A stretch of 64,000 bases of DNA from an uncultured Desulfobacterales bacterium. GTDB taxonomy: Bacteria; Desulfobacterota; Desulfobacteria; Desulfobacterales; Desulfobacteraceae. The stretch is taken from contig CAYZHB010000001.1 of NCBI GenBank assembly GCA_964478245.1, positions 43,249 through 107,248 on the forward strand. Reading direction: 5' to 3'. The stretch's first letter is position 1. Every line of letters begins with the position of its first letter. Shown piece by piece: positions 1 through 64,000 of the stretch. The notes beneath the pieces were generated by a model that had not been told where the DNA came from, did not search any database, and was given only the letters and a program-made list of their open reading frames with translations. Made by a program: the position numbers and the translations under genes.

Positions 1-2
1 TT

Positions 3-911
3 GACAATTATGTCGAAGAAGCCCTGCTGAAAAAGATATCTTCCCTTTGGACAACCGGGAAATCCTGTTTTGACAATGTCCTTGTGATACCCGCCTCTGA
101 AACCTATTTTGTAATGTCCCGGCAGGAAATCAGTCCCGATATCGCCGCACTTGTTTTAGAAAAAGCGATTCCCACCACGTATATATCCCGTTACTATGCC
201 GGTGATGTGACAGGCCTGCGGATGGAGAGACTCGCCGGCCTGATCGATGAGAACGCCCCTCTCAACCGGGATTTTTCCCCCGTGGTGGTCAAACATGCCC
301 TCTCCCACTGGTTTGCCAAATTTCAATTTTCACCGCTTTTTTTCGCTCTCATAAGCCTGGCTGTTTTCTCTTTTTATGTGCTGTTTCTGACCGGAAGCGA
401 GACCGTTCTCTTTTTTACCGGGTTTACGGCAATGTCGGTACAGATTCTGATTCTCTTTGTGTTCCAGATTCTTTTCGGGTATATTTATCTCAAGACCGGT
501 ATGATCATTACGCTTTTTCTGGCCGGCCTTCTGCCGGGCGCCTGGACAGGCTGGCATTTTTTCAGGGACCGCGCCGGAAAAGCCATGATCGTTTTTGATG
601 TCGGGATTGTGCTGCTCGTGCTCCTTTTTGTCGTGACGGTTTTCTTTGCCCGTTCAGCACTGCCGCAGGCGGCCTTTTTCGGATATTCATTCCTCTTTGC
701 CTTTTTCTGCGGTGTCCAGTTTTCCCTGGCCGTAAGAGCGGGGGGAGACACGTCGAGCCGGGCGGCCGGGCTGTTTGCCGCGGATCTTATCGGGGCGGCG
801 GCGGGACTGCTCGTGTTCAGTCTTTTACTGCTGCCCTTCCTGGGTATATTTCAATCCGTGATGGTGCTTTGTGTCATAAAGTCTTTAAGTATGATCAGGA
901 TGTGCAAATGA
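3..911 (+). CDS. Spermidine-synthase-like protein tail plus polytopic membrane domain (5' end outside window)
   Basis: Frame 3 is open from nt 3 (DNYVEEALLKKISSLW...VLVIPASETYFV), so the listed ORF 84..911 is the 3' part of a longer gene. The last ~190 aa form several hydrophobic helices. Its stop overlaps the next start (ATGA at 908-911). The family call rests on recalled resemblance only. Confidence 0.4.
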   Translation, partial: DNYVEEALLKKISSLWTTGKSCFDNVLVIPASETYFVMSRQEISPDIAALVLEKAIPTTYISRYYAGDVTGLRMERLAGLIDENAPLNRDFSPVVVKHALSHWFAKFQFSPLFFALISLAVFSFYVLFLTGSETVLFFTGFTAMSVQILILFVFQILFGYIYLKTGMIITLFLAGLLPGAWTGWHFFRDRAGKAMIVFDVGIVLLVLLFVVTVFFARSALPQAAFFGYSFLFAFFCGVQFSLAVRAGGDTSSRAAGLFAADLIGAAAGLLVFSLLLLPFLGIFQSVMVLCVIKSLSMIRMCK

Positions 912-2080
912 CGTTACTGTCGAGAAGAGAATTTTTGATGGCCACGGGCGCGGCCCTGCTCTGTCCGCTGGTGCCGGCACCGGTGACCGGGAGAGAAGGG
1001 GGCGGCAGCCGGTCTGTAAAGGGACAGATATTCACCGATGACGCCCCTTCAACTTTGTGGAAATGGTCCCGGAAGGCCGGGTATTTTCAGCAGCTCGGGA
1101 ACGGAAAAGTGATGTGTACCACCTGTCCGAACCAGTGCCTGCTTTCGCCGGGCGACCGCTCCGTGTGCCGGTCCAAAGTCAACGTGGACGGTGTGCTGTA
1201 TACACTGGCATACGGCAATCCCTGCGCCGTGAACATGGATCCGGTCGAAAAAAAACCGCTTTTCCACTATATGCCCGGCACCCGGGTTTTTTCCATTGCC
1301 GCGGCCGGGTGCAACTTCAGGTGCCTGAACTGTCAGAATTGGGAAATATCCCAGGTTCGTCCGGAAGCGGTGCGGCATTACGATCTTTTCCCGGAACAGG
1401 CGGTTCAAAAGGCTGTTTCGTCAGGTTGCCGGGCTGTTGCCTACACCTATTCAGAACCCACCACCTTTTACGAGTATATGGCGGATACGGCTGCCGGAGC
1501 GAAAAAAAACGACCTGGGCAACCTCTGGATATCCAACGGGTATATCAACCGGGTGCCCCTTGAAAATTTGTGCACCCGGATCGACGGTGCCAATGTCAAT
1601 CTCAAATCCTTTTCGGATGAGATTTACCGCAAGTTGAACGGGGGACGCCTTCAGCCGGTACTGGAGACCTTCAAAACCCTTCATGACAAACAGGTCCACT
1701 TCGAGATGACCAACCTTGTCATTCCCGGTTACACGGATGATGAAACCATGATGAAACGGATGTGCCGGTGGATACTTGAGAATCTCGGGCCGGATCATCC
1801 GCTTCATTTTCTTAGGTTTTTTCCAAAGTACAAGCTCCAGAGAATCAATCCCACGTCCGTTTCCCTTTTGACAAGATTCAGAAAGACCGCCCTGGACATG
1901 GGGATACGGTATGTGTACGTGGGGAACGTCCCGAATCACGAGGGAAATCACACGTTCTGTCACTCATGCGGCCGGATGCTGGTGAAAAGAGAGGGGTATG
2001 TCATATCACAGATGCATATCACGGATTCGACGTGCCGGTTCTGCGGCGCTGAAATTGCCGGGGTGTGGGACAAGGCATGA
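908..2080 (+). CDS. amrS: AmmeMemoRadiSam-system-type radical SAM enzyme with twin-arginine-like N-terminus
   Basis: CxxxCxxC motif (GCNFRCLNC) in a PflA-like radical SAM core, with C-terminal Cys pairs (CHSCG...CRFCG). I chose the ATG at 908 because it gives MTLLSRREFLMATGAALL (S-R-R-x-F-L Tat motif plus an h-region). Confidence 0.7.
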   Translation: MTLLSRREFLMATGAALLCPLVPAPVTGREGGGSRSVKGQIFTDDAPSTLWKWSRKAGYFQQLGNGKVMCTTCPNQCLLSPGDRSVCRSKVNVDGVLYTLAYGNPCAVNMDPVEKKPLFHYMPGTRVFSIAAAGCNFRCLNCQNWEISQVRPEAVRHYDLFPEQAVQKAVSSGCRAVAYTYSEPTTFYEYMADTAAGAKKNDLGNLWISNGYINRVPLENLCTRIDGANVNLKSFSDEIYRKLNGGRLQPVLETFKTLHDKQVHFEMTNLVIPGYTDDETMMKRMCRWILENLGPDHPLHFLRFFPKYKLQRINPTSVSLLTRFRKTALDMGIRYVYVGNVPNHEGNHTFCHSCGRMLVKREGYVISQMHITDSTCRFCGAEIAGVWDKA

Positions 2081-2100
2081 ATTCGGTTGAGGTATAGGCG

Positions 2101-2183
2101 CACGGTAAATTTATTTTAACAGGTCAACTCTGGATAGGGAAGTGCCCCGCCACCTGCCCGTTGAATGGGATAAATTTACCGTG
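2101..2183. repeat. Family-2 long-hairpin intergenic repeat, copy a
   Basis: CACGGTAAATTTAT (2101-2114) is the inverted repeat of ATAAATTTACCGTG (2170-2183). The interior GAAGTGCCCCGCCACCTGCC is shared with the copy at 32307-32457. It starts 20 nt after the stop of the upstream plus-strand gene. Confidence 0.6.
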
Positions 2184-2334
2184 GTGACGGCGCAAAACAT
2201 ATTGACATCCGCGCGATGTCAGGATAGCGTAGGCAAAACAAAAAAGATCAGCGTTTCAATTGGTGACGGTTGGCCGGGGGCAATAGCACGCCGTTTGAAA
2301 ACAGCCGATAAGAGAATGTGAGAGGGAGAACAAT

Positions 2335-3855
2335 ATGCCCGGAACAGTACGGATCGGATTTGCCGGAACCGATGCGCGGACACTGCTGAGTGCCCTGACG
2401 GTCTCCACCGCCAGGAGCAACGGCTCGGATACGGATTTTAAAGGGGTCGTGATACGGGGCACATCCGCGATGCCGAAATTTGCCCAAAAGGATATCATGG
2501 ATTGGGATGTCGAATTTGTATCAACGGCGGACAATTCGGCTGAATCCTATGCAACCGCTATTGCCCAGGCGCTTGAAAACGGGGCGCTCGATTATGTGGT
2601 GCCCATGCCCGAAGGGCTTATTTTCAACGGTATTGTCGACATGGTTGCCGAATCGGGTATGGCCGACCGGGTCGCCGGTTTTACAAAGGCAGGGGCCTTT
2701 ATCGAGGGGGATAAAATCGCCTGCAAGAAGCTTTGCCGGGAAGGCGGCATTTCTGTGGCAGATCAGTGGGACGTTGTGGATGCCAAATCCTATCCGGATG
2801 TGCTTTCCGTATGCCTGGACTATATTCACCGGTACGGCGGGGCGGTTTTGAAATATCCCTACAGCGCCGGCGGAAAGGGGGCGCGGGTGATCCTCAACAC
2901 ATGGGAAATCCGGGAAGTTTACGATAATCTTCTCTCCGACTATAAAAAAGATTACAAAAAAGCCTTCAAAAGCGGTGAGTGGCCGCTGCTCATCGAATCC
3001 AGGATGTCCGGGGTCGAAATCAGCTTTACCATCCTTGTGGACGGGAAGGGCAACTACCGGGTCCTGCCGACTTCCATGGATTATCCCGAACGGTTCAGCG
3101 GCACGGCGGACCGCAGCAATCCCATCACCGGCGGAATGGGCAGCATCTCGCCGCATCCGTTTGAAAGCGCCGATCTGGTGGAGATGGCGGAGAAGACGAT
3201 TGCCGACCCCCTGGTGAAAATCTTACGGGACAAAAGACTATTGCGTCCCTGTATCCTTTATCCGGGCTGCTTTGCCTCTTTCAGGCAGCACCAGAATGAA
3301 CTGGTTCCAGCTTCACTCCGGGTGTGTGAGATCAATATCCGACCGGGAGAACCGGAATTTCAGACTGTTGTTCGGCGGCTGATGAACCCGGGTGCACTGT
3401 TTGAAGCCATGTTTTCAGGCCGTCTTGACCGGGTGGCGCCCGAAGTGAGGGAAGACCAGATATCCGTCTGTACAGCTCTGGTGACGGGACCCGGCGGGCC
3501 GGACGGACAGAAGGGATACCCGTGGCGGGTGACCAAATACGAACCCGTGATCATCGATTTTGCCTATCTCAGGAAAAAGAGCATCCAGTTGATCCCGGCG
3601 GCCATGGGGTATACCGAATCGGATGGATTTTTTTCCGACGGCACACGGGTGGCCTATCTCAATGCGAATTCATCGTTTAAAGAGGCGTCACAGCGTAAAG
3701 AGACGGCGGAAAAAATCAGAAACAGACTTCTGAACGCATTCCATCAGCACAAGGTACGGGTGGTGCCCAGGGAGGATCCGGACGGCAACCGCCTGGCGCT
3801 GAGGGAGGACATCGGGGGTCACTTTGCCGTTGCAGAAAGGGTAGGCGGCCGGTAA
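2335..3855 (+). CDS. ATP-grasp enzyme, PurD (GAR synthetase)-like but non-canonical
   Basis: 506 aa. An ATP-grasp-like core (LKYPYSAGGKGARVI..., SRMSGVEISFTILVDG, GGMGSISP) resembles PurD. The N-terminus lacks the canonical GSGGREHA motif, and the protein is ~80 aa longer than typical PurD. Confidence 0.5.
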   Translation: MPGTVRIGFAGTDARTLLSALTVSTARSNGSDTDFKGVVIRGTSAMPKFAQKDIMDWDVEFVSTADNSAESYATAIAQALENGALDYVVPMPEGLIFNGIVDMVAESGMADRVAGFTKAGAFIEGDKIACKKLCREGGISVADQWDVVDAKSYPDVLSVCLDYIHRYGGAVLKYPYSAGGKGARVILNTWEIREVYDNLLSDYKKDYKKAFKSGEWPLLIESRMSGVEISFTILVDGKGNYRVLPTSMDYPERFSGTADRSNPITGGMGSISPHPFESADLVEMAEKTIADPLVKILRDKRLLRPCILYPGCFASFRQHQNELVPASLRVCEINIRPGEPEFQTVVRRLMNPGALFEAMFSGRLDRVAPEVREDQISVCTALVTGPGGPDGQKGYPWRVTKYEPVIIDFAYLRKKSIQLIPAAMGYTESDGFFSDGTRVAYLNANSSFKEASQRKETAEKIRNRLLNAFHQHKVRVVPREDPDGNRLALREDIGGHFAVAERVGGR

Positions 3856-3861
3856 GGTTTC

Positions 3862-4134
3862 TCAGTCAAAATCATCCAGATTCAGGTCGTCGAAATCGTC
3901 CAGATTCAGGTCATCGAGCATATCATCCTCTTTGCCGAACAGGGAGTCATCCATATGTTTTTTTGTTTTGCTCTCCGTTTCTTCCTGGACAACATAGGGT
4001 GTCGTGATTTTTTTCTTCTGCCGGGCGGCCCGGGCGTTTTTTATCAAAACGGTGATGCCGGTGGCGATCAAAAAGCATATGCCGCCGACATTCAGGGCAA
4101 TGATGGCGATCCCTATGGTATTCGTGACAAACAT
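3862..4134 (-). CDS. Small single-pass membrane protein with acidic repeated C-terminus
   Basis: Only the last 90 codons of listed ORF 3862..4869 are credible. The ATG at 4134 gives MFVTNTIGIAIIALNVGGICFLIATGITVLI (TM helix), then a KK-rich stretch, then DDLNLDDFDDLNLDDFD. The rest of the long ORF is antisense to djlA. Confidence 0.45.
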   Translation of the reverse strand: MFVTNTIGIAIIALNVGGICFLIATGITVLIKNARAARQKKKITTPYVVQEETESKTKKHMDDSLFGKEDDMLDDLNLDDFDDLNLDDFD

Positions 4135-4218
4135 GGCGGCATTATAACGCCATTTAAAATTTGACTCAACATTTATTTGGGGGTATATACAGTCAATGAT
4201 ACGTGGAGGAGGACTTTT

Positions 4219-4986
4219 ATGAGTTGGCTTGGTAAAATGGTCGGCGGTACAATCGGTTTTGCCATAGGCGGCCCTATCGGTGCCATTGCAGGGGCGGCAT
4301 TCGGCCATACGTTTGACAAGAAGGAGAAAAAATATCTGGGATATGACGAGGCTGCGTTTCATGACAGACTTTCCAATACAGAAGAAGCCCAGCTCACTTT
4401 TTTTATTGCCGCCTTTTCCATGCTTGCCAAAATCGCCAAGGCAGACGGCAGGGTTACGGATAAAGAGATAGCCTCTGTTGAAAGCTTTATGCGGCATGAA
4501 CTCAATCTTTCCGGCGAGAGTATGAAAACCGCTCAGAATATTTTCAGGGAGGCGGTTCACTCGAATGAAAGCTTTGAAGATTTTGCCAGACAGCTTTACG
4601 GCGTGTTCAGAACCCAGCCGCGCCTGATTGAACTGATGATGGATGTCCTGGTGCGGGTCTCCGCAGTCGACGGCAAGATAAGCCCGGAAGAGGAGGCCCT
4701 GCTGCATAAGGCAGCCGAAATATTCAATATATCGGAACAGGCGTATGCAACCTTCAAATCGAAATATGTCAGGGATGTGAACCGGTACTACGCCCTGCTC
4801 AACTGTGATGAGAGCTGGTCTGACGAGCAGATCAAAAAGCAGTACCGGAAGATGGTATCGGAATACCATCCGGATAAAATAGCAGCCAAAGGCCTTCCGG
4901 AAGAGTTTGTCAAGTTTGCCAATGACAAGTTCAGGGAGATACAGGAGGCCTGGGAGCAGATCAAGAAGGAGCGGGGCATCGACTGA
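4219..4986 (+). CDS. djlA: Co-chaperone DjlA-like (N-terminal Gly-rich anchor, TerB-like middle, C-terminal J domain)
   Basis: MSWLGKMVGGTIGFAIGGPIGAIAGAAFG N-terminus, a TerB-like ADGRVTDKE/VDGKISPEE repeat pair, and a C-terminal J domain with YHPD. GGAGGA lies upstream of the ATG at 4219. Confidence 0.8.
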   Translation: MSWLGKMVGGTIGFAIGGPIGAIAGAAFGHTFDKKEKKYLGYDEAAFHDRLSNTEEAQLTFFIAAFSMLAKIAKADGRVTDKEIASVESFMRHELNLSGESMKTAQNIFREAVHSNESFEDFARQLYGVFRTQPRLIELMMDVLVRVSAVDGKISPEEEALLHKAAEIFNISEQAYATFKSKYVRDVNRYYALLNCDESWSDEQIKKQYRKMVSEYHPDKIAAKGLPEEFVKFANDKFREIQEAWEQIKKERGID

Positions 4987-5001
4987 CTTTTTGTACGGCT
5001 T

Positions 5002-6057
5002 TCAGAGAAGTCCTTTTTCCTTTGCAATGTTCATGTAGGTCTCGACAATATTGGCGGGCGGTTCCCACCTTTCCGAATCCGTCTTCGATTTCAGCGATAT
5101 GCTTTCAAATTCGCATGCGGTCACGCACACGCCGCAGCCGATGCACCTGTCGGTGTTGACCTGTGCATGGTCCGTCATGGTTATCGCTTCCATGGGACAG
5201 ATGTCGCTGCAGGCTTCACAGGCCGTGCACGTCTCGGGGTCGGCCTCGGCGAAATAGCTGGTGTTGACAATCCGGGCCGGCTTTTCGCTGGTCTTGATGT
5301 TTTTCAGGATCTGACAGCAGCAGCCGCAGCACATGCAGATGTTGATCGGTTTTTTGGCGTTTCCCGGCTGCAGCACGAGACCGTGCTCAATGCCCTTGTG
5401 GAGGATGTCGAGCGCCTCTTTCTGTTCAATGGTTCGGCCGATACCCCTTTCTTCGTAAAAGTAGGCACCGGTTCCGAAAACCAGACAGGTTTCAATCGGC
5501 TTGCCGCAGCCTTCGCCGATCATCTCGTGCTCTTTCCGGCATATGCAGGGGGCCACAACGATTTTTGACTGGGCCTTGATAATGTCTTCGGCTTTTTCAT
5601 AATCCATGATATTCATGTCCGCACTCACGGCTTCTGAAACCGGTATTACCCTGAGCTGCTGTGTTTTCTGCTTTTTCTGCTCTTCCATGAGATAGGGGAC
5701 GTACTCGTTGAAAAGCCCGATCAGTTCCCTGTCAAGTGATTCCACCTGGTATTCCCAGATCCCGACAACGAACTGGGCCTGCATATAGGTGTCCATACCC
5801 CCTTTGGTCGAGTGAACAGCCAGACCTTTTTGCACCATGGTTTGCAAAACCGGCAGGAGAACATCCACGTCCCATCCGATACGCGATGCGATCGTTTCCG
5901 CTGTTTCCGGCATCATGATCAGATGCAGCGCTACCTCGGCTTCCTGTTCGGTGAAAAGTTTTTCAAGTATTTTGAGTTCAACCCCGGAAGGGGTGGGGGG
6001 GAAACCGCCCGGTGTATTCCTGAGATGGTCAGCCAGTTTGGTGTAGATATCGCTCAT
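5002..6057 (-). CDS. Fe-S protein: N-terminal wHTH-like region, CCGCCC cysteine cluster, C-terminal 2x[4Fe-4S] ferredoxin motifs
   Basis: ICMCCGCCCQIL, then CTACEACSDICP and CIGCGVCVTAC. It is a paralog of 51201..52547. It overlaps the mtaB stop by 29 nt. Confidence 0.65.
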   Translation of the reverse strand: MSDIYTKLADHLRNTPGGFPPTPSGVELKILEKLFTEQEAEVALHLIMMPETAETIASRIGWDVDVLLPVLQTMVQKGLAVHSTKGGMDTYMQAQFVVGIWEYQVESLDRELIGLFNEYVPYLMEEQKKQKTQQLRVIPVSEAVSADMNIMDYEKAEDIIKAQSKIVVAPCICRKEHEMIGEGCGKPIETCLVFGTGAYFYEERGIGRTIEQKEALDILHKGIEHGLVLQPGNAKKPINICMCCGCCCQILKNIKTSEKPARIVNTSYFAEADPETCTACEACSDICPMEAITMTDHAQVNTDRCIGCGVCVTACEFESISLKSKTDSERWEPPANIVETYMNIAKEKGLL

Positions 6058-7381
6058 TTGATGTTTTCTCCGTTTTTTCGTTTATCGTTCCCACGAGTCT
6101 TTTGTTTGTTTTATCCCATTTTTCAGGCAGAATGTGAACCACTTTTCCCTGACAAGCCGGATCTCCCTTGACAGCGGCAAAAAGATAATTGGACGTCACC
6201 GCCTTAAAAAAATCCGGTGCCGGATGGTTTTTGTGCTGTATGACCGCTTCAACCGGTTTTCCGATACAGCCCCTCTCAAATTGTTCCCGCTTTTTCTCTG
6301 ACAGCTGCCGGAGCAGGGCACATCTTTGCGCTGTCATTTCCGGGTCCGGTCTTCCGCTGTAAGTGAAGGCCCGGGTACCCTTTCTCGGGGAAAAGGGAAA
6401 CACATGGAGATAGTCCACAGGTAATCCGTGGATAAAAGAGAGGGTTTTTTTAAAACTTCGGCTGTCTTCCCCGGGAAACCCTGCCATTACATCCGTTCCG
6501 ATTTTGGCAGACGGCATCCGCTGTTTGATTTTTTCAACTCTTTCCTTGAAATACGCCGTGTCATAAGGTCTTTCCATCTTTTTCAGAATCCGGTCATCCC
6601 CGCTTTGCAGCGGTATATGGAAATGATCGCACATGGCCGGACGAGAAGCCGCCAGATCGATTATGTGATCGGTCACTTCATTGGGTTCGATGGAGCTGAT
6701 GCGTATTCGGTGGATCGGCCGATCTGCTGTTATTTTTTCAAGAAGGTGGAACAGGGACGGTTTTTCCGGAAAGTCAAGACCCCACGCGCCGGTATGAATG
6801 CCGGTGAGGACGGCCTCGCTGTACCCGGAACGGGCGAGTTCTTCAAGGTTGGCCGTCACTTCTTCCGGCCGCATACTTCTGGACCTTCCCCGGGCATAGG
6901 GAATGATGCAGTATGTGCAGAAGGCATTGCAGCCGTCCTGAATTTTAAGATACGCCCGGGTCATCTCCCCTTTCACCGTGTGTTTGAAAGAACGGAAAAC
7001 CGTGTCCGTGCAGACATTTGAAGCGGGATCCGGTATGGGGCGTGATGTCATCAGGGCCTGTGCGATTCGGAATTTATCCCGGTGACCCGCCACCGTGTCC
7101 ACATTTTCCATCTGCCGGATCGTTTCAGGTGCGGTCTGGGCGTAACAGCCTGTGACAACAACCCGGGCGGCGGGATTATGTTTTACGGCTTTCCGTATTT
7201 CCTGCCGGGACTGCATGTCGGCCCGTGATGTAACACTGCAGGTGTTGATGATGGCGATGCCGGCCTTTGCCGGATCACCGGTTTTCCGGAACCCGGCGGT
7301 TTCCAGTTCGGTTGCAATGCCCTGGGATTCGTACCGGTTGACCTTGCACCCAAGGGTTTTTATGTAAAACGTTTTTTTCAT
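6029..7381 (-). CDS. mtaB: tRNA (t6A37) methylthiotransferase MtaB
   Basis: N-terminal TLGCKVNRYESQ (MtaB-type UPF0004 domain), a radical SAM CNAFCTYC motif, and a C-terminal TRAM-like region. Confidence 0.75.
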   Translation of the reverse strand: MKKTFYIKTLGCKVNRYESQGIATELETAGFRKTGDPAKAGIAIINTCSVTSRADMQSRQEIRKAVKHNPAARVVVTGCYAQTAPETIRQMENVDTVAGHRDKFRIAQALMTSRPIPDPASNVCTDTVFRSFKHTVKGEMTRAYLKIQDGCNAFCTYCIIPYARGRSRSMRPEEVTANLEELARSGYSEAVLTGIHTGAWGLDFPEKPSLFHLLEKITADRPIHRIRISSIEPNEVTDHIIDLAASRPAMCDHFHIPLQSGDDRILKKMERPYDTAYFKERVEKIKQRMPSAKIGTDVMAGFPGEDSRSFKKTLSFIHGLPVDYLHVFPFSPRKGTRAFTYSGRPDPEMTAQRCALLRQLSEKKREQFERGCIGKPVEAVIQHKNHPAPDFFKAVTSNYLFAAVKGDPACQGKVVHILPEKWDKTNKRLVGTINEKTEKTSNERYLHQTG

Positions 7382-8400
7382 TTAATGATGCCCGCCCCCA
7401 GGACCTCATTTCCCTGATAAAACACAGCCGCCTGTCCCGGGGCTATGGCCTGCTGAGCCGTATCAAATATCACTTTTACACCGCCGGCGTGTTCTTTTAC
7501 AGTGGCGTATTCTCCCTGGTGGTTGTACCGGATTTTTGTAAACGCCCGCAGCGGAAACGCGGGATCTCCTTTTATCCAGTTCAGCCGGTCCGCATAAAAT
7601 ATTTTCTCTTCAAGCGCTTCTTTGAAACAGACCACAAGGGCATTGTTTTCAACATCGATCCGCTTGACGTAGTACGGCCGGCTTGCCGGGCAGTTGATGC
7701 CCCGCCGCTGCCCCACGGTAAACCGGTGCAGTCCGTCATGCTTTCCTATCCGCTCTCCGTCGGTGGTGAGAATATCCCCGGACGCCGGCTCGACACCGGT
7801 TTTTGACCTGAGGAAATCCGCCACGGCATTCCCCTTTACAAAACAGATGTCCTGGCTTTCGCTTCTGTGAAGGGGCACGAGGTTTTCCCGGCCGGCAATT
7901 TCTCTCACCGCCTCTTTGGTAAGATGTCCCAGCGGGAACAGGGATTTTCCAAGTTGCGATCGTGTCAGCATGGAAAGAAAGTAAGACTGGTCCTTTAGGG
8001 GATCTTTTCCCTTTAAAAGCCCGGGTCTGCCGTCTTCATCCGTCCGGGTCACGGCGTAATGGCCGGTGGCGATGCGGTCCGCACCGCAGTCGGCGGCCGC
8101 CTTCAAAAGGTGTCCGAATTTTATCTGCCTGTTGCATATCAGGCACGGATTGGGGGTATTTCCTTTAAAATAGGCGTTTGCAAAGTAGTCGACTACCTGC
8201 TTTTCAAAAACAGCGGACAGATCGATATACTGTATGTCGATCCCGAGCTGTTCCGATATGAAGGACAGATCCGGGCGGCTCTCTTCATAGCCGGTATAGA
8301 AGTGTATGCCGAAAAGCCCGGGATACCGCTTTTTCAACAAAAATCCCGCTGTCAGGGAATCCAGGCCGCCGCTCAACGCTATTGCCGGTTTGTACGTCAC
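7378..8400 (-). CDS. mnmA: tRNA 2-thiouridine(34) synthase MnmA (CxxC...C type)
   Basis: PP-loop ALSGGLDSL, NPCLICNRQIKF, DQSYFL, SQDICF. 4-nt overlaps with both neighbours. Confidence 0.9.
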   Translation of the reverse strand: MTYKPAIALSGGLDSLTAGFLLKKRYPGLFGIHFYTGYEESRPDLSFISEQLGIDIQYIDLSAVFEKQVVDYFANAYFKGNTPNPCLICNRQIKFGHLLKAAADCGADRIATGHYAVTRTDEDGRPGLLKGKDPLKDQSYFLSMLTRSQLGKSLFPLGHLTKEAVREIAGRENLVPLHRSESQDICFVKGNAVADFLRSKTGVEPASGDILTTDGERIGKHDGLHRFTVGQRRGINCPASRPYYVKRIDVENNALVVCFKEALEEKIFYADRLNWIKGDPAFPLRAFTKIRYNHQGEYATVKEHAGGVKVIFDTAQQAIAPGQAAVFYQGNEVLGAGIIK

Positions 8401-8867
8401 TTCAGCAGGTCATCGGTGTTTTTCGAATAGAGGCCGATCGCCCGTGTGGGACAGGTTAAAATACACAGCTCGCAAACAGTGCAAAGGTCCTTTTCAAATA
8501 CGACCTCCATTTCAGGCCGCTTTATGGAAAGGGCGCCGGTGGGACAGACAGCAGTGCATGCCCCGCAATGGGTGCATTTTTCCGTATCATTCCATATCTC
8601 GTGTTCGGCGGTGCTGACTTTGATACCGCGCTCTTTCAGATATTTGACCCCTTTTTTATAATTCTCTTTCGACCCGCTGAGTTCCAGCACCATGTAACCG
8701 TCCTTGCTGTTGGAAATACTGGCCCGCAGGATGTTGAACAGAAGATCGAATTTTTTCGTCAGATAGCAGACAATGGCCTGCTGTGCTATTTCAGGCGGAA
8801 AGTGGAGTATTAATATTTTTGAGTACAATTTGCCCCCAGTCACCATATAATGGAAACGTTCATTCAA
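8397..8867 (-). CDS. NIL-domain / 2x[4Fe-4S] ferredoxin protein
   Basis: N-terminal NIL-like region (ILHFPPEIAQQAIVCYL...FNILRASI...GYMVLELSG), followed by CTHCGACTAVCP and CTVCELCILTCP. Confidence 0.65.
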   Translation of the reverse strand: MNERFHYMVTGGKLYSKILILHFPPEIAQQAIVCYLTKKFDLLFNILRASISNSKDGYMVLELSGSKENYKKGVKYLKERGIKVSTAEHEIWNDTEKCTHCGACTAVCPTGALSIKRPEMEVVFEKDLCTVCELCILTCPTRAIGLYSKNTDDLLK

Positions 8868-8955
8868 AAAACGTAATTGTAATGAATAACGCCTGAGAGG
8901 TCAAGCCTATATTGTTTCCCTCATCCGTCTCAAGGGGTCACCTGTTTTCCGTTTT

Positions 8956-9570
8956 TTACCGGGTATCCTCCGGCGTGGGCAATTTCAGCGGCGACATGAA
9001 AGTGACTTCTTTGAAAAGGGCGGCATCGTTTGCCAGAATAAATTGTCGAACGCCTGCGGTATCCTCGGTGACATACACAGGCGAATGCTTCTTTTGATCA
9101 TCGGTTTTTCCTTTGAGACCTCCTTTCCTGACCGCCTGCTCGACGGGCGCCGCGTCCATGAGGGATACGCCGAGGCGGCCGCCCAGCATCTGATATTTCA
9201 CCAACAGGTAACCGCGCGTTTCATTTTTTTCCGGTTCAAGCGGTGTGAGATTCAGATAGGTGCTGCCGCCGAATGCGGTGGTATGACCTTTAAAACCGGA
9301 ATGTTTCATCTGGTGTGAACCGCTGAATTCAATCATCAGAAGGGTGAACCGGTCTGATTTCCCCTTTTTCCCGATGTGAACCAAACCGGATTCGTCTTCA
9401 TCCTGCCAGTACCAGGAACCGAAAACATCCGGATCGAGTACCTGCTCGCCGGTTGAGCTCAGCGGGTTTTCAAAATACGCGATACAGCCGGTCAGAGAAA
9501 ACAGGCACACGCACACCAGCAGAATACAGCCATTTTTGACGGCCCGTTTCCATTTGTTGCAGGTTTTCAT
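8956..9570 (-). CDS. Hypothetical lipoprotein
   Basis: Signal peptide ending in the lipobox LTGC (LLVCVCLFSLTGC). No recognisable domain. Confidence 0.55.
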   Translation of the reverse strand: MKTCNKWKRAVKNGCILLVCVCLFSLTGCIAYFENPLSSTGEQVLDPDVFGSWYWQDEDESGLVHIGKKGKSDRFTLLMIEFSGSHQMKHSGFKGHTTAFGGSTYLNLTPLEPEKNETRGYLLVKYQMLGGRLGVSLMDAAPVEQAVRKGGLKGKTDDQKKHSPVYVTEDTAGVRQFILANDAALFKEVTFMSPLKLPTPEDTR

Positions 9571-9574
9571 TGTG

Positions 9575-10612
9575 TCAATTCCTCTTTTGCCGGCATCGAA
9601 TGCCGGTTGTTATTATTTTATCTGTGCCGGTCCATATGGCGCCGGTATCCCAGGTGTGGAACTTCAGGTTGAGGGTGACCGCCTGCCGGGGACTTTTTAA
9701 TAAAAAATAGGAAATCGCGGAAGGGGCTTCAGCACTGTAACCATAGACACACTTAATGCCCTTGTTGCCGTGAAGCGTTTGAAATTTTGCCCGACGGACA
9801 AGGGTGTGATACTGGTCCTGTTTTACCGTTCGCGCCAGTTTTGCTTTATACGCGTTCACCTTGCACACGAAATCAGCCAGCGATACTGTCGTGTTTCTGG
9901 ATTCGATGGAGACGGATAGAGAACACTGGGGTCCCAGAACCGTGTCAGGCGAATGAAATTCCCAATGAGCGGGCAAATCCAGGCTGATACCCGCATCTCT
10001 GAAGGATATGGTTTGCAGAATATCGACGGTTTCGGTATTTTCGGCTGTTCCCTCAGGATAAGGAAGTGCATATTCCTCAATTTCATCTCTTGATGTGGGG
10101 GAGAGTCTGTAATAAAAGTTCCGCCTGATAATTCGGCCGGCCCTGTTTTTTCGGGTGTAGTGGTAACGGTAACCGTCTATGCGGCCGTTTTGAAGAAGAA
10201 AGGACTCTTTTTCTTCTTCTTCAGGTGTGCTTCTGTCTATCAGCCATATTTTGTTTTTTTTCATGCACAGATTGTGATGGTTTCTGATCAACCGTGCCTC
10301 ATAAAGCAAGGTTGATTCACCGGCAGCCGCACGCCAGTGAACGAGTGCCAACTCCCCGGCCTCAATCCCCTCGAATCCGCCTTTAACCAGTTCGAGAAAC
10401 CGGATGTCAGGACAGGGATTGTACAAACCACGGTTCAATTTACATTCTGCTTGAACAACCCGGTATACCCCCAAATGGTTTTCAATGTCGTATGCGTGTG
10501 CAAAAGGACGGACAGGAAGCAGCATCATTACAAACACCATAAGGGGGGCCGAGAAAATACAAAAGCGCCTGATTCCTGTTGTCATGGGATCCCTTTTTAT
10601 CTGTTTAAGCAT
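9575..10612 (-). CDS. Hypothetical exported protein
   Basis: 345-aa ORF with an N-terminal hydrophobic segment (FCIFSAPLMVFVMMLLPVRPFAHA). It lies 4 nt upstream of the lipoprotein gene. No recognisable domain. Confidence 0.5.
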   Translation of the reverse strand: MLKQIKRDPMTTGIRRFCIFSAPLMVFVMMLLPVRPFAHAYDIENHLGVYRVVQAECKLNRGLYNPCPDIRFLELVKGGFEGIEAGELALVHWRAAAGESTLLYEARLIRNHHNLCMKKNKIWLIDRSTPEEEEKESFLLQNGRIDGYRYHYTRKNRAGRIIRRNFYYRLSPTSRDEIEEYALPYPEGTAENTETVDILQTISFRDAGISLDLPAHWEFHSPDTVLGPQCSLSVSIESRNTTVSLADFVCKVNAYKAKLARTVKQDQYHTLVRRAKFQTLHGNKGIKCVYGYSAEAPSAISYFLLKSPRQAVTLNLKFHTWDTGAIWTGTDKIITTGIRCRQKRN

Positions 10613-10631
10613 GCTGATCGCTGCCGGTGAT

Positions 10632-10785
10632 GGGTCGTTTCCAAACCGGTGACGATGCTCCTGTAATTACCGTCACCGATTGAAACACTGACGTGTTTAT
10701 GTTTTTCCGGCTATGCATAGCCTGGCTCGCCAGAGATGCGAATGCACACACGTCAAGCCACCCGCTTCGTGGGTGGTCGTTGACT
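10632..10785 (+). repeat. Family-1 multi-hairpin repeat, divergent copy A
   Basis: Shares GATTGAAACACTGACGTGTTT, TTCCGG, AAGCCACCCGCTTCGTGGGTGGTCGTTGACT with the other copies. The first hairpin is replaced by a different perfect stem (CGGTGACG...CGTCACCG), and there is a ~25-nt insertion before the last hairpin. Confidence 0.7.
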
Positions 10786-10930
10786 TTTAGATCTTTATCA
10801 GCTTATCAAGTTGAAAGCAAGACTGTGGTTTATAGAAATTCCGAATCACCAGTATTTCAGTTATAATAAACACGAACTTTAACATTGAACTTTGTTCAGC
10901 TTACAAGGTCTGTGGAAAAGGTGATCGAAA

Positions 10931-10993
10931 ACAGCCGTTGTTGGCTGTACAAAATCAGCCGATCGGCATCTGCTGAAAATGTTCCGTCGGCTG
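10931..10993 (+). promoter_or_regulatory. Two inverted repeats sharing the half-site ACAGCCG/CGGCTGT (candidate enhancer/UAS, or alternatively an intrinsic terminator)
   Basis: ACAGCC-N6-GGCTGT lies at 10931-10948. CAGCCGATCGG-N17-CCGTCGGCTG lies at 10956-10993 and is followed by TGTTTTTTGTT. The repeats sit 60-125 nt upstream of the sigma-54-like promoter. Confidence 0.35.
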
Positions 10994-11055
10994 TGTTTTT
11001 TGTTCGAGATTACGGGTTGTGAGGTTCATGAAAGATTCCCGGGTGTGCCTGAAAC

Positions 11056-11071
11056 TGGTATGTTTTTTGCT
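11056..11071 (+). promoter_or_regulatory. Sigma-54 (-24/-12) type promoter
   Basis: TGGTATGTTTTTTGCT compared with consensus TGGCACG-N4-TTGCW. The GG and GC dinucleotides have the correct spacing. It lies 125 nt upstream of the ATG at 11196. Confidence 0.55.
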
Positions 11072-11195
11072 CTCGTGAACGCTGTGAACAGATAGTGCCG
11101 GCATGGCGGAGGTCGGCCGCAATTCTGCCGTTTCACCGGTATCATGTATAACCGGTTTTATTGATGGATATCGATTTTTTACGTAAGGAGGTCTC

Positions 11196-12083
11196 ATGTC
11201 AGTCTTGTTACGCAATGGTTTGCTGGTATTCCTTTTGACGATGGTTTTTCTCCTCTTTTCGGCACCGGCTGTCTTTGCCTGCGGCGGCGGCGGCGGCGGT
11301 GGAGGCGGCGGCGGAGGGGGTGATAAATTTGATGATGATCAGGTTTCCGAGAGCAATTCACCGCCTCCCGGTTTTTCTGAAACGGGTTTTGATGTGGGTT
11401 CGGACGCGAGCTATGCAGAGGGGGAAACCTCGGATGCAGATGAACTCACCGACCAATTTCTGGAGGAATTCGGGCTGGGCGGGGAAATCGGCTTGCCTGA
11501 TCCGTCAACAGGTTCAGTCGGTTCTTCTGAGACCACCGGTTCTGTGGAGAGCTCAGTTGAAGAGGAGATTACACAGCATGCGCTGGAACAGGAGGAAAAA
11601 GAGGAGGCCCAAACGCAGCAAGCCGCAGCCGACGAGGAAAGAGAGCAGGAAAGGCTGGAGCGGTACAACAATTATATCAGCAAGCTGCCTGAGAAGGCGC
11701 GGCACGGTTTAACGCGCCGGGAACTCATGGGATATGCCCAGATAAATGAATGGAGAGAAAAGGGCGTGCCCGAGTCTGTTATCCGGCAGGAACTGGACAG
11801 GCTCACCGAACAGATTGCCCAGAGGAGAAAAAAATCAAAGGAGCGGTTCGAACGGGCCCATGAAGATGCCAACTGGATCGCGAAACAGATGGTAAGTATG
11901 CAAATACATTTCCTGACCGGTGGTTCCTTTTTTGCCGGTTTGGCTTTCAATGTCGCAACAGAAGGGGAAAAGGGCGCCGCAAATTCAATTGCAACACAGG
12001 CGGTCACCTCCCGGCTTCCGGGCGGAAATGCCGCCACAAGAGCGGCTGTAAGTCAGGTTGTCTCGAATGTGGTGAACGAATAG
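11196..12083 (+). CDS. Exported/lipo-protein with Cys29-(Gly)13 mature N-terminus, acidic low-complexity and coiled-coil regions
   Basis: MSVLLRNGLLVFLLTMVFLLFSAPAVFAC-GGGGGGGGGGGGG-DKFDDD... AGGAGG lies upstream of the ATG. It is paralogous at the N-terminus to 12890..13420. Confidence 0.65.
   Translation: MSVLLRNGLLVFLLTMVFLLFSAPAVFACGGGGGGGGGGGGGDKFDDDQVSESNSPPPGFSETGFDVGSDASYAEGETSDADELTDQFLEEFGLGGEIGLPDPSTGSVGSSETTGSVESSVEEEITQHALEQEEKEEAQTQQAAADEEREQERLERYNNYISKLPEKARHGLTRRELMGYAQINEWREKGVPESVIRQELDRLTEQIAQRRKKSKERFERAHEDANWIAKQMVSMQIHFLTGGSFFAGLAFNVATEGEKGAANSIATQAVTSRLPGGNAATRAAVSQVVSNVVNE
11283..11321 (+). repeat. (GGN)13 trinucleotide tract encoding poly-Gly
   Basis: ggc ggc ggc ggc ggc ggt gga ggc ggc ggc gga ggg ggt, in frame immediately after the TGC (Cys29) codon. 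Confidence 0.9.
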
Positions 12084-12294
12084 ATTAAAGGATGGGCCGG
12101 TGAGGCATAAAAGCCTCTTCGGCAATACCTCCTTTTCGGATGACAGCCCTCCGGGTTGTAAGGAAACTTTATCGTACATATCAAGGATAACAAAGATGGC
12201 TGCTAACTCTCAGAATATATGGTTAGAAAGTCCAAGAATCGTTATCCCGCATACCCCGGTTACCCCGCGCTATCCCGCAAGAAAATAGTATAAT

Positions 12295-12750
12295 TTGTAC
12301 CCCGCTTATCCCGCCCCTCATTATGTGTTACCGGCATTAAGGGATAAACCCGAAGATATCAGGGAACTTGCCGAATATTTTGTTCAAACCTACTGTCGGG
12401 CGTTTAACAAACCGGTCTTGAACATCACCCGGGAAGTTCTGAATGTGTTAAAACATTATGCCTGGCCGGGGAATGTAAGAGAGTTGAAAAACGTTATGGA
12501 AAATATCGTTATCACCTGTGATCAATCCCATATTGCCGTGGAGAATTTACCCGAGACAATATATGGCGAGGATAAACCGCTGGATCTGCAGGAAACGGAA
12601 ACCCGGAACCTTGACATGGCAGCACATGAACGCAGCCTGCTTCTGGCCGCTTTGAAAAAAAGCGGCTGGAACCAGTCCAAGGCCGCCAGAGAACTCTGTA
12701 TTACCCGAAGCGCCCTTGGCTACCGCCTTCAAAAATACGGTATTAAATAA
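12295..12750 (+). pseudogene. Truncated sigma-54-dependent (NtrC/Fis-family) transcriptional activator: only the end of the AAA+ domain plus the Fis-type HTH
   Basis: VLPALRDKPEDIRELAEYF...WPGNVRELKNVMEN...and C-terminal NQSKAARELCITRSALGYRLQKYGI. There are no Walker A/B, GAFTGA or receiver/sensor parts. The ORF opens with a TTG inside non-coding-looking repeats. Confidence 0.7.
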
Positions 12751-12889
12751 TTGTTTTTTCCTTCGACCGCCTTGAAACCGGATCAGCACTTGGGAACAAA
12801 CAATGATTTACAAACTTGACATAATCATTTCTGCGCCATAAGATGTATTGACTTTTTAATGCAACGCTTCTAGAAAGGAGAAGAGTGTC

Positions 12890-13420
12890 ATGTCAAGACT
12901 TATTCGCAAATCCGTGTTGGTTTCTGCTTTGATTTTAGCGGTCATGCTGTATGTGACACCGGCTGCATTCGCCTGCGGCGGCGGCGGTGGCGGTGGCGGT
13001 GGTGGCGGAGATTCAAAAAGTGAGGACGATTCCGCCGTATCGGTCAGTATCGGCGGGGCCCCTTCTGATATCGATCCCGGTGCCTCGGGCACAAGTTCAT
13101 CCCCTTCTCAAGGCGATCCGTCCGCCAGCCCGGACACGGTCCATATCGCCGGGTGGCAGGTTGACAGGGCCGATATTGACGCCCAGATGGAAGAAGAGAA
13201 AATGACGGAAAACATCCAGAGCCTGATCAATTTCATGGATGAAAATTCCGGGGCGGATGCGGTTGATAAGGAGATACAGGAACTGGCTTTGCAGACCATC
13301 ACAGCGACTTATTTGCACGTTCGGTTAACCCGCCCGGACGCAACCCACCAGGAGGCCATGCTGGCGGCTGTAACAATCTGCAACTTCAGGGCTTCTTTTA
13401 TAAACGACAACTCTTATTAA
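12890..13420 (+). CDS. Exported/lipo-protein with Cys29-(Gly)11 mature N-terminus (paralog of 11196..12083)
   Basis: MSRLIRKSVLVSALILAVMLYVTPAAFAC-GGGGGGGGGGG-DSKSEDD... AAGGAG lies upstream of the ATG. A possible sigma-70 promoter is TTGACA (12816-12821), 17 nt, TAAGAT (12839-12844). Confidence 0.6.
   Translation: MSRLIRKSVLVSALILAVMLYVTPAAFACGGGGGGGGGGGDSKSEDDSAVSVSIGGAPSDIDPGASGTSSSPSQGDPSASPDTVHIAGWQVDRADIDAQMEEEKMTENIQSLINFMDENSGADAVDKEIQELALQTITATYLHVRLTRPDATHQEAMLAAVTICNFRASFINDNSY
12977..13009 (+). repeat. (GGN)11 trinucleotide tract encoding poly-Gly
   Basis: ggc ggc ggc ggt ggc ggt ggc ggt ggt ggc gga, directly after the TGC (Cys29) codon. Confidence 0.9.
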
Positions 13421-13485
13421 TGCTGTTGTCTGGGCGGACAATATGCCTGACAGCGCGTATTTTTAAGGATATCAAAGGAGGGGGG

Positions 13486-14562
13486 ATGAAAAAAACCGGG
13501 GGCTTTCTTTTGTTCGGGATATGTGTTTTTCTGCTGGGTTCCTGCGTGACACTGGACACCCTGGGGCCGTCTGAAAAAAAGCAGGGGCAAACGGAACCAC
13601 TTGTCAAAGAACTGCCCCTCGTGAATTTTGATGATCTGGACAAGGATGCGGCAAAAGGCCTTGTTGCCATTGAAAAAGCGAAACTCAATGCACTGGATAC
13701 CCACCAGTCTTTTCTTTATACCCGGCGGACACCGGAAAGCCGACTTCTTTTAAACAACAAAACCGACTATTTTCAATTTGAAACCCGCAAGCTGGCTTTT
13801 ACGGAAAACACGGTCAACCCGGACGGCACACGCACACTCGGCGTCGTCTGTTTGTCGGTGGATGCGCTCGGAAGAAGAGATCTGAGTAAAAACCGGATTG
13901 TCTACAAAACAGACAAACTGAACCGGGCGGAAGCCGAGGCGATGGAAGCCTCGTTGTGGCAGGAGGCGAAAAAGGTGAGAAGTCTTACTGACAGACAGTT
14001 GAGCCGGCTGGTGAAAGAGAGTGTAAAGGAGTACCAGACCGCCAACCAGCTGATGGTGGACGGTATCATCGGCAGGCAGACAATAGGTACCATGCTGCAG
14101 CATATTCCTGTCATAGAAATCAGGGAGGTTTCAACCGAGGTGGCGTATCCTGAGAAGCCGGTGTATGACGCCTATATTATAGAGGCATCCGCCATGACAC
14201 CGGCACACTTCAACCGTGGATTTGAAAGCATCGCAGAAGTGAGGAAACACGCCCTCTCCTTTGATGAATTCAGACAAATCGCCGAACCGGGCAAACAGTT
14301 TTATGCCTGTATTTACTTTTTTGATCGGGTCAGCCCATCATACGCCCTTAAATGGGGGATTGCGACCAGTGCCGCCGGCAGGGCGGAAAAGATGAGCCGG
14401 ACATTCTATGCCAGGCCCCACGCCTGGCCCATGGTTATTGAATCGTTTACAACCGAATCGGAATTCAATAGTTCAGAACTGTATGTCAATCTTTATCGGG
14501 AGACCCAAGGGATGCTGGGCATACCCCTGGCAAAACTGGTTGCCAGCCGGGCGATCCGGTAG
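13486..14562 (+). CDS. Lipoprotein with peptidoglycan-binding (PG_binding_1-like) motif
   Basis: ATG at 13486 after GGAGGGGGG. MKKTGGFLLFGICVFLLGSC lipobox. LMVDGIIGRQTIGTMLQ resembles the PG-binding repeat. Confidence 0.55.
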   Translation: MKKTGGFLLFGICVFLLGSCVTLDTLGPSEKKQGQTEPLVKELPLVNFDDLDKDAAKGLVAIEKAKLNALDTHQSFLYTRRTPESRLLLNNKTDYFQFETRKLAFTENTVNPDGTRTLGVVCLSVDALGRRDLSKNRIVYKTDKLNRAEAEAMEASLWQEAKKVRSLTDRQLSRLVKESVKEYQTANQLMVDGIIGRQTIGTMLQHIPVIEIREVSTEVAYPEKPVYDAYIIEASAMTPAHFNRGFESIAEVRKHALSFDEFRQIAEPGKQFYACIYFFDRVSPSYALKWGIATSAAGRAEKMSRTFYARPHAWPMVIESFTTESEFNSSELYVNLYRETQGMLGIPLAKLVASRAIR

Positions 14563-14675
14563 CAGGTGTTTCGTCTTGTAAAAAATCACCGGCAATTATC
14601 AAAACCGGTTTTATCCGTTTTTCAACTCAAAATATAAATGATGATCATCTGGACGCCGGGCGCGTTTTTGTTTTT

Positions 14676-15743
14676 TCACTCTTTTCTGTTTTGTACAGGC
14701 TCAAGGCAGATACTGAAGTCATCATGATCGGTATCCAGCGGCAGGCCGATAAGACAGAAGGGCGCGACCCCCATGGTCAGCATGTCACACGGCATGCCGA
14801 TAAAGGCGAAATCCGTCTGCAGCATGACGGTTTCCTCTTTAATGATTATCAGGCTTAAAACCGATCGGTTTTCACGGTCGAGGGGGTCGGCTGAAAACCG
14901 GATGCACCAGTTGTGGCCGCCGGTATCGGTAAAACTGCAGCGCCCTTCGGCATAGGTGCCGTCCCGGCTGCAGTAGATGCCGTCCTGCCGTATAAAGGGG
15001 TTTTCATTGTCCATTGTGGCGATCTCGGTCTTGTGGGGAAGCAGGTGCAGCGGAATTTTGCGCTCTTTTCCGGGCCCGTAAATAACCGACAGGCAAAACC
15101 GGTCCGTGATATCCGGCGGGTGAAAGGGGCGGGAGATGGTTACGGGATGCCCTTTCAGGATGACCGTCGCCTTTTCCCCGGAAAACGGTTCAGCCCTGTC
15201 ATAAACAGGGGGAATGACCATTTTCCCTTCCTTGTCGATGTATCCCCAACGGCCGCCTGTTATCCGGGTGTGTTCGCCGTCGGGCACAGGGGCGCAGCCG
15301 TTGCAGACGGCGGCATATCCGCCGGAAAAGGGCAGGGCGAAATCAAACCGTGCTTTCACGGTTTTATTGCCGCTTTTATCCATGAAACCGATTTTTCCGT
15401 TTTCCACGAACCGGGCAAGCCCCTCCCGGAAATAGTCCGGCCCGTTGTCATACAGGTACGGAGTTAACATTTCATTTCCGTTTGTGTCGATGTATTTCCA
15501 GCCGTTTTGATCAGCTGCCGCGGCAATGCCCTGTTCACTGAATTCAAGGGCTGTTATGTACCGGGGCGGCACCACTGTCTCACCTTCTGGTGTGCGGTAA
15601 CCGTAAAGATCGCTGCCGGTATCCTGAAACACCACAGGATGCCCGGAACCGGTAATGCCACAGCCGGAAAAAGCGGGTAAAATCAGAAGAAAAAAGCACA
15701 AACCGATCCGCCTGAAATTACCTGCACAGGAATGGCAATTCAT
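14676..15743 (-). CDS. WG-repeat (KWG-type) lipoprotein
   Basis: Signal peptide with FSGC. Repeated motifs are ...GWKYIDTNGNEMLTP..., GKIGFMDKSGNKTVKARFD..., WGYIDKEGKMVIPPVYD... Confidence 0.65.
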   Translation of the reverse strand: MNCHSCAGNFRRIGLCFFLLILPAFSGCGITGSGHPVVFQDTGSDLYGYRTPEGETVVPPRYITALEFSEQGIAAAADQNGWKYIDTNGNEMLTPYLYDNGPDYFREGLARFVENGKIGFMDKSGNKTVKARFDFALPFSGGYAAVCNGCAPVPDGEHTRITGGRWGYIDKEGKMVIPPVYDRAEPFSGEKATVILKGHPVTISRPFHPPDITDRFCLSVIYGPGKERKIPLHLLPHKTEIATMDNENPFIRQDGIYCSRDGTYAEGRCSFTDTGGHNWCIRFSADPLDRENRSVLSLIIIKEETVMLQTDFAFIGMPCDMLTMGVAPFCLIGLPLDTDHDDFSICLEPVQNRKE

Positions 15744-15757
15744 TTTGAGCGGTCTCC

Positions 15758-16336
15758 TTATGATCCGGTTTTGATGCTTTTGCCGATGGAAAAGGCGTCT
15801 CCCAGTTTTTCGCCGATGCGGTGATATGTGCCGCAGGCCGGTGCATAGGCCACCGGATCCACTTTTCCGATATCCGGCGTATCCTTGTCGGCCAGTACAT
15901 CCTCGTCCGCCTTGATGTCAAGGATTTCGCCGATGAACTGGGTGTGCAGGCCGATTTCAAACGTATGGACAAGCCGGCATTCCAGCACCAGGGGAAACTC
16001 TTCAATATAGGGCGCATCGACAAGTTCACTTTTGACCGGTGTCAAACCGGTTTTCGCAAACTTGTCTTCATTTTTGCCCGATGCAATACCGAAATAGTCG
16101 GCCTCTTTAAAATATTTCGCCGGTGTAATGTTCAACGTGTAGGCATTGTGTGCCGCAATACAGTCGTAACTGTAGGTGGCTTTTCTCAGGGAAACGGTGA
16201 CGCACGGGGGCTTGGAACAGCAGATACCGCCCCAGGCGGCCGTCATTGCATTGGGTTTTCCGTCACTGTCATAGGTTGCGACAACAAGGACAGGCGTCGG
16301 GTAGAGTATGGTCTTGGCACCGAGTGATTTTTTCAT
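15758..16336 (-). CDS. Flavin reductase-like FMN-binding protein (flavoredoxin family)
   Basis: [30 protein letters not shown]. The start at 16336 is preceded by GGAGGT (the listed ORF extends to 16381). Confidence 0.75.
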
Positions 16337-16443
16337 TTTTACCTCCGGTATGGGATTGTCTGTTTTATCCGGTGTTTTCAATCCGGGATTAAAAACACGG
16401 ATGGCTTTTATCCTGTATACATATGCATTTTAAGAAGCGGCTG

Positions 16444-16983
16444 CTATTTGTTCCTGAAAAATCCGTAAATCGCGCCGACAAAACCGCCTGCCAGGTGACT
16501 GAACTGGGAGATTCTGTCTATTTTGAAGATTTCTGCCACCTCGCTTCCGATGAACACACCGGCGATAATAATAAATGTCAATGGAATCTCCCGGGCGCGG
16601 ATGTTTGAAAAAGAGCTGAGAATAATCAGCATGAAGGCGATCCCGCTTCCGCCGGCAAGAGAAGTTGAGAATAAAAGCGTGTTGAGCAAGGCCGTCAGGA
16701 CCGCGGTGACAAGTATAATTTCCAGAAGCCTGCCGGAACCGTACTTTTCCTCAAGCAGGGGACCGATGAGCAGGATGACAATCAGATTGCCTGCCAGATG
16801 TTGCCAGCCGGAATGGCCGGCAATGTATGAGGCAAGTCTGACGTAAAACAGGGGAGAGGCAAAAGAAAAATCAGCGGGCGACGAAAAATATCTGGCGGAA
16901 AAGCCGCTGCTGACAGACGCCAGAACGCATATGGCGGCGATTGAATAGGTCAGGATCACCGGGGCATTGTATTTGATTTTCAT
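16444..16983 (-). CDS. Rhomboid-family intramembrane serine protease
   Basis: Polytopic protein with GGSGIAF (Ser) and FSHLAGGFVGAIYG (His) motifs. Confidence 0.7.
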   Translation of the reverse strand: MKIKYNAPVILTYSIAAICVLASVSSGFSARYFSSPADFSFASPLFYVRLASYIAGHSGWQHLAGNLIVILLIGPLLEEKYGSGRLLEIILVTAVLTALLNTLLFSTSLAGGSGIAFMLIILSSFSNIRAREIPLTFIIIAGVFIGSEVAEIFKIDRISQFSHLAGGFVGAIYGFFRNK

Positions 16984-17494
16984 GGGGTTTTCTCTCCTCT
17001 GTAATCCGCACCGGGCCGGTTATCCCCTTCATATCTGTAACCGGATGTATAGACCTTCATGGCCGCCTCCCTGTTTCGGATCTTTTCCGTATCAAGACAA
17101 TTCATTGTATCCGTTTTCCGGCAGGACTGCAACCCCGTGATGATACGCCGGTGATGTCGGCCTGTTGACAAAATGTTTCCTGTTATTTACGCTGTAGTAT
17201 TTAAATCGGCATTTCAGGCAGTTATCGCTCAGGGCAGAAAAAGTTAAAGACCGTGCCGTTCTTCATTTGGTCAACATCCGTATGGGTGGGGCTGACCGGT
17301 AACAGCGCCTTTCAAGAAAAGGGTCGCCGGTGCCGAAGGTAATTGTTGTGAATCGTATGATCGCGGATGGCGGAAAACGCTTGAACCGGCCACGGTTGTT
17401 TTTTGTTTGATATCAGCTCCTTTGAGAACGGACAGGCGGCAGAAAAATGCGCAGGTCCTAAAGGAGAACACGGCGCATCCAGGAGGCCGATGTT

Positions 17495-18724
17495 GTGAAT
17501 CTGGACAACTTAAAATCAAACCAGGAGATGGAGAGGGTGCGTGTCGCCTGTGCTTACCTGTTTTCTCCTGAGTATGCCCGCGACAGCGAGTTCCTGAGCA
17601 ATCTGAAACTGAACATGGTCAAAACAGCGTTCCGGCAGAAAGCGCGGCGGTATCATCCCGATCTGAACAGGAAAGACAGCGATGAGATGCTGGCCAGAAG
17701 AAAGGAGCGGTTCGTTAAAATCCGGCAGGCTTACGAATACCTTTCATCCCACCTCCAGGACGACCTGCGGCCGGCAACGGGAAAACGGGACGCCAGAAGA
17801 GCCGGGAAGACCCAAATAATAGCGGTCGGCGGTGCAAAAGGCGGGGTAGGGAAAAGCGTGTTCGCGGCCAACCTCAGTGTCCGGCTGTCGGCAAATGGAT
17901 TTGACACGGTTGCGGCCGACATGGACCTTGGAGGGGCCAATCTTCATCTGTTCCTCGGTAAAATAAAACTGCCGTCCACGGTGAACGACTATCTGATGAA
18001 CAAAGCTCTTCAGTTCAAGGACATAGAGGTGGAAACCGGTTACGGCACGAGGCTGATAGGCGGTAACAGTGCCAGCCTTGGTGCTGCCAATATCAGCTAT
18101 GCAAGAAAAATGAAACTGCTGAGGAATTTAAGGAAGATTGACGCCGATTATGTCGTCGTGGATCTGGGGGGTGATACATCTTACAATGTGCTGGATTTTT
18201 TCCTGGCGGCAGACCACAGGATAGTGGTGACCACCTGTGATCCGGCGTCCTACCTGGATGCGTACGCCTTTATCAAAGTCGCCCTTTTCAGAAAACTCAA
18301 CCGCCTTTTCGGACCCGGATCAGACTGCCGGGGAGAGACGGACCGTCTGATCCGGAAGATGATATTTGATGCCACTGTTCCCGGGCCGGAGCGTCCGGCG
18401 AAAAGCGTGGCGGCTCTGCTGCAGCTTGTGGGAAAGGCGCATCCGGCCGCCCTGAAAGTCGTGAAAGATGCGATTGACGGATTTACCCCACACCTTGTCG
18501 TCAACATGTCACCGGATGAGACAAAAGCCCTGGAGCCGGTCCGGCGTATCCAGGAAGTGGCGGGGAAAAACCTTTCGATCGACGTGTCATACCTCGGGTC
18601 TCTTCTGAGAGAAGAATCAGTGGAAAAAAGCGTGAAATCTCTTGTCCCCGAAGTTTTCAGCAACCCGGAGGGACCGCTTGCCGGTAAAATAGATGAGATG
18701 GCAGGCGCACTCCTCGGTATCTGA
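17495..18724 (+). CDS. J-domain protein fused to a MinD/ParA/Mrp-type P-loop ATPase
   Basis: N-terminal J domain (FRQKARRYHPDLN...IRQAYEYL). This is followed by the deviant Walker A IIAVGGAKGGVGKSVFAANLS, DMDLGGANLH and VVVDLGGD. GTG start. Confidence 0.7.
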   Translation: MNLDNLKSNQEMERVRVACAYLFSPEYARDSEFLSNLKLNMVKTAFRQKARRYHPDLNRKDSDEMLARRKERFVKIRQAYEYLSSHLQDDLRPATGKRDARRAGKTQIIAVGGAKGGVGKSVFAANLSVRLSANGFDTVAADMDLGGANLHLFLGKIKLPSTVNDYLMNKALQFKDIEVETGYGTRLIGGNSASLGAANISYARKMKLLRNLRKIDADYVVVDLGGDTSYNVLDFFLAADHRIVVTTCDPASYLDAYAFIKVALFRKLNRLFGPGSDCRGETDRLIRKMIFDATVPGPERPAKSVAALLQLVGKAHPAALKVVKDAIDGFTPHLVVNMSPDETKALEPVRRIQEVAGKNLSIDVSYLGSLLREESVEKSVKSLVPEVFSNPEGPLAGKIDEMAGALLGI

Positions 18725-18755
18725 CAGACGATTTGCGGCATAAGGAAACCGAATC

Positions 18756-18964
18756 ATGGAACAGCATACCAGGGTTGCCTCCGGTGATATCGATCTCGAG
18801 GCCGATCTAAGGGCGTCCCGTACGGGAAAAGGAGTGGTTGTCACTCACCCGCATCCCCTCTACGGCGGCAATATGGACAATCCCGTGGTCATGGCGGCGG
18901 CTGCGATCATTTTTACGGCAACGCGCTGGATGAACTTGAAAGTGTCATTTCCAGTTTTATTTGA
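18756..18964 (+). pseudogene. Internally deleted, frameshifted alpha/beta hydrolase (COG2945-like) remnant
   Basis: Frame 0 encodes the family N-terminus (GKGVVVTHPHPLYGGNMDNPVV). From 18905 a different frame encodes a typical family C-terminus (DHFYGNALDELESVISSFI-stop at 18962-18964). The ~150 aa between them, including the catalytic core, is absent. Confidence 0.55.
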
Positions 18965-19027
18965 AAACATGCCGGAGCAGCAGCAGCCCGACTCTGCGGG
19001 CGGCTGCCGAGTCAACTAAAGCGTGTC

Positions 19028-19717
19028 TCATTCAATCATCATTGTGGCAGGGGCGAGAAAATAGCTTTTGCTTTCATTGTTCCCGTCTTTCAGGACGGTG
19101 GCTTCTATTTTATCCCGCCGGGGCTTGAGAAACAGGGCCTTGTCAAACCGGTCTTTATAGTTCTCGAGCTGGACCGGATAGCCGTCGGGACACAACGCCT
19201 GTTCCCGGTGCGTTTTTATTGAAAACCACACGGGAATGGAAAATTCAGACGACAAGACCGCCAGATTGTCCATGGTGTCCGCGAGATCTTTATCAAAATC
19301 GAGACCGTCCATGATAATGACCGACGGCATTTCAATATCGTCTTTTTTAAAGCTTTTCAGGTAATCGCGGATCTTTTCGGGGGTGAATGTGGTTTCATTA
19401 TAAGAGATGCCCACCTTGAACAGGTTGATGTCTTCGAACAGGCGGAACGCCTTCTGCGGGTCCACGTATCCGATGGAATCCACCAGGCTGTTGTACCCCT
19501 CCCTGTAGCGGATATTGATTTTGTCCATGTGCTCGGAAAGGCTGATGTGGAGAATTTTTTTGTTGTTTAGAAGCTGTGAAAGGCCTACCTGGACAAGAAA
19601 CTGTGTTTTTCCCACCCCGGCTCTTGAGAGGACCGCACCGAATTTGGCGCCGATGACAGCCTCTTCACCGAGGATTTTACTGACCGGGCTCTTTTTAATT
19701 AGATCTTTTCTAAGCAT
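19028..19717 (-). CDS. Uncharacterised RecA/KaiC-like P-loop ATPase
   Basis: Walker A SRAGVGKTQF and Walker-B-like SVIIMDGLD. It lies 35 nt downstream of the EF-G gene on the same strand. Confidence 0.5.
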   Translation of the reverse strand: MLRKDLIKKSPVSKILGEEAVIGAKFGAVLSRAGVGKTQFLVQVGLSQLLNNKKILHISLSEHMDKINIRYREGYNSLVDSIGYVDPQKAFRLFEDINLFKVGISYNETTFTPEKIRDYLKSFKKDDIEMPSVIIMDGLDFDKDLADTMDNLAVLSSEFSIPVWFSIKTHREQALCPDGYPVQLENYKDRFDKALFLKPRRDKIEATVLKDGNNESKSYFLAPATMMIE

Positions 19718-19752
19718 GTTATCCCTCTTTGTAAATATTGTAACGGCATGAC

Positions 19753-21837
19753 TTATGATTTTGCCTTTTTTTCTTCCTCTTTCTGACGCATGATCTCTTC
19801 CGCAACTGACTGGGGAACCTGTTTATAGGCGGCGTATTCCATTGAAAACTGCGCTTTCCCCTGGGTGGCGGAGCGGAGTACGGTTGAAAAACCAAACATC
19901 TCCGAAAGGGGTACCCGGCTTTCGATAACCGACATGACCCCTTCTTCCTGGGATCCTTCAATGATGCCGCGCCGCTGATTTATCAACCCCATGCAGGTTC
20001 CCTGAAATTCACTGGGGGTCTCGATCACCACTTTCATTATCGGCTCTTTAATGACCGGTCTGGCCTTGTTGTAGGCCTCCTGGAATGCGCCTCTGGCCGC
20101 CGCGTTAAAGGCCATCTCAGAGGAGTCAACAGAATGATAGGCCCCGTCTTCCAAGGTCACCCTGATGCCGGTGACCGGGAACTCCATTTTCGGCCCTTTT
20201 CCCAGACAGGCTTTGAATCCCTGTTCACAGGCGGGGATAAACTGTGTCGGTATTCGGCCGCCGGTAATTTTGTTCTCAAATTCAAACTGCTCTGCCGACG
20301 GTTCAATGAAACCGGCGACCCGTCCGAACTGCCCGGCACCGCCGGTCTGTTTCTTATGCGTATAATTGAACGCGGCCTTCCGGGTGATGGTTTCCCGATA
20401 GGCGACACGGGGCCGACCGGTCTGTACATTCGCGCTGTACTCGCGCTTCATCCGCTCGACATAGACATCCAGGTGGAGTTCGCCCATCCCCTGAATGATG
20501 GTTTCACTTGTTTCGCTGTCCACGTATGTTTTGAAGGTGGGGTCCTCTTTGGTGAAACGGTTCAGTGCTTTGGACATGTTGATTTCCGATTTTTTGTCAG
20601 CCGGCTGTATGGCAAGGGATATAACCGGTTCCATAATGTGCATGGGGATCATGGAATAGTTGATGCCGGGGGTTACGAAGGTCTCGCCTGATGCACAGTC
20701 GATTCCGAACATGGCACCGATATGGCCGGCCGGGATCTCCTCCACCTCTTCCATTTCAGAGGAATGCATCCGGATGAGCCGGCCGGCCCGGATTTTTTTA
20801 TGATCCCTTGTATTTACCAGGGTGTCTCCTTTCCGGATACAGCCCTGGTATACCCTGAGATAGGTGAGCTGGCCGTATTTCCCGTCTTCGAGCTTGAAGG
20901 CCAGTGCGACAGTGGGTTTGTCAAAGCGGCTTTCAAGTGTTACCGGCGCCTCGTTGTCGTCGATATCGACCGCTTCATTGGTGACATCAAGCGGAGAGGG
21001 AAGGTAGTCTTTCACCCCGTCCAGAAGGGGCTGCACCGCTTTGTTTTTGTAGGCGGAGCCCATGAAAACCGGGGTGACGCCCCTGGCCACCGTACCCCGT
21101 CTGACCGCCTCCACGATCATCTCTTCGGGAAGCTCTTTTTCTTCCAGGATGGCATCCGTGAGTTCGTCGGAAAAAACGGAGGCCGAATCGATCATTGACT
21201 CTCTGAGCTCACGGGCCTGTCCGACAAGATCATCCGGGATCTCTTTTTCAACGACTTCCTGGCCGAATTCCCCCTTGAAATAGTACGCTTTCATTCGCAC
21301 AAGATCAACCACGCCCTCGTGTTTGTCCTCGAGCCCGATCGGTATCTGCATGGGCAGCGGGTTGTGGCCGAGTTTGTTTTTAAGCTGATCGATCACCTTG
21401 AACGGGTTGGCCCCGCTCCTGTCACATTTGTTGATAAACCCGATGCAGGGGACTTCATATCGTTTCATCTGCTGATCAACGGTGATGGACTGTGACTGGA
21501 CCCCTGATACGGAACAGAGAATCAGCACGACCCCGTCCAGAACCCGAAGGGACCGCTCGACCTCAACGGTGAAGTCAACATGGCCGGGCGTGTCGATGAT
21601 ATTGATATCATATCCCTTCCAGTCGCAATGGGTGGCGGCGGATGTGATCGTGATGCCCCGCTCTCTTTCCAGCTCCATGAAATCCATAAGCGCACCCGCG
21701 CCGTCCTTGCCCCTGACTTCGTTAATTTTATGGATTCTGTCCGTGTAAAACAGAATCCGTTCGGTCAGCGTGGTTTTTCCCGAATCAATGTGGGCGCTGA
21801 TACCGATATTTCTTACTTTTTCCAGATCTCTTTGCAT
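19753..21837 (-). CDS. fusA: Elongation factor G family GTPase (stand-alone, not in an rpsL-rpsG-fusA-tuf context)
   Basis: [21 protein letters not shown]; the full five-domain length of 694 aa. Confidence 0.9.
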
Positions 21838-21908
21838 GATGTCATCATTCCTTTGAAAAACAGTCCTGCTTTTTAACAGGGGATTTACTCCAGACGCTTT
21901 TGTTGTGA

Positions 21909-22036
21909 TTGGTTGTTTTCAAACCGAGGGCTATGCCCCCGGTTACAACCGTCAACGATTGAAACACTCGTGTGTTTCGTCATTCCGGCCTATGGCCGGA
22001 ACACCAAGCCACCCGCTTCGCGGGTGGTCGTTGACT
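21909..22036 (+). repeat. Family-1 multi-hairpin repeat, copy B
   Basis: TTGGTTGTTTTCAAACCGAGGGCTATGCCCCCGGTTACAACCGTCAACGATTGAAACACTCGTGTGTTTCGTCATTCCGGCCTATGGCCGGAACACCAAGCCACCCGCTTCGCGGGTGGTCGTTGACT. Confidence 0.9.
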
Positions 22037-22091
22037 AAATAATAATTCAGATTGAAAAACTGTTACAATTTGATTACACTAAACACGTCAA

Positions 22092-22220
22092 TCGGTTGTT
22101 TCAAAACCGGGGGCTATGCCCCCGGTTACAACCGTCGACGATCGAAACACTGACGTGTTTTTGTTCTTCCGGCCTGCGGCCGGAAGAACAACCCACCCGC
22201 AAAGCGGATGGTCGTTGACT
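22092..22220 (+). repeat. Family-1 multi-hairpin repeat, copy C
   Basis: Same architecture, 55 nt downstream of copy B. The third hairpin is extended to 12 bp (GTTCTTCCGGCC/GGCCGGAAGAAC). The closing helix carries an A-to-G change that gives a G-T (G-U) pair. Confidence 0.9.
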
Positions 22221-22283
22221 CTGATAGATAATTAAATAAAATATATAAGTATATCATTTTTTTCTGTTTTGTCAACATGCATT

Positions 22284-22973
22284 ATGAATAAAATCGGCGG
22301 AAAAACAGCGGAAACAGGGGGATTCAATAAGGAGTGGAAGGAGCTTGTTAAAGCGGGAGGGCAGGCGTTCGGTATTGATATCAGCGATGTCCAGGCAGAC
22401 CTGTTCGTCCGCCATGCAGAACAGCTTGCCGCATGGAACAGAAAAGTCAACCTGACATCGATTGAAAATCCTGCCGATATGGCAGTGACGCATTTTATCG
22501 ACAGTCTTGCCGTGCTGCCCTATATGAATAAAGGCGGCAGGGTGCTCGATGTGGGCGCCGGCGGGGGATTTCCTTCCGTGCCTTTGAAAGTGGCCGTGCC
22601 CTCGCTTGAACTGGTGATGGTGGACGCATCCAGGAAAAAAGTGAGCTTTCTGAAGGAACTGATCCGGCGGCTGGCGCTGCAGAAAGCCTCCGCCCTGCAT
22701 TGCCGGGTGGAAGACATACGCAACACGCCCGGTTTCGGCGGCGGATTCGACATGGTTATTTCCAGGGCCTTTGCTTCTCTTGATCGGTTTGTCATGCTCT
22801 CGGTCCCCCTTTTGTCGACCGGCGGCAAAATAATCGCCATGAAGGGCAGGCACGGATTGAAAGAGGCCGGGGAAATTTGCCATGCCGGGATTGATATCAG
22901 CTGCGTGTCGTATACACTGCCTTTCAGCGGGGCCGCACGGGTTATTGTGGAAGTCGTGCCCCGACCGCTTTGA
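22284..22973 (+). CDS. rsmG: 16S rRNA (guanine527-N7)-methyltransferase RsmG
   Basis: ...WNRKVNLTSI..., VLDVGAGGGFPSVPLK, ...GGKIIAMKG. I chose the ATG at 22284 (the listed ORF begins with a TTG at 22269). Confidence 0.85.
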   Translation: MNKIGGKTAETGGFNKEWKELVKAGGQAFGIDISDVQADLFVRHAEQLAAWNRKVNLTSIENPADMAVTHFIDSLAVLPYMNKGGRVLDVGAGGGFPSVPLKVAVPSLELVMVDASRKKVSFLKELIRRLALQKASALHCRVEDIRNTPGFGGGFDMVISRAFASLDRFVMLSVPLLSTGGKIIAMKGRHGLKEAGEICHAGIDISCVSYTLPFSGAARVIVEVVPRPL

Positions 22974-23010
22974 GGATCTCCACGACTGGACCGCGTTGCA
23001 AAAGGTCCAG

Positions 23011-23064
23011 GGTAATTTTATTTGAACGGGTCACCTGCCCATGGCATAGAACAAATTAGCCGTG
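23011..23064. repeat. Family-2 repeat, short copy b (arms only)
   Basis: GGTAATTTTATTTGAACGGGTCACCTGCCCATGGCATAGAACAAATTAGCCGTG. The left and right arms match the ends of copy c, and the interior is missing. Confidence 0.5.
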
Positions 23065-23163
23065 GGCAAGAGGTTGATTGTTCTTGACAGAACACGGCAT
23101 TTTGCAATACATATATGTTTTTGTATTTGGGTTTGAAACACGTTCCCTTGAACTGGAGGAGAA

Positions 23164-25968
23164 ATGGATTATAAAGCGACACTGAACCTGCCTTCAACAG
23201 AGTTTAAAATGAAGGCGAACCTTCCTGGACGGGAGCCTGAACAGCTGAAGGAGTGGGAATCGGCCGCCCTTTATGATAAAATTCAGGCCAAATCCCGCGG
23301 AAGAAAAATATTCATACTTCATGACGGACCGCCTTATGCGAACGGTCATTTACATATCGGACACGCCATCAACAAGATACTCAAGGATATTATCGTTAAA
23401 TCAAAGTTCATGACCGGGTTTCATTCGCACTATGTTCCCGGCTGGGACTGTCACGGTCTGCCCATCGAGCACAGTGTCGATAAACAGATCGGACTGCGGA
23501 AAAAAGAGATGAGCGCGGTACAGGTCAGAAAAGCCTGCCGCGAATTTGCCGGTAAATTCGTCAAAATACAGAAAGAGGAGTTCAAGCGATTCGGTGTCCT
23601 GGGCGACTGGGAAAATCCCTATCTGACCATGAATTTGGAATACGAGGCCAGAATTGCCAAAGAGTGCGGGAATTTTGCCCTGAACGGCAATATGTTTCTA
23701 GGAAAAAAACCCATATACTGGTGCTGTGACTGTCAGACCGCCCTGGCGGAAGCCGAGATCGAGTATCATGAAGCCCAATCTCCTTCCATTTACGTCAAAT
23801 TCCCGTTAAACGCGGATATCTCGGATTTGATTCCCGGCATCGGGGACAAGGCGGTATCCGTTGTCATCTGGACCACCACCCCGTGGACCATACCGGCCAA
23901 CCTGGCGATTACCCTGCACCCCGCTTTTGTCTATTCGGCCGTGCAGACGGAAGACAACGAGGTGCTGATCCTGGCCAAAGAGCTGGTTGAGGGGCTCATG
24001 AACGAATTCGGGATCGCCCGTTATACCCTGCTGGGAGACATGAACGCTGCGGACCTGGAGGAACGGGCCTGCCGGCATCCCCTTTACGACAGGGAATCGA
24101 AACTGATTCTGGGAGACCACGTGACCCTGGATGCGGGAACCGGATGTGTGCATACAGCACCGGGTCACGGGGCGGACGATTATATTGTCGGCCAGCGGTA
24201 CGGCCTTGACACCTATTCCCCTGTGGAAGACGACGGCACTTTTTCTCCGGAGGTCGAATTTTTCGGCGGCCAGTTCATTTTCAAGGCAAACAGCCATATC
24301 GTGGAGAAACTCGATGAGGCGGGACGTCTGTTAAAAAGCGGTCAGATGACCCATTCCTACCCCCACTGCTGGCGATGCAAAAAGCCGGTCATCTTCAGGG
24401 CGACATCCCAGTGGTTTCTCTCCATGGACACACATGATCTCAGGCAGAAAACCCTGAAAGAGATCAACAATGTGCAGTGGATCCCGGCCTGGGGCAGGGA
24501 ACGCATTTATGCCATGATAGAAAACCGGCCGGACTGGTGCCTTTCCCGTCAGCGGTCCTGGGGTGTCCCCATCCCCCTGTTCCACTGCCGGAACTGCAAA
24601 GCGGTGTACGTCACCCAGGCGTCGGTTGACAGAATCTATACCCTGTTTAAAGAGAAAAGTTCCGACATATGGTTTGAAAAGGAAGCAGCCGATCTGATGC
24701 CGGAAGGGGCCGTGTGTGAAAAATGCGGCTCGGAAACCTTTGAAAAAGATGCCAATATCCTGGATGTCTGGTTTGACTCCGGGGTGAGCCATGCCGCCGT
24801 CTGTGAAGAGCGTGATGACCTCGAGAGACCGGCGGACCTCTATCTCGAAGGCAGTGACCAGCACAGGGGCTGGTTTCACAGCTCCCTTCTCACCGCTGTG
24901 GGGAGCACGGGCAGCGCCCCGTACCGGGCGGTCCTGACCCACGGTTTCGTGGTGGATGAACACGGCCGGAAGATGTCCAAGTCCGTGGGCAACGTGGTGG
25001 CCCCGGAAAAGGTTATCAAACAATACGGGGCCGATATTCTGAGGCTCTGGTCGGCATCCGCCGATTACAAGGGGGATGTGAGCATTTCGGACAATATCGT
25101 CCGGCAGCTGTCGGATGCCTACCGCCGCATCCGGAATACCTGCCGGTTTATGCTGGGCAATCTGTTCGATTTTGACATAAATGAGAACATCGCGCAAATA
25201 GAGTCCATGTCCGGGATGGACCGGTTTGTGCTTCACAGGCTCCATACGGTGGTGGCAAAAGCCCTCCGTTCCTACGACACCTACGAGTTTCACAAGATTT
25301 ATCACGCGCTTTACAATTTCTGCGTGGTGGACCTGTCCTCGTTTTATCTCGATATCATAAAGGACCGGCTCTACATAATGCCCCCCGATGACACGTCACG
25401 ACGGAACGCCCAGACGGTGATGTATATGACGCTCGATGCCGTCGTGCGGGTAATGGCGCCGATTCTCTCCTTCACGGCCGAGGAGATCTGGAAACGCATG
25501 CCCGGTTATGACGGCAGGGAAGAGAGTGTGCATCTCTCCCGGATGCCGGATGTAAACGAAAAATGGGAAGACAATGACCTCTCCGCCCGGTGGGAAAAGG
25601 TCCTCGAGGTGCGTGGGCAGGTCTCCAAAGCGCTCGAGGAGGCCAGGGCGGCCAAGCTGATCGGGCACCCCCTCGACGCCGCAGTCGACATAAAGCTGCC
25701 TGAAACCGGGAAATACCGGGAGATTTTTCAGAATCTGGATGAGCCGTTGAGCGATATTTTTATCGTATCCTCGGCCACCCTGGTTGAGCAGGGGCCTGAA
25801 GACGCCTTTGCAAGTGACGAGGTGGAAGGGCTCTTCATATCGGTGCGCCACGCCGGCGGCGAAAAGTGCGCCCGCTGCTGGCGGTATGATTCAGATATCG
25901 GCAAAGCGTCTGATGACCATCCGGATGCCTGCGGCAGATGTGTCGACGCTTTGAAAAAAATCGGTTGA
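23164..25968 (+). CDS. ileS: Isoleucine--tRNA ligase
   Basis: [11 protein letters not shown] (HIGH), KMSKS, a C-terminal Zn-finger (CARCWRY...CGRC); 934 aa. Confidence 0.95.
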
Positions 25969-25969
25969 C

Positions 25970-26473
25970 ATGCGGTACGGGTTTGTTGACAGACAATGCG
26001 CTGCAAGGCTCTGTCTTATCAGCGGTCTTGTGGTGATTGCGGATCAGGCGGCAAAATTCGCCATTCAATCCGCACTCGCGCTTTATGAAACCGTACCCGT
26101 CATAAAGGGGGTGTTCAGCATCACCCACATTTTAAACACCGGCGGTGCGTTCGGCATATTTGCCGGTCACTCTCAAGGCCTGCGGAATTTCATTTTCCTT
26201 TTTATTTCGTCCATGGTGGCGGCGGTGATTCTTTGGATTTACAGGCGCACCTGCCGGGACCATGTGGTGCTCTCTTCCGGCATCGCCCTGATTTTCGGCG
26301 GCGCCGTGGGCAACCTCATCGACAGGTTCAGACAGGGCAGTGTGGTGGATTTCCTCGATTTTTACATCAATGACCTTCACTGGCCGGCCTTCAATATAGC
26401 CGACAGCGCCATCAGTATCGGCATGATCGTGTTTCTGTACCACATACTGTTTAACAAAATTCCTGATTTATAA
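25970..26473 (+). CDS. lspA: Lipoprotein signal peptidase (signal peptidase II)
   Basis: NTGGAFG, GNLIDR and FNIADSAISIG motifs; conserved ileS-lspA linkage. Confidence 0.9.
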   Translation: MRYGFVDRQCAARLCLISGLVVIADQAAKFAIQSALALYETVPVIKGVFSITHILNTGGAFGIFAGHSQGLRNFIFLFISSMVAAVILWIYRRTCRDHVVLSSGIALIFGGAVGNLIDRFRQGSVVDFLDFYINDLHWPAFNIADSAISIGMIVFLYHILFNKIPDL

Positions 26474-26482
26474 GGCAGACAA

Positions 26483-27256
26483 ATGCACCCCATACTGATC
26501 AATATCGGCGGACTCAAACTTTATGCCTACGGGCTTTTCGTGGCCTTGGGATTTATAACGGCCATGCTTTTTTCCAAAAGACAGGCAAAAAAGAATGCCA
26601 TCAATCCGGAGGTGATAAACGATCTGGTGTTGATCATCCTTGTCTCTGCTATTGCCGGCTCCCGGATTCTGTATGTGGTCATCAACTTCTCTTTTTATAA
26701 AGACGACTTCCCGGCCGTTTTTAAAATATGGGACGGCGGGCTTGTTTTTTACGGCGGATTTGTACTGGCCCTGGCCTCATCCATTCTGTACGTGAGGCTG
26801 AAGGGGCTCTCGTTTTTCCAGACCGCCGATATCATTTCTCCCAGCCTCGCCCTGGGGCACGCCGTGGGCAGAATCGGGTGTTTTTTTGCCGGCTGCTGCT
26901 ACGGAAAACCGTCCAGCCTGCCGTGGGCCGTCACTTTTACCGATCCGAACTCTCTGGCGCCGCTGGGGGTTCCCCTTCATCCCACCCAGCTTTACTCGGT
27001 TATCTCCAACCTCTTGATCTTTTTTCTCCTGCTGTTTCTGTTGCGGATAAAAAAATATCACGGCATGGTATTTTTCAGCTATATTATTCTGTACAGTGCT
27101 TTCCGGTTCGTGATAGAGATGTTCAGAGGGGATTTCAGGGGCAGTTTTTTAAATTCCGCTTTGTCAATGTCGCAGGGAGTCGGGGTGATTCTGTCGGTGG
27201 TGTCCGTGATCATACTCTTCTGCCTGTATTTTAGACATCGTTATGGCGCTGATTAA
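26483..27256 (+). CDS. lgt: Prolipoprotein diacylglyceryl transferase
   Basis: YGLFVALGF, GRIGCFFAGCCYG, HPTQLY. Confidence 0.9.
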   Translation: MHPILINIGGLKLYAYGLFVALGFITAMLFSKRQAKKNAINPEVINDLVLIILVSAIAGSRILYVVINFSFYKDDFPAVFKIWDGGLVFYGGFVLALASSILYVRLKGLSFFQTADIISPSLALGHAVGRIGCFFAGCCYGKPSSLPWAVTFTDPNSLAPLGVPLHPTQLYSVISNLLIFFLLLFLLRIKKYHGMVFFSYIILYSAFRFVIEMFRGDFRGSFLNSALSMSQGVGVILSVVSVIILFCLYFRHRYGAD

Positions 27257-28448
27257 ATATACAGAGATCGACGGTTTCCTGGAAAATCCGGCCGGAGAGG
27301 ACATGCCCCGTGTTTTCCTGTTATGGGGCGAACCCTACCTTGTCCGCGAGAAAACAGAGCGTGTGGTGTCCGCACTGCTGCCCGGGGATCAGAAAACCGT
27401 CGCCCTGGAGCGTATCGAGGGTGAGGAAGCCACCGTAACCGAGGTTGTCGACACGCTCACAACCCTCTGCATGTTTCTTCAGAAACGCGTGGTCGCGGTA
27501 AAGGAACCGCCGTTTCTGCAGACCGGCGGAACAAAACCTCAGAAAGAGCAGATCAAACGGCTTACAGCCTTGATAAGCAAAGGTCTTCCGGTCGGCACTT
27601 TCCTGATTATCAGCGCTGCCGCCGTGGACAGGCGCGGGACCCTGTTCAAATGTATCCGGGAAAACGGTATCGCCGTGGACTGTACGGTTCCGACCGGGGC
27701 CAGGCAGAGCGACATACAGGAACAGAACCGTTTTTTAAAGCACATATCGGAGAAGATCCTGAAATTTGCCGGCAAGACAATGGACGGGGACGGGTTCAGA
27801 GAACTCGTTGAATTGACGGGGTTTGAACCGGCCACCTTTGCGGACAATGTCAAAAAACTGGTCGCTTTTACCGGGGAAAAGAAACGGATAAGCGCCCAAG
27901 ATGTTTCCCTGATGGTGGGGCGGACGCGGCAGGCCCCTGTTTTTGATTTTACAAACGCATTGTTTGAAAAGGATATCAAAAGAACCCTTTTTTCCCTGAA
28001 TTCCCTTATGAGATCCGGTTTTCATCCGCTTCAGGTCCTGAAGGCAACCGCCAATCAGTTGAGAAAAGTGTTTGCCGCGAAGAGCTTTATTGAAACGGTC
28101 AACCGGCACAACAGGGACGTATGGACGAAGGATCAGCCTTTTAACCGGTTCAGGCAGGTCACGCTGCCGGAAGTTGCCGCTGTCGAAAAATCGTTTGCCG
28201 AAGGGATCGATCCGGTGTTTGCCAAGAGCGATCTGTTCCTTGCCCCGACCCCCCGGAATGCCTATCCGCTGTACCAGACATTCAGAAAAGCGGACCACTT
28301 TTCCTTTCATGAACTCGAACGCATGCTGTCCGATCTCGGAGATCTGGATGCCAAGCTCAAGTCATCATCCGCCAATCCGTGGACACGGCTCGAAGATTTT
28401 GCGGTCCGTACGTGTGCAGACTCTGGTTCCCGCTGCATGACCGGCTGA
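27243..28448 (+). CDS. holA: DNA polymerase III delta subunit-like
   Basis: Length and the N-terminal FLLWGEPYLV... pattern fit HolA. It overlaps the lgt end by 14 nt. Confidence 0.6.
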   Translation: MALIKYTEIDGFLENPAGEDMPRVFLLWGEPYLVREKTERVVSALLPGDQKTVALERIEGEEATVTEVVDTLTTLCMFLQKRVVAVKEPPFLQTGGTKPQKEQIKRLTALISKGLPVGTFLIISAAAVDRRGTLFKCIRENGIAVDCTVPTGARQSDIQEQNRFLKHISEKILKFAGKTMDGDGFRELVELTGFEPATFADNVKKLVAFTGEKKRISAQDVSLMVGRTRQAPVFDFTNALFEKDIKRTLFSLNSLMRSGFHPLQVLKATANQLRKVFAAKSFIETVNRHNRDVWTKDQPFNRFRQVTLPEVAAVEKSFAEGIDPVFAKSDLFLAPTPRNAYPLYQTFRKADHFSFHELERMLSDLGDLDAKLKSSSANPWTRLEDFAVRTCADSGSRCMTG

Positions 28449-28575
28449 TCGATCGTTTTCAATGGGGTAACCGCACCGCATCAATATGGTTTGAGGATAT
28501 TCGATTGTTATGCAGTTTCAAATTTGATAGAGTAACATACAATCGGCACGAACCCCATAAACGGAGAACAAACCG

Positions 28576-29988
28576 ATGGTAAGAAAAACAAAGATTGTGG
28601 CCACCATTTCAAACAGGGCGTGCGATCCCCTGTTTCTGGAGAGGCTTTTTGAGGCGGGCATGAATGTGATCCGGCTGAACACGGCCCACATGACCCACGA
28701 CGATGCCCTCGAGGTTATTGAAAACACCCGGAAGGTCTCTGAAAAAATCGCGATCCTGATCGACACAAAAGGCCCGGAAATCCGGACCTGTGACGCGGAT
28801 AAACCCCTTCACGTCTGGTACGGGGATTCCCTGCGCATCAAAGGGGCCCCTGGTGAAAAATCCAGGGATGACATCGTGTACGTCTCTTATGAGAATTTTG
28901 TCGCCGATGTACCGGTGGGAAGCTCTATTCTTATCGACGACGGAACCATCGCCCTGGCGGTCATGGAAAAGGACGATACCTATCTCTACTGCCACGTGGA
29001 AAACGACGGGGTCATCCAGCCGAGAAAAAGCATCAACATCCCGGCGGTTCACGTAAAACTGCCTGCGTTGAGTGCCAAGGACAAAGGATTTATTGAATTT
29101 GCCGCCGACAACGATGTCGATTTTATCGCCCATTCGTTTGTGAGAAACAAGGCGGATGTGATGGCGGTCCAGAAAGTGCTGGATGCCAAAGAAAGCCGGA
29201 CTAAAATTATCGCAAAAATCGAAAACAGTCAGGGGGTTGAAAATATAAGTGAAATCCTTGAGCACTGTTACGGTGTGATGATCGCCAGGGGGGATCTGGC
29301 CGTGGAGATCCCCACGGAACGGATACCGCTTATCCAGAAAGATATGGTCAGAACCTGTATCGAACACCGGAAACCGGTCATTATCGCCACCCAGATGCTG
29401 CACTCCATGATAGAATCGCCCAGGCCCACCCGGGCCGAAGTTTCCGACGTGGCCAATGCCTGCCTCGATCACACCGACGCCCTGATGCTGTCCGGTGAGA
29501 CGGCAAGCGGCAAGTATCCCGAAGTGGCTGTAAGGACAATGGCCCGGATCGCCCAGGAAGTGGAGTCGGGCAGAAGCACGTTCATCGACATACCGTACAC
29601 ACCCGAGAACAAGGTGACGGCCTACCTTGCCAAGGCCGGTGTGAAAGCCTCCTTGCGGCTGAATACCAAAGCGATCGTTGCCGATTCCATGACAGGCAAC
29701 ACCATCCGGTCCATTGCCGCCTATCGGGGAGACAATCCTATTTATGCCCAGGTGTACGACAAGCGCGTCATGCGGGAACTCGCCATTTCTTTCGGTGTCT
29801 ACGCGGATTATATGGAGAGAGACATAGAAGGGGGGCTGCCCCTGAAAAAGGCGGTTTCAAGGCTGATTGAAAAGAGATATTTCGCTGCCGGTGATCTCAT
29901 TACGGTCCTTGCCGGCAGTTTCGGGATCAAGCACGGGGCCTCCTTTATCGAAATCAGCACCGCGGAAAGCATGATGTCGGTGTGCTGA
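28576..29988 (+). CDS. pyk: Pyruvate kinase
   Basis: KTKIVATI..., MNVIRLNTAH, IIAKIENSQGV, MIARGDLAVEI, MLSGETA. Confidence 0.95.
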   Translation: MVRKTKIVATISNRACDPLFLERLFEAGMNVIRLNTAHMTHDDALEVIENTRKVSEKIAILIDTKGPEIRTCDADKPLHVWYGDSLRIKGAPGEKSRDDIVYVSYENFVADVPVGSSILIDDGTIALAVMEKDDTYLYCHVENDGVIQPRKSINIPAVHVKLPALSAKDKGFIEFAADNDVDFIAHSFVRNKADVMAVQKVLDAKESRTKIIAKIENSQGVENISEILEHCYGVMIARGDLAVEIPTERIPLIQKDMVRTCIEHRKPVIIATQMLHSMIESPRPTRAEVSDVANACLDHTDALMLSGETASGKYPEVAVRTMARIAQEVESGRSTFIDIPYTPENKVTAYLAKAGVKASLRLNTKAIVADSMTGNTIRSIAAYRGDNPIYAQVYDKRVMRELAISFGVYADYMERDIEGGLPLKKAVSRLIEKRYFAAGDLITVLAGSFGIKHGASFIEISTAESMMSVC

Positions 29989-30261
29989 CAGGTCGCCTTG
30001 AAAAGGAAACTTTTCACTTCGGTTACGGCCTCGCGGCCTGCAGCCTGCACGAAAAAGCCTTTTCGCCGCTCCCGGCACCCTTCCCTCTGAATTGGCGGGC
30101 CAATCATCTTGCCGTAACACAATGCATGGTTGAAGACCGTTATTTTCACTTGTTGCCTAAGGCCGGAAGGCAGGTACGTAAGCGTTTCAATCGGTGAGGA
30201 TTGCAAACAGGCGGGCGGTGGACCACGCCCTGATTTGAAAACAGCCAATAAAAGGAGGTGT

Positions 30262-32268
30262 ATGATGCAAAAATCAATTTTAAGCGGGATGGTTTTTTTA
30301 AGCTTTTTATTTACATTTTTTTTCTTTTATAGTGCGGTCCATGCAGCGGAGGTGTATATGCCGCACATCACCGGGGGCTATCCGGAATGGGTGGACTACC
30401 TCCAGGTGAACAATGGGGACGCGGAAGCTCATGATTTTACCGTTACGCTTTACAGCGAGGGCAGCGAAGTATACTCAGGCGCTCATACCGTGGCCGGGTA
30501 TGGTCATGAACAGATCGAGATCAAGTCCCTTGACAGTACGGCGGACAGTGGTGAGATAGTGTATACAAGCGATGCGCTGATGTTCCGGGTGTCCTACGCG
30601 TACACCGCCACCGGCGGGGTGGCGGAATTCGCCCTGTCGGACACGGTGAGTTCCGCCATGGGACTTTTATACAGCGGTTTTGTCTCGTCCGTCAACTACA
30701 AGGGGGCGGCCATCGCCAACATGAGTGACACACCCGCCTATGTGACGCTCTACGCCATGGGGGACGGGTCGATTATTGACACGTATTCCGCCACGCTCGG
30801 CGCCCGTGAGAAGATCCTGGGCAACCATGAAGCGTGGTTTCCGACCGTGGCGTTTGCCGACATCGAGAGCATCGTGGCTGTCTCGACCGAGCCGGTGTTG
30901 TCCGGCCTGGTTATCTGTACGGATGCGGATCTTTCCTACCTGCTGTTCACGCCGGGCAGGGATGTGCCGTCATTTGACACCACTGGTGCCCCTGATGTGG
31001 CCTCATGGGCGTTCACCGCCGGCGGGAGCGAAGCGGATGAAAAAGGCCGTCATGTTTGTCAGACACCTGACGGCGGGTTTGTCGTGGCCGGTGTCTCCGC
31101 CTCTTACGGTGAGGGCAATAATGACATGTGGATATTGAAACTTACCGCTTCCGGCAGTATCGACTGGCAGAAAACATACGGCGGCCCGAGCAATGATATG
31201 GTAGAAAGTATATGCACCACGGCTGACGGCGGGTATGTGATGGCAGGTCATACCGGGTCCTTCGGCAGCGGGGTATACGATTTGTGGGTTCTGAAGCTCG
31301 ACAGTGACGGAAACTGTGAGTGGCAGAAGGCCTACGGCGGCAGCGATTCAGACATGGGATACAGCCTGCGCCCGACGTCAGACGGCGGTTACGTGATAAC
31401 GGGACGGACCTATTCCTATGGCGCCGGCGGGTCCGATCTGTGGGTATTGAAACTGAACAGCACCGGCGGTGTCGATTGGCAGAAGACATACGGCGGTGTT
31501 TACGGCGACTATGGAGAAAGTATCCGCCAGACGTCAGACGGCGGTTATATTGTTGCGGGTTCTACAAGGTCCGCTGGTGCCGGCGAAACAGACATCTGGG
31601 TATTGAAGCTGGACGAGTCCGGTGTTGTCGACTGGCAGAAAACATATGGCGGCAGTTCCTATGACAGGGCGTACAGTGTCTGTGAGGCGTCGGATGGCGG
31701 GTTTGTCGTGGCGGGTCAAACCTATTCCTTCGGCGCAGGCAATTTTGATCTCTGGGCATTGAAGCTGGACGGTTCAGGTGATATCGAATGGGAGAAGACA
31801 TACGGCGGAACCGATTATGAAGAGGGAACCTCCGTATCCCGGACAATTGACGGCGGTTATATCGTTACAGGTTATACCGCTTCCGCTGGTGCCGGAGAGA
31901 CGGACATCTGGGCATTGAAACTGAACGGTTCCGGGGGTGTCGACTGGCAGAAAATCTGCGGCGGCAGTGATAATGATGTGGGATTCGGGCTTTGTGAGAC
32001 AACGGCAGGCGGTTATGTGGTGACAGGTGAAACTTATTCGTACGGGGCAGGGGAGTCCGATCTCTGGGCCTTACGACTTGACAGCTCGGGTGATCTGCCG
32101 GGATGCAGCGGCATCAGCCTGACGGACACCGCACTGTCGTCAGCAGATTCGGCCTGCACGCCGGCAGATTCATCTGTTTTTGCATCTTCGAGTCCGGCAG
32201 CAGTGGAAACGACAGCTGTGGCAGGCAGTCTCACCGATGCCGAAGTGACGTTCCAATGTCCGGACTAG
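30262..32268 (+). CDS. Secreted protein: unknown N-terminal domain plus 7-bladed beta-propeller-like repeat domain
   Basis: ATG at 30262 after AAGGAGG gives the signal peptide MMQKSILSGMVFLSFLFTFFFFYSAVHA. It is followed by seven 52-aa repeats, W(Q/E)KTYGG...DGGY.V.G.T.S.GAG..D.W.LKL...G. Confidence 0.75.
   Translation: MMQKSILSGMVFLSFLFTFFFFYSAVHAAEVYMPHITGGYPEWVDYLQVNNGDAEAHDFTVTLYSEGSEVYSGAHTVAGYGHEQIEIKSLDSTADSGEIVYTSDALMFRVSYAYTATGGVAEFALSDTVSSAMGLLYSGFVSSVNYKGAAIANMSDTPAYVTLYAMGDGSIIDTYSATLGAREKILGNHEAWFPTVAFADIESIVAVSTEPVLSGLVICTDADLSYLLFTPGRDVPSFDTTGAPDVASWAFTAGGSEADEKGRHVCQTPDGGFVVAGVSASYGEGNNDMWILKLTASGSIDWQKTYGGPSNDMVESICTTADGGYVMAGHTGSFGSGVYDLWVLKLDSDGNCEWQKAYGGSDSDMGYSLRPTSDGGYVITGRTYSYGAGGSDLWVLKLNSTGGVDWQKTYGGVYGDYGESIRQTSDGGYIVAGSTRSAGAGETDIWVLKLDESGVVDWQKTYGGSSYDRAYSVCEASDGGFVVAGQTYSFGAGNFDLWALKLDGSGDIEWEKTYGGTDYEEGTSVSRTIDGGYIVTGYTASAGAGETDIWALKLNGSGGVDWQKICGGSDNDVGFGLCETTAGGYVVTGETYSYGAGESDLWALRLDSSGDLPGCSGISLTDTALSSADSACTPADSSVFASSSPAAVETTAVAGSLTDAEVTFQCPD
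31009..32100 (+). repeat. Seven tandem 156-bp coding repeats
   Basis: The repeat register is marked by TGGCAG/TGGGAG at 31165, 31321, 31477, 31633, 31789 and 31945, an exact 156-nt period. Confidence 0.9.
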
Positions 32269-32306
32269 TTAAAAGATCCATTTTTCCATCAGATTAAATA
32301 GATGCC

Positions 32307-32457
32307 CGGCTAATTTGTTCTACGGGTCACTTTTGGACAGGCAGGTGGCGGGGTGCTTTCTATGCCGGTCACCTCGGAGCAGCCCGGGATGGGCTGCGAG
32401 ACTGAGGCAGAGGAAGTTCCCCGCCACCTGCTGATAGCATAGAACAAATTAGCCGTG
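32307..32457. repeat. Family-2 long-hairpin intergenic repeat, copy c (full length)
   Basis: Outer arms are CGGCTAATTTGTTCTA (32307-32322) and TAGAACAAATTAGCCG (32440-32455). Inner arms are CAGGCAGGTGGCGGGG and CCCCGCCACCTGCTG. Confidence 0.7.
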
Positions 32458-32604
32458 AAATAGATGAAAGACAATTGCTTTACCGGCTCAAATTTGATAT
32501 GTATACCTATTTCGATACGGAACGCCGGGGTGCTTGGCCAACCTGTCAGAAATCGGTTGCGACACCGGTCCCGACACGCAATCCGTGGAAACAAGGAGTT
32601 GAAT

Positions 32605-34077
32605 ATGGCGGACAAAAATTATCAGGAAGGGCTGGCATTCGACGATGTCCTTCTTTTGCCGGGGTTGTCTGAAGTGCTGCCCGATGAAGTGGATACGGCC
32701 ACCAGGCTTACAAGGAATCTCGATTTGAATATACCCATTGTCAGCGCGGCAATGGATACCGTGACCGAAGCTCGCACGGCAATCAGTATGGCCAGGGCGG
32801 GGGGACTCGGTTTTATCCACAGGAACATGAGCATTGAAGAGCAGACCACTGAAGTGGACCGGGTGAAGAAATCCGAAAGCGGCATGATCGTGGATCCGGT
32901 CACCATTGATCCGGACACCCTGATTTCGGAAGTGCTGGAGATCATGTCAAAGTACCGGATCTCCGGGGTGCCGGTCACTGAGGGAGATACCCTTGCCGGG
33001 ATTGTCACCAACCGGGATCTCAGGTTTGAAACCAACCTCAGCAAGCCGGTAAAAGAGGTCATGACGTCGGAAAACCTGATCACTGTTCAGGAAAAGTGTA
33101 CCCTGGAAGAGTCGAAAAAACTGCTCCACGAGCACCGCATTGAAAAACTGCTGGTGGTGGACACAGGCGGCAAACTGAAGGGGCTTATCACCATAAAGGA
33201 TATTGAAAAGATCAAGAAGTATCCCAATGCCTGCAAGGATTCCATGGGACGTCTCAGGACAGGCGCCGCCATCGGGGTGGGACCGGATTTCATGGAGAGG
33301 AGTGAAAGTCTCTTGAAAGCCGGTGCGGATGTCCTGGTGATCGATACTTCCCACGGCCATTCCCGGAACGTTCTCAAAGCGGTGAAGAAGATAAAGGGAG
33401 AGTTTGCCGACTGTGAACTCATAGCCGGGAACGTGGCCACGGCCGAAGGAGCCAGGGCGCTGGTCAACGCCGGAGTGGACGCCGTAAAAGTCGGTATCGG
33501 GCCGGGCTCCATCTGTACCACCCGGATCGTAGCGGGTGTCGGCGTGCCTCAGCTCACCGCCGTTATGAACTGCCGGGAAGTTTCCGACAGGACCGGGGTG
33601 CCGTTAATAGCGGACGGCGGGATCAAATTTTCCGGTGATATTGCAAAAGCCCTGGGGGCAGGCGCTCACTCGGTCATGCTCGGCAGCCTTCTGGCCGGTA
33701 CCATGGAAAGCCCCGGTGAAATTGTCATATACCAGGGAAGGAGCTACAAGGCTTACCGGGGAATGGGATCTGTGGAAGCAATGAAGAAAGGCAGCAGTGA
33801 CCGGTATTACCAGAAAGAGAGTGTGGACAGTGATGATCTTGTACCGGAAGGTATCGTGGGACGGATTCCCTACCGCGGCACCGTCACCGAAAACCTGGTT
33901 CAGATGGTAGGGGGTGTCAAAGCGGGAATGGGCTACGTCGGAGCCGGTAACATTCTCCAGCTGAGAAAAAAGGCAAAATTTGTCAAAATCAGCGCCGCGG
34001 GCTTGCGGGAAAGTCATGTCCACGATGTTGTCATCACCAAGGAAGCGCCGAATTACAGTGTTGACAGCCCCCAGTAA
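32605..34077 (+). CDS. guaB: IMP dehydrogenase
   Basis: The ATG at 32605 gives [20 protein letters not shown]. There is a CBS pair and [11 protein letters not shown]. The listed ORF start at 32464 lies inside the repeat and is rejected. Confidence 0.95.
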
Positions 34078-34115
34078 CACGGATATCAGCTTGATGGAAA
34101 AGATATAGAGAAGTG

Positions 34116-37100
34116 ATGTCTTCAGAATTTTATCACCTCCATGTCCATACAGAGTATTCCCTTTTAGACGGGGCGATCCGGCTTGACGCCCTTTTTGACC
34201 GGTGCCGCCATTTCGGCATGGACAGCGTGGCCATTACGGATCACGGCACCATGTTCGGCGTGGCCGAATTTTACAAGAAGGCGAAAGCCGCATCCATCAA
34301 ACCGGTCATAGGCTGCGAGGTGTATGTGGCCCCCAGAACGGTGGACAAAAAGACACCTGAGGACCACAAGGGGCTGCGGCACCTGGTGCTTCTTGCAAAG
34401 GACCGCGAGGGGTATGCCAACCTGTGCCGTCTTGCCACCATTGCCCAGCTGGAAGGATTTTACTACAAGCCGCGGGTGGACAAGAGGCTGCTCCAGGAGT
34501 ACAGCAGCGGATTGATCGCCCTCTCCGCCTGTCTTAAAGGGGAGATTCCCTGGCTGATTGCACGGGACAGGAAAGAGGAAGCGGTTGAGGCGGGCCGTTT
34601 CTTTGTTTCCACCTTTGGCGGGGACAATTTTTTTCTGGAAGTGCAGCAGAACGGCATGGATCTTCAGACCAAGGTGAACCAGGGGCTTTTCGAACTGAGC
34701 CGGGAGCTTTCCATCCCGCTGGTGGCCAGCAACGACTGCCACTATCTGAAAAGGGAGGACAAGCGGGCCCACGAGATCCTTTTGTGTGTCCAGACCGGGG
34801 ATGTTCTCAACAACCAGGACCGGTTCAAATTCGATTCCGACGAACTCTACTTCAAATCACCCGCCGAGATGACCGAGGCGTTTGACAGTTTCCCCGGCGC
34901 CATTGAAAATACGGCAGAAATCGTATCGCGGTGCAATGTGGAATTTGACGAGCGGCGATATCATTTTCCGAACTTCGATGCCACGGCAGGGGAGACGGAA
35001 AATGAGATGTTCGAAAAAGCGGCACGGGAAGGGTTTGAAGAAAAGCTCGCGCTTGCCGGGTCCATCAATCCGGATATCGATGAGAAACTTTACCGGGACC
35101 GGATCGATTATGAGATTAAAACCATCATCGACATGGGGTTTCCGGGTTACTTCCTGATTGTGGCCGATTTCATACGGTACGCAAAAGATAAAGGCATACC
35201 GGTGGGGCCGGGAAGGGGATCGGCCGCCGGCAGCATGGTGGCTTACGCAATGGGCATCACCGCACTCGATCCCATAGAACACGGCCTGTTGTTTGAACGG
35301 TTTCTGAATCCGGACCGGATCAGCATGCCGGATATCGATGTAGACTTCTGTATCGAGGGACGGGACGAGGTATATAAGTATGTTGTGGACCGCTACGGCG
35401 GCGGTGAAAATGTCTGTCAGATCATCACGTTCGGGAAGATGAAGTCCAAGGCCGTGATAAGGGACGTGGGAAGGGTGCTGAACGTTTCCCTGCCGGAAGT
35501 CGACGAAATCGCCAAACTGGTGCCGGACAACTCGAAAAATCTGGAACAGGCCATAAACAATGTGCCGCAGATCATGGAGAAGGCCTCCGAGACAGCGGAA
35601 AAAAAGGAGATGATCGACGTCTCTATGCTTCTGGAAGGGCTCCCCCGCCATGCGTCGACCCACGCGGCCGGCGTGGTGATCGGTGACAGGCCCCTTGTGG
35701 AATATCTGCCGCTCTACAAGGGAAAGGAAGGAGAAGTGCTGACCCAGTTTGACATGAAATATGTCGAAGAACTGGGTCTTGTGAAATTTGACTTCCTGGG
35801 GCTCCGCAATCTTACCGTAATAAAGAATACGCTCAAGCTTCTGCGCAAGGGGAACAAAGCGGTTCCCGATATGGACAATATCCCGCTCGATGACGAAAAA
35901 ACGTACGACCTGCTTTCAAAGGCCGATACAACCGGTGTTTTCCAGTTGGAAAGTTCCGGTATGAAGGACCTTATAAAAAGACTTCACCCCACCGGTTTCA
36001 ATGACATCGTGGCCCTGCTGGCCCTTTACCGGCCGGGCCCCCTTGAAAGCGGTATGACGGACCACTATGTGGAGCGGAAACACGGCAGGGAAAAAATCGA
36101 GTACCTGTTTGACGCGCTTGAGGATGTGCTCAAAGAGACTTACGGGGTGATCGTCTACCAGGAACAGGTGATGAAGATCGCCGGTGTGCTGGCGGATTAC
36201 TCCATGGCGGATGCCGACGGGCTCAGGAAGGCCATGGGGAAAAAGAAGGCCGCCATGATGGCGGAACACCGGGCGTTGTTCCTGAAGGGGGCCGGGAAAA
36301 AAGGTCATGACCCGGCCAGGGCTCAAGAACTGTTCAATCTCATGGAAAAATTCGGCGGATACGGGTTTAACAAGTCCCACAGTGCCGCCTATGCCATGAT
36401 CAGTTATCAGACCGCTTTTTTGAAGGCCCATTATCCTGTCGAGTTTATCGCGGCGCTCATGACAAGCGAGATGAACAATACCGACAATGTGATCAAGTAT
36501 ATGGAAGAGTGTCGCAGCCACGGCATCGAGGTGCTCGGGCCGGATATCAACGAAAGTGACGCCATTTTCACCGTGGTGGGCAATGCCATACGATACGGCC
36601 TGGCTGCGGTAAAAAACGTCGGGGAAGCCGCTATCGAAGAAATTGTCCGGGAGCGGGACAGCGACGGCAAATTCAGTTCCGTGTACGATCTGTGTGAACG
36701 GGTCAGCCTGAGCCGGGTGAACAAAAAGGTGATCGAATTTCTGATAAAATGCGGGGCGTTTGATTCGACCGGTTATAAAAGAAGCCAGATGATGGCGGTT
36801 CTCGGGGATGCAGTGGACCACGGAACCGTTGTGCAGCGCGGAAAGAACGACAGCCAGCTGGATTTGTTCGCCGATACGGGCATCGGTGTTGAAGTGACGG
36901 CCGGCCATCCGGAATTACCGGATATCGAAGAGTGGGATGAGAATGATCTGCTGTTTTTCGAAAAGGAGTCTTTGGGATTTTATTTCAGCGGCAATCCCCT
37001 GGGCCGGTATGAAGATATCCTGCAGAAATACTGCAATGTGACCACGGTGAGCGTTCAGGAACTGTCAGACGGGAGAACCGTCCGAATCGGCGGCATTATA

Positions 37101-37655
37101 AAGCTTGTAAAGGCGCACAAGACCAAAAAAGGGGACATGATGGCCTTTACACAGCTCGAGGATACCAGCGGTAACATAGAGGTGGTTGTGTTTCCCGATG
37201 TGTATGTCCGGGCCCATGACCTGATCACCGATGAAAAACCGGTCGTGATCGAAGGGAAGACCCAGAAAAGGGAAAACGGGGTCAAGCTTATTGCCGGGAA
37301 AATTGTCCCCATAGAGGCGGCCGAAGAAGAGTGGGCGGCGAGCGTGATTGTGAACGTCAACGGGGATGCGGAAAAAGGAGATACGGTTGAACGGCTGAAA
37401 ACCGTTCTGGGAAAATATCCGGGGAGCTGCCCCTTTTACCTCTGTGTCCGGCTGGCCGGCCGGGAAAATATCATCATCCGGGCATCGGAGGAGAACAGCG
37501 TTTCCTGCGATCCCGCCCTTTTCCGGGAAGTGACGAATCTCCTGGGGCCCGGTGCCATAGAAACGCGCTGTGCACCGGTGAAACAGCAGAACAACAACAA
37601 GAGACGGTTTAACAAAGGACAGACAAACGGTTATGCAAATAGCGGTGACCCATAA
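34116..37655 (+). CDS. dnaE: DNA polymerase III alpha subunit
   Basis: PHP domain HLHVHTEYSLLDG, the polymerase core, and a C-terminal OB fold; ~1180 aa. Confidence 0.95.
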   Translation: MSSEFYHLHVHTEYSLLDGAIRLDALFDRCRHFGMDSVAITDHGTMFGVAEFYKKAKAASIKPVIGCEVYVAPRTVDKKTPEDHKGLRHLVLLAKDREGYANLCRLATIAQLEGFYYKPRVDKRLLQEYSSGLIALSACLKGEIPWLIARDRKEEAVEAGRFFVSTFGGDNFFLEVQQNGMDLQTKVNQGLFELSRELSIPLVASNDCHYLKREDKRAHEILLCVQTGDVLNNQDRFKFDSDELYFKSPAEMTEAFDSFPGAIENTAEIVSRCNVEFDERRYHFPNFDATAGETENEMFEKAAREGFEEKLALAGSINPDIDEKLYRDRIDYEIKTIIDMGFPGYFLIVADFIRYAKDKGIPVGPGRGSAAGSMVAYAMGITALDPIEHGLLFERFLNPDRISMPDIDVDFCIEGRDEVYKYVVDRYGGGENVCQIITFGKMKSKAVIRDVGRVLNVSLPEVDEIAKLVPDNSKNLEQAINNVPQIMEKASETAEKKEMIDVSMLLEGLPRHASTHAAGVVIGDRPLVEYLPLYKGKEGEVLTQFDMKYVEELGLVKFDFLGLRNLTVIKNTLKLLRKGNKAVPDMDNIPLDDEKTYDLLSKADTTGVFQLESSGMKDLIKRLHPTGFNDIVALLALYRPGPLESGMTDHYVERKHGREKIEYLFDALEDVLKETYGVIVYQEQVMKIAGVLADYSMADADGLRKAMGKKKAAMMAEHRALFLKGAGKKGHDPARAQELFNLMEKFGGYGFNKSHSAAYAMISYQTAFLKAHYPVEFIAALMTSEMNNTDNVIKYMEECRSHGIEVLGPDINESDAIFTVVGNAIRYGLAAVKNVGEAAIEEIVRERDSDGKFSSVYDLCERVSLSRVNKKVIEFLIKCGAFDSTGYKRSQMMAVLGDAVDHGTVVQRGKNDSQLDLFADTGIGVEVTAGHPELPDIEEWDENDLLFFEKESLGFYFSGNPLGRYEDILQKYCNVTTVSVQELSDGRTVRIGGIIKLVKAHKTKKGDMMAFTQLEDTSGNIEVVVFPDVYVRAHDLITDEKPVVIEGKTQKRENGVKLIAGKIVPIEAAEEEWAASVIVNVNGDAEKGDTVERLKTVLGKYPGSCPFYLCVRLAGRENIIIRASEENSVSCDPALFREVTNLLGPGAIETRCAPVKQQNNNKRRFNKGQTNGYANSGDP

Positions 37656-38931
37656 AGGCACTGATTTTGACGCCCTTGCCTCCCTGGCAGCGGCAACGGT
37701 TCTCTATCCCGGCACTCTGCCCGTACTGCCCACCTATGTAAACCAGAACATCAAGAGTTTTCTGGCGATTCACAAGGACCTGTTCAATTTTTATTCGCCA
37801 AAGGATATTGATACCAGCGAGGTGACCTCCCTGATCGTGGTGGATACCAACTCCTGGGAGCGCCTTGAAGGCGTGGCGGCACTGCGGGAGAAAAAAGATC
37901 TCGAAATTATCATATGGGATCACCACGGGAAGGGCAATATCAGGGCCGGTACCGTTTATCAGAAAGATACCGGGGCCACTGTCAGCCTGATGGTCAAAGA
38001 GATGGAAAAACAGAAGAAACTGATCACGCCGATTCAGGCGACGTTGTTTCTGATGGGCATATACGAGGATACAGGCCATCTCACTTTCCCCGCCACCCTT
38101 TCCGATGATGCCTATGCGGCGGCCTATCTGCTCGAGCGCAAGGCTGATCTCAATATTCTCAACACCTTTCTCCGCCAGGCATACGGGAAAAAACACAAGA
38201 ACATCCTGTTTCATATGCTGAAAAAAGCGGAGAGGGTGAAGGTGAACGATTTCTCGGTCAGTATCGGGAAAATCGATATAGAAGGACGGGTACAGAATCT
38301 GGCCATGGTGGTTCAGATGTACCGGGAGATCGTTAATGTGGACGCGGCCTTCGGTATTTTCAGGGATACGGAAAGCAGCAAATGCATGGTGATCGCCAGA
38401 AGCGGTGTGGAGGAACTCAATATGGGCACCATTATGAGAAGCATGGGCGGCGGCGGCCATCCCGGCGCCGGATCGGCCCAGCTTAAAAACGTAAATCCCG
38501 ATGTGATCGAAGAGATGCTCCTCGAGATGATAAAGGGAAACCGGCAATCTTCCGTGATGATTTCCGATATTATGTCCTATCCGGTTGTCACGGTGGATGA
38601 AAAAACAACAGTGGCAGAGGTGGCTGAAATGTTGCGGGAAATCGGATGTACCGGTCTGCCTGTCGTGGATGAAAAGGAAATCTTGACAGGTGTTGTCTCC
38701 AGGCGGGATTTCAAGCGGATCCGGAAGGACTCCCAGATGCAGGCCCCTGTCAAGTCCATCATGAGCCGGGATGTGGTGACCCTGTCGGCTGACAGCAGCG
38801 CCGTTGATGCGGCCAAACTCATGATAAAACACGATATCGGCAGAATTCCCGTTATAGCGGAAGGGAAAATCGCCGGCATCGTGACGCGGTCCGATACCAT
38901 GCTCTACTTTTACGATCTCTTGCCCGACTGA
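37633..38931 (+). CDS. DHH/DHHA1 phosphoesterase with C-terminal CBS pair
   Basis: DFDALAS, IIWDHH and GGGHPGAGSA motifs, plus two CBS-like modules. It overlaps the dnaE end by 23 nt. Confidence 0.7.
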   Translation: MQIAVTHKGTDFDALASLAAATVLYPGTLPVLPTYVNQNIKSFLAIHKDLFNFYSPKDIDTSEVTSLIVVDTNSWERLEGVAALREKKDLEIIIWDHHGKGNIRAGTVYQKDTGATVSLMVKEMEKQKKLITPIQATLFLMGIYEDTGHLTFPATLSDDAYAAAYLLERKADLNILNTFLRQAYGKKHKNILFHMLKKAERVKVNDFSVSIGKIDIEGRVQNLAMVVQMYREIVNVDAAFGIFRDTESSKCMVIARSGVEELNMGTIMRSMGGGGHPGAGSAQLKNVNPDVIEEMLLEMIKGNRQSSVMISDIMSYPVVTVDEKTTVAEVAEMLREIGCTGLPVVDEKEILTGVVSRRDFKRIRKDSQMQAPVKSIMSRDVVTLSADSSAVDAAKLMIKHDIGRIPVIAEGKIAGIVTRSDTMLYFYDLLPD

Positions 38932-40577
38932 ATTTTAAGCTTTTTCCTGGCTTTTTCCGCCAGTTTTTCCCGGAAAATTTTTGAATTGTGCCGGATATCC
39001 ACCGGCAGTGATTTGACAATAAAAATATGCGCGATCTCTTCTGTGAGCGGGGAGGCCCCTTTCATCTCATGAAGTGATTTCAAAAGCGCTTTTTTATCCC
39101 GGACCTCCGGATGCGGTTCCACAAAAACCACCGGGATTTCAAACCCTTTTGTCCCGACCCCTGCCAGCGCACTCCGGTACACATCCTTGTGGTTGTTGAA
39201 AACGGCCTCGCACGGAATGGTATACAGCGGTCCCTTTTCGGTGGTCACCCTGTGGCTTTTCCGGCCGCAGAACCAGAACCGGCCCTTTTTGTCCTTCCAG
39301 GCCAGATCACCCATGCGGTGCCAGATGGCGCCTGTGGCATCCGGTATTTTGGCCAAAAGGTCCGCCCCTTTGTCATCGAAATAATGTCGTGTCACAACCG
39401 GTGATTTTACGATGATCTCGCCGACCTCGTTTTCCGGGAGTTCATGGGTGTCCCGCAGCTGGGTAATGGGGTCGTCCGTAATTCTGATGATTTTGACCAG
39501 GGTGTCCCGGATAGGCCGGCCGATACAGGTGCCGAATCCCTTTTCACTTAACGATTTTGTCTCTGACAGAATTTCGGTGCCCGTGACGGAGATGACGGGG
39601 ACGGCCTCGGTTGCCCCGTAAGGCGTGTGTATTTCGGCGGTTTGCGTCAGAATGCCGGAAAACAGCTCAATACTTGACGGCGGTACCGGCGCCCCGGCCG
39701 AAACAACCCGCCTGAGGGACTCGAGTTTTATGTTGTTCTTGCTGCAGTAACTGCCGAGCCGGTAGAGCAGGGCAGGGGAGGCGAACATGTTGGTGACCCC
39801 GTGGTCTTCAATGGCTTCGATCAAAAGTCTGGGGTTTGCCCGGGCCGGTTTCGTGGGGTTCATGTCGGGAATTACGGCCGTCATGGCAAGCGCCGGATCA
39901 AACAGGGCAAACAGCGGAAAGGTGGGCAGATCGATTTCGTCAGGTCCGATCCTGAAGTGATCGGATATCTGCCGGATCTGGGCATCGAAATTGCCGTGGG
40001 TATACACGACCCCCTTGGCCGGGCCGGTGCTGCCGGTTGTAAACACAATCGCGGCAGTTTCACTCTTCGGGGTTCTGGCCGGAGAGTAGGGTCTGTCGGT
40101 TTTTTCAAACAGCTTGTCCAGATTGTATCCGCCCCAGAACCACCTGCTGCCCACGGTTATCCATGTTCTGATCGATTTGAAAAATCGCGGCCTGAGTCTG
40201 CGCAGTACGTGGGCCTTTTCGATGCCGATAAACGCCCTGGGTTTTCCCCGGGAAAAGCACTCGAGCATGCGCTCCAGCCCCATGCCCGGATCCACTACCA
40301 CCGGGACGGCGCCTGTTTTAAACATGGCAAAGATGATATAGAAAAATTCGATGGAAGGGGTCACCATTAAAATGGTTCTCGTTCCCCTGATCACACCGGC
40401 TTTTTCAAGTCCGAACGCCAGCCGGTCCGATTTTTTGTCGAGCTGACTGAAAGTGACCTGGCTGTACTGGACCCGTCCCCTGCCGTCCCTGCCGGACGGG
40501 AATACAACCGCCCTTTTGTAAGGGTGCTTGCGTGCGGTCTGTTTGAGACCGTGGGCAATATTGACGAGGTGGCTCAT
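38910..40577 (-). CDS. oleC: OleC-like adenylate-forming enzyme (olefin beta-lactone synthetase family)
   Basis: TTGSTGPAKGVVYTH AMP-binding motif. The N-terminal pattern NIAHGL...A...P...A / ILMVTPSIEFFYIIFAMFKTGAVPVVVDPG matches what I recall for OleC rather than generic acyl-CoA ligases. Operon context with oleA/oleB. Confidence 0.65.
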   Translation of the reverse strand: MSHLVNIAHGLKQTARKHPYKRAVVFPSGRDGRGRVQYSQVTFSQLDKKSDRLAFGLEKAGVIRGTRTILMVTPSIEFFYIIFAMFKTGAVPVVVDPGMGLERMLECFSRGKPRAFIGIEKAHVLRRLRPRFFKSIRTWITVGSRWFWGGYNLDKLFEKTDRPYSPARTPKSETAAIVFTTGSTGPAKGVVYTHGNFDAQIRQISDHFRIGPDEIDLPTFPLFALFDPALAMTAVIPDMNPTKPARANPRLLIEAIEDHGVTNMFASPALLYRLGSYCSKNNIKLESLRRVVSAGAPVPPSSIELFSGILTQTAEIHTPYGATEAVPVISVTGTEILSETKSLSEKGFGTCIGRPIRDTLVKIIRITDDPITQLRDTHELPENEVGEIIVKSPVVTRHYFDDKGADLLAKIPDATGAIWHRMGDLAWKDKKGRFWFCGRKSHRVTTEKGPLYTIPCEAVFNNHKDVYRSALAGVGTKGFEIPVVFVEPHPEVRDKKALLKSLHEMKGASPLTEEIAHIFIVKSLPVDIRHNSKIFREKLAEKARKKLKIQSGKRS

Positions 40578-41401
40578 TGAAAAATGTTTTTGACGGTATT
40601 GATGGTGTTTTTGACGAATCCCTGGTCTTTTTCTTCTCTGGCACTGCCGGTATCGACTCTTTTGAGAAGACCCGCCACTTCATCGAGCGCTTCTTGGGCA
40701 TCCGATACAAGCGCTTCCCGCTTTTCGGAAATTTCGGTTTCGCCCCGGGTTCTGTTGACACTGTAAAGCACGAAAAGATCTTTCACTTCCTTTTCGATTT
40801 TATCAAAAGCTCTTTGGAGGTCCTTTTTCGCTTTTTCCCATTCTTTTGCTTCCCTTTGGGCAATCCGGCTCTGTTCAGGGTATTTGTCTGCAATATTCTC
40901 TATTCTTTCGATCTCGCCGTTGATAAGGGTTATACGTCGGTTGTACTCGCGCAGCGCGTCGTAAAGGTTGTTCATGTGGACAAAGGAGAACCAAAGCATC
41001 TCTTCGGGAAGGGCCACATTGGCGAGTTCTTTCTGTTCGTATACCGCCTTTTCCGTGTCCGTGCCGGTGAAGTAGACCCTGTAGACAACATAGGCGGAGC
41101 CGGCAACCGCGGCCAGCACAAGAACCAAAGTGACAACGGCTTTGATGCTGAAGCGCCGTTTAGACGCAGCCGTGGACTTGCCGGGCGGTGATTTTTTCTT
41201 TTCACTGTTTTCGGCGGACTGGGTTTCCTGCCCGCCGGCCCCTTTGACGTCCTGTTTTTCCCTTTCGGCTCCGTCCCCTTTCTTTTTTCCTTTTTTCTCT
41301 TCTTTCCGGGCCTTTTTCGCCTCTTTCCGGGCCGCTTTCTTTTCCTGCCGTTCCCGTTTTTTCTCTTCTTTGCTCTTTTTGTCTTTAGATTTTAAAGCCA
41401 T
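40574..41401 (-). CDS. Lys/Glu-rich, single-pass coiled-coil membrane protein (unknown function) embedded in the ole operon
   Basis: ~85-aa KKEE-rich N-terminus, a TM helix (AVVTLVLVLAAVAGSAYVVYRVYF), then ~170 aa of heptad-like charged sequence. 4-nt overlap with the oleC start. Confidence 0.6.
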   Translation of the reverse strand: MALKSKDKKSKEEKKRERQEKKAARKEAKKARKEEKKGKKKGDGAEREKQDVKGAGGQETQSAENSEKKKSPPGKSTAASKRRFSIKAVVTLVLVLAAVAGSAYVVYRVYFTGTDTEKAVYEQKELANVALPEEMLWFSFVHMNNLYDALREYNRRITLINGEIERIENIADKYPEQSRIAQREAKEWEKAKKDLQRAFDKIEKEVKDLFVLYSVNRTRGETEISEKREALVSDAQEALDEVAGLLKRVDTGSAREEKDQGFVKNTINTVKNIFQ

Positions 41402-41433
41402 GAATACTTAAATACCCGACCGGCGTCCAAAAG

Positions 41434-42363
41434 TCAAAAGGAGATGGCATCCTTTTCCAGAAATTCTTTTATGAGAACCGCGGTCTGGCCGGGTTTGTCT
41501 TCAAAAAGGTAGTGGCCCGCATCTTCGAACAGATATGTCTGAGCCTCTGGGAACCGTCTGCGCCATTCGTTGAAGAAATGCATGTCAAACACGAAATCGT
41601 GTTTCCCCCACAAAATCTGCAGCGGAACCGTTTCAAGGGTGTAAAGGTTTTCATCGACATGCCGGGCGGTTTTAAACGACCGGTCTTTCGGTGTCAGGGG
41701 AATGTCCTGGACGAACTTCAGGGTGGCCACCCGGTTTTTCCACGAGTTGTACGGAGCGGTGAGTCCCTTTTTTGCTTCTCTTGAAAGGGGTTTTTTCGCG
41801 GCCGTATACAAGGCGCCTCTGGAAAAGAGGTTGAACATGGACACGGCGGGGACTGCCAGGGCGGTCAAGTATTTGAAAAACGCCAGCCGCAAAGGAAACT
41901 TTTTGCCTTTCGGCAGCAGGAACCCGGATGTATTCGTGACAGTGATCCTGTCGATCCGGGAAAGATTGGCAAGCGCCCAGGCCAGCCCGATCATCCCGCC
42001 CCAGTCATGAAGGATGAGGGATATTTTTCCGGTCAGGCCGAGATGACGGATAAATCGGTCAAGATCCGCCACCCGTCTGTCCAGGGTGTAGCCGTACGCC
42101 CGCGGGGAAGGCTTGTCCGAAAGCCCGCACCCGATATGGTCGGGAACGATGCATCTGAACCGGCCCATGAGCGGCGGGACAATGTTTCGGAAATAAAAAG
42201 ACCAGGGGGGGTTGCCGTGAAGCATCAAAACCGGCCGGCCCCGGCCCTCGTCAATGTAGTGAAGGGAAAAGCCGTCAATTTCAACGAACCTGGATTCAAA
42301 AGGGAAGAGCGCCTTGATGGGTTCCGTGGAAACGGGTTTCCCGTTGATAACTCTTGTCACCAT
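41434..42363 (-). CDS. oleB: OleB-like alpha/beta hydrolase (haloalkane-dehalogenase-like; beta-lactone decarboxylase family)
   Basis: LMLHGNPPWSFYFRN, LILHDWGGMIGLAWA, and a C-terminal ...DAGHYLFEDKP. 7-nt overlap with the oleA end. Confidence 0.65.
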   Translation of the reverse strand: MVTRVINGKPVSTEPIKALFPFESRFVEIDGFSLHYIDEGRGRPVLMLHGNPPWSFYFRNIVPPLMGRFRCIVPDHIGCGLSDKPSPRAYGYTLDRRVADLDRFIRHLGLTGKISLILHDWGGMIGLAWALANLSRIDRITVTNTSGFLLPKGKKFPLRLAFFKYLTALAVPAVSMFNLFSRGALYTAAKKPLSREAKKGLTAPYNSWKNRVATLKFVQDIPLTPKDRSFKTARHVDENLYTLETVPLQILWGKHDFVFDMHFFNEWRRRFPEAQTYLFEDAGHYLFEDKPGQTAVLIKEFLEKDAISF

Positions 42364-43409
42364 TGAACACCCAGGATCAGGCAGTTGAGGCCGCTGCCCA
42401 CACCGAGAAACGCCACAAAATCCCCTTTCCGGAGAAACCCCCTCTCGTCGGCAATGGCGGCGGTAATGGGAAGAGATACCGTGCCGACATTGCCCAGGAA
42501 AGGATAGGTGGCAAAATCCTTTTTCATATCGATGGTTAGGGCTTTGTAAAAAGCGTTGTGATGTGCCGCTCCCACCTGATGGGCGATAAATCGGTCCACC
42601 TGGTCCGAAGAGATGCCGAATTCCGCCAGGAACTGTCGGAAGGAGGCCACGGCCAGTTCCATCCCCTTTTCCAGCACGCCGTCCGCCTTTGTTCTCATGA
42701 TCACCTTTGAATCCGTGGGCATGCCTTTTTCGGCAAACCCCCAGTGGCAGAGCCCGTGGTGCTGAATGGCATTTTTGACAATGCCGCCCTTTACGGCATG
42801 CCGTTTTCCGTCTGTCTGGGGGAAAGAACCGTCCGTCAAAAGAACCGCCACTGCTCCGGATCCGCCCGTCATGGTGGCGACCGTCTCTTTGTAAAAGGCA
42901 ATGCTCTTTTTTTCGTTAATTTCGTCGATGGTGGCATCCACGATCTGGCGCGCCGTTTCACAGGAGACCACCAGCCCCGCCCGGATATGTCCCAGCTCGA
43001 TTGCGTTTGCCACCTGTACAATGCCGGTGATCACCCCCAGGCAGGCGTTGGCCACATCGTAAACATGAGCGTTCCGGCTGATGTCGAGGGCGTCGGCTAT
43101 GGCGCACGAGGTCGCCGGTTCAAAGCCGTCCTGGCAGACGCCGCAGAAAACCAGGGACTCGATCTGGTCCGGCGGGATCCCGGCTTCATCAATGGCTTTC
43201 CGTCCGGCTGCGGCCGCCCCTTCTGCAAGGGTGTGGTCTTCGTCCCAGTAACGGCGTTCCCGGATACCGGTCAATGTCTCGAGCTGTCCCGGTTCGAATC
43301 CCACCGCATTGAAAAACGGCATCAGTTTTTCCTCTATGTCATCGGTCGTCACCACGTGGGGCGCCAGTTCATATCCAAAGGCGTCAATAAACACGTTGTT
43401 GTATCTCAT
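42357..43409 (-). CDS. oleA: OleA-like thiolase (head-to-head acyl-CoA Claisen condensing enzyme)
   Basis: MRYNNVFIDAFGYELAPHVVTTDDIEEKLMPF... and YDVANACLG align in pattern with Xanthomonas OleA as I recall it. The start abuts the megasynthase stop (43409/43410). Confidence 0.65.
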   Translation of the reverse strand: MRYNNVFIDAFGYELAPHVVTTDDIEEKLMPFFNAVGFEPGQLETLTGIRERRYWDEDHTLAEGAAAAGRKAIDEAGIPPDQIESLVFCGVCQDGFEPATSCAIADALDISRNAHVYDVANACLGVITGIVQVANAIELGHIRAGLVVSCETARQIVDATIDEINEKKSIAFYKETVATMTGGSGAVAVLLTDGSFPQTDGKRHAVKGGIVKNAIQHHGLCHWGFAEKGMPTDSKVIMRTKADGVLEKGMELAVASFRQFLAEFGISSDQVDRFIAHQVGAAHHNAFYKALTIDMKKDFATYPFLGNVGTVSLPITAAIADERGFLRKGDFVAFLGVGSGLNCLILGVQW

Positions 43410-46400
43410 TTACCTTCTCCATATTGCTTCAATATCGTTTCTCGAAAGTCCGGCCATTTTCATGCCCATATCCCTGTACAGCACAATCTGCAGATCATCG
43501 GCAAACATGCGGGCATCCGCCTTTACATACGGTTCGGGCGCGTATCCCATTTCTTTCACTTCCACGTAATAACCGGCCTTTCGGGTGTCGCAGGTGACAG
43601 GCCCCCTGCATTTCAGATCGCTTTCAAACCCTTCAACAATATCCCAGTGGATATCGTCCCGTTCCGATATCCACCCCATCCGCAGTGTGAATATTCGCAA
43701 GGCGTGGGCGCAGCATTCGTACATCAGCGTGCCCGGCATTACCCTGTCATCGGTAAAATGGCAAGTCAAAAACCAGTGATCCGGACGGATATCCGCCTGG
43801 GCCGTGATCGCCCCGAGGCGGAAACGGCCGCCTTCCGGCTCGAAAAGGGTGACCCGGTCGATCAGGTGCATGCGGCCGCCGGGAAGCCGCAGTCCCCTGC
43901 CAAGCGTACACCCGTCAAATTTTTTTCCGAAGGCCTGTGACAGGTTCCCGCTTCTCAGGGCGTTTACCTGCTGATCGTCAAACGCGGCGTTTCGGGCCCT
44001 GGCGGGCGGAAGCCATGGTCTGCCGCCGAACGATTTTCTTTTTTCATTCTGTTTCAGTACGATGCCCTGGGAATTTTGTATCTCCTCCGGGGTAAAAAAA
44101 CCGGCACACCCGTCCCGCATGGAGATAAAGGGGGCGCCGTCAATGTAGCCGCGGTAGTGGAAAAAGAAGAGGTACACGTCCTGCTGTTTTAAAAACCGGT
44201 CGATCTCGATGTGGAACTCGATCGTCTCGCCGGGAACGGGGAGCGGCCGGTGAAAAGTGACTTTGGCATCGAGCAGCCGGTACCGCCTTTTTCCCTGTAC
44301 CGCGTGGTCGATTCCCAGATAGGAACACAGGAAAAGATCGGCCTGACCGGCCTCGATGGATATGGACACCGGTGCCCGGCCGCCGTCAAGATACCAGGCA
44401 TCCGCTTTGACATCATGCTGGGTGATGATTTTTCCGCTGGAAAGGGAACACATCTCGCCTTCGATGGCCATTATCCGGTCAACGAGCATGAGCGGTTCAT
44501 CCGGCAGTCTCACCCGCACCGGATAGGAGTCAACGATGTGAAATCTCTCTCCCAGAACGGTGGCCGCTTTGCCGGTGGCGAACGCCATGCACATGTCGCG
44601 GTCAAACAGCGGTTCCTGCCGGGAATTTTTTTTCCCGGCAGGGGCTGAAGCCACTGCTGTGTCATCTGTCGCAGCTGAGCCTTCTGCCGCAGCTGCAGGT
44701 CTGTTGTGCTCGGAAAGGATGGCATGTTCCGCTGCCATATTGTCTGTCAGGCGGCCGGCGATACGCGTCAAGGCCTGGAACTGGACTTCACAGGCAGCCA
44801 TGTTGTCCCGGGTGAGGGCAAGAAATTTTTCGTGCAGGCCGGCGCAGGAGAGTGTTTCTGAAAGATTTTCAATGGCGATGGCGTCCGGCGTCCCGGCTGC
44901 GGCGGCTGAAGCAAAATTTTCGGCATTGATGCTTGTGGGGTCAGCTGCGCCGGTTACTGGGCCAGCATTCACACCGGGGGTTGCTGTGGTTTTTTCCCGC
45001 CGGGATGGCGTCACTTTGAAATAGGGGCCCAGGTCCACATCCACCCCGTTTGCGGCCAGTTTTGCAAGGCCCTTCAAAAAAGCGGTTCCTTCGGATGCCT
45101 CTCCGGAAGAAAGAGAGACACTCAGGTGTTCCTCTGATGCCAGTGTTTTCCCGACCAGCCGGCTGCAGGAAGCGCCGGGACCGATTTCAAGGAAAATCCG
45201 GACATTGTCCCGCCAGGCGTTTTGAATGAGGGCGGAATAATCAAATCCGTGCAGCGCCTGTTGGAGTATAAGTTCCGCCGTTCTCTCTTCCTCGGGTACA
45301 TAGCGCTCCCCCAGAAAGCAGGAATAGAAATCGATATTTGGATCGGGGCGGCATTCGAACCGGTGAAGATCCCGGTATGCCGGGGCCGCTTCCTGTGCCA
45401 CGGGACAATGCACGCTGACCACGCCTTCGAGGAACATGGCACCGCACCCCGTGTCCTTTATAAATCGGCGAACCGCGGTCTCCTCCCCGCCGATTACCGT
45501 CTCTTCAGGCGAGTTCACGATGAGCAGATACACCCGTTCGTATGAATTGATGCGTTTCCGGATTGCTTCTTCAGAGCGGTTTACCGCGGCGGCAACCCAT
45601 CTGACAGGTTCTTTCGGTCCCATTTGCCAGACCTTTCTTGCAAGGGAAAGGTCGCCGGAAAGTTTGTGGGTGAAAAGATCGGTATTTTCCATGCGGCGGC
45701 GCATGGCCCCGGCATCCGGCCAGACGCCGAGAGACAGAAGCATGGCCGATTCGCCCAGGCTGTGACCCATGGCGGCATGCGGAGCAATGTTAAACCGTGA
45801 GGCAACGGCGGTCATGAGGATGCCGTAGGCGATCTGACCGAATATCATGTGGTGGGGGTTTTCCCGGATATTTTGCCGGGCGTTTTCCTGCCAGTCTTTG
45901 TCCCACGAGAGACGCCAGGGATAGTAAAGATGGGGCAGAAACATCTGTTTCAGGGAATGCCCTTTTTCTGCCATCTCCTGCAGTATGTCCGGAAACATGA
46001 GACCGAGCTCCCGGCCCATCTGCAGGAAGTGGTTGCCGGAGCCGGGGTACAGAAAGGCAAGCTTTCCCTGTCCGGCCATGGGCGTAAGGGTGTATGCCAC
46101 CCCCTGGTCTTCCTTGATGTCAGTCGACTCTCCCTGTCTGACGGCGCGTTCGGCCCTGTCGAGCCAGGAAAGCAGGTCGGCCGTACTGTCGGCCACAATG
46201 GAAAGGGTGTGCGGCATACGGGGTTGGTCCGATGTATCGTCGTACCATTTTTTGGCGGCGACATAAACGCTGCCGGTTCCGGCGAACTGTCGTAACCGGT
46301 GGATTTCGCATATAAGCGCCGGCTCACTTTTCCCCCGGAGGATAAAAATGCCGCGCTTCTGAAAAGGCAGTGTGAACCGGTCCGTTTCCCGGCAGGTTGT

Positions 46401-49106
46401 GTCCGGACAGGCCTCGATCACGGCATGGGCGGCGCTGCCGTCAGCTGTCATCGACCCGATCAGTGCCGTCCGTTTGGAAGCTGGCGTTTCTTTGATCCAG
46501 TATCCCGGATACACAGGGATATGGAAACGCCCGGAAATAAAATTGTGAAAGGCCGGGATGCGAAATCCGGCAAGGGGCGGCAGTATGCCGGTATAACAGG
46601 CAAGAGCGGCCTGTATAAAAGAGACAAGGGCCGACACCCCTTTGGTGTCCCCGACAGTGCCGGACGCCGAGCTCACCGCTGTCCGGAAAGGAATGTCAGC
46701 ATTTATGGAAGCGGTGTTTTCACCAGGCGCCTTATCGGGGTTGTCCCCGGCGGCGGCATCAAGAGCGGCCGCTTCCACTGTATCCGCTTGCGGGTTCCCG
46801 GAACCATGGGCTGCGTACAGACCGATCCGGTGGAAATCGACGGATGCGTCATGGAGGGTCTTTTCAAGAGACGCCTTGCAGACATCTGTCATTTCGTCGG
46901 TATTCCCGGCATCTTCCCATGCCATGGGACCGGCGGACGCACTGCCCGTGCCCCTGATCACACAGTAAATTCTGTCATTGTCGGCTACGGCCCGGTCCAG
47001 GGGTTTCAACACCACTGCGGCGGCCCCTTCAGAAGGAACGGCACCGTCCGCCGCCCGGTCAAAAGGACGGGCGGTCCATGTCGGTGAAAAAGGGCGCACC
47101 GTTTCGTCAAGGGAAAGCTGCCGCGGATCGCATGCCATGTCCACGCAACCGCACAGAAAATGGCCCGCCTCCCCGGAAGAAACGGCGTTTACGCCTGCCT
47201 GAAACGCTTTTATGCCGGAGGCGGCGCCTGCCGACACGGTAAAGCAGGGGCCGCCCAGCTTGAACTCCCTGGCCACCCGGCTGGCCACAATACCGCCGAG
47301 TGCCCCGAGGGTCCGGCTCGCGGTAAGGGGCGGGGCAACGGCATCAGGGTCATCTTTCCCCAGGCCTGCGGTTTTCCAGCGCCGGTAATAGTCTGTCGCC
47401 TTGAAGTCGAAGGCGATGCCAACGGCCGCACCAAAGTCTGTTCTCGGTTTTTCGTCCTTTGCCGGCCGGTGGGCAAAGCCGGCATCTTTCAGCGCCTCTT
47501 TTGACGCTTTCAGCATGAGAAGCTGGTTCGGCAGTATGTCATCCATCTGGTTGGGCGGAATGTGAAATTCACCAGGCGTTAAATCCGCCCACTTCGAAAA
47601 AGAGTTTATACCGCCGGAGATCGGTTCACCGGAAAAGACCCGGCTGAAAAAATCCGTCAACCCGTTGCAGGTGCCGGTCAGAATGCCCATGCCGACAACC
47701 GCGACCTGCCGGCCGACAGGTTTAAACCCGGGTGCCTCCTGTGTCACGGCGGCCGGCCGCCGGGGCGGAGTGAAAAGTTTCGTGCTGTCGGTGTTGTGTT
47801 CCCTGACAAGCATATGGGCATTGATGCCGCCGAATCCGAAGCCGCTCACAGCCGCTTTTCTGACATCGCTGCCTGTCGGGGTCTCCCAGTCGGAGACATC
47901 TGTCTGCACCGTGAATCCGGTCTGTTCCAGGGGGCTGTTTTCAGCGGGCGCGGAAAAATTGAGTGACGGGGGCAGGAATTTGCCGTTCATGGCCACGAGG
48001 GTTTTGATCATACCGGCCGCTCCTGCCGCGGTGAGCAGGTGCCCGGTCATGGATTTGACCGAACCGATGGCGCACTTGTACGGGGTGTCTGCCATATCAT
48101 GCCACACCGCTGCCATGGAGTTGAGCTCGATTGTATCACCGACAGGCGTGCCGGACCCGTGGCATTCCACATGCTGAACATCGGCGGGCGACCAGCGGGA
48201 AAGCCGGTATGCCTGTTTCATCGCCCGCACCTGGCCTTCAGAGGCCGGGGAAACGAGGCTGCCTTCAATATCGTTGGACATGCCGCAGCCGGATATCACG
48301 CCGTATATGGGGTTTTTTGCGGCAAGTGCATCCTGGAGCCGCTTGAGCACCATGATCCCGGTGCCTTCTCCGACCACGAGACCGTCCGCTTTCCTGTCGA
48401 ACGGCGCGCACCTGCCGGATGGCGAGAGCGCCTTGAGCTGGGTAAAACCGATCTGCGTGTACAGAAGATCGGTTCTTGAAACACCCCCTGTGATCATCAT
48501 GTCGGCCCGGTTACAAGAAAGTTCATCGCATGCAAGCTTCACGGCGTAAAGGGAGGAAGCGCAGGCAGCATCCAGTGTAAAAGTTCCGCCTTTAAACCCG
48601 AAAGCCCTTGCGATAATGGCGGCCGGCAGCGAGACAACCTCTGCCGCGGCCGCCTCGGCAGAGGTGATCGCCGCTTTTTCCCGGTGCATGATTTGCCATG
48701 CGGTTTCAGACGCGCTTTCGGTGGGAAGGGATATGGCGGCAAGGATCACCCCTGTCCGTTCTCTTAAATCCTTATTCACGGAAAGATTTACAAGCGCCTT
48801 TCTGCCGGCCTTAAGCACCAGCTTGTGCGTCGTGTCGAGCTGTTCCAAAAGCCCGGCCGGCAGCATAAAGCCGTCCGGATCGAAAGAGAAGTCCGTGATC
48901 ACGCCCGCCCTGCCGGATACCGCTGTATCCGGCATCGATCCGGGTGACAGGACCTTCTCTTTGGGCAGCACCCACCGGTCCGCGGGCACCTCGATAATGG
49001 CCGGTTTTTTTTCCAGAAGGTTTTTTTCAAAAACCCCTATGTCGGAAGCACCCGGAAAAATACAGTCTGTCCCGACAATGGCAATTTCATGGGGTCGGTT
49101 TTTCAT
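43410..49106 (-). CDS. PUFA-synthase-like (PfaC / myxobacterial Pfa3-like) multidomain enzyme: KS - CLF - AT - FabA-type DH
   Basis: - KS (aa ~5-437; nt 49094-47796): DAACASS Cys182, ECHGSGTPVGD, KSMTGHLLTAAG.
- CLF (aa ~467-900; nt 47708-46407): SAGAAS replaces the active-site Cys.
- AT (aa ~1015-1320; nt 46064-45147): GHSLGE Ser1116.
- Ala-rich linker.
- Double hot-dog DH (aa ~1498-1890; nt 44615-43437): HWFLTCHFTDDRVMPGTLMYE.
- I saw no ACP, KR or ER motif. Confidence 0.8.
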   Translation of the reverse strand: MKNRPHEIAIVGTDCIFPGASDIGVFEKNLLEKKPAIIEVPADRWVLPKEKVLSPGSMPDTAVSGRAGVITDFSFDPDGFMLPAGLLEQLDTTHKLVLKAGRKALVNLSVNKDLRERTGVILAAISLPTESASETAWQIMHREKAAITSAEAAAAEVVSLPAAIIARAFGFKGGTFTLDAACASSLYAVKLACDELSCNRADMMITGGVSRTDLLYTQIGFTQLKALSPSGRCAPFDRKADGLVVGEGTGIMVLKRLQDALAAKNPIYGVISGCGMSNDIEGSLVSPASEGQVRAMKQAYRLSRWSPADVQHVECHGSGTPVGDTIELNSMAAVWHDMADTPYKCAIGSVKSMTGHLLTAAGAAGMIKTLVAMNGKFLPPSLNFSAPAENSPLEQTGFTVQTDVSDWETPTGSDVRKAAVSGFGFGGINAHMLVREHNTDSTKLFTPPRRPAAVTQEAPGFKPVGRQVAVVGMGILTGTCNGLTDFFSRVFSGEPISGGINSFSKWADLTPGEFHIPPNQMDDILPNQLLMLKASKEALKDAGFAHRPAKDEKPRTDFGAAVGIAFDFKATDYYRRWKTAGLGKDDPDAVAPPLTASRTLGALGGIVASRVAREFKLGGPCFTVSAGAASGIKAFQAGVNAVSSGEAGHFLCGCVDMACDPRQLSLDETVRPFSPTWTARPFDRAADGAVPSEGAAAVVLKPLDRAVADNDRIYCVIRGTGSASAGPMAWEDAGNTDEMTDVCKASLEKTLHDASVDFHRIGLYAAHGSGNPQADTVEAAALDAAAGDNPDKAPGENTASINADIPFRTAVSSASGTVGDTKGVSALVSFIQAALACYTGILPPLAGFRIPAFHNFISGRFHIPVYPGYWIKETPASKRTALIGSMTADGSAAHAVIEACPDTTCRETDRFTLPFQKRGIFILRGKSEPALICEIHRLRQFAGTGSVYVAAKKWYDDTSDQPRMPHTLSIVADSTADLLSWLDRAERAVRQGESTDIKEDQGVAYTLTPMAGQGKLAFLYPGSGNHFLQMGRELGLMFPDILQEMAEKGHSLKQMFLPHLYYPWRLSWDKDWQENARQNIRENPHHMIFGQIAYGILMTAVASRFNIAPHAAMGHSLGESAMLLSLGVWPDAGAMRRRMENTDLFTHKLSGDLSLARKVWQMGPKEPVRWVAAAVNRSEEAIRKRINSYERVYLLIVNSPEETVIGGEETAVRRFIKDTGCGAMFLEGVVSVHCPVAQEAAPAYRDLHRFECRPDPNIDFYSCFLGERYVPEEERTAELILQQALHGFDYSALIQNAWRDNVRIFLEIGPGASCSRLVGKTLASEEHLSVSLSSGEASEGTAFLKGLAKLAANGVDVDLGPYFKVTPSRREKTTATPGVNAGPVTGAADPTSINAENFASAAAAGTPDAIAIENLSETLSCAGLHEKFLALTRDNMAACEVQFQALTRIAGRLTDNMAAEHAILSEHNRPAAAAEGSAATDDTAVASAPAGKKNSRQEPLFDRDMCMAFATGKAATVLGERFHIVDSYPVRVRLPDEPLMLVDRIMAIEGEMCSLSSGKIITQHDVKADAWYLDGGRAPVSISIEAGQADLFLCSYLGIDHAVQGKRRYRLLDAKVTFHRPLPVPGETIEFHIEIDRFLKQQDVYLFFFHYRGYIDGAPFISMRDGCAGFFTPEEIQNSQGIVLKQNEKRKSFGGRPWLPPARARNAAFDDQQVNALRSGNLSQAFGKKFDGCTLGRGLRLPGGRMHLIDRVTLFEPEGGRFRLGAITAQADIRPDHWFLTCHFTDDRVMPGTLMYECCAHALRIFTLRMGWISERDDIHWDIVEGFESDLKCRGPVTCDTRKAGYYVEVKEMGYAPEPYVKADARMFADDLQIVLYRDMGMKMAGLSRNDIEAIWRR

Positions 49107-49289
49107 AGCCGCATATATAAGACCTTACGCGGGAAAAGAACACCCGTCCTGTGTAAAAATTGTGTAAAAAAGTTCAGACTAAAATTCGGTTGACTTAAAG
49201 CGGGGTGCTGGGGTATGAAATAGAGAGTAAAAAGGGCGGACAATGGAAAACTGCTGACTCACCAGGTAAAACTGAACAGGGGTGGTCAC

Positions 49290-49799
49290 ATGACGATGAA
49301 AAAATGTATCAACTGCGGCAGTGAGGTCAACGAGCAGCAAAAAGTGTGTCCCGAGTGCGGTGCATCACTGGAACAGTCCAAATCACTGGGGTTTATTCCG
49401 TTTCTGTTGATTATCCTGATAGCGGTCACGATCATGAGTTATTTCGGATCCAACCGGCAAGATTCGGCTGAAAAAGAGAGCGGTGCCAACACGCCGCAGG
49501 TTGAAAAAACCGGCACGGAAGGGGGAACGTCAACTCAGGGCAGTGGAGCGGCGACTGCTTATGCGTTTGTCCAAAAGACCGTCCGGGAGCGCCTTGAAGA
49601 TTCAGGGCGCGTCACGTTCCCTTTAAAGGGTGAAGTGAACATACTGAAGATCGGTGCCGCAAATTATATTGTAAAATCGTATGTAAATGTGGCAAACGAA
49701 TCCGGTGAGACAACATGGCAGGAGTTTGCCGCCGAGATTGAAAAGGGTGCCGGAAACAGCGGGTGGCGCCTGATATCTCTGGCGTTTTCTGACACATAA
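49290..49799 (+). CDS. Zinc-ribbon membrane-anchored protein
   Basis: CINCGSEV...CPECGA zinc ribbon, one TM helix (FIPFLLIILIAVTIMSYF), then a ~100-aa extracytoplasmic domain. Confidence 0.6.
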   Translation: MTMKKCINCGSEVNEQQKVCPECGASLEQSKSLGFIPFLLIILIAVTIMSYFGSNRQDSAEKESGANTPQVEKTGTEGGTSTQGSGAATAYAFVQKTVRERLEDSGRVTFPLKGEVNILKIGAANYIVKSYVNVANESGETTWQEFAAEIEKGAGNSGWRLISLAFSDT

Positions 49800-49817
49800 G
49801 GTCGGCCGGATATCCAG

Positions 49818-51098
49818 ATGGAAATCTACAATGCCGTCAGCCTGGCCGGGCTTTTTGTACTGCTTCTGGCGGCGTGGCTTCTCTCGAACAACCGGCGGGC
49901 GGTCAATTTCAGACTGGTGGCCTGGTGTGTGGCCGCACAGCTTGTACTCGGTGTGCTGATATTCGTTTTGATTGCGGCCGTGCCGGACGCGTTCAATCCG
50001 TTCCTGATCCTCAACGATTTCGTGACTGTTTTAATAGCGGCTTCAAAAAAAGGCACCACGTTTGTTTTCGGCGAGCTGGCGAATGAAGAAAAACACGGAT
50101 TTATTTTTATCGTTCAGGCGGTGCCCACTATCATTTTTTTCTCGGGGATCGTGGCGATTCTCCAGCACTACCGGATCCTGCCCTGGTTGATCGGGATGCT
50201 TGCAAGGCTTTTCAGCTCCCGGCTGCGGCTTTCCGGTGCGGAATCCCTGGTCGGGGCTTCCAATATTTTTGTCGGTATCGAATCGTCCCTGATGGTCCGG
50301 GATTATATCGGCCGGATGACGCTGTCCGAATTGACAACCATACTTGCCTGCGGTATGGCAACGGTGGCGTCCAATGTGCTTGCCCTGTATGTTTTCGCCC
50401 TTCAGGGAAGCTTTTCTTCCATAGCGGCCCATCTTGTTTCGGCCTCCGTGCTCTCCGCGCCGGCCGCCCTGGCCATGTCCAAAATGCTGTTTCCGGAAAA
50501 TGAGACCCCCGTGACCGTTGGAAAAGATGTGCAGCCGGATTATGAAAAGAGTGCGTTTTTGTTCGAGGCGATCATTAAGGGTACCCAGAGCGGCGTCAAG
50601 TTGACGGTGGGGATTGTTTCCCTGCTGATCGCCATCCTGGGACTGGTGGAACTGGCCGATATCCTGCTTCAGAACGGGGCCGGCCTGTTTTCCCCGACAT
50701 TCGGACTGGATCTGAAAACAGTACTCGGCTATCTGTGTTATCCCCTTGCCCTGGTTATCGGGATTCCGCCGGCGGATGCCTTCGAGGTGGGACAGTTGAT
50801 CGGCATGCGGGTGGTGGAAACCGAGGTTCCCGCGTATTTTGCCCTCGGCCGGATGGTGGAGGCGGGTACCCTGGCATTCGCCCGCTCAAAGGTGATTGCC
50901 GCATATGCGTTGTGCGGATTCGCCCATATTGCATCGGTCGCCATTTTTGTGGGGGGGTATGCCGCACTGGCGCCGGACAGAACCGCGGATCTGGCCCGGG
51001 TCGGTATAAGGGCCCTGATCGCGGCCACGCTGGCCTGCCTGATGACCGCCTGTATTGCAGGGACCTTTTTCATGAAACATTCAATCATATTCTCCTGA
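49818..51098 (+). CDS. Concentrative nucleoside transporter (NupC/CNT family)
   Basis: GTTFVFGEL..., IIFFSGIVAILQHYRILPWLI, LSGAESLVGASNIFVGI, and a C-terminal CGFAHIASVAIFVGG. These are collinear with E. coli NupC as recalled. Confidence 0.8.
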   Translation: MEIYNAVSLAGLFVLLLAAWLLSNNRRAVNFRLVAWCVAAQLVLGVLIFVLIAAVPDAFNPFLILNDFVTVLIAASKKGTTFVFGELANEEKHGFIFIVQAVPTIIFFSGIVAILQHYRILPWLIGMLARLFSSRLRLSGAESLVGASNIFVGIESSLMVRDYIGRMTLSELTTILACGMATVASNVLALYVFALQGSFSSIAAHLVSASVLSAPAALAMSKMLFPENETPVTVGKDVQPDYEKSAFLFEAIIKGTQSGVKLTVGIVSLLIAILGLVELADILLQNGAGLFSPTFGLDLKTVLGYLCYPLALVIGIPPADAFEVGQLIGMRVVETEVPAYFALGRMVEAGTLAFARSKVIAAYALCGFAHIASVAIFVGGYAALAPDRTADLARVGIRALIAATLACLMTACIAGTFFMKHSIIFS

Positions 51099-51200
51099 CT
51101 GCCGGAACATTCAAACAGTCGGCATTCCTTCCCCCCGGTGCATGCCTTTCAATTATCTTCCGGAACAGCTCCCGTGATGCAGGGATGGTCTGTCATGCGG

Positions 51201-52547
51201 CTAATACGGGTATATCCATTCGATTTTTTTGAGGAAGGATTCAAGATACCGGGATTTTACCTGTTTCATTGCGAGCGCCTGTTTGAGGGGGGGCAGGTTT
51301 AAAATGACTTTCAGTACAGCCGCCATTGCCCTGTGGCTTTTCAGAACCTGATTGTCGAAAATCAGGTTCTGAAGTTTTCCCCGCTCCAGTGCCATGATCA
51401 CGGCCCTGTGCACCCCGTTCAACGGCGGTATGATCTTTTTTCCCCGCGATCTGAGGACGATATTACCGACAGGGCAGGCCCTGACACAGAGCCCGCATCC
51501 GAGACAGATATCGCTGTTCAGACGGGCTTTTTTTGTTTTGGGATCTGTTGGATCATTGGCGGAGACCAACGTCATGGCTTCAACAGGACATCTTTCCACA
51601 CATTTGCCGCATCCTTGGCACGCCGACTGGTTTACTTCGGGAATAAAGCCGGTGGTGTGAATGGGAGCGAGTACGGAAAACCGCTTATGAGCAAGCATGG
51701 CTTCACAGCAGCAGCCGCAGCAGTTGCAGATGAAATTGAGCCGGTGTCTTACATTGTCGCCGAACTGGACGAGGTTGCTCTCCCAGGCCTTATGCAGCAG
51801 TTCCATTCCTTCGGATTTGTCCGTTTCCCTTGCATGGCCGTGTTTTATAAGGGATTCGGCCGCATTGTTGAATGTCATGCAGGTGTCCATGGGGGCGTTA
51901 CAGGCTTTTCCCATATGATACATTTTATGGCGGCAGTAGCACAGGCTGATCCCCATACAGGAGGCCGACTGTATCACCCCGGTGGCCCGCTCCCACTCCA
52001 GCACCACCAGGGAGTTGTCCTCGTTCAGTGCGGGTTCATGCACAAAGGTCCTTCCCAGCTGTGTTTCCCCGCCAGCGAAGAGGTCTTTGACAAAATCCCC
52101 TTCCACGTTGAGGTACTCATAAAAGAGGTGGCTCAGCAATTTCTGATCCACATCTTCCCGGATACGCATCATTGAAAATTCGAAAAAACCGGCCATAGGG
52201 GGCGGCAGTACATATATGGTCTCGCCGTTGTGGTCGACGTCAAGAAGAATCGCCCTCGATGCAAGCGTCTCAAGGATTTTACGGGTTTCGGCAATATTCT
52301 TTTTCCAGACACGGCTCGCCTTTTCCGCGGTAAACGGTTTAATGGGCAGAAGGGAAACGAGTTCAGCCTCTTTTTCACTGAAAAGCATCTCCAGAATTTT
52401 AAACAGGAGCCGGGATTCAGGGGCGCCCTGCGGAAACTGATTCAGCCGGGCCGTGAGATGCCGATATGCCTTTTTCGTATTGTGGTGCGCCATAACAGAC
52501 CGTATCCTCTTGCCCGAAAATGTATCCTCGGGGGAAAAGAATGTCAA
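51201..52547 (-). CDS. Fe-S protein, paralog of 5002..6057 (wHTH-like N-terminus, CCGCCC cluster, 2x[4Fe-4S])
   Basis: ICNCCGCCCEAML, CQGCGKCVERCP, CLGCGLCVRACP. An alternative, paralog-consistent start is the ATG at 52493. Confidence 0.65.
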   Translation of the reverse strand: MTFFSPEDTFSGKRIRSVMAHHNTKKAYRHLTARLNQFPQGAPESRLLFKILEMLFSEKEAELVSLLPIKPFTAEKASRVWKKNIAETRKILETLASRAILLDVDHNGETIYVLPPPMAGFFEFSMMRIREDVDQKLLSHLFYEYLNVEGDFVKDLFAGGETQLGRTFVHEPALNEDNSLVVLEWERATGVIQSASCMGISLCYCRHKMYHMGKACNAPMDTCMTFNNAAESLIKHGHARETDKSEGMELLHKAWESNLVQFGDNVRHRLNFICNCCGCCCEAMLAHKRFSVLAPIHTTGFIPEVNQSACQGCGKCVERCPVEAMTLVSANDPTDPKTKKARLNSDICLGCGLCVRACPVGNIVLRSRGKKIIPPLNGVHRAVIMALERGKLQNLIFDNQVLKSHRAMAAVLKVILNLPPLKQALAMKQVKSRYLESFLKKIEWIYPY

Positions 52548-52624
52548 GGCTGTTGTAATCTTTTGACCAAAACTGCATGCGGAACAGCTGCGGGCGTTTT
52601 TTCCTGACAGGGAAAGGCCGGTTA

Positions 52625-52730
52625 TTGGTCGTTTGAAACCGGGGCCGTGCCTTCGGTTTCAACCGTCAACGATTGAAACACTTGACAGAGATAAAAGCGG
52701 CGGGTCTGGCGTCTCGAGATGGTCGTAGCT
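52625..52730 (+). repeat. Family-1 repeat, degenerate copy D
   Basis: TTGGTCGTTTGAAACCGGGGCCGTGCCTTCGGTTTCAACCGTCAACGATTGAAACAC, followed by a diverged 3' part that ends GATGGTCGTAGCT. Confidence 0.55.
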
Positions 52731-52758
52731 GCTTTTTGAAAAAATGATACTCCTGGAT

Positions 52759-53502
52759 CTATAAGGACAGAATGATGCCCATCACAACGGAAAAACAGAG
52801 AACGGCAATGGTGATTCCCATGAAAGCGATCCCCGCAACTTTATGAATAAGATGTTCGCGGACCCTGTCATTGTATCCCAAAAGCCAGCCGGTGAAAATA
52901 CCTGCCAGAAGACCGCCGCCGTGCCCCCAGTTGTTGATGCCCGGGACCAGCAGACCGAAAAGGGCAAGGCCGAGAATCCATCCCATGGTATGTTTATATA
53001 TGGCCTGGCCCCACATACCGCCCCGGGATTTCCCGAAATAGAGGGCCGCACCTATGAGCCCGCATACGGCCCCGGATGCACCGATTGTAAATCGGATCCC
53101 CGCCAGGTAGGAGATGTAGAAACCGGCCGTGCCGGTGATCGTATATATAATAAACATCCGGTACGGACCGTATTCCCTGGTTACTAACGGGGCGAGCTGG
53201 CTGAAAGCGATCATGTTGAACACAATGTGGAGCAGGCCCCCGTGCAGCCAGTTGGCCGTCAGAAGCGACCACCACACCTGGTACCGGTCTATGGGGATGG
53301 TCCCGGATGCGCCCAGGAAAAAGAGGCTTTCATTGGAAGGCTGCAGTGCCGTAAACGGATTTAAGTTCATGGTGCCTTTGTCCCATCCGATCACAAGGCT
53401 TATGAGAAAAAAGGCGATATTGGTGTAGATGATCGCTCTTATCAGGCGATGAGACGTCAGAACAGGGCCTTTGGGCGACATGAATTTTTCCGGTCGTTTC
53501 AT
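52759..53502 (-). CDS. Rhomboid-family intramembrane serine protease
   Basis: WLHGGLLHIVFNM, GASGAVCGLIGA, HGGGLLAGIFTG. Confidence 0.75.
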   Translation of the reverse strand: MKRPEKFMSPKGPVLTSHRLIRAIIYTNIAFFLISLVIGWDKGTMNLNPFTALQPSNESLFFLGASGTIPIDRYQVWWSLLTANWLHGGLLHIVFNMIAFSQLAPLVTREYGPYRMFIIYTITGTAGFYISYLAGIRFTIGASGAVCGLIGAALYFGKSRGGMWGQAIYKHTMGWILGLALFGLLVPGINNWGHGGGLLAGIFTGWLLGYNDRVREHLIHKVAGIAFMGITIAVLCFSVVMGIILSL

Positions 53503-53588
53503 GATGGGTGGTTTATAAAGTGTTTATGGAACAAAGTCAACAGGAAACGGCTGCCCTGATGGGCCACCAAAAGGAAAAACCCGGCCTG

Positions 53589-54509
53589 TCAGGAGATGAT
53601 GTTGAGATTCAAATCGTTTGCAATGCGCACCGCCTCCCTGAATTCCGCCGCACTCACAGATCTGGAGAGTGATTTGAATTTGTGCGCTTCTCCCACGGGC
53701 CGGTACTGGGACATGACATTTACATAGGTGTCTGCCGAGATTTCTTCTTTTAGAAACGTCATTACATTTTCGGTACCGGAAAGGTTCTCCGGCATGACAA
53801 GATGCCTTACAAGCAGGCCCGACCGGGCGATCCCGTTTTGGTCGATTTCAAGGTCCCCTGTCTGCCGGTGCATCTCCTTTAAAGCGGCCCGGGCGGTTTC
53901 AGGGTAATCCGGTGCCTCGCAGGTCATCTCGGCAACCGCGGCATCCCAGAATTTGAAATCCGGCATATAGATATCGATAATCCCGTCCAGCAGTTTTAAG
54001 GTGTCCACACTGTCATATCCGCTGGAATTGTAGACGAGCGGGATATCAAGGCCGTTGCGGCTGTCGGCGGCAATATCCAGCGCCGCCAGGATCTGGGGCA
54101 CCACGTGGGTGGGGGTGACGAAATTGATGTTGTGGCACCCGATGTTTTTGAGGTGCAGCATCACAGCCGCCAGCTGTGACGGATCGGCCGCCTCTCCTTC
54201 ACCTTTATGGCTGATATCGTAGTTCTGGCAGAAGCAGCACATCAGGTTGCAGAAAGAGAAAAAAATGGTACCGGATCCGTTTGTTCCCACAAGCGGCGGC
54301 TCTTCCCCGAAATGGGGGCAGAAACTGGCCACAATGGCCTTGTCGCCTGCGGCACAGTAGCCTTTTTCCTGTTCAAGCCTGTTTACGCCGCACCGCCGGG
54401 GACACAGCCGGCAGGCCAAAAGTATCTGCCCGGCCTTGTCGGCTCTCCGGGTCAGAATTCCCTCTTTCTGATACGTCACGTAATTTAACGGTTTTGCCGT
54501 CATCAGCAC
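53589..54509 (-). CDS. Radical SAM protein (PflA-like activase family)
   Basis: CNLMCCFC (CxxxCxxC) plus an N-terminal CRLCPRRC...C cluster. Confidence 0.65.
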   Translation of the reverse strand: MLMTAKPLNYVTYQKEGILTRRADKAGQILLACRLCPRRCGVNRLEQEKGYCAAGDKAIVASFCPHFGEEPPLVGTNGSGTIFFSFCNLMCCFCQNYDISHKGEGEAADPSQLAAVMLHLKNIGCHNINFVTPTHVVPQILAALDIAADSRNGLDIPLVYNSSGYDSVDTLKLLDGIIDIYMPDFKFWDAAVAEMTCEAPDYPETARAALKEMHRQTGDLEIDQNGIARSGLLVRHLVMPENLSGTENVMTFLKEEISADTYVNVMSQYRPVGEAHKFKSLSRSVSAAEFREAVRIANDLNLNIIS

Positions 54510-54847
54510 GTCAGATGAAAACCTGCAGCAAACGGGGTGCCCTCGGAATGGAGCCTGTTCACGATTTCTGCGGCTTTCTGTGATTTTTCCTCAATCAGGT
54601 TGATGTTTTTCTCTTCCAGAAACTGTTTCAGCGCGGGAGAGGCTTTCATCATACCGGGTTCTCCTCTGCCGAGAACAAAAAACCGGGTGTGCTCGTTTAC
54701 AATATTTTTCACATCGGCCACCTCGGCCACGTGACCCTGTTTCCGCCACCATTCGGGAATGACGTCACCGGCGGCGGAGATGCGTATATCGGTTTTGTAC
54801 GTTCTGCCGTTTACCTTGATTTTTCCGAACGTGTACGATTCTATCAT
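54503..54847 (-). CDS. Mth938-like (DUF498/NDUFAF3-like) domain protein
   Basis: 114-aa reading from the ATG at 54847 (MIESYTFGKIKVNGRTYKTDIRI...). The upstream part of listed ORF 54503..55078 is not credible. 7-nt overlap with the radical SAM start. Confidence 0.5.
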   Translation of the reverse strand: MIESYTFGKIKVNGRTYKTDIRISAAGDVIPEWWRKQGHVAEVADVKNIVNEHTRFFVLGRGEPGMMKASPALKQFLEEKNINLIEEKSQKAAEIVNRLHSEGTPFAAGFHLTC

Positions 54848-54996
54848 GGTATGGTCACATCCTTTCTCTTTTATCCATACTGTAAAAAAACTTTTGGCAA
54901 TTGTCAAAAAGATTGACCCGGCAAATGTTTTTTCCACTTGATCCTTGTGACCAGATCGGTCATCATGGACCCGGCAGATGGATACGGAGGGATTAT

Positions 54997-55458
54997 ATGA
55001 CCACAATTCTCGTGATTTACCATTCCCAGAGCGGGAATACCGAAAAAATGGCCGCGTCCGTGGCAGAGGGCGCGACAAGTGTGGAGAACGCCGAGGGTGT
55101 TCTCAAAAAAGCCGGCGATGCAACCATTGAAGACCTGAGGGCCTGTGACGGTATCGCCATCGGGTCCCCCGAGTATTTCGGATACATGGCGGGCATGATA
55201 AAGGATTTTTTTGACCGGACGTACACGACGGTGTCGGCGGATTCAAATGCGTTCAGAAAGCCGTATGTGGTGTTTGTCAGTGCCGGGAACGACGGTCGGA
55301 ACACCCTGGTCCAGATTGAACGCATTGTGAAAGGTTTTCCTTTTAAAAAGGTGTATGAGCCTGTTATTTCAAGAGGAGAGATCAAAGCGGATATTTTGTC
55401 CAGTTGTTTTGAAATGGGGCAGACAATTGCGGCCGGCTGTGATATCGGTATTTATTAG
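54997..55458 (+). CDS. Flavodoxin-fold (WrbA/NADPH-dependent FMN reductase-like) protein
   Basis: ATG at 54997 after GGAGGG. TILVIYHSQSGNTEKMA, then GSPEYFGYMAG. Confidence 0.75.
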   Translation: MTTILVIYHSQSGNTEKMAASVAEGATSVENAEGVLKKAGDATIEDLRACDGIAIGSPEYFGYMAGMIKDFFDRTYTTVSADSNAFRKPYVVFVSAGNDGRNTLVQIERIVKGFPFKKVYEPVISRGEIKADILSSCFEMGQTIAAGCDIGIY

Positions 55459-55582
55459 TTGTTTTCAAACCGGGGGCTATGCCCCCGGTTACAACCGTCA
55501 ACGATTGAAACACTCGCGTGTTTCGTCATTCCGGCCTATGGCCGGAACGCCAAGCCACCCGCTTCGCGGGTGGTCGGTGACT
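55455..55582 (+). repeat. Family-1 multi-hairpin repeat, copy E
   Basis: Near-identical to copy B. The TAG stop (55456-55458) of the flavodoxin gene lies within the first nucleotides of the repeat. Confidence 0.9.
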
Positions 55583-55670
55583 GACCGGCGGTTGGGTTTT
55601 GTCTGTTTTACCGGGACTGTTTTTCCGGCACAAAAGACGGTCTGAACAGCCGGGCAAGGAAGAGACGCAA

Positions 55671-56846
55671 ATGGGCAGCACAAAGTACAATGTCATTTTC
55701 AGAGGAGAGATTGCAGAAGGCGCTGATCCCGGTGCGGTTAAACAGGGGATCGCCCGGCTTTTCCGAACGGATGCCGGCAAAGTTGACAGACTCTTTTCCG
55801 GAAAACCCTTTATCGTCAAAAAAGCGGCTGCCTTGGATACCTGCCGGAAGGTGGCCGACCGGTTCGAGCAGGCCGGGGCCGTCTGTGAAATAAAGCGGGC
55901 CGATACCGGGACAGCACAGAGCAATCAGGCGGAAAGCGCGGCCGGACAGAGAGCCGGGGAAACGGATCCGTCACCGGTGCGCACGGTGGCATACACCCGG
56001 GTTTCCCCACCGGGCCCGGCAGCGGACGGTACCGCGGGGGGCAGGGGAGAAAGGGCGTTTGCCGAACCGCAGAGAATGCCGGCTGCCAGCGGTGTGAAGT
56101 GGATACGGGATGCAATCCACCTTTTCAGGAGAAATCCGGTCGCCTGGATCGGGGCCACCGTTCTTTTGTTTGTGATAAATTTTGTTGTGCAGTTGATCCC
56201 TTTTGTCGGGGCGCTGGCGATGAACATACTGAATCCGGTTTTCGGAGCCGGGTTTGTCATCGGTTCGAGCGAGCAGGACCATGGCAGGGCTTTTTCCATA
56301 GAACATCTTTTTGCCGGTTTTTACCACAATTTCGGTGAACTGGTGATTTTCTCCATCGTGTTCGTTTTTGCCCTCTTTATCGTCATGGGTGTTTTCGCGG
56401 TAGCCGGGGTCCTGCTTATTGCCGGTGCGGCAGGCGGTATTTCCGCATTCATGAATCCGCAGCTGCTGACGGGTATGCCGTCGATGATACTGGTGCTTTT
56501 CGCCCTTGTTCTCGTTCTGCTGATGGTGCCGCTGGCAATGATTTACTGGTTCAGTCCGGCATTGATCGTTCTGGACGATATACCGGTTTTCAAGGCGATG
56601 AAGGCAAGTTTCAAGGCCTGTCTTTTCAATGTTGTTCCGTTTCTGGTATACGGCCTTCTGTTTCTGATAATTGCCGGGGTTTTCCTGGGGGCGCTGGGAG
56701 CCGCTGTTTTGCTGACCGCCGCTTCTCCTCTTGTGACAGGCATCACGGGATTTTTCCTCGCGTGTGTGTTTCTGCTTTTAATTCCCCCGATCGCCATCGC
56801 TTCGGTGTACACGTCATACAGGGATATTTTTGCAGTAACCGATTAG
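55671..56846 (+). CDS. BPSS1780-like membrane protein with N-terminal small soluble domain
   Basis: N-terminal YNVIFRGEIAEGADPGAVKQGIARLF...GKPFIVKK...AGAVCEIK module. It is followed by WIRDAIHLFRRNPVAWIGATVLLFVINFVVQLIPFVG...LFAGF and several TM helices. Confidence 0.55.
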   Translation: MGSTKYNVIFRGEIAEGADPGAVKQGIARLFRTDAGKVDRLFSGKPFIVKKAAALDTCRKVADRFEQAGAVCEIKRADTGTAQSNQAESAAGQRAGETDPSPVRTVAYTRVSPPGPAADGTAGGRGERAFAEPQRMPAASGVKWIRDAIHLFRRNPVAWIGATVLLFVINFVVQLIPFVGALAMNILNPVFGAGFVIGSSEQDHGRAFSIEHLFAGFYHNFGELVIFSIVFVFALFIVMGVFAVAGVLLIAGAAGGISAFMNPQLLTGMPSMILVLFALVLVLLMVPLAMIYWFSPALIVLDDIPVFKAMKASFKACLFNVVPFLVYGLLFLIIAGVFLGALGAAVLLTAASPLVTGITGFFLACVFLLLIPPIAIASVYTSYRDIFAVTD

Positions 56847-56874
56847 TTACAGCATGTTTAAAAGGAGGCATCAC

Positions 56875-57588
56875 ATGGGTCTTGTTGACGGGCTGACATA
56901 CAACATTAAAGGGTTTCTCTTGGGTATTAAAACCCCGAAACTGCTTTTCTGGGGCATTTTCCGTTTTGTGGCGGTGCTGATTCTGGCAATCCTGCTTTCC
57001 GGCACCATTCTTTATTTTCATGAGCAGACACTGAGTCTGATATGGAAAAGTCCCGAATCAGGGGTGCTGGCAATTTTATGGCATATTGTATCGTGGCTGC
57101 TGTCCGCGGTTCTGGCTTCCGTCTCCGCCATCCTCGCCTACTTTATCGCTCAGCTCCTGTTCTGTGTTTTCATCATGGACTACATGTCCCGAATTACCGA
57201 AAGAATTGTCACCGGTCGAGAGATTTATCCGGAAAACACGGCCTGGACATCGTTTTTTTTATATCTTGTCCGCCAGGAAATTCCGAGGGCGCTGATTCCG
57301 ACCCTGCTGAGCCTGCTGATCATGGCGGCCGGTTTTTTGACACCGTTCGGTCCGGTAATCGGCCTTTTATCGGCGCTGGTGGCAGCGGTTTTTCTGGCCT
57401 GGGACAATACCGATCTGGTACCGGCCCGACGGATGGACCCCTTTAAAGACCGGTTCGGGTACCTGAAAAAGAACATTTTTTTTCATATCGGCTTTGGTCT
57501 GCTTTTTATCGTGCCGTGGGTGAATATCCTTTTCCTCTCTTTTGCACCGGTCGGGGCGACCCTTTACTATATCGACAGGAACGGATAA
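56875..57588 (+). CDS. EI24/CysZ-family membrane protein
   Basis: ATG at 56875 after AAAGGAGG. Polytopic, with the topology and length of CysZ-like proteins. Confidence 0.5.
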   Translation: MGLVDGLTYNIKGFLLGIKTPKLLFWGIFRFVAVLILAILLSGTILYFHEQTLSLIWKSPESGVLAILWHIVSWLLSAVLASVSAILAYFIAQLLFCVFIMDYMSRITERIVTGREIYPENTAWTSFFLYLVRQEIPRALIPTLLSLLIMAAGFLTPFGPVIGLLSALVAAVFLAWDNTDLVPARRMDPFKDRFGYLKKNIFFHIGFGLLFIVPWVNILFLSFAPVGATLYYIDRNG

Positions 57589-57962
57589 TGGATATTTTGT
57601 GCAAGATTGAATCGGAAAAGGACGCAAAGGAAAAAGAAAAACAGTATACGGAAGATGAAAAGCATATCCTTTGCAGTTTCTGCTACACCCATATCACAGA
57701 CCATCACCAGAGGATACAGGTGAATGACGCCCATCGTCACGTGTTTGCGAATCCGCATGGCATCGTTTTCGAGATAGGGTGCTTCAAAACGGCAAAAGGG
57801 TGTTTTCCTTTTGAAGAATCGTCTACCGAATTTACCTGGTTTCCGGGATACAGCTGGCGAATTTCGATCTGCAGAAACTGCATGAATCATCTGGGATGGT
57901 ATTTTGTTTCCAGAACCGATTCGTTTTTCGGTCTGATCATTGAAAGACTTGTCATGCAGTAA
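57588..57962 (+). CDS. Bacterial cereblon-family (CULT domain) protein
   Basis: CSFC...HVFANPHGIVFEIGCF...EFTWFPGYSWRISICRNCMNHLGWYF...FFGLIIERL. Both CxxC pairs and the three-Trp cage pattern match the Magnetospirillum cereblon isoform as recalled. The start overlaps the upstream stop (TAATG). Confidence 0.8.
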   Translation: MDILCKIESEKDAKEKEKQYTEDEKHILCSFCYTHITDHHQRIQVNDAHRHVFANPHGIVFEIGCFKTAKGCFPFEESSTEFTWFPGYSWRISICRNCMNHLGWYFVSRTDSFFGLIIERLVMQ

Positions 57963-58061
57963 AAAAGGAGTTGATTTTTTTGGGGGATTTATATAACCTG
58001 AATCTGAACAGATACCGTTACCGTATATTCATACGAATAGCCAGAGTCAACGACCACTTTA

Positions 58062-58190
58062 TTGGTTGTTTCAAAACCGGGGGCTATGCCCCCGGTTACA
58101 ACCGTCAACGATTGAAACACTGACGTGTTTTTGTTTTTCCGGCCTACGGCCGGAATTCCAAGCCACCCGCTTTGCGGGTGATCGTTGACT
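58062..58190 (+). repeat. Family-1 multi-hairpin repeat, copy F
   Basis: Full-length copy. It is additionally preceded at 58045-58057 by AGTCAACGACCAC, the reverse complement of the family 3' terminus. Confidence 0.9.
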
Positions 58191-58221
58191 TTTAAACACA
58201 AAACGTCAAAAGGAGGGAATT

Positions 58222-58434
58222 ATGAGCGACAGTGTCTACAAAGTCATTGACCTTATTGGTACCAGTACGTCTTCCTGGGAAGATGCGGCAAAGAACGCAA
58301 TCGAGAGAGCCGGAAAATCGTTGAGAGATATTCGAATCGCCGAAGTTAAAAACTTTGATGTGAAAATCGAATCAGGCAAACCCCTGCTTTACAGAACGAA
58401 CATACGGCTGTCATTCAAGTATCAGGACGAATAG
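58222..58434 (+). CDS. Dodecin-family flavin-binding protein
   Basis: 70 aa, MSDSVYKVIDLIGTSTSSWEDAAKNAIERA...; AGGAGG upstream. Confidence 0.85.
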   Translation: MSDSVYKVIDLIGTSTSSWEDAAKNAIERAGKSLRDIRIAEVKNFDVKIESGKPLLYRTNIRLSFKYQDE

Positions 58435-58657
58435 CCGAAACCTGACGCCTGCAGTCGGATAAAAGGACGTCGGAAACACGTACAGTACAAAAGAAACACA
58501 CCGCTGTTTATGGTTGCCGGCGGGGGAAACCGCGCTGCCGTGTTTCCGGGTCCCGCTGACCGTGAAAAAAAGACAGGAAGGGGGATTTAACCCCACCTGC
58601 TTTAAGGGTCGTCGTTGAATTCGGCATCTGCAGGAAACCCCTTAAAGGAGAGGTAAG

Positions 58658-58867
58658 ATGGCGATAGCAAAAAAAGCATATGTGAAAAGATCGCCAGTTG
58701 ACCGCAGATCTCCCGTTGATAGAAGAATCGTAAACCACGGTCCTGTTTATCCGCATTCGGAGCGCCGACACAATACAAAGGACAGAAGGGTGGGATGGGA
58801 AGACAGGGAAGGCTGGAAAAGAATAAGCAAGTGGAGCAGTGCGCCGGACAGCTGGGATTTTGTATGA
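58658..58867 (+). CDS. Small basic protein with (S)PVDRR repeats
   Basis: AAGGAGAGG RBS. KRSPVDRRSPVDRR...KDRR... No known domain. Confidence 0.45.
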   Translation: MAIAKKAYVKRSPVDRRSPVDRRIVNHGPVYPHSERRHNTKDRRVGWEDREGWKRISKWSSAPDSWDFV

Positions 58868-58896
58868 TTGGTTGTTTTCAAGGCAGCTGTTGACTC
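58868..58896 (+). repeat. Family-1 repeat, 29-nt mini copy G (5' end joined to 3' end)
   Basis: TTGGTTGTTTTCAA followed by GGCAGCTGTTGACT. It begins at the nucleotide after the TGA stop at 58865-58867. Confidence 0.5.
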
Positions 58897-58954
58897 GTTC
58901 GTGATTTCATGATACCCACACCGTCTGGACTGTTAACTGTTAAAGGATATTTTG

Positions 58955-59980
58955 ATGAACGTTCTGGTTACCGGTGCGGCCGGTTTTATCGGTTATCATT
59001 TGAGCCTGAAGCTTCTCGAGGACGGCCATGCGGTTTGGGGCATTGACAATTTAAATCCGTATTATGATGTGGATCTAAAGAAAGCAAGGCGGGATAATTT
59101 AAACGCCTTTGCCGGCTTTACATTTGAGCTTGCAAGCCTTGAAGACAGAGAGAAAACAGCGAAAATCTTCAAATCCGTGAATTTCGACTGTGTGGTGAAT
59201 CTGGCCGCCCAGGCAGGGGTCAGATACAGCATTGACAATCCCCAATCGTATATCGATGCCAATCTGGTCGGCTTCGGCAATATTCTCGAAGGCTGCCGGC
59301 ATGGCGGTGTGAAACATCTGGTCTATGCCTCCAGCAGCTCTGTCTACGGACTGAACACGGTCATGCCGTTTTCGGTCAAACACAACGTGGACCATCCGGT
59401 CAGTCTGTATGCCGCTTCAAAGAAGGCCAACGAACTGATGGCCCACACCTACAGCTACCTCTACGGGCTTCCCACTACGGGACTGCGGTTCTTTACCGTC
59501 TACGGTCCGTGGGGACGGCCGGACATGGCGCTTTTCCTTTTCACAGAGGCGATATTGAATGACCGCCCCATCAAGGTTTACAACCACGGGAACATGAAAA
59601 GGGATTTCACTTTTATCGATGATATTGTGGAAGGGGTGGTCCGCGTGATGCAGCGGATCCCCGAACCGGATCACAACTGGTCTCCGGAGAACCCGGATCC
59701 CTCCTGCTCGGGCAGAGCGCCTTTCAGGCTTTACAACATCGGCAACAATCAGCCGGTGGCATTGATGGACTTTATAGAGGCCATTGAAAAAGCCCTCGGC
59801 AAAGCGGCGGTCAAGGATTTTCTGCCGCTGCAGCCGGGTGATGTGCCGGCCACCTGGGCGGATGTAGCCGATTTGAGCTCCGATACGGGATTCAAGCCGT
59901 CAACGCCTGTTTCAGAGGGGATTCGCAAATTTGTCGAGTGGTACAGATGGTATTACAGAAAGTCAACGACTCATAAATGA
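58955..59980 (+). CDS. NAD-dependent nucleotide-sugar epimerase (UDP-glucuronate 4-epimerase-like SDR)
   Basis: [23 protein letters not shown] and YAASK motifs. Confidence 0.8.
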
Positions 59981-59989
59981 GGAAAACGG

Positions 59990-61282
59990 ATGGCGCCTTT
60001 CGATGAAAAGATAGCGGTTATCGGGCTTGGATATGTCGGTCTCCCCCTGGCGGTGCACTTTGCCGCCAGGTACACGACCGTGGGGTATGATCTCAAACAG
60101 GAGATCGTTGAGAATTCGCGTAACGGAATCGATCCGACCGGAGAAGTGTCTAAGGCTGATTTCGCAAAGGCCCGCTATTTTACGCCCACAAGTGATGCCG
60201 TCGCCATATCGGATGCCGATTTTATTGTCGTGGCCGTTCCCACCCCGATCGACAGCTATCGCAGGCCGGATCTCGCGAGTGTGAGAAGTGCGGCCGAGGT
60301 GGCAGGGAAGTATATGAAAAGAGGGGCGGTGGTGATTTTTGAATCCACGGTATATCCCGGCGTAACAGAAGAGGTGTGTGTCCCGATAATGGAAAAGGTT
60401 TCCGGTTTCAGGTGGCGGCAGGATTTCAATGTGGGATACTCACCGGAACGGATCAATCCCGGTGACAAGGAGCATACGTTGCCCAGGATCGTCAAGGTGG
60501 TGGCCGGGGATGAGCCGGCGACTCTTGAAAAAGTGGCCGCGCTTTATGAAAGCATTATCGAGGCGGGCGTGCATAAAACCGCTACCATTAAAGAGGCCGA
60601 AGCGGCCAAGGTGATCGAAAATACCCAGCGGGATCTGAATATTGCATTGATGAACGAGCTGGCACTCATTTTTGACAAACTCGATATCGACACAAGGAAT
60701 GTACTGGACGCCGCCGGTTCCAAATGGAACTTTCTGCCCTTTACCCCCGGCCTTGTCGGGGGACACTGTATCGGCGTGGATCCCTATTATCTGACTTTCA
60801 AAGCGGAATCCGAAGGGTATCATCCCGAGATGATTCTGGCGGGGCGGCGGATCAATGACAACATGGGCCGCTTCATCGTGGAAAAGACCGTTAAGTTGCT
60901 CATAAACAGCGGTTTTACCGTAAAAGGGGACAAGGTGGGCGTGCTCGGACTCACTTTCAAGGAAAATTGCCCGGATCTGAGAAATACCCGGGTGATTGAC
61001 ATTATCGACGAGCTTGACTCATACGGTGCCGATGTGGTGGTCCACGATCCCATTGCGAGCCCCCGTGAAGCGCATACATATTACGGTATCCAACTGGCGG
61101 ACTGGGCGGCGCTTGACAATCTGTCCGCCCTGATTATCGCGGTGCCCCACAAAGCATACAGGGAGCGGCCTTTCAGTGATTTCGAAAAGACACTCAACAA
61201 GAACGGCTGCATTATCGATGTGAAATCGATGTTTGATATTGATCAGGCAAATCAGGCCGGTGTCAATTACTGGCGGCTTTAG
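59990..61282 (+). CDS. Nucleotide-sugar 6-dehydrogenase (UDP-GlcNAc/ManNAc dehydrogenase-like, TviB/WbpO type)
   Basis: IAVIGLGYVGLPLA, a GGHCIG catalytic Cys, and a C-terminal UDP-binding domain. Confidence 0.8.
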   Translation: MAPFDEKIAVIGLGYVGLPLAVHFAARYTTVGYDLKQEIVENSRNGIDPTGEVSKADFAKARYFTPTSDAVAISDADFIVVAVPTPIDSYRRPDLASVRSAAEVAGKYMKRGAVVIFESTVYPGVTEEVCVPIMEKVSGFRWRQDFNVGYSPERINPGDKEHTLPRIVKVVAGDEPATLEKVAALYESIIEAGVHKTATIKEAEAAKVIENTQRDLNIALMNELALIFDKLDIDTRNVLDAAGSKWNFLPFTPGLVGGHCIGVDPYYLTFKAESEGYHPEMILAGRRINDNMGRFIVEKTVKLLINSGFTVKGDKVGVLGLTFKENCPDLRNTRVIDIIDELDSYGADVVVHDPIASPREAHTYYGIQLADWAALDNLSALIIAVPHKAYRERPFSDFEKTLNKNGCIIDVKSMFDIDQANQAGVNYWRL

Positions 61283-61409
61283 CCCGTGGAAGCCTCGCCG
61301 TCGCCTGCCCTGAGTTGGAGCCGGGGCCCGGTTATGGAGAAAAGGGGAACAGGGTGGGATAAAGATGCGGAAACATCCATTTCAAATCGCCTGTCAAGGA
61401 AAAGAACAG

Positions 61410-64000
61410 TTATTTTAGCGCCGACGAAACGATTTCGTATACGTTCTCGGAGAGATCCGCATTCCGAATGATCTTTTCCAGTGTCTCCGTCATGAGCCGG
61501 TTCCGGTGATCATCGTATCGTTTTCTCCTGCTGAAAGCCGATGCAAGGGCGGCCGCCATTTGCGGATTTTTCCGGTCCAGCAGAAGAATCGTATCTGAAA
61601 TGAACGCGTATCCCCGGCCGTCCTTTCTGTGGAAGTTGACAGGATTGTTCAGTGCGAAATTGCCGATCAGCGATCTTATCCGGTTCGGGTTTTTAAATGA
61701 AAACGCCGGATGCGCCGTGAGCTTTTTCACAGTGGAAAGGGTGTCCGGCAGGGGAGAGCCGGCCTGGACGGAAAACCATTTGTCTATGACAAGCGGATCA
61801 TGCCGCCATTTCAGGTAGAATGAATCGAGCGCCTGTTGTCTCCGGTCGGTATCGATCCGGCAGAGGATGTTTAACAGACCGATTTTATCGGTCATGGTGA
61901 CGGCATTTTGAAATCTCTCGAAAAGCGTTTCAATGACGCTGTCTTTTTCCGCACTTCCCATATAGGAAAACAGTACAATTTTCAGGCTTCTCCTGCCGAC
62001 GGCCTCGGGGGAAAGGCTTTCGGGATCGGCGTGTGCACATTTTTCAACCGTTTCCATTATGAGGGATTCAAACGTCCGGGCAAGGCGTTTCCGGAAAAAG
62101 TGTCTTGCCGTGTGAACGGCATCCACATCGACTTTTTCAAATTTTTCCGAAATTTCGTTTTCCGTTGGCACGGTCAGCGCCCTGGCGGTAAGGGCGGGGT
62201 TGGATGCCCCCTTTGACAAAAGGTGTTGAAAAAGATCGGACAGATCGGCAGTAATGTCGATGCTATGCGTATCTGAAACGGTTTTGACAATCCGCCGGAT
62301 CTCTTTGAAAAAAAGCAGCTGGGCAAAATGCCACCGGTTAAAGGCATCCGGATCATGGGCGGAAAGGAGCGCCGCCTCCTTGTCCGAAAGGTCGGTTTCG
62401 ATTTTAACCGGGGCTGAAAATTCCCTGAAGACAGACGGAATGGCCCCTGACGGCATGTTTTCAAACACAATTTCCTCCCGGGGGGCGGTCAGCATGAAAA
62501 AAGATTTTTCCGGCGGGGTAATGTCCCGGCCGCTTTTATCCAGGACACCTGTCCTGACGGGGATGCAGAGCGGCTTTTTTTCAGCCTGGTGCCGGTCCGG
62601 CGGGGTGTGCTGTATAAAGGTGATGGTCAGCTGTTCTCGTTTTCTGTCGTAAAACCGTTTGACTTTCACAACGGGCGTTCCGGACTGGGTGTACCACAAC
62701 CTGAATTGGGAAAAATCGATACCGGCGGTGTCCGCCATGGTGTCGATAAAGTCATCAATAGTGACGGCCATGCCGTCAAACCGTCTGAAGTATTCATCCA
62801 TGCCTTTTTTAAAAAGAGCTTCTCCGAGAATGGTATGGATCATCCGGATCAGTTCAGCCCCTTTTTCATAGACGGTCATGGTGTAAAAATTGTTGATTTC
62901 CACATAGGATGCCGGTATGACCGGATGCACCATCGGGCCGGATTCTTCCGGAAACTGACGTGCCCGTAAGTTGCTGACATCCGAGATCCGTTTCACACTT
63001 CTTGAATTCATGTCGGATGAAAATTCCTGGTCCCTGAACAGGGTCAATCCCTCCTTGAGGGAGAGCTGAAACCAGTTTTTCAGGGTAACCCGGTTGCCTG
63101 TCCAGTTGTGGAAGTACTCGTGGGCTACCACATTCTGAATGTGTAAAAAGTCCGCGTCTGTTGCAGACTGTTCATCCGCCAGTATGTACCGGGCGTTGAA
63201 AATATTCAGTCCCTTGTTCTCCATGGCGCCGGCGTTGAAGTCATTGACCGCGACAATACTGTAAACGTTAAGATCGTATTCCCTGCCGAACCGTTCTTCG
63301 TCCCACTTCATGGCCTGTTTGAGAGATCTTAAAGCGTGGCCGCACCGGTTGCGGTTCTCTTCTTCCACCCAGAGATGAAGCGCGACGTCGTTGCCGGAAC
63401 AGGTCGTGAACCGGTCTCTGACGCAGGAAAGATCACCTGCCACAATGGCGAACAGATAGCTCGGTTTTCTGAACGGGTCTTCCCATTTGACAAAATGCCT
63501 CCCGTGATCGAGGTCCCCCGAAGCAACCGGATTCCCGTTTGAAAGCAGTACGGGATAATCGGTTTTGTCGGCGGTAACAACACAGGTGTACCGCGCCGTC
63601 ACATCCGGCCGGTCCGGAAACGGGGTGATCTTTCTGAAACCTTCGGCCTCGCATTGGGTAAAGAGAATGGTGCCCGACCGGTACAGTCCTTCAAGCGACG
63701 TGTTTTCTTCCGGATAAATGACGGTTTTGATTTCAAGATCGAATTCGTCAGGTGTCCGTGCAAGTTTAAAGTAGTCCTGTCCGGTTTCGTATTCACCTGG
63801 CAGAAGGACCATGCCGTCCGCCACAACCGACGTGACAGCGAGGTCTTTGAGATCAAAAATCAGGGGGGTATATTCGTCTGCTGTTTCCCGGTTGCGGAAC
63901 ACTCTGAGAGAGGAAGTGACATGCGTTTTTTCCCCGTAAATATCGAACTGAAGATCGACGGTGTCCACAAAATAGGGAGGCGGTTGATAGTCTTTCAGAT
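61410..64000 (-). CDS. pepN: Aminopeptidase N (5' end outside window)
   Basis: GAMENKGLNIFN, HEYFHNWTGNRVT, WFQLSLKEGLT. The frame stays open upstream of the listed GTG (…LKDYQPPPYFVDTVDL), so the true start is beyond nt 64000. Confidence 0.9.
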   Translation of the reverse strand, partial: LKDYQPPPYFVDTVDLQFDIYGEKTHVTSSLRVFRNRETADEYTPLIFDLKDLAVTSVVADGMVLLPGEYETGQDYFKLARTPDEFDLEIKTVIYPEENTSLEGLYRSGTILFTQCEAEGFRKITPFPDRPDVTARYTCVVTADKTDYPVLLSNGNPVASGDLDHGRHFVKWEDPFRKPSYLFAIVAGDLSCVRDRFTTCSGNDVALHLWVEEENRNRCGHALRSLKQAMKWDEERFGREYDLNVYSIVAVNDFNAGAMENKGLNIFNARYILADEQSATDADFLHIQNVVAHEYFHNWTGNRVTLKNWFQLSLKEGLTLFRDQEFSSDMNSRSVKRISDVSNLRARQFPEESGPMVHPVIPASYVEINNFYTMTVYEKGAELIRMIHTILGEALFKKGMDEYFRRFDGMAVTIDDFIDTMADTAGIDFSQFRLWYTQSGTPVVKVKRFYDRKREQLTITFIQHTPPDRHQAEKKPLCIPVRTGVLDKSGRDITPPEKSFFMLTAPREEIVFENMPSGAIPSVFREFSAPVKIETDLSDKEAALLSAHDPDAFNRWHFAQLLFFKEIRRIVKTVSDTHSIDITADLSDLFQHLLSKGASNPALTARALTVPTENEISEKFEKVDVDAVHTARHFFRKRLARTFESLIMETVEKCAHADPESLSPEAVGRRSLKIVLFSYMGSAEKDSVIETLFERFQNAVTMTDKIGLLNILCRIDTDRRQQALDSFYLKWRHDPLVIDKWFSVQAGSPLPDTLSTVKKLTAHPAFSFKNPNRIRSLIGNFALNNPVNFHRKDGRGYAFISDTILLLDRKNPQMAAALASAFSRRKRYDDHRNRLMTETLEKIIRNADLSENVYEIVSSALK

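Follow-up and report, generated by a model that had tools for sequence, protein, structure and literature searches.

Periplasmic proteins of the ZraP/CpxP/Spy type are signal-peptidase-I substrates with a Gly-rich mature start, as in ZraP (...SAFA/HGGHG; a slash marks the cut site here and below). Lipoprotein signal peptides are recognised by a PROSITE PS51257-type rule, under which residues 1-7 include a K or R, the 6 residues preceding the box are uncharged, and a Cys lies within position 35. The strict lipobox, as quoted in PMC12462473, consists of [LVI] at -3, [ASTVI] at -2, [GAS] at -1, and C at +1. Many outer-membrane lipoproteins have a disordered N-terminal linker, whose role in Lol trafficking is sequence-independent and can be filled by an artificial Gly-Ser linker (bioRxiv 10.1101/2021.01.05.425367). 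A polyglycine stretch is known from the chloroplast Toc75 targeting sequence, in which it has a sorting role and is removed with the presequence (PMC4195282, PMC3210150). Our literature search found no paper tying polyglycine to lipoprotein processing.

Here we analysed, in a 64-kb window (the whole stretch of DNA under analysis) from an uncultured mat bacterium, two genes whose products carry a Cys directly followed by 13 or 11 glycines. What is new is the membership of these proteins in unnamed families whose genes usually neighbour that of a cell-wall-binding lipoprotein.

Two predicted exported proteins and their junction

The features of the locus are as follows.

11056..11071, + strand: sigma-54-type promoter-like site TGGTATGTTTTTTGCT, 140 nt ahead of the gene 1 start
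11196..12083, + strand: gene 1, predicted 295-aa exported protein (ORF list, translation)
11280..11321, + strand: Cys29 codon and 13 Gly codons of gene 1, with the Gly tract itself at 11283-11321
12295..12750, + strand: sigma-54 activator remnant between gene 1 and gene 2, AAA lid and Fis-type HTH only
12816..12844, + strand: sigma-70-type promoter-like site TTGACA-17-TAAGAT ahead of gene 2, a consensus match only (10/12)
12890..13420, + strand: gene 2, predicted 176-aa exported protein (ORF list, translation)
12977-13009, + strand: Gly tract of gene 2 (G11)
13486..14562, + strand: partner gene, starting 65 nt after gene 2 and encoding a 358-aa lipoprotein (signal ...FLLGSC)
14651..14667, + strand: terminator-like hairpin and T run at the end of the predicted operon of gene 2 and its partner

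Gene 1 is preceded by the Shine-Dalgarno sequence AAGGAGG (11185-11191) and gene 2 by a Shine-Dalgarno-type AAGGAGA (12875-12881). Translation reproduced both open reading frames, Cys29, and the G13 and G11 runs as the initial annotation had described them. The junctions read ...SAPAVFA-C29-G13-DKFDDD in protein 1 and ...VTPAAFA-C29-G11-DSKSEDD in protein 2, and the two runs are the only ones of at least five glycines in the six reading frames of the window. After the signal peptide (aa 1-28), Cys29, and G13, protein 1 continues with a disordered, acidic linker up to ~aa 118, beyond which its C-terminal domain is helical; in protein 2, the signal peptide (also aa 1-28), Cys29, and G11 lead into an acidic linker up to ~aa 95 and then a C-terminal domain that is both helical and acidic. 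Both Cys codons are reproduced in contigs from public microbial-mat runs, with a run X1 contig covering 11000-11422 and a run X2 contig covering 12301-12993, each with 0 differences from the window.

BLASTP aligns residues 1-79 alone of the two proteins (44% identity, E 4e-7) and finds no similarity between their C-terminal parts. At the DNA level, 46 of the 54 positions in codons 23-40 are identical, compared to 34 of 66 in codons 1-22. The acidic segments after the Gly tracts are Ser/Thr/Gly/Pro-rich in both proteins, with 20 D+E vs. 1 K+R in residues 30-120 of protein 1 and 10 vs. 2 in residues 30-95 of protein 2. Composition counts and BLASTP thus bear out the earlier description of acidic segments followed by unrelated C-terminal parts.

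In the AlphaFold2 (AF2) prediction for protein 1, pLDDT is <50 at residues 23-116 and long helices follow beyond residue 119, with no ordered structure at the Gly run. This low pLDDT agrees with the role originally proposed for the run, a flexible linker or tether, as the most reasonable one. The single-sequence AF2 model is all-helical (pLDDT 64.5), and Foldseek returned no match to it in the PDB at E 0.001 or better. No Pfam or NCBIfam model scored above its curated cut-off for protein 1, protein 2, or nine relatives, upholding the statement that neither protein belongs to a described family. Windows of 19 residues hydrophobic enough for a membrane span are found only at the N-terminus of both proteins; a membrane hairpin in protein 1 was ruled out, the C-terminal Gly/Ala-rich segment reaching a maximum 19-residue hydropathy of 1.2.

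Proposed cleavage and lipidation

A basic n-region, a hydrophobic core of 14 residues, and the c-region P-A-x-F-A make up the signal peptide, from which we infer that both proteins are exported. The c-regions, SAP-AVFA/C for gene 1 and VTP-AAFA/C for gene 2, have the small -3/-1 residues and the helix breaker of a signal peptidase I site. Both proteins also match a regex version of the PS51257-type rule. Neither has a strict lipobox, since gene 1 encodes V-F-A-C (Phe at -2) and gene 2 A-F-A-C (Ala at -3, Phe at -2). The A-x-A/Cys junction is indeed ambiguous between signal peptidases I and II, as first noted.

The reading that we favour, by somewhat more than an even chance, is that of exported, lipidated, Gly-tethered envelope proteins, of which protein 2 is paired with a peptidoglycan-binding lipoprotein. 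Both genes would encode small Sec-exported cell-envelope proteins whose signal peptide is removed at the A28-C29 bond. With Cys at +1, the A-F-A site would read as a relaxed lipobox, [AV]-F-A-C, which would make lipidation by Lgt and a signal peptidase II cut the most likely route. Following diacylglyceryl modification and cleavage, the lipidated Cys would hold the protein on a membrane, and the 11-13 glycines with the 55-80-residue acidic Ser/Thr/Pro-rich segment would form a long disordered tether, letting the helical C-terminal domain extend into the periplasm. Protein 2 probably works with the putatively co-transcribed peptidoglycan-binding lipoprotein.

Similar N-termini are widespread. 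A Cys followed directly by 7-17 Gly is present in many phyla, and among the matches listed for x-A-C-G8 or x-F-A-C-G7 or longer, dozens have a clear lipoprotein signal peptide, again with many phyla represented. A DNA-pattern scan found x-F-A-C-G7+ after a classic lipoprotein signal peptide at no fewer than 62 loci, again in many phyla, with Ala at -3 in at least 10 of them (e.g. VAFAC-G8 solute-binding proteins in Dormibacterota MAGs) and Pro at -8 to -4 in 11 of the 62 generic F-A-C-polyGly lipoproteins listed. In viral contigs, ~28 of the 120 listed A-C-G8 matches show a lipoprotein signal peptide with Cys-polyGly. The suggestion of an unrecognised N-terminal module is not sustained by these searches: the Cys-polyGly N-terminus is of an ordinary lipoprotein-tether type and does not qualify as a new signal.

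Protein 1 and protein 2 have a few distant relatives, in which the junction F-A-x-polyGly is kept. P0007 is a distant homolog of protein 1 (E 1.9e-8 over aa 106-294), and P0010 (phmmer 4.7e-21), P0013 (BLASTP 2e-26), and P0011 are orthologs of protein 2. The residue x is Tyr in P0007, P0010, and P0011, His in P0013, and, among these five sequences, Cys in P0009 only. The Cys, previously taken as a shared element of the N-terminus, is therefore not conserved, and what the relatives share is an A-F-A cleavage site with a glycine linker behind it. The assumption that Cys and Tyr are the sole residues allowed at +1 was dropped in view of the His in P0013. A further junction, in L297, reads ...TAFAY-G5-HGRHHG, and relatives show weak N-terminal matches to Metal_resist/CpxP models (L332, E 0.02; L292, E 0.007), far below the cut-offs. 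A word-index homology search gave no match for protein 1, not even itself, and only itself for protein 2, and an exact look-up of protein 2 retrieved no contig.

This variability at +1 bears on an alternative that we regard as unlikely but substantial, namely that both proteins are ordinary signal-peptidase-I substrates, cut after A-F-A and soluble in the periplasm, with a free, unlipidated Cys-polyGly end that could form a disulfide. Orthologs with Tyr or His at +1 are not lipidatable, nearly all 17 module sequences share a c-region P-x(2-5)-[AV]-F-A of the signal peptidase I type (with Pro 4-8 residues ahead of the cut site), Pro at -5/-6 combined with A-x-A is typical of substrates of this enzyme and Pro near the cut site is uncommon in the generic F-A-C-polyGly lipoproteins (only the 11 of 62 above), and the departure from the strict lipobox points the same way. 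However, Lgt works before cleavage and accepts relaxed boxes, both proteins pass the PS51257-type rule, and A-F-A-C heads typical lipoprotein families elsewhere. Moreover, there are five independent Cys versions, all with an Asp after the Gly run, suggesting selection for the Cys state instead of neutral variation. Lipid anchoring through the relaxed lipobox is thus likely in the window proteins and would be optional in the family: the Tyr/His members would be plain signal-peptidase-I products that cannot be lipidated, making anchoring lineage-specific and leaving the Gly-rich linker as the conserved part. A role of the glycines as an oligoglycine nucleophile, also raised initially, is not supported because it requires a free N-terminal Gly, yet the predicted mature proteins all begin with Cys, Tyr, or His ahead of the run.

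Partner lipoprotein and gene neighbourhood

The partner lipoprotein has a central PG_binding_1 domain (23.7 bits vs. a cut-off of 23) flanked by two beta-sandwich-like domains, and its homologs P0003-P0006 are 41-50% identical. Its AF2 model (pLDDT 77.9) gave no fold match in the PDB beyond immunoglobulin-like chance matches, and thus no enzyme fold was found. A metagenome scan with the partner alignment yielded 497 pattern matches, of which 0 were confirmed.

The partner family adjoins polyGly genes in L248, L249, L250, L292, L321, L358, L368, and L369, lying directly downstream of the polyGly gene in L248, L250, L369, L292, L321, and L358. The pair of a gene 2-type gene and a partner is repeated at seven or more other loci, often with an adjacent CxxCH/PD40 protein; the PD40-repeat protein of L292, L321, and L368 carries the CxxCH motif and is absent from the 64-kb window. 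The unnamed families of these loci are without a Pfam or NCBIfam model, the partner alone reaching PG_binding_1. A Desulfobacteraceae MAG locus with a similar junction (L161, ...PAFAC-G11-DDD) was excluded as a relative, its BLASTP alignment to the window proteins being confined to the signal peptide. Its own partner has the PG_binding_1 domain and, by eye, a short motif in common with the window partner and is missed by the partner HMM.

Around the two genes, a PROSITE-type lipoprotein pattern is matched by 8956-9570 (-), 13486-14562 (+), and 14676-15743 (-), and these three neighbours confirm the island of lipoproteins noted earlier. The sigma-54 activator remnant has AAA_lid_14 (4.2e-25) and HTH_8 (5.8e-13) matches, lacks the ATPase core, and is separate from the polyGly proteins. 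Sigma-54 control was rejected as a family trait because, among 17 upstream regions of family members, the promoter-like site TGG-N9-TGC[AT] occurs before gene 1 only.

Three aspects are worth keeping: small unnamed exported families with a conserved F-A-x-polyGly start; their regular pairing with an uncharacterised peptidoglycan-binding lipoprotein, often plus a CxxCH/PD40 protein; and close relatives that differ at the one residue deciding whether a lipid anchor is possible (Cys) or not (Tyr/His). This one-residue difference is a natural test case for anchored vs. soluble envelope proteins and for the limits of lipobox tolerance. A bolder proposal, which we consider quite doubtful, is that P-x(2-5)-[AV]-F-A/[C/Y/H]-polyGly marks several small exported families in an undescribed envelope module, with the tail as a handle and +1 as an anchor switch. 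If true, uncultured sulfate-reducer-like bacteria would possess a module of a small protein and a PG_binding_1 lipoprotein, often with a CxxCH/PD40 protein; the partner system would bind, trim, or cross-link the glycine tail as a specific handle, and the identity of residue +1 (Cys, or Tyr/His) would set whether the small protein is membrane-anchored or free.

It is very improbable that F-A-x-polyGly is a dedicated recognition element, whose glycine tail could serve for binding by the partner beta-sandwich, cleavage by a Gly-Gly endopeptidase, attachment to peptidoglycan, or assembly of a polyglycine-II bundle between subunits. In its favour, alignments of these otherwise highly divergent proteins have no invariant columns except F, A, and the glycines, a DNA search with the motif alone brought up loci with the partner family, and the peptidoglycan-binding partner is regularly adjacent. 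Yet members recruited via the motif are biased towards it, peptidase, transpeptidase, or sortase-like genes were not seen in the loci, and the partner model is without an enzyme-like match. In addition, there is a single Gly run per chain, the N-terminal residue is not Gly, and the +1 residue varies between Cys, Tyr, and His.

Glycine codons and described envelope systems

The Gly tracts are encoded by (GGC)5 GGT GGA (GGC)3 GGA GGG GGT in gene 1 and (GGC)3 GGT GGC GGT GGC GGT GGT GGC GGA in gene 2. Their annotation as GGC-rich trinucleotide tracts holds for the GGC-richness, but the tracts are interrupted by other Gly codons. Uninterrupted GGC stretches reach at most (GGC)5 in gene 1 and (GGC)3 in gene 2, and pure runs in relatives span 2-3 codons; neither gene has the long perfect repeat tract of a contingency locus. 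Tract length varies among orthologs (G5 in L292, G7 in L273, G6 in L283), L345 and L360 differ by an indel, and the Gly run of a marine NHL-like family spans G5 to G13. Although such differences between close orthologs and assembly breaks at the tracts could be expected of contingency repeats, with in-frame slippage within a population tuning linker length, we consider this explanation extremely improbable: the mixed Gly codons in every family tract indicate that it is the amino acid, not the repeat, that is under selection, making the suggested programmed slippage unlikely, no Logan contig (4-5x depth) has a tract indel, one X1 contig crosses tract 1 unchanged, and contigs mostly end at the tracts because the k-mers there are shared with GGC repeats of other organisms (depth 70-200).

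Compared to described systems, the window proteins differ from polyglycine-II domains (the ALK-type glycine-rich domain and the phage adhesin PGII sandwich) in having one run per protein instead of several that pack into a lattice. With Toc75 they share polyGly beside a type-I signal-peptidase site in an envelope protein precursor, but they keep the Gly run on the mature protein. The make-up of the neighbourhood is similar to Tol-Pal-type clusters (TolB PD40 propeller, Pal peptidoglycan-binding lipoprotein, CpoB coiled coil), as the polyGly loci combine a small exported helical protein with a peptidoglycan-binding lipoprotein and, in L292, L321, and L368, a PD40 protein; in contrast, the sequences are unrelated to TolB, Pal, and CpoB, and the peptidoglycan-binding domain is PG_binding_1 and not OmpA-like. 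ZraP/CpxP/Spy-type proteins likewise have, after an A-F-A site, a His or aromatic residue ahead of glycines, whereas their mature domains are dissimilar. Tethered lipoproteins, such as RcsF, NlpD, and Pal of E. coli and the surface lipoproteins of Neisseria and Borrelia, have the same small residue plus Cys and a long, sequence-tolerant disordered linker. In contrast to these, the window proteins have a relaxed lipobox (Phe at -2, Ala/Val at -3) with a signal-peptidase-I-like c-region, and in their families the Cys alternates with Tyr or His.

Two predicted exported proteins and their glycine tracts

Both Cys-polyGly open reading frames reported in the initial annotation are present as described, each behind a good ribosome-binding site, and no other run of at least five glycines occurs in any of the six frames of the 64-kb window.

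11196-12083, +, gene 1 (protein 1, 295 aa): MSVLLRNGLLVFLLTMVFLLFSAPAVFA-C-G13-DKFDDD
12890-13420, +, gene 2 (protein 2, 176 aa): MSRLIRKSVLVSALILAVMLYVTPAAFA-C-G11-DSKSEDD
13486-14562, +, partner: 358-aa lipoprotein with a PG_binding_1 domain, downstream of gene 2

The BLASTP alignment of the two proteins is limited to residues 1-79 (44% identity, E 4e-7), and the lack of similarity past residue 79 bears out the earlier description of unrelated C-terminal parts, as does composition for the acidic segments after the glycine runs, where Ser, Thr, Gly and Pro are plentiful. DNA identity between the genes is 46/54 in codons 23-40 and 34/66 in codons 1-22. Residues 23-116 are without structure in the AlphaFold2 model of protein 1, with long helices from residue 119; this helical model has no significant match in the PDB, and the Gly/Ala-rich C-terminal segment is too little hydrophobic for a membrane span. 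The Cys codons of both genes show zero differences in contigs from public microbial-mat metagenome runs. Of the 112-kb contig that carries the three genes, a collection of 5.8 billion proteins includes protein 2 and the partner but lacks protein 1, gene 1 apparently having gone uncalled there. In three metagenome runs, word depth at 12200-12330 is 22-26x vs. 4-5x on both flanks, so that this stretch looks multi-copy; it contains TTAYCCCGC-like repeats just 5' of a truncated sigma-54 activator and may be where a mobile or repeated element ends.

GGC, GGT, GGA and GGG are mixed in the tracts of all 17 family members compared, the longest uninterrupted repeat being (GGC)5 in gene 1, which indicates selection on glycine and not on the DNA repeat. 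Tract length varies over evolutionary time (G5, G7 and G6 at loci L292, L273 and L283), and the tracts of L345 and L360 are one indel apart. Among assembled mat contigs (4-5x depth), one crosses tract 1 unchanged and the rest end at the tracts, with no indel; a search for RNA runs gave none. Runs of anything from G5 to G13 are also seen among close orthologs of a marine, NHL-like family of ~340-380-aa exported proteins with an F-A-Y-polyGly start (...[TPS][VA]FA-Y-Gn-SG..SPS(G/A)YNPYGL...; metagenome contigs L252, L256, L276, L284, L285, L287, L312, L320, L337 and L364).

Relatives and a recurrent gene pair

Neither protein belongs to a Pfam or NCBIfam family. An exhaustive search of representatives returned two relatives of protein 1, namely P0007 (290 aa, E 1.9e-8, residues 106-294 aligned; junction ...VEAFA-Y-GGGGG-ESQ) and the fragment P0009 (...IAFA-C-GGGGDGGG-), which shares the PPPGF motif. 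At L247:268-789, the 78-aa P0009 is followed in another frame by an ORF whose ...ILPGGNAAVV... resembles ...RLPGGNAATRAAV... in the C-terminal part of protein 1; the cause may be a split gene, or a frameshift in a contig of 2x coverage. Protein 1-like N-termini with PPGF-type motifs are also found at L345/L360 and L349, the former also matching protein 1 in a C-terminal ...PGG... motif.

Relatives of protein 2 were reached via the partner. The partner has four homologs (41-50% identity), all on contigs with a protein 2 ortholog directly upstream, including P0010 (L248; ...SAFA-Y-G5AG4AG), P0011 (L250; ...AVFA-Y-G8AG5AG) and P0013 (L369; ...AAFA-H-G5AG4AG; BLASTP 2e-26 to protein 2). Since position +1 is Tyr, His or Cys among the relatives of proteins 1 and 2, the F-A-x-polyGly junction is conserved and the Cys is not. 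Scanning metagenomes for [AV]-F-A-Y-G5 yielded 117 loci; in 37 of them a signal peptide stops precisely at the motif. Many of the non-signal matches (L253, L262, L265, L279, L293, L301 and others) are a conserved internal motif, ..AGAFAYGGGGGSGKAQWQD.., of ~160-aa proteins of Hcp-like appearance, and others are ..VGYAFAYGGGGGWF.. in membrane proteins resembling ammonium transporters; both were rejected as chance contexts.

The scan thereby met the gene pair again: at L292, L321 and L358/L348, a partner-family lipoprotein lies immediately 3' of the polyGly gene (phmmer 1e-35 to 1e-50, profile 1e-55 to 1e-68), and the polyGly proteins have no detectable similarity to protein 2 beyond the N-terminus. 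L161 (Cys, Desulfobacteraceae MAG) and L332 (Tyr) carry a second version of the pair, whose lipoprotein (420-436 aa) has its PG_binding_1 domain at the C-terminal end. A third neighbour, absent from the window, recurs as a ~550-aa protein that combines PD40 beta-propeller repeats and a CxxCH (haem-binding-type) motif.

L292:7145-8800, CxxCH/PD40 protein, 3' of partner
L321:3031-4752, CxxCH/PD40 protein, 3' of partner
L368:1435-2247, CxxCH/PD40 protein, 3' of partner
L246:1115-1564, CxxCH/PD40 fragment, 5' of polyGly gene
L332:1368-1658, CxxCH/PD40 fragment, 5' of polyGly gene

An STT3/PglB-type oligosaccharyltransferase gene lies 3' of the PG-binding partner at L248:5506-7743 and L369:2705-3196; inspection by eye found no obvious bacterial sequon (D/E-x-N-x-S/T) in the polyGly proteins of these loci. 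In the window, the convergent neighbour of the partner (14676-15743, -) encodes a lipoprotein (..PAFSGC) in which a WG-containing beta repeat occurs four times (PF14903, 8.4e-33). The polyGly protein families and the gene neighbourhood in which they occur are undescribed and of modest interest.

Signal-peptide processing and probable envelope attachment

Signal peptides of the family have Arg or Lys in the n-region and a hydrophobic core of 14 residues, followed by a c-region P-x(2-5)-[AV]-F-A; this is the classic signal-peptidase-I layout, and cleavage by this enzyme is the only option for versions with Tyr or His. Together with the failure of the window-protein sites to match the strict lipobox [LVI][ASTVI][GAS]C (as quoted in PMC12462473), this would fit simple release of proteins 1 and 2 by signal peptidase I without a lipid. 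However, Cys at +1 brings the sites within the relaxed PROSITE lipoprotein rule, and A-F-A-C is found elsewhere ahead of typical lipoprotein families. On these grounds we prefer lipidation, somewhat more probable than not, and consider plain release less likely. The predicted cut is A28|C29 under both readings, and the signal peptidase I-or-II ambiguity raised initially was justified and can now be argued on comparative grounds. Asp directly follows the Gly run in all five Cys versions, in none of nine independent Tyr groups, and in only 4 of 62 generic F-A-C-polyGly lipoproteins among the matches listed.

On the best reading, proteins 1 and 2 are envelope proteins on a long flexible tether, probably lipid-anchored, and protein 2 would act jointly with its peptidoglycan-binding partner. 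In the partner model (pLDDT 77.9), two beta-sandwich-like domains flank a helical PG-binding domain, with no significant structural match in the PDB. Overall, the initial interpretation is partly supported.

Frequency of Cys-polyGly lipoprotein starts

Cys-polyGly did not prove to be a special N-terminal module, as pattern searches gave many ordinary lipoproteins across phyla. Among the matches listed for A-C-G8 in viral contigs, ~28 of 120 are textbook lipoprotein signal peptides (L-x-A-C, then 8-14 Gly). For F-A-C-G7 in one-genome-per-species contigs, 62 of the 118 matches listed have a lipoprotein-type signal peptide, with Gly runs of 7-17 residues and Leu at -3 in 34; they come from SAR86, Halieaceae, Planctomycetota, Acidobacteriota, Nitrospirota, Bdellovibrionota, Myxococcota, Dormibacterota, Desulfobacterota and others. 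The Cys-polyGly feature of the window proteins is thus ordinary. Its commonness agrees with published work on linkers, in which about half of the E. coli outer-membrane lipoproteins have a disordered N-terminal linker, Lol trafficking is indifferent to linker sequence, and an artificial Gly-Ser linker is functional (10.1101/2021.01.05.425367).

Follow-up and report, generated by a model that had tools for sequence, protein, structure and literature searches.

A structured element of about 130 nt recurs between the genes of a 64,000-nt stretch of DNA from an uncultured Desulfobacterales bacterium, the whole of which is called the window here. The locus raises the question of whether such an element is a structured RNA or a mobile DNA repeat. 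A sequence-only reading had offered both options, a structured RNA family or a REP/MITE-like element. On the evidence presented below, we consider it likely that this family, with a unit of ~131 nt, is a non-coding, non-autonomous interspersed repeat of the REP/BIME/MITE kind carried by uncultured Desulfobacterales-like bacteria.

The repeat unit and its copies in the window

Repeat finding, nhmmer and a covariance model (R1) agreed on five full plus-strand copies, named A, B, C, E and F (Table 1). In addition, the window contains copy D, which is degenerate but full-length, two minus-strand partial copies that have diverged, a relic of the 3' end, a mini copy of 32 nt and an inverted end fragment of 13 nt, for a total of 10-11 copies or fragments. 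A 21-nt core of the element matched the window eight times, against 0.04 matches expected by chance. Every position at which the sequence-only reading had placed a copy was a true copy by these methods, including its possible relic at about 58560-58620 and its 29-nt mini copy (58868-58896), now slightly extended. Its list was nevertheless incomplete, having missed both minus-strand partial copies and the inverted fragment.

Table 1. Copies and fragments of the element in the window, in order of position, with a promoter-like site in the EF-G / rsmG spacer
Feature	Position	Strand	Score	Description
Diverged partial copy (5' 80 nt)	2233..2311	-	nhmmer E = 2.4e-10	5' end 23 nt from ATG of gene 2335..3855
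Copy A	10628..10785	+	87 bits (covariance model)	Variant subfamily; alternative hairpin 1; ~45-nt insert of small hairpins in place of hairpin 3
Copy B	21906..22036	+	153 bits	Full length, subfamily 1; EF-G / rsmG divergent spacer
Copy C	22089..22220	+	144 bits	Full length, subfamily 2; 52 nt downstream of B
Promoter-like site TTGACA-16-TATACT toward EF-G	22248..22275	-	11/12 consensus positions	Has TG
Diverged partial copy	30148..30253	-	nhmmer E = 1.5e-9	5' end adjoins ribosome-binding site of gene starting near 30262
Copy D	52622..52730	+	25.8 bits	Degenerate full-length copy
Copy E	55452..55582	+	150 bits	Full length, subfamily 1; 5' end contains TAG stop of flavodoxin-like ORF 54901..55458
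Inverted 13-nt 3'-end fragment (AGTCAACGACCAC)	58046..58058	-	weak nhmmer match 58042-58057	Ends 3 nt before 5' end of copy F (58059)
Copy F	58059..58190	+	156 bits	Full length, subfamily 2; ends 32 nt upstream of dodecin gene
3' relic (hairpin 4 + terminal GTTGAAT)	58583..58621	+	nhmmer E = 0.009	Member of repeat family D5
Mini copy, 32 nt	58865..58896	+		5' terminal 17 nt fused to 3' terminal GTTGACTC; first triplet is TGA stop of small ORF 58658..58867

The unit starts with a conserved 5' end, TGATTGGTTGTTTTCAAA, followed by a two-tier hairpin 1 and then by three short G+C-rich hairpins with 3-4-nt loops. These three are bracketed by the complementary arms (GT)CAACGA and TCGTTG(AC), and the unit closes with GTTGACT(C). 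Its borders are sharp, running from TGATTGGTTG... to ...GTTGACT(C). The stem of hairpin 1 begins ~5 nt from the left end and that of hairpin 4 stops ~8 nt before the right end, the two stems being different in sequence. Hairpin 3 reads (C/T)GTC-N-TTCCGGCC-TAT-GGCCGGAA-NN-CCA. Unpaired segments are conserved as well, namely the 5' end, CAACGATT, CCAAGCC and TCGTTGACT. Neither the covariance model nor nhmmer detected isolated hairpin units in the window, where the hairpins always lie within the 131-nt unit.

Classical transposon ends were not observed. Comparison of the 5' end with the reverse complement of the 3' end revealed no terminal inverted repeats, the best register giving 10 matches in 30 positions, and a flank table of 16 copies contained no direct repeats indicative of target duplications. 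The left border reads T-(G/T)-A in 13 of the 16 copies, a motif that may be target-adjacent or part of the element. From copy to copy, the TGA of this border varies independently of the one within GTTGACT.

The four best copies had been described as near-identical, which holds for B and E (95%) but not for B and F (88.5%), F and C (88%) or B and C (82%). The copies form at least three subfamilies, B/E, F/C and A. B and C had also been regarded as a tandem pair; since they belong to different subfamilies, they represent two independent insertions and not a tandem duplication. Two anatomical details of the sequence-only reading were confirmed, namely the alternative hairpin 1 of copy A and the lengthened hairpin 3 of copy C, which reaches 12-13 bp. 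Homology of copy D is clear only over its first ~65 nt (nhmmer E = 6.6e-13, 52619-52683); its 3' part has decayed, with an end, GATGGTCGTAGCT, that is still similar to the consensus end.

Copies in other genomes and in reading frames

Scans of genome, metagenome and viral collections for the exact core ACCGTCNNCGATYGAAACACT yielded a single real copy, at locus L003, the other 18 loci being chance matches. This pattern is too strict, since the foreign copies have no T in CCGTCAAC. No copy was found in phages, plasmids or viral contigs by BLAST and pattern scans. A six-frame concatenated peptide query of a word-indexed protein database recovered only P0121, a protein from another contig in which a variant resembling copy A is translated. 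An exhaustive peptide search, comparing one open-frame translation of copy B with 1.84 billion representative proteins, returned seven called ORFs, each the translation of a diverged copy. Reading the contigs of five of these seven ORFs gave loci L024-L030 (L026 and L027 being the same locus), each with one copy scoring 98-132 bits against R1.

The family is not restricted to this locus, a restriction that the sequence-only reading had considered: seven more copies were found, all on independent contigs (L003, L024, L025, L026/L027, L028, L029 and L030). The carrier contigs range from 44 to 62% G+C and the foreign copies are 78-92% identical. Among these contigs, and between them and the window, similarity is confined to ~131-136 nt, and the copies occupy non-orthologous sites with the same ~131-nt boundaries. 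Each contig of 1-11 kb outside the window holds one copy, so that copy number appears low.

Two of the ~18 known copies lie in ORFs. The copy at L003, 95% identical to copy B, is inserted in frame as 43 codons in a CobB-like protein, where it occupies the variable linker that joins the CbiA domain to GATase_3; CobB-like homologues are 45-65 aa shorter than the L003 protein. In this copy, a loop change from TAT to TCT abolishes a TAG that is present in this frame in B and E. The L024 copy extends the ORF of a DUF418-family membrane protein. Diversity in the three codon phases was 0.163, 0.155 and 0.161, revealing no codon periodicity, so that the element is not a coding module and this candidate was rejected.

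Fold, genomic context and the possible role as RNA

The architecture proposed by the sequence-only reading, with hairpin 1 followed by a closing helix of ~8 bp around three hairpins, corresponds to the minimum-energy fold of B, C, F and the L003 copy; copy B adopts it in full, and all foreign copies fold singly into the same architecture. Compared with shuffled sequence, the stability of the fold gave z-scores of -7.4 (plus strand) and -8.2 (minus strand). Diversity was 0.10 in stems and 0.30 at unpaired positions (loops and linkers), in agreement with the earlier remark that variation is concentrated in loops.

Variation elsewhere had been described as stem-preserving and the element as selected for its fold. 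The window copies alone give no statistical support to either claim: together with the L003 copy, their covariation did not exceed that of shuffles, with one doubly changed pair that was equalled by 269 of 500 shuffles. Among 12 full copies including the foreign ones, five stem pairs show compensatory changes, all in hairpins 1-3. Hairpin 1 accounts for three of them, two in the outer stem and one in the inner stem (G-C, U-A, C-G); hairpin 2 has one, and hairpin 3 has another, with a U-G intermediate. Doubly changed cells numbered 14, against 5.6 +/- 1.6 in shuffles (0 of 500 reaching 14) and 1-2 in slid controls, for related sequences in an alignment fitted to the model and with a shuffle control that related sequences can exceed without structure. 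A measure robust to relatedness was marginal, with five doubly changed pairs against 3.2 and 35 of 500 shuffles reaching five. Once the copies from other genomes are added, these sequences lend modest support to selection for the fold. The compensatory changes fit RNA-level selection equally well.

The closing helix of the proposed four-way junction is part of the minimum-energy fold and is mismatched in three of the six near-intact copies, E (an A-G mismatch), A and L003. Among the 12 full copies, covariation was never seen in this helix or in hairpin 4, and the junction itself is therefore only putative. The junction resembles a cloverleaf, which could point to a stand-alone small RNA gene family or to a tRNA-like or CRISPR-like unit, and the Rfam model CRISPR-DR15 gave a sub-threshold match (24.8 bits for a gathering score of 36). 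This match is at chance level for the whole window, and a CRISPR repeat was rejected. ARAGORN was negative, leading to the rejection of a tRNA or tmRNA. A search with 4227 Rfam models gave no match at the gathering thresholds and only noise below them; no named family matches the element, and the sequence-only reading had not recognised one either. Since promoter and terminator signatures are also absent, and since the closing helix of the junction shows frequent mismatches and no covariation, a stand-alone sRNA, tRNA-like or CRISPR-like unit has a minimal probability and is essentially ruled out.

An outward promoter and an intrinsic terminator were also rejected. An outward promoter from the terminal TTGACT would have a matching -10 box in copy C only, and no hairpin is followed by the proper T-run of an intrinsic terminator.

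The genes flanking the copies are housekeeping genes unrelated to each other. They encode radical SAM / ATP-grasp, EF-G / RsmG, pyruvate kinase / beta-propeller, ferredoxin-domain / rhomboid and flavodoxin-like / DUF7847 pairs of proteins, as well as dodecin and an epimerase. The orientation of the copies to these genes is mixed, and none is fixed. About six (A, B, C, D and the two minus-strand partial copies) would be transcribed as the reverse complement, their 5' ends lying 8-80 nt from the start of the gene reading away, and 4-5 (E, F, the relic and the mini copy) point the same way as the genes beside them. In E and in the mini copy, an ORF ends at a stop codon located inside the 5' end of the element. 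All six well-kept window copies are on the G-rich plus strand, a bias of 6:0 for intact copies and of 8:2 overall; on the foreign contigs, orientation judged by GC skew gave no clear bias.

The spacer holding B and C could be compared with that of relatives. The best matches of the window EF-G among relatives are at most 83% identical and come from Desulfobacteraceae and Desulfotignum. In relatives whose EF-G is 82-83% identical, the order PK-holA-lgt-lspA-ileS-rsmG<>EF-G is conserved, and neither nhmmer nor the covariance model detected the element in their rsmG/EF-G spacer. The strong promoter-like site directed toward EF-G has an orthologous counterpart in relative L022 (9836-9863), next to the rsmG start. 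The leader predicted from this site measures ~130 nt in relatives and ~405 nt in the window, a difference that B and C together explain. Without these two copies, the window spacer measures ~148 nt and matches the relatives' ~130-nt leader, and the stretch between B and C resembles the middle of the relatives' spacer. If the putative promoter is used, B and C lie inside the EF-G leader as reverse complements.

Such a location would suit a structured RNA module within host transcripts, a leader or trailer acting in mRNA stabilisation, exonuclease block or protein binding, whose fold would be selected as RNA and whose spread would be secondary. We consider this reading unlikely, although several of the features above agree with it. 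Compensatory changes and G-U intermediates in hairpins 1-3, stems three times more conserved than loops and a fold that is very stable on both strands are all compatible with an RNA. Moreover, most copies lie ~20-80 nt from gene starts or ends and are so probably transcribed, B and C being placed in the predicted EF-G leader. G-T mismatches also outnumber A-C mismatches on the plus strand, by 14 to 7 after removal of artefacts, a ratio that is not significant and that does not single out a strand; the sequence-only reading had pointed to one G-T pair, in the closing helix of copy C. However, the copies have no uniform orientation to the flanking gene, their neighbours are functionally unrelated, and some copies lie within coding regions. 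The element has neither an internal promoter nor a conserved upstream promoter, its freely varying 3-4-nt loops on perfect-palindrome stems are unlike those of most functional RNAs, and it has no Rfam match. The lack of an internal promoter and the mixed orientation likewise make a free-standing RNA gene unlikely; of the two options first offered, the REP/MITE-like one fits.

Dispersal and comparison with known repeats

The REP/MITE-like reading is preferred because the copies occupy non-orthologous sites, because the site is empty in syntenic relatives, because some copies lie in ORFs and because the carriers differ widely in G+C. We infer that mobility caused this dispersal. The unit would spread to new unrelated sites, mostly intergenic and occasionally in frame in genes, and an enzyme supplied in trans would recognise its ends and hairpins. 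The loops would drift, whereas the pairing of the stems would be maintained, either by selection or because transposition requires it. Insertion may have been precise, but the sequences compared include no recent pair of empty and occupied sites with alignable flanks. Effects on the host, such as a longer EF-G leader, altered ORF ends and peptide inserts, would be side effects.

Our best guess for the enzyme, which is speculative, is an HUH/Y1-type transposase mobilising single-strand DNA by 'peel-and-paste', in the manner of IS200/IS605 PATEs or of REP/RAYT systems (PMC10055086, PMC3733652). It is based on ends that have subterminal hairpins, differ from each other and form no terminal inverted repeats, on flanks without target duplications, on the bias of the intact copies to one strand and on the short T-G/T-A motif at the left border. 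The window itself encodes no transposase. A single Y1/RAYT-like gene was seen, at 2 kb from the L026 copy, and scored 73.9 bits for a cut-off of 80; it was rejected as the partner enzyme, since its flanking inverted repeats are its own, unrelated to the element and absent from the window. A combined reading is also conceivable, in which Desulfobacterota have an HUH/Y1-type transposon lineage not described so far, the element is its non-autonomous form, and the right-hand, four-way-junction part of the element doubles as a structured RNA. This part might serve, for example, as a guide-RNA-like scaffold or a leader module. We regard this combination as distinctly unlikely; if true, it would explain a fold kept by compensatory changes across genomes nearly 20% apart in G+C.

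REP/BIME, CGTC-tagged REPs and the mosaic elements of Neisseria (NIME/dRS3) are intergenic, multi-copy, G+C-rich short hairpins arranged as mosaics of palindromic units (PMC3733652). The REP unit itself is a palindrome of 20-40 nt in which an unpaired head, GTAG or CGTC (TGTC/CCTC), is followed by a stem of 8-9 bp with a loop of 4-5 nt and then by a short tail. Like REP/BIME/NIME, our element is a mosaic of palindromic units with conserved linkers and occasional copies inside genes. Its hairpin 3 resembles CGTC REPs in its head, (C/T)GTC, in its 8-bp stem, which begins with TT/AA, and in its CCA tail, but has a loop of 3 nt instead of 4-5, and the other three hairpins have no such tags. Unlike REPs, it combines four different hairpins in a fixed order within a sharp-ended unit of ~131 nt, a unit that is 78-92% conserved across genomes of 44-62% G+C. 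Free single units and head-to-head or inverted dimers are lacking, and neither in the window nor at L026 was a RAYT gene seen with the element on its flanks.

The resemblance of hairpin 3 to CGTC/TGTC-tagged REPs (PMC3733652) is in keeping with a further alternative, namely that a host or phage protein uses the hairpins or cruciforms of the element at the DNA level. The element would then be a binding or architectural site (BIME-like, for gyrase or IHF) or a target of recombination or integration like Neisseria dRS3. The conserved unpaired segments also speak for it, and perfect palindromes are workable on either strand. Neither a partner protein nor a linked gene was found, however, and copy number outside the window appears low, at one per 1-11-kb contig. 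The 3-nt loop and the fact that the units never occur alone or as dimers also argue against this reading, which we hold to be quite improbable.

Among bacterial MITEs, the comparison covered Correia, ERIC, Chunjie and RUP (review PMC10969869). The element resembles them in being ~130 nt long, non-coding, non-autonomous, mostly intergenic and multi-copy at non-orthologous sites, in having several subfamilies with truncated and internally deleted derivatives, and in insertions that can fuse with ORFs. In contrast, the terminal inverted repeats and target-site duplications that define MITEs are missing. Rickettsia palindromic elements (RPEs) are hairpin repeats of ~100-150 nt that can occupy unrelated housekeeping genes in frame and leave them functional (PMC10969869). 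The in-frame L003 copy in the CobB-like protein recalls this behaviour, but sequence and host taxon are unrelated, only 2 of ~18 copies are in ORFs, and there is neither codon periodicity nor any sign of a conserved peptide.

PATEs derived from IS200/IS605 have no inverted terminal repeats, no target duplication, differing ends and a subterminal hairpin at each end (PMC10055086). Such elements also insert 3' of a particular target motif of 4-5 nt, leave no scar on excision and have ends like those of an autonomous IS that encodes TnpA (Y1). Our element shares the absence of inverted repeats and target duplication, the subterminal hairpin at both ends, the short left-border motif T-G/T-A and the same-strand bias of intact copies. 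Unlike in IS200/IS605 ends and PATEs, its two end hairpins are dissimilar, and no TnpA, TnpB or IscB partner or autonomous copy was found in the sequences examined. The Rfam models of IS605-associated RNAs gave no match.

The bcr1 repeats of the Bacillus cereus group are interspersed repeats of ~150 nt with a TTTAT target duplication. A conserved multi-stem structure is predicted for them, with compensatory changes, and transcripts of neighbouring genes contain them. The present element is likewise a short interspersed multi-stem repeat with compensatory changes; it differs in its unrelated sequence and host phylum and in the absence of a target duplication.

With no match in Rfam or among the repeats described in the literature searched, the family is new, and it represents a well-known kind of element (REP/BIME, MITE, RPE, PATE, bcr1-like). 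What makes it noteworthy is a hairpin mosaic conserved across very different base compositions in an element without classical transposon end features. It adds a case outside the Proteobacteria/Firmicutes models in which inverted repeats and target duplications are absent and hairpins are compensatorily kept across distant genomes. The mobilising enzyme, if found, could reveal how 'orphan' hairpin repeats such as CGTC REPs spread. The repeat marks a lineage of uncultured relatives of sulfate reducers, and it can give an essential gene such as that of EF-G a longer leader and an enzyme such as the CobB-like protein a peptide insert. It also breaks assemblies and creates spurious ORFs: at least eight database 'proteins' are translations of the repeat.

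Promoter-like site facing EF-G and translated element copies

A near-consensus promoter-like site (TTGACA-16-TAT(A/T)(C/A)T, with TG) is conserved between the window and L022, the relative carrying the orthologous site. In the divergent EF-G/rsmG gene pair, the site overlaps the start region of rsmG and is directed toward EF-G. The site implies that EF-G would have a long leader in this lineage.

Comparison of the translated element with protein database entries revealed that P0121, P0242, P0243, P0245, P0246 (at its C-terminus), P0247, P0249 and P0250 are whole or partial translations of the non-coding element; they are spurious ORF calls or ORF extensions.

Coordinates of the additional features
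Feature	Sequence	Position	Strand	Description
Promoter-like site	window	22248-22275	-	
Promoter-like site	L022	9836-9863	+	
Second-family repeat	window	2138-2183		core GCCACCTGCCC.TGGCATAGAACAAATTAGCCGTG
Second-family repeat	window	23032-23064		core GCCACCTGCCC.TGGCATAGAACAAATTAGCCGTG
Second-family repeat	window	32412-32457		core GCCACCTGCCC.TGGCATAGAACAAATTAGCCGTG
RAYT-like gene	L026	4289-5324		Y1_Tnp + DnaA C-terminal-domain protein
Tandem repeats	window	31069-32094		156 nt, within ORF ~30262 to 32268
Sigma-54 activator ORF	window	12295-12750		
GGC/GGT runs	window	11277-11320 / 12974-13008		glycine-rich
Very long ORF	window	43410-49106	-	1898 aa

Second repeat family and RAYT-like gene

The window also harbors a second small repeat family, all three copies of which are intergenic. 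One copy adjoins the diverged partial element copy at 2233-2311, and another stops 6 nt short of the start codon (ATG) of the ORF 32464..34077.

On L026, a separate contig carrying one element copy, a RAYT-like gene was found 2 kb from that copy. The match of its product scored 73.9 bits, below the NCBIfam cut-off of 80. The gene is flanked on both sides by 30-nt inverted repeats (AGGGGTCAAGTCTGC...), which are unrelated to the element.

Other reading frames

The tandem repeats (n = 6, each encoding 52 aa, with 63-74% identity) belong to a DUF5122 beta-propeller-like protein. The sigma-54 activator ORF covers only the C-terminal part of such a protein (AAA-lid and HTH_8), so the gene is possibly truncated or split. 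The GGC/GGT runs lie in its neighboring ORFs.

Follow-up and report, generated by a model that had tools for sequence, protein, structure and literature searches.

The published Ole pathway treats oleD as an obligatory gene. Three types of ole context have been described, namely oleABCD, clusters with an oleBC fusion, and oleACD, and none of them consists of oleABC without oleD (PMC7064751, PMC6463001). The ole genes are either linked to pfa clusters or located elsewhere in the genome (PMC3098273), and the substrate of OleA is drawn from the Pfa synthase (PMC6463001). In Geobacter bemidjiensis, the genes pfaD, pfaA, pfaB, pfaC, oleA, oleB, oleC, oleD and pfaE lie in tandem and the organism makes C31:9 (PMC4882568). 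This supercluster is a Type I secondary lipid synthase, and C31:9 is hentriacontanonaene (PMC4882568, PMC3098273). Thus, Geobacter provides a precedent for pfaC lying immediately 5' of oleA.

Here we analysed a stretch of 64,000 nucleotides (the window) from an uncultured Desulfobacterales bacterium and compared it with a set of about 95 related loci. The window contains five co-directional minus-strand ORFs at 38910-49106, in the order pfaBC'-oleA-oleB-X-oleC. In a whole family of environmentally abundant marine sulfate reducers, selection maintains oleA, oleB and oleC in this setting, behind an orphan PfaC-type synthase and with no local oleD.

Operon layout and encoded proteins

All five ORFs are intact. 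The megasynthase gene (43410-49106, 1898 aa) is followed by oleA (42357-43409, 350 aa), oleB (41434-42363, 309 aa), X (40574-41401, 275 aa) and oleC (38910-40577, 555 aa), all on the minus strand; these boundaries come from the ORF list and are identical to those of a preliminary description of this DNA. The TAA stop of the megasynthase gene abuts the ATG of oleA, and a Shine-Dalgarno-like run (GGAGAAGG) is found within the 3' end of the megasynthase gene, ahead of oleA. There is a 7-nt overlap between oleA and oleB, a 32-nt gap between oleB and X, and a 4-nt overlap between X and oleC. The preliminary description called the megasynthase translationally fused to the ole genes; in fact, these are separate genes that are translationally coupled at most. 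It was right that the 3' end of the operon converges on a DHH-CBS gene (DHH-DHHA1-CBS, plus strand, 37633-38931), with the 3' ends of this gene and oleC overlapping by 22 nt, and that plus-strand genes lie upstream; these encode a Zn-ribbon protein (49290-49799) and NupC (49818-51098). The 183 nt at 49107-49289, between the operon and the divergent plus-strand gene that begins at 49290, are the presumed promoter region of the operon (minus strand). Promoter and terminator scans gave matches no commoner than in shuffled sequence, and this includes a promoter-like match at 49330-49303, the like of which was equally frequent after shuffling. Thus, the boundaries of the operon transcript are taken from gene spacing and synteny only.

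The four enzyme assignments made earlier (Pfa-type, OleA, OleB and OleC) all hold in profile and structure-sequence matches, and the motifs quoted for them (HVYDVANACLG, HGNPPWS, HDWGG and TTGSTGPAKG) are all found in the translations. The 350-aa protein is of the OleA type and not FabH, and is predicted to be a head-to-head Claisen-condensing thiolase. It scored 442 bits on NF006720 (cutoff 285) and is 34% identical to Xanthomonas campestris OleA. It keeps the equivalents of Cys143, Glu117 (which is specific to OleA), His285 and Asn315. The preliminary description had allowed that this protein might group with FabH/KAS III, but it matched the X. campestris OleA structures, including 3ROW, with 181 bits and FabH with at most 69 bits.

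The 309-aa protein is an HLD-like OleB, an alpha/beta hydrolase and putative beta-lactone decarboxylase. It matches Abhydrolase_1 in Pfam, conserves HDWGG and GHYLFED, and is 47-56% identical to the oleB products of complete oleABCD clusters. It falls below every curated haloalkane dehalogenase cutoff (NF002938, 158 against 241; NF002043, 137 against 265; NF002873, 135 against 466). Its predicted Asp nucleophile and His base, on an HLD-like hydrolase encoded beside oleA and oleC, are as the pathway would have them.

The 555-aa protein is assigned by its profile scores to the OleC family (ANL superfamily, homologous to the olefin beta-lactone synthetase) and not to the FACL enzymes. Its best family was NF006754, on which it scored 710 bits (cutoff 478). 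On the two OleC equivalog models it reached 565 and 562 bits, which is below their cutoffs of 850 and 900; OleC from the oleD-linked clusters of the sister clade is likewise under these cutoffs (608 and 605 bits). As the best FACL model reached 166 bits, the ordinary fatty-acyl-CoA ligase that had been offered as a counter-reading does not fit.

The first cistron encodes a Pfa-type enzyme, as had been proposed; both its domains and its match to PDB 6RIW bear this out. The domain order is KS-CLF-AT-DH (in Pfam, ketoacyl-synt and Ketoacyl-synt_C in two stretches each, Acyl_transf_1, and FabA), the NCBIfam matches are to the PfaA KS, the PfaB family and FabA, and the motifs DAACASS, ECHGSGT, GHSLG and HFTDDRVMPG are present. 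The KS domain (residues 7-450; 47757-49088, minus strand) has intact active-site Cys and His motifs. The CLF-like second KS (approximately residues 465-900; 46407-47714, minus strand), which was delimited from the second ketoacyl-synt stretch, the translation and the alignment to relatives, has its active-site Cys replaced (SAGAASG). A first KS with the Cys and a second without it, together with the match to 6RIW, the PfaC KS-CLF didomain (second-best PDB match of the megasynthase; residues 7-715, 290 bits), are what is expected of a PfaC-type didomain. The PfaB-like AT domain (approximately residues 995-1361; 45024-46124, minus strand), which carries the GHSLG motif, scored 90 bits on TIGR02816 pfaB_fam, under the cutoff of 144. 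It is missing from nearly all close relatives, including the Desulfospira, Desulfotignum and Desulfobacter orthologues, and is 35-40% identical to the AT of loci L033, L059, L084 and L098.

A single FabA-type DH didomain (pseudo-hotdog plus FabA; 43413-44618, minus strand; PF07977 at residues 1741-1875) completes the protein, whereas PfaC is expected to carry two, as it does in the sister clade. In comparison with L082 and L084, the identity of this didomain is 57-59% to DH1 and 22-24% to DH2. Thus, the didomain is orthologous to DH1, and DH2 is the one that was deleted. Pfam and NCBIfam profiles found no ACP, KR or ER in the megasynthase, nor was a GxDSL ACP motif found. Without these domains the megasynthase should be unable to work alone. 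No PfaA, PfaD or PfaE partner is encoded within the 64-kb window, and none of these three lies beside the megasynthase gene in any related locus examined. Judged by its domains, the megasynthase is the PfaB/PfaC-like part only.

Protein X begins with a Lys-rich stretch, continues with one predicted TM helix (residues 86-112) and a three-helix bundle, and ends in an amphipathic helix. It matches no Pfam or NCBIfam family. A word-indexed search returned X itself only, but an exhaustive representative search found 133 representative clusters at E<=1e-3. AF2 modelled residues 121-250 with a pLDDT of 96-99 when given an MSA, compared with a pLDDT of 56 from the single sequence. Searches of the PDB by sequence profile and by Foldseek gave generic helical or designed proteins only (best Foldseek E-value 0.37), and we claim no kinship to BAR, ESCRT-III, Vipp1 or apolipoproteins. 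The usual site of X homologues is between oleB and oleC, where they were found in L001, L010, L092, L094, L098, L099 and the P0334 contig. X represents a conserved, undescribed family of predicted ole-associated membrane proteins and is no one-off insertion. Recurring in several lineages, it is a candidate for a missing component of a membrane-associated Ole assembly.

Descent of the operon and the absence of oleD

The gene order of the window operon is more than a chance arrangement, as it recurs in more than 45 independent contigs or genomes, including about 45 metagenome contigs. In every case a convergent DHH-CBS gene adjoins the operon and a local oleD is lacking. The operon is found across the Desulfobacteraceae, in at least four genera (Desulfobacter, Desulfospira, Desulfotignum and Desulfobacula), and in the complete genomes of Desulfobacter sp. 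(CP054838.1) and Desulfospira (OY761554.1 and OY760175.1). Loci of the sister clade encode KS-CLF-(AT)-DH-DH, then oleA, oleB and oleC, and then oleD 33-337 nt past oleC; the OleD proteins of this clade score 409-412 bits on NF042422, under the NCBI equivalog cutoff. Six-gene clusters that also contain X, pfa(B)C-oleA-oleB-X-oleC-oleD, are found in two uncultured relatives, L098 and the P0334 contig. Relatives vary in whether they have the AT domain and X. As two DH domains accompany pfa(B)C-oleA-oleB-(X)-oleC-oleD in the sister clade and in more distant genomes, the window operon is a derived form that has lost oleD and DH2. We regard it as well supported, from gene order and domain content, that the operon is a vertically inherited, trimmed descendant of a six-gene cluster that survives in related Desulfobacterota; its anatomy and the family assignments are equally well supported.

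The loss of oleD, like that of DH2, extends to the entire clade and might reflect changed chemistry.

As the preliminary description stated, there is no SDR/OleD gene in the operon. There is none in the 64-kb window either, where the only SDR gene (58952-59980) was rejected as OleD: its product, a sugar epimerase/dehydratase encoded beside a UDP-glucose dehydrogenase gene, scored 70 bits where the cutoff is 580. Among related contigs of the same clade (clade 1), 28 reach 2.4-7.4 kb past oleC, and none of the 28 has oleD there. Thus, the missing oleD is no assembly artefact, and the possibility that a corrected assembly would place oleD next to the operon runs against all 28. The junction of oleC with DHH-CBS is reproduced in 27 independent clade-1 contigs, closed genomes included. 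In the clade-2 loci L079, L082 and L086, DHH-CBS lies further downstream, after oleD, in the order oleC-oleD-...-DHH-CBS, whereas oleC abuts DHH-CBS in the window operon. The DHH-CBS gene of the window therefore occupies the place that oleD and further genes hold in these relatives. This synteny suggests a plain deletion of oleD, not a relocation.

Unlinked genes do occur in this group. In L059 and L084/L085, no oleD adjoins the oleABC genes, and the genes 3' of oleC in L059 and L084 are not pathway reductases. L092 has oleB-X-oleC without an adjacent oleA. The genes between oleA and oleB in L051 were considered as a substitute reductase and rejected, as they encode Schlafen/AlbA_2-HTH, YdcZ and MBL proteins.

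OleA, OleB and OleC are still under purifying selection despite the absence of a local oleD. Within clade 1, the median dN/dS over hundreds of pairs is 0.135 for OleA, 0.164 for OleB and 0.139 for OleC, compared with 0.19-0.22 in the oleD-linked clade. When the comparison is confined to columns with at least 95% conservation in each of the two clades, the clades differ at none of 166 columns in OleC, two of 76 in OleB and three of 93 in OleA.

Proposed function and its alternatives

We propose a model in which Pfa-type acyl chains feed canonical head-to-head olefin synthesis by the operon, the genes for the reductase and PfaA/PfaD lie at other places in the genome, and X sits at the membrane. 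We consider this model probable, if well short of assured. Going by family membership, KS-CLF-AT-DH would act in trans with a remote PfaA/PfaD-type partner, or possibly with the ACP of the type II FAS, to produce unsaturated acyl chains. OleA would then condense a pair of these chains head to head. The resulting 2-alkyl-3-oxo acid would be converted to the 3-hydroxy acid by a reductase from outside the locus (a relocated OleD or another SDR/KR). OleC may form the beta-lactone from it and OleB may decarboxylate this to a long-chain (poly)olefin, as the selection on both proteins and their conservation suggest. As a single-pass protein, X probably serves as an anchor or organiser of the Ole enzymes at the membrane that would receive the hydrophobic product. 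What we infer in this model is that the reductase and PfaA/PfaD are encoded at a distance, and what the product is.

The preliminary description had left the choice between a remote reductase and an unusual product. We favour an unlinked reductase because OleB and OleC are selected no less strongly than their counterparts in the oleD-linked sister clade, and because OleC is unchanged at its 166 conserved columns; an unusual product is the less likely half of that proposal.

It is conceivable, but in our opinion doubtful, that the pathway is free of OleD and its outcome is different. The beta-keto acid made by OleA would decarboxylate by itself to a long-chain (poly)unsaturated ketone, with OleB and OleC in new roles such as chain release and activation; or the KR of PfaA, or FabG, would supply the hydroxy acid, which would be a new form of the pathway. 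The absence of oleD from the window and from all 28 extended clade-1 loci agrees with this, as do a synteny that suggests deletion over relocation and the loss of DH2 in the same clade. A search with a sister-clade OleD also fits, in that none of the best 120 matches listed, all at least 64% identical, was tied to a clade-1 genome; however, an orthologue of 50-60% identity would not show among such matches. The matches whose context was read were P0226, in an oleC-linked cluster, P0121, which is the query, and P0240, on a 1.5-kb contig that is too short to show its linkage; neither P0226 nor P0240 offered evidence of an unlinked oleD. Against a pathway free of OleD, the conserved columns of OleC and OleB are almost all unchanged (0/166 and 2/76 altered), and purifying selection acts on both proteins with at least the strength seen in the oleD-linked clade. 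Nor does the operon offer a replacement: Pfam and NCBIfam profiles found no reductase-like domain in it, and X is no stand-in for OleD because X also occurs in clusters with oleD. We find it unlikely that the Desulfobacteraceae have an Ole pathway without OleD that is organised at the membrane by X, whether OleC is supplied by a non-OleD reductase (for example, FabG or the KR of a Pfa partner) or another neutral lipid, such as a polyunsaturated long-chain ketone, is made.

A further possibility is that the megasynthase serves mainly core fatty-acid synthesis, its FabA-type DH and KS-CLF working on the ACP of the type II FAS, and that its adjacency to the ole genes is historical. Desulfobacterium autotrophicum HRM2, of the same family, has been reported to be without fabA and fabZ homologues (PMC3098273). 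A megasynthase that has no ACP of its own, and that is adjacent to pfaA or pfaD in none of the related loci, would also suit such a role. Yet the TAA-ATG junction with oleA is tight, the adjacency of pfaC and oleA has been kept across two deep clades and in Geobacter (PMC4882568), and the KS-CLF didomain is of the PfaC type represented by 6RIW. We consider a role mainly in core synthesis quite improbable.

One could also read the losses of oleD and DH2, and the patchy occurrence of the AT domain and X among relatives, as signs of a decaying, non-functional pfa-ole remnant left after oleD was lost. This is very improbable, as the ORFs and catalytic motifs are preserved and the operon is kept in at least four genera; the dN/dS of 0.14-0.16 over hundreds of pairs effectively refutes it. 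Last, a chance grouping of an ordinary FabH, haloalkane dehalogenase and acyl-CoA ligase beside a PKS, which public annotations ('3-oxoacyl-ACP synthase III' and 'fatty acid CoA ligase family') might suggest, or an oleD missing by assembly error, is hardly credible and is refuted by the OleA and OleC scores (181 against at most 69 bits for FabH; 565 against 166 bits for FACL), HLD models below cutoff, orthologues in complete oleABCD clusters, and an oleC|DHH-CBS junction repeated in 27 independent contigs with closed genomes among them.

If the reductase of the canonical pathway is merely elsewhere, as we favour, the operon represents a variation in how the genes are laid out. Even so, Pfa-derived long-chain polyolefins would be predicted in the Desulfobacteraceae, where they are unreported, and these are possible sediment biomarkers. 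If no OleD exists, the pathway needs a different reductase or makes a different product.

Comparison with known systems

Like the G. bemidjiensis supercluster, the window operon has a pfaC-type gene directly 5' of oleA, and oleB and oleC come next in the same orientation. Both have an anaerobic deltaproteobacterial host, and PfaB and PfaC functions are present. Unlike that supercluster, the window operon has no upstream pfaD/pfaA and no downstream oleD/pfaE, one FabA-type DH takes the place of two, and X is added between oleB and oleC.

PfaBC fusions with the arrangement KS-CLF-AT-DH2 are known from PUFA synthase Types C, D and I. The megasynthase resembles these pfaBC subunits and PfaC (Moritella, 6RIW) in its KS-CLF-AT-DH order and its FabA-type DH, but it differs from them in having a single DH didomain and in being unclustered with pfaA or pfaD. 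The oleABCD systems of Xanthomonas campestris, Stenotrophomonas and Shewanella share homologous OleA, OleB and OleC proteins with conserved catalytic residues; unlike them, the window operon starts with a Pfa-type cistron and lacks a local oleD. The accessory genes of Xanthomonas (PF13784 and PF03692) show no relationship to X. The operon is no oleACD/lst beta-lactone cluster, as oleB is present and oleD is absent.

No description of the L098/P0334-type clusters or of the sister-clade pfa-ole clusters was found in the searched literature. The six-gene clusters of L098 and P0334, like the pfaC-oleABCD clusters of L062, L082 and L096 in the Desulfobacterales sister clade, keep oleD right after oleC and a second DH, and the window operon has neither. 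Nevertheless, the six-gene clusters match the five genes of the window operon one for one. In L098, which is on a 4.6-Mb contig, the identities are 42% for KS-CLF, 40% for AT, 55% for DH1, 51% for OleA, 50% for OleB, 26% for X and 56% for OleC.

Architecture of the operon and its flanks

The operon is headed by the megasynthase gene (43410-49106, minus strand; 1898 aa), which is followed on the same strand by oleA (42357-43409; 350 aa), oleB (41434-42363; 309 aa), the gene for the membrane protein X (40574-41401; 275 aa) and oleC (38910-40577; 555 aa). Our ORF listing returned the same five coordinates as the preliminary description, and every motif quoted there was found in the window proteins. 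The operon was said to end convergently against a DHH-CBS gene, and the 3' ends of oleC and the plus-strand DHH-DHHA1-CBS gene (37633-38931) indeed share 22 nt. The genes upstream lie on the plus strand, as described, the nearest encoding a Zn-ribbon protein and NupC. The megasynthase had also been called translationally fused to the ole genes. The junctions are tight: its TAA stop abuts the oleA ATG, with a GGAGAAGG run just upstream, within the megasynthase gene; the overlaps are 7 nt between oleA and oleB and 4 nt between X and oleC, and 32 nt separate oleB from the start of X. Translation may thus be coupled, but the genes are separate cistrons and ‘fused’ is the wrong word. Promoter and terminator consensus scans gave no signal beyond that of shuffled sequence.

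The DHH-DHHA1-CBS protein is a standalone protein of 432 aa and a conserved convergent neighbour of oleC across the Desulfobacteraceae. It scored 231 bits, far under the cutoff, against the A-adding tRNA nucleotidyltransferase model NF041569, matching only the N-terminal half (positions 1-427 of 880). On the other flank, most relatives carry a rhomboid protease gene immediately upstream of the megasynthase and co-directional with it (e.g. L001 4661-5473, L006 4894-5628 and about 20 other loci). The window rhomboid gene (52759-53502) is parted from the megasynthase by three inserted genes (49290-52547), which encode the Zn-ribbon protein, the NupC nucleoside transporter and a 448-aa 4Fe-4S protein. 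In two Desulfobacter sp. assemblies, the rhomboid position immediately upstream of the megasynthase is occupied by IS elements of different kinds (an ISL3 transposase and an IS66/IS240-like element; L010 3835-5049, L011 4559-5269). About 5 kb upstream of their operon, the same assemblies encode a 720-aa protein in which PF01553 (glycerolipid acyltransferase) is joined to an alpha/beta-hydrolase domain (L010 1-774, L011 1-1479); it may be lipid-related, and no such gene lies near the window operon.

The megasynthase contains a KS domain (residues 7-450), a CLF or Cys-less second KS (about 465-900), a PfaB-like acyltransferase with GHSLG (about 995-1361) and a single FabA-type dehydratase didomain with HFTDDRVMPG (about 1497-1898); domain and motif searches found no ACP, KR or ER domain in it. 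Its second-best PDB match, over residues 7-715, is the KS-CLF didomain of Moritella PfaC (6RIW). Together, these features identify the megasynthase as the PfaB/PfaC portion of a PUFA-type synthase, and it would need a carrier-bearing partner to work. Neither pfaA nor pfaD adjoins the megasynthase at any locus mapped, and family profile searches found no OleD, PfaA, PfaD, PPTase or ACP gene within the 64-kb window.

The assignments of OleA and OleB held, and that of OleC is probable. With crystal structures of X. campestris OleA the 350-aa protein scored 181 bits, whereas no FabH exceeded 69 bits, and it retains the equivalents of Cys143, His285 and Asn315 together with the OleA-specific Glu117. 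The 555-aa protein reached 565 and 562 bits on the two models for olefin beta-lactone synthetases, under the strict equivalog cutoffs of both, compared with 166 bits on the best acyl-CoA ligase model. On these model and structure scores, the 350-aa protein falls outside the FabH group and the 555-aa protein outside the fatty-acyl-CoA ligases, the groupings that had been named as grounds for refutation. The 309-aa OleB is HLD-like, as proposed; it falls under every curated HLD cutoff and keeps the Asp nucleophile and His base. At residues about 55-61 it reads HGNPPWS, compared with an HGNPTWS consensus in both clades described below, a lineage-specific Thr-to-Pro change in an HLD-type motif adjoining the oxyanion and halide-binding region.

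Two OleA clades and the missing oleD

A scan of species-representative genomes placed window-type operons in Desulfospira and Desulfotignum, and a protein search returned hundreds of OleA proteins, 68-75% identical, named Desulfobacter, Desulfobacula, Desulfospira or Desulfobacteraceae. The closed genome CP054838.1 (Desulfobacter sp.) encodes KS-CLF-DH, OleA, OleB, a 233-aa protein without a Pfam match, OleC and the convergent DHH-CBS protein. A further 80 loci came from metagenomes scanned with an OleA alignment, and the gene content of all loci was mapped by tblastn. The OleA sequences fall into two monophyletic clades, clade 1, which includes the window (61-75% identical to window OleA), and clade 2 (49-56%). 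In two loci whose OleA is 64% identical to that of the window (L050, L051), Schlafen/AlbA_2-HTH, YdcZ exporter and metallo-beta-lactamase-fold genes are inserted between oleA and oleB, and the usual order of DHH-CBS and oleC is inverted.

Clade-1 megasynthases always have a single dehydratase didomain, and within this clade only the window and L033 have an AT domain. The clade-2 enzyme is either 1880 aa (KS-CLF-DH-DH) or 2339 aa (KS-CLF-AT-DH-DH); in one clade-2 genome (L096 387-5982, on a 959-kb contig) separate genes encode its KS (553 aa) and CLF-DH-DH (1198 aa) portions. As the window dehydratase is 57-59% identical to the first clade-2 didomain (DH1) and 22-24% identical to the second (DH2), DH2 is the didomain that was deleted from the window-type megasynthase.

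The operon was described as having no SDR/OleD, and we found no OleD gene elsewhere in the window either. Its sole SDR (58952-59980) is a sugar epimerase/dehydratase that adjoins a UDP-glucose dehydrogenase gene and scored 70 bits on the OleD model, for which the cutoff is 580. None of the 28 clade-1 loci that reach 2.4-7.4 kb past oleC contains oleD, and in 27 of them DHH-CBS abuts oleC. In 12 of the 15 informative clade-2 loci, oleC is followed at a distance of 33-337 nt by an oleD that scored 409-412 bits on NF042422; the other loci (L059, L084, L085) have no adjacent oleD and continue into an ABC transporter set or a glycosyltransferase. Since DHH-CBS occurs a few kb past oleD in three loci (L079, L082, L086), the clade-1 layout resembles the outcome of a deletion between oleC and DHH-CBS. 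Directly downstream of oleD, some clade-2 loci encode a PocR sensory-domain protein of about 165-170 aa (L057 5427-5927, L062 15614-16108, L096 11180-11695), and response-regulator genes take its place in L098 and on the P0334 contig; these genes may be dedicated regulators of pfaC-ole clusters.

The main rival to an unlinked oleD is a pathway that truly lacks OleD and either uses another reductase or gives a ketone-type product. The synteny just described, which points to a deletion of oleD, and the accompanying loss of DH2 in clade 1 both favour it. Additionally, a search with clade-2 OleD found no clade-1 OleD among the best 120 matches listed, all at least 64% identical to the query; the expected identity of a clade-1 orthologue is about 50-60%. 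However, the enzymes downstream of the reduction step have been kept unaltered. Median dN/dS (Nei-Gojobori; pairs with dS of 0.1 to 1.5) in clades 1 and 2 was 0.135 and 0.19 for OleA, 0.164 and 0.20 for OleB, and 0.139 and 0.22 for OleC. At columns at least 95% conserved inside both clades, the clades differ at 0/166 positions in OleC, 2/76 in OleB and 3/93 in OleA. This maintenance of OleB and OleC argues against decay or a change of function and implies that a 3-hydroxy substrate is still being supplied. We therefore regard the pathway without OleD as unlikely, and an unlinked oleD, the simplest explanation, as the most likely.

Protein X, a putative accessory protein

In X, a Lys-rich N-terminus and a single TM helix accompany a conserved domain of about 150 residues; the sequences of its homologues end in LYKLKKKFL. 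Pfam and NCBIfam contain no family that matches X. When 1.84 billion representative proteins were searched exhaustively, 133 clusters matched at E<=1e-3, of which 88 reached E<=1e-10. In an AlphaFold2 model built with a 69-sequence alignment (mean pLDDT 83.8; 96-99 over residues 121-250), the TM helix spans residues 86-112 and is accompanied by three long helices and, at the C-terminus, an amphipathic helix. No meaningful match came from Foldseek (best E-value 0.37) or from a PDB sequence-profile search.

The X gene is present in 22 of the 39 clade-1 loci that span both oleB and oleC, window included. Additionally, we examined the gene contexts of six distant members, 22-29% identical. Two lie in PfaBC-OleA-OleB-X-OleC-OleD clusters (P0334, with a PfaBC of 2362 aa, and P0308 in L098, 2360 aa), one in OleA-OleB-X-OleC (P0318, L094) and two in OleB-X-OleC (P0293, L092; P0299, L099); the sixth stands alone (P0350, L093). 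The window operon corresponds, gene for gene, to the first five genes of the six-gene cluster. These contexts show X to be a recurrent accessory gene of ole clusters, and because X occurs together with OleD in L098 and on the P0334 contig, they rule it out as an OleD substitute. In L092 (4467-9889), oleB-X-oleC has no adjacent oleA, which shows that ole genes can be dispersed in such lineages; upstream of it are genes for a second alpha/beta-hydrolase and a PPIase.

A model and its relation to known systems

The best-supported scheme has five steps. The KS-CLF-AT-DH protein, with a remote PfaA/PfaD-type partner or the FAS II ACP, would produce unsaturated acyl chains. OleA would join two of these head to head, and an unlinked reductase would convert the product to a 3-hydroxy acid. 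OleC would then form the beta-lactone, which OleB would decarboxylate to a long-chain olefin. X may tether or organise the Ole enzymes at the membrane. The remote reductase, the remote PfaA/PfaD and the olefin product are all what we infer.

The operon predicts Pfa-derived hydrocarbons in abundant marine sulfate reducers, poses a clear and testable question about the reductase step of the Ole pathway, and nominates X as a new Ole accessory protein. The searchable literature yielded no orphan PfaC/PfaBC gene heading an ole operon without adjacent pfaA/pfaD, no family-wide oleABC without a local oleD, no single-DH PfaC variant and no X family. Pfa-ole linkage and deltaproteobacterial pfaBC fusions have already been published (PMC3098273, PMC4882568). 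The ole genes can be either linked to pfa clusters or located elsewhere (PMC3098273), and the recognised contexts are oleABCD, oleBC-fusion clusters and oleACD (PMC7064751). In Shewanella and Photobacterium, the Pfa synthase supplies the OleA substrate (PMC6463001), and Geobacter bemidjiensis, which carries a tandem pfaD,A,B,C,oleA,B,C,D,pfaE cluster, makes C31:9 (PMC4882568).
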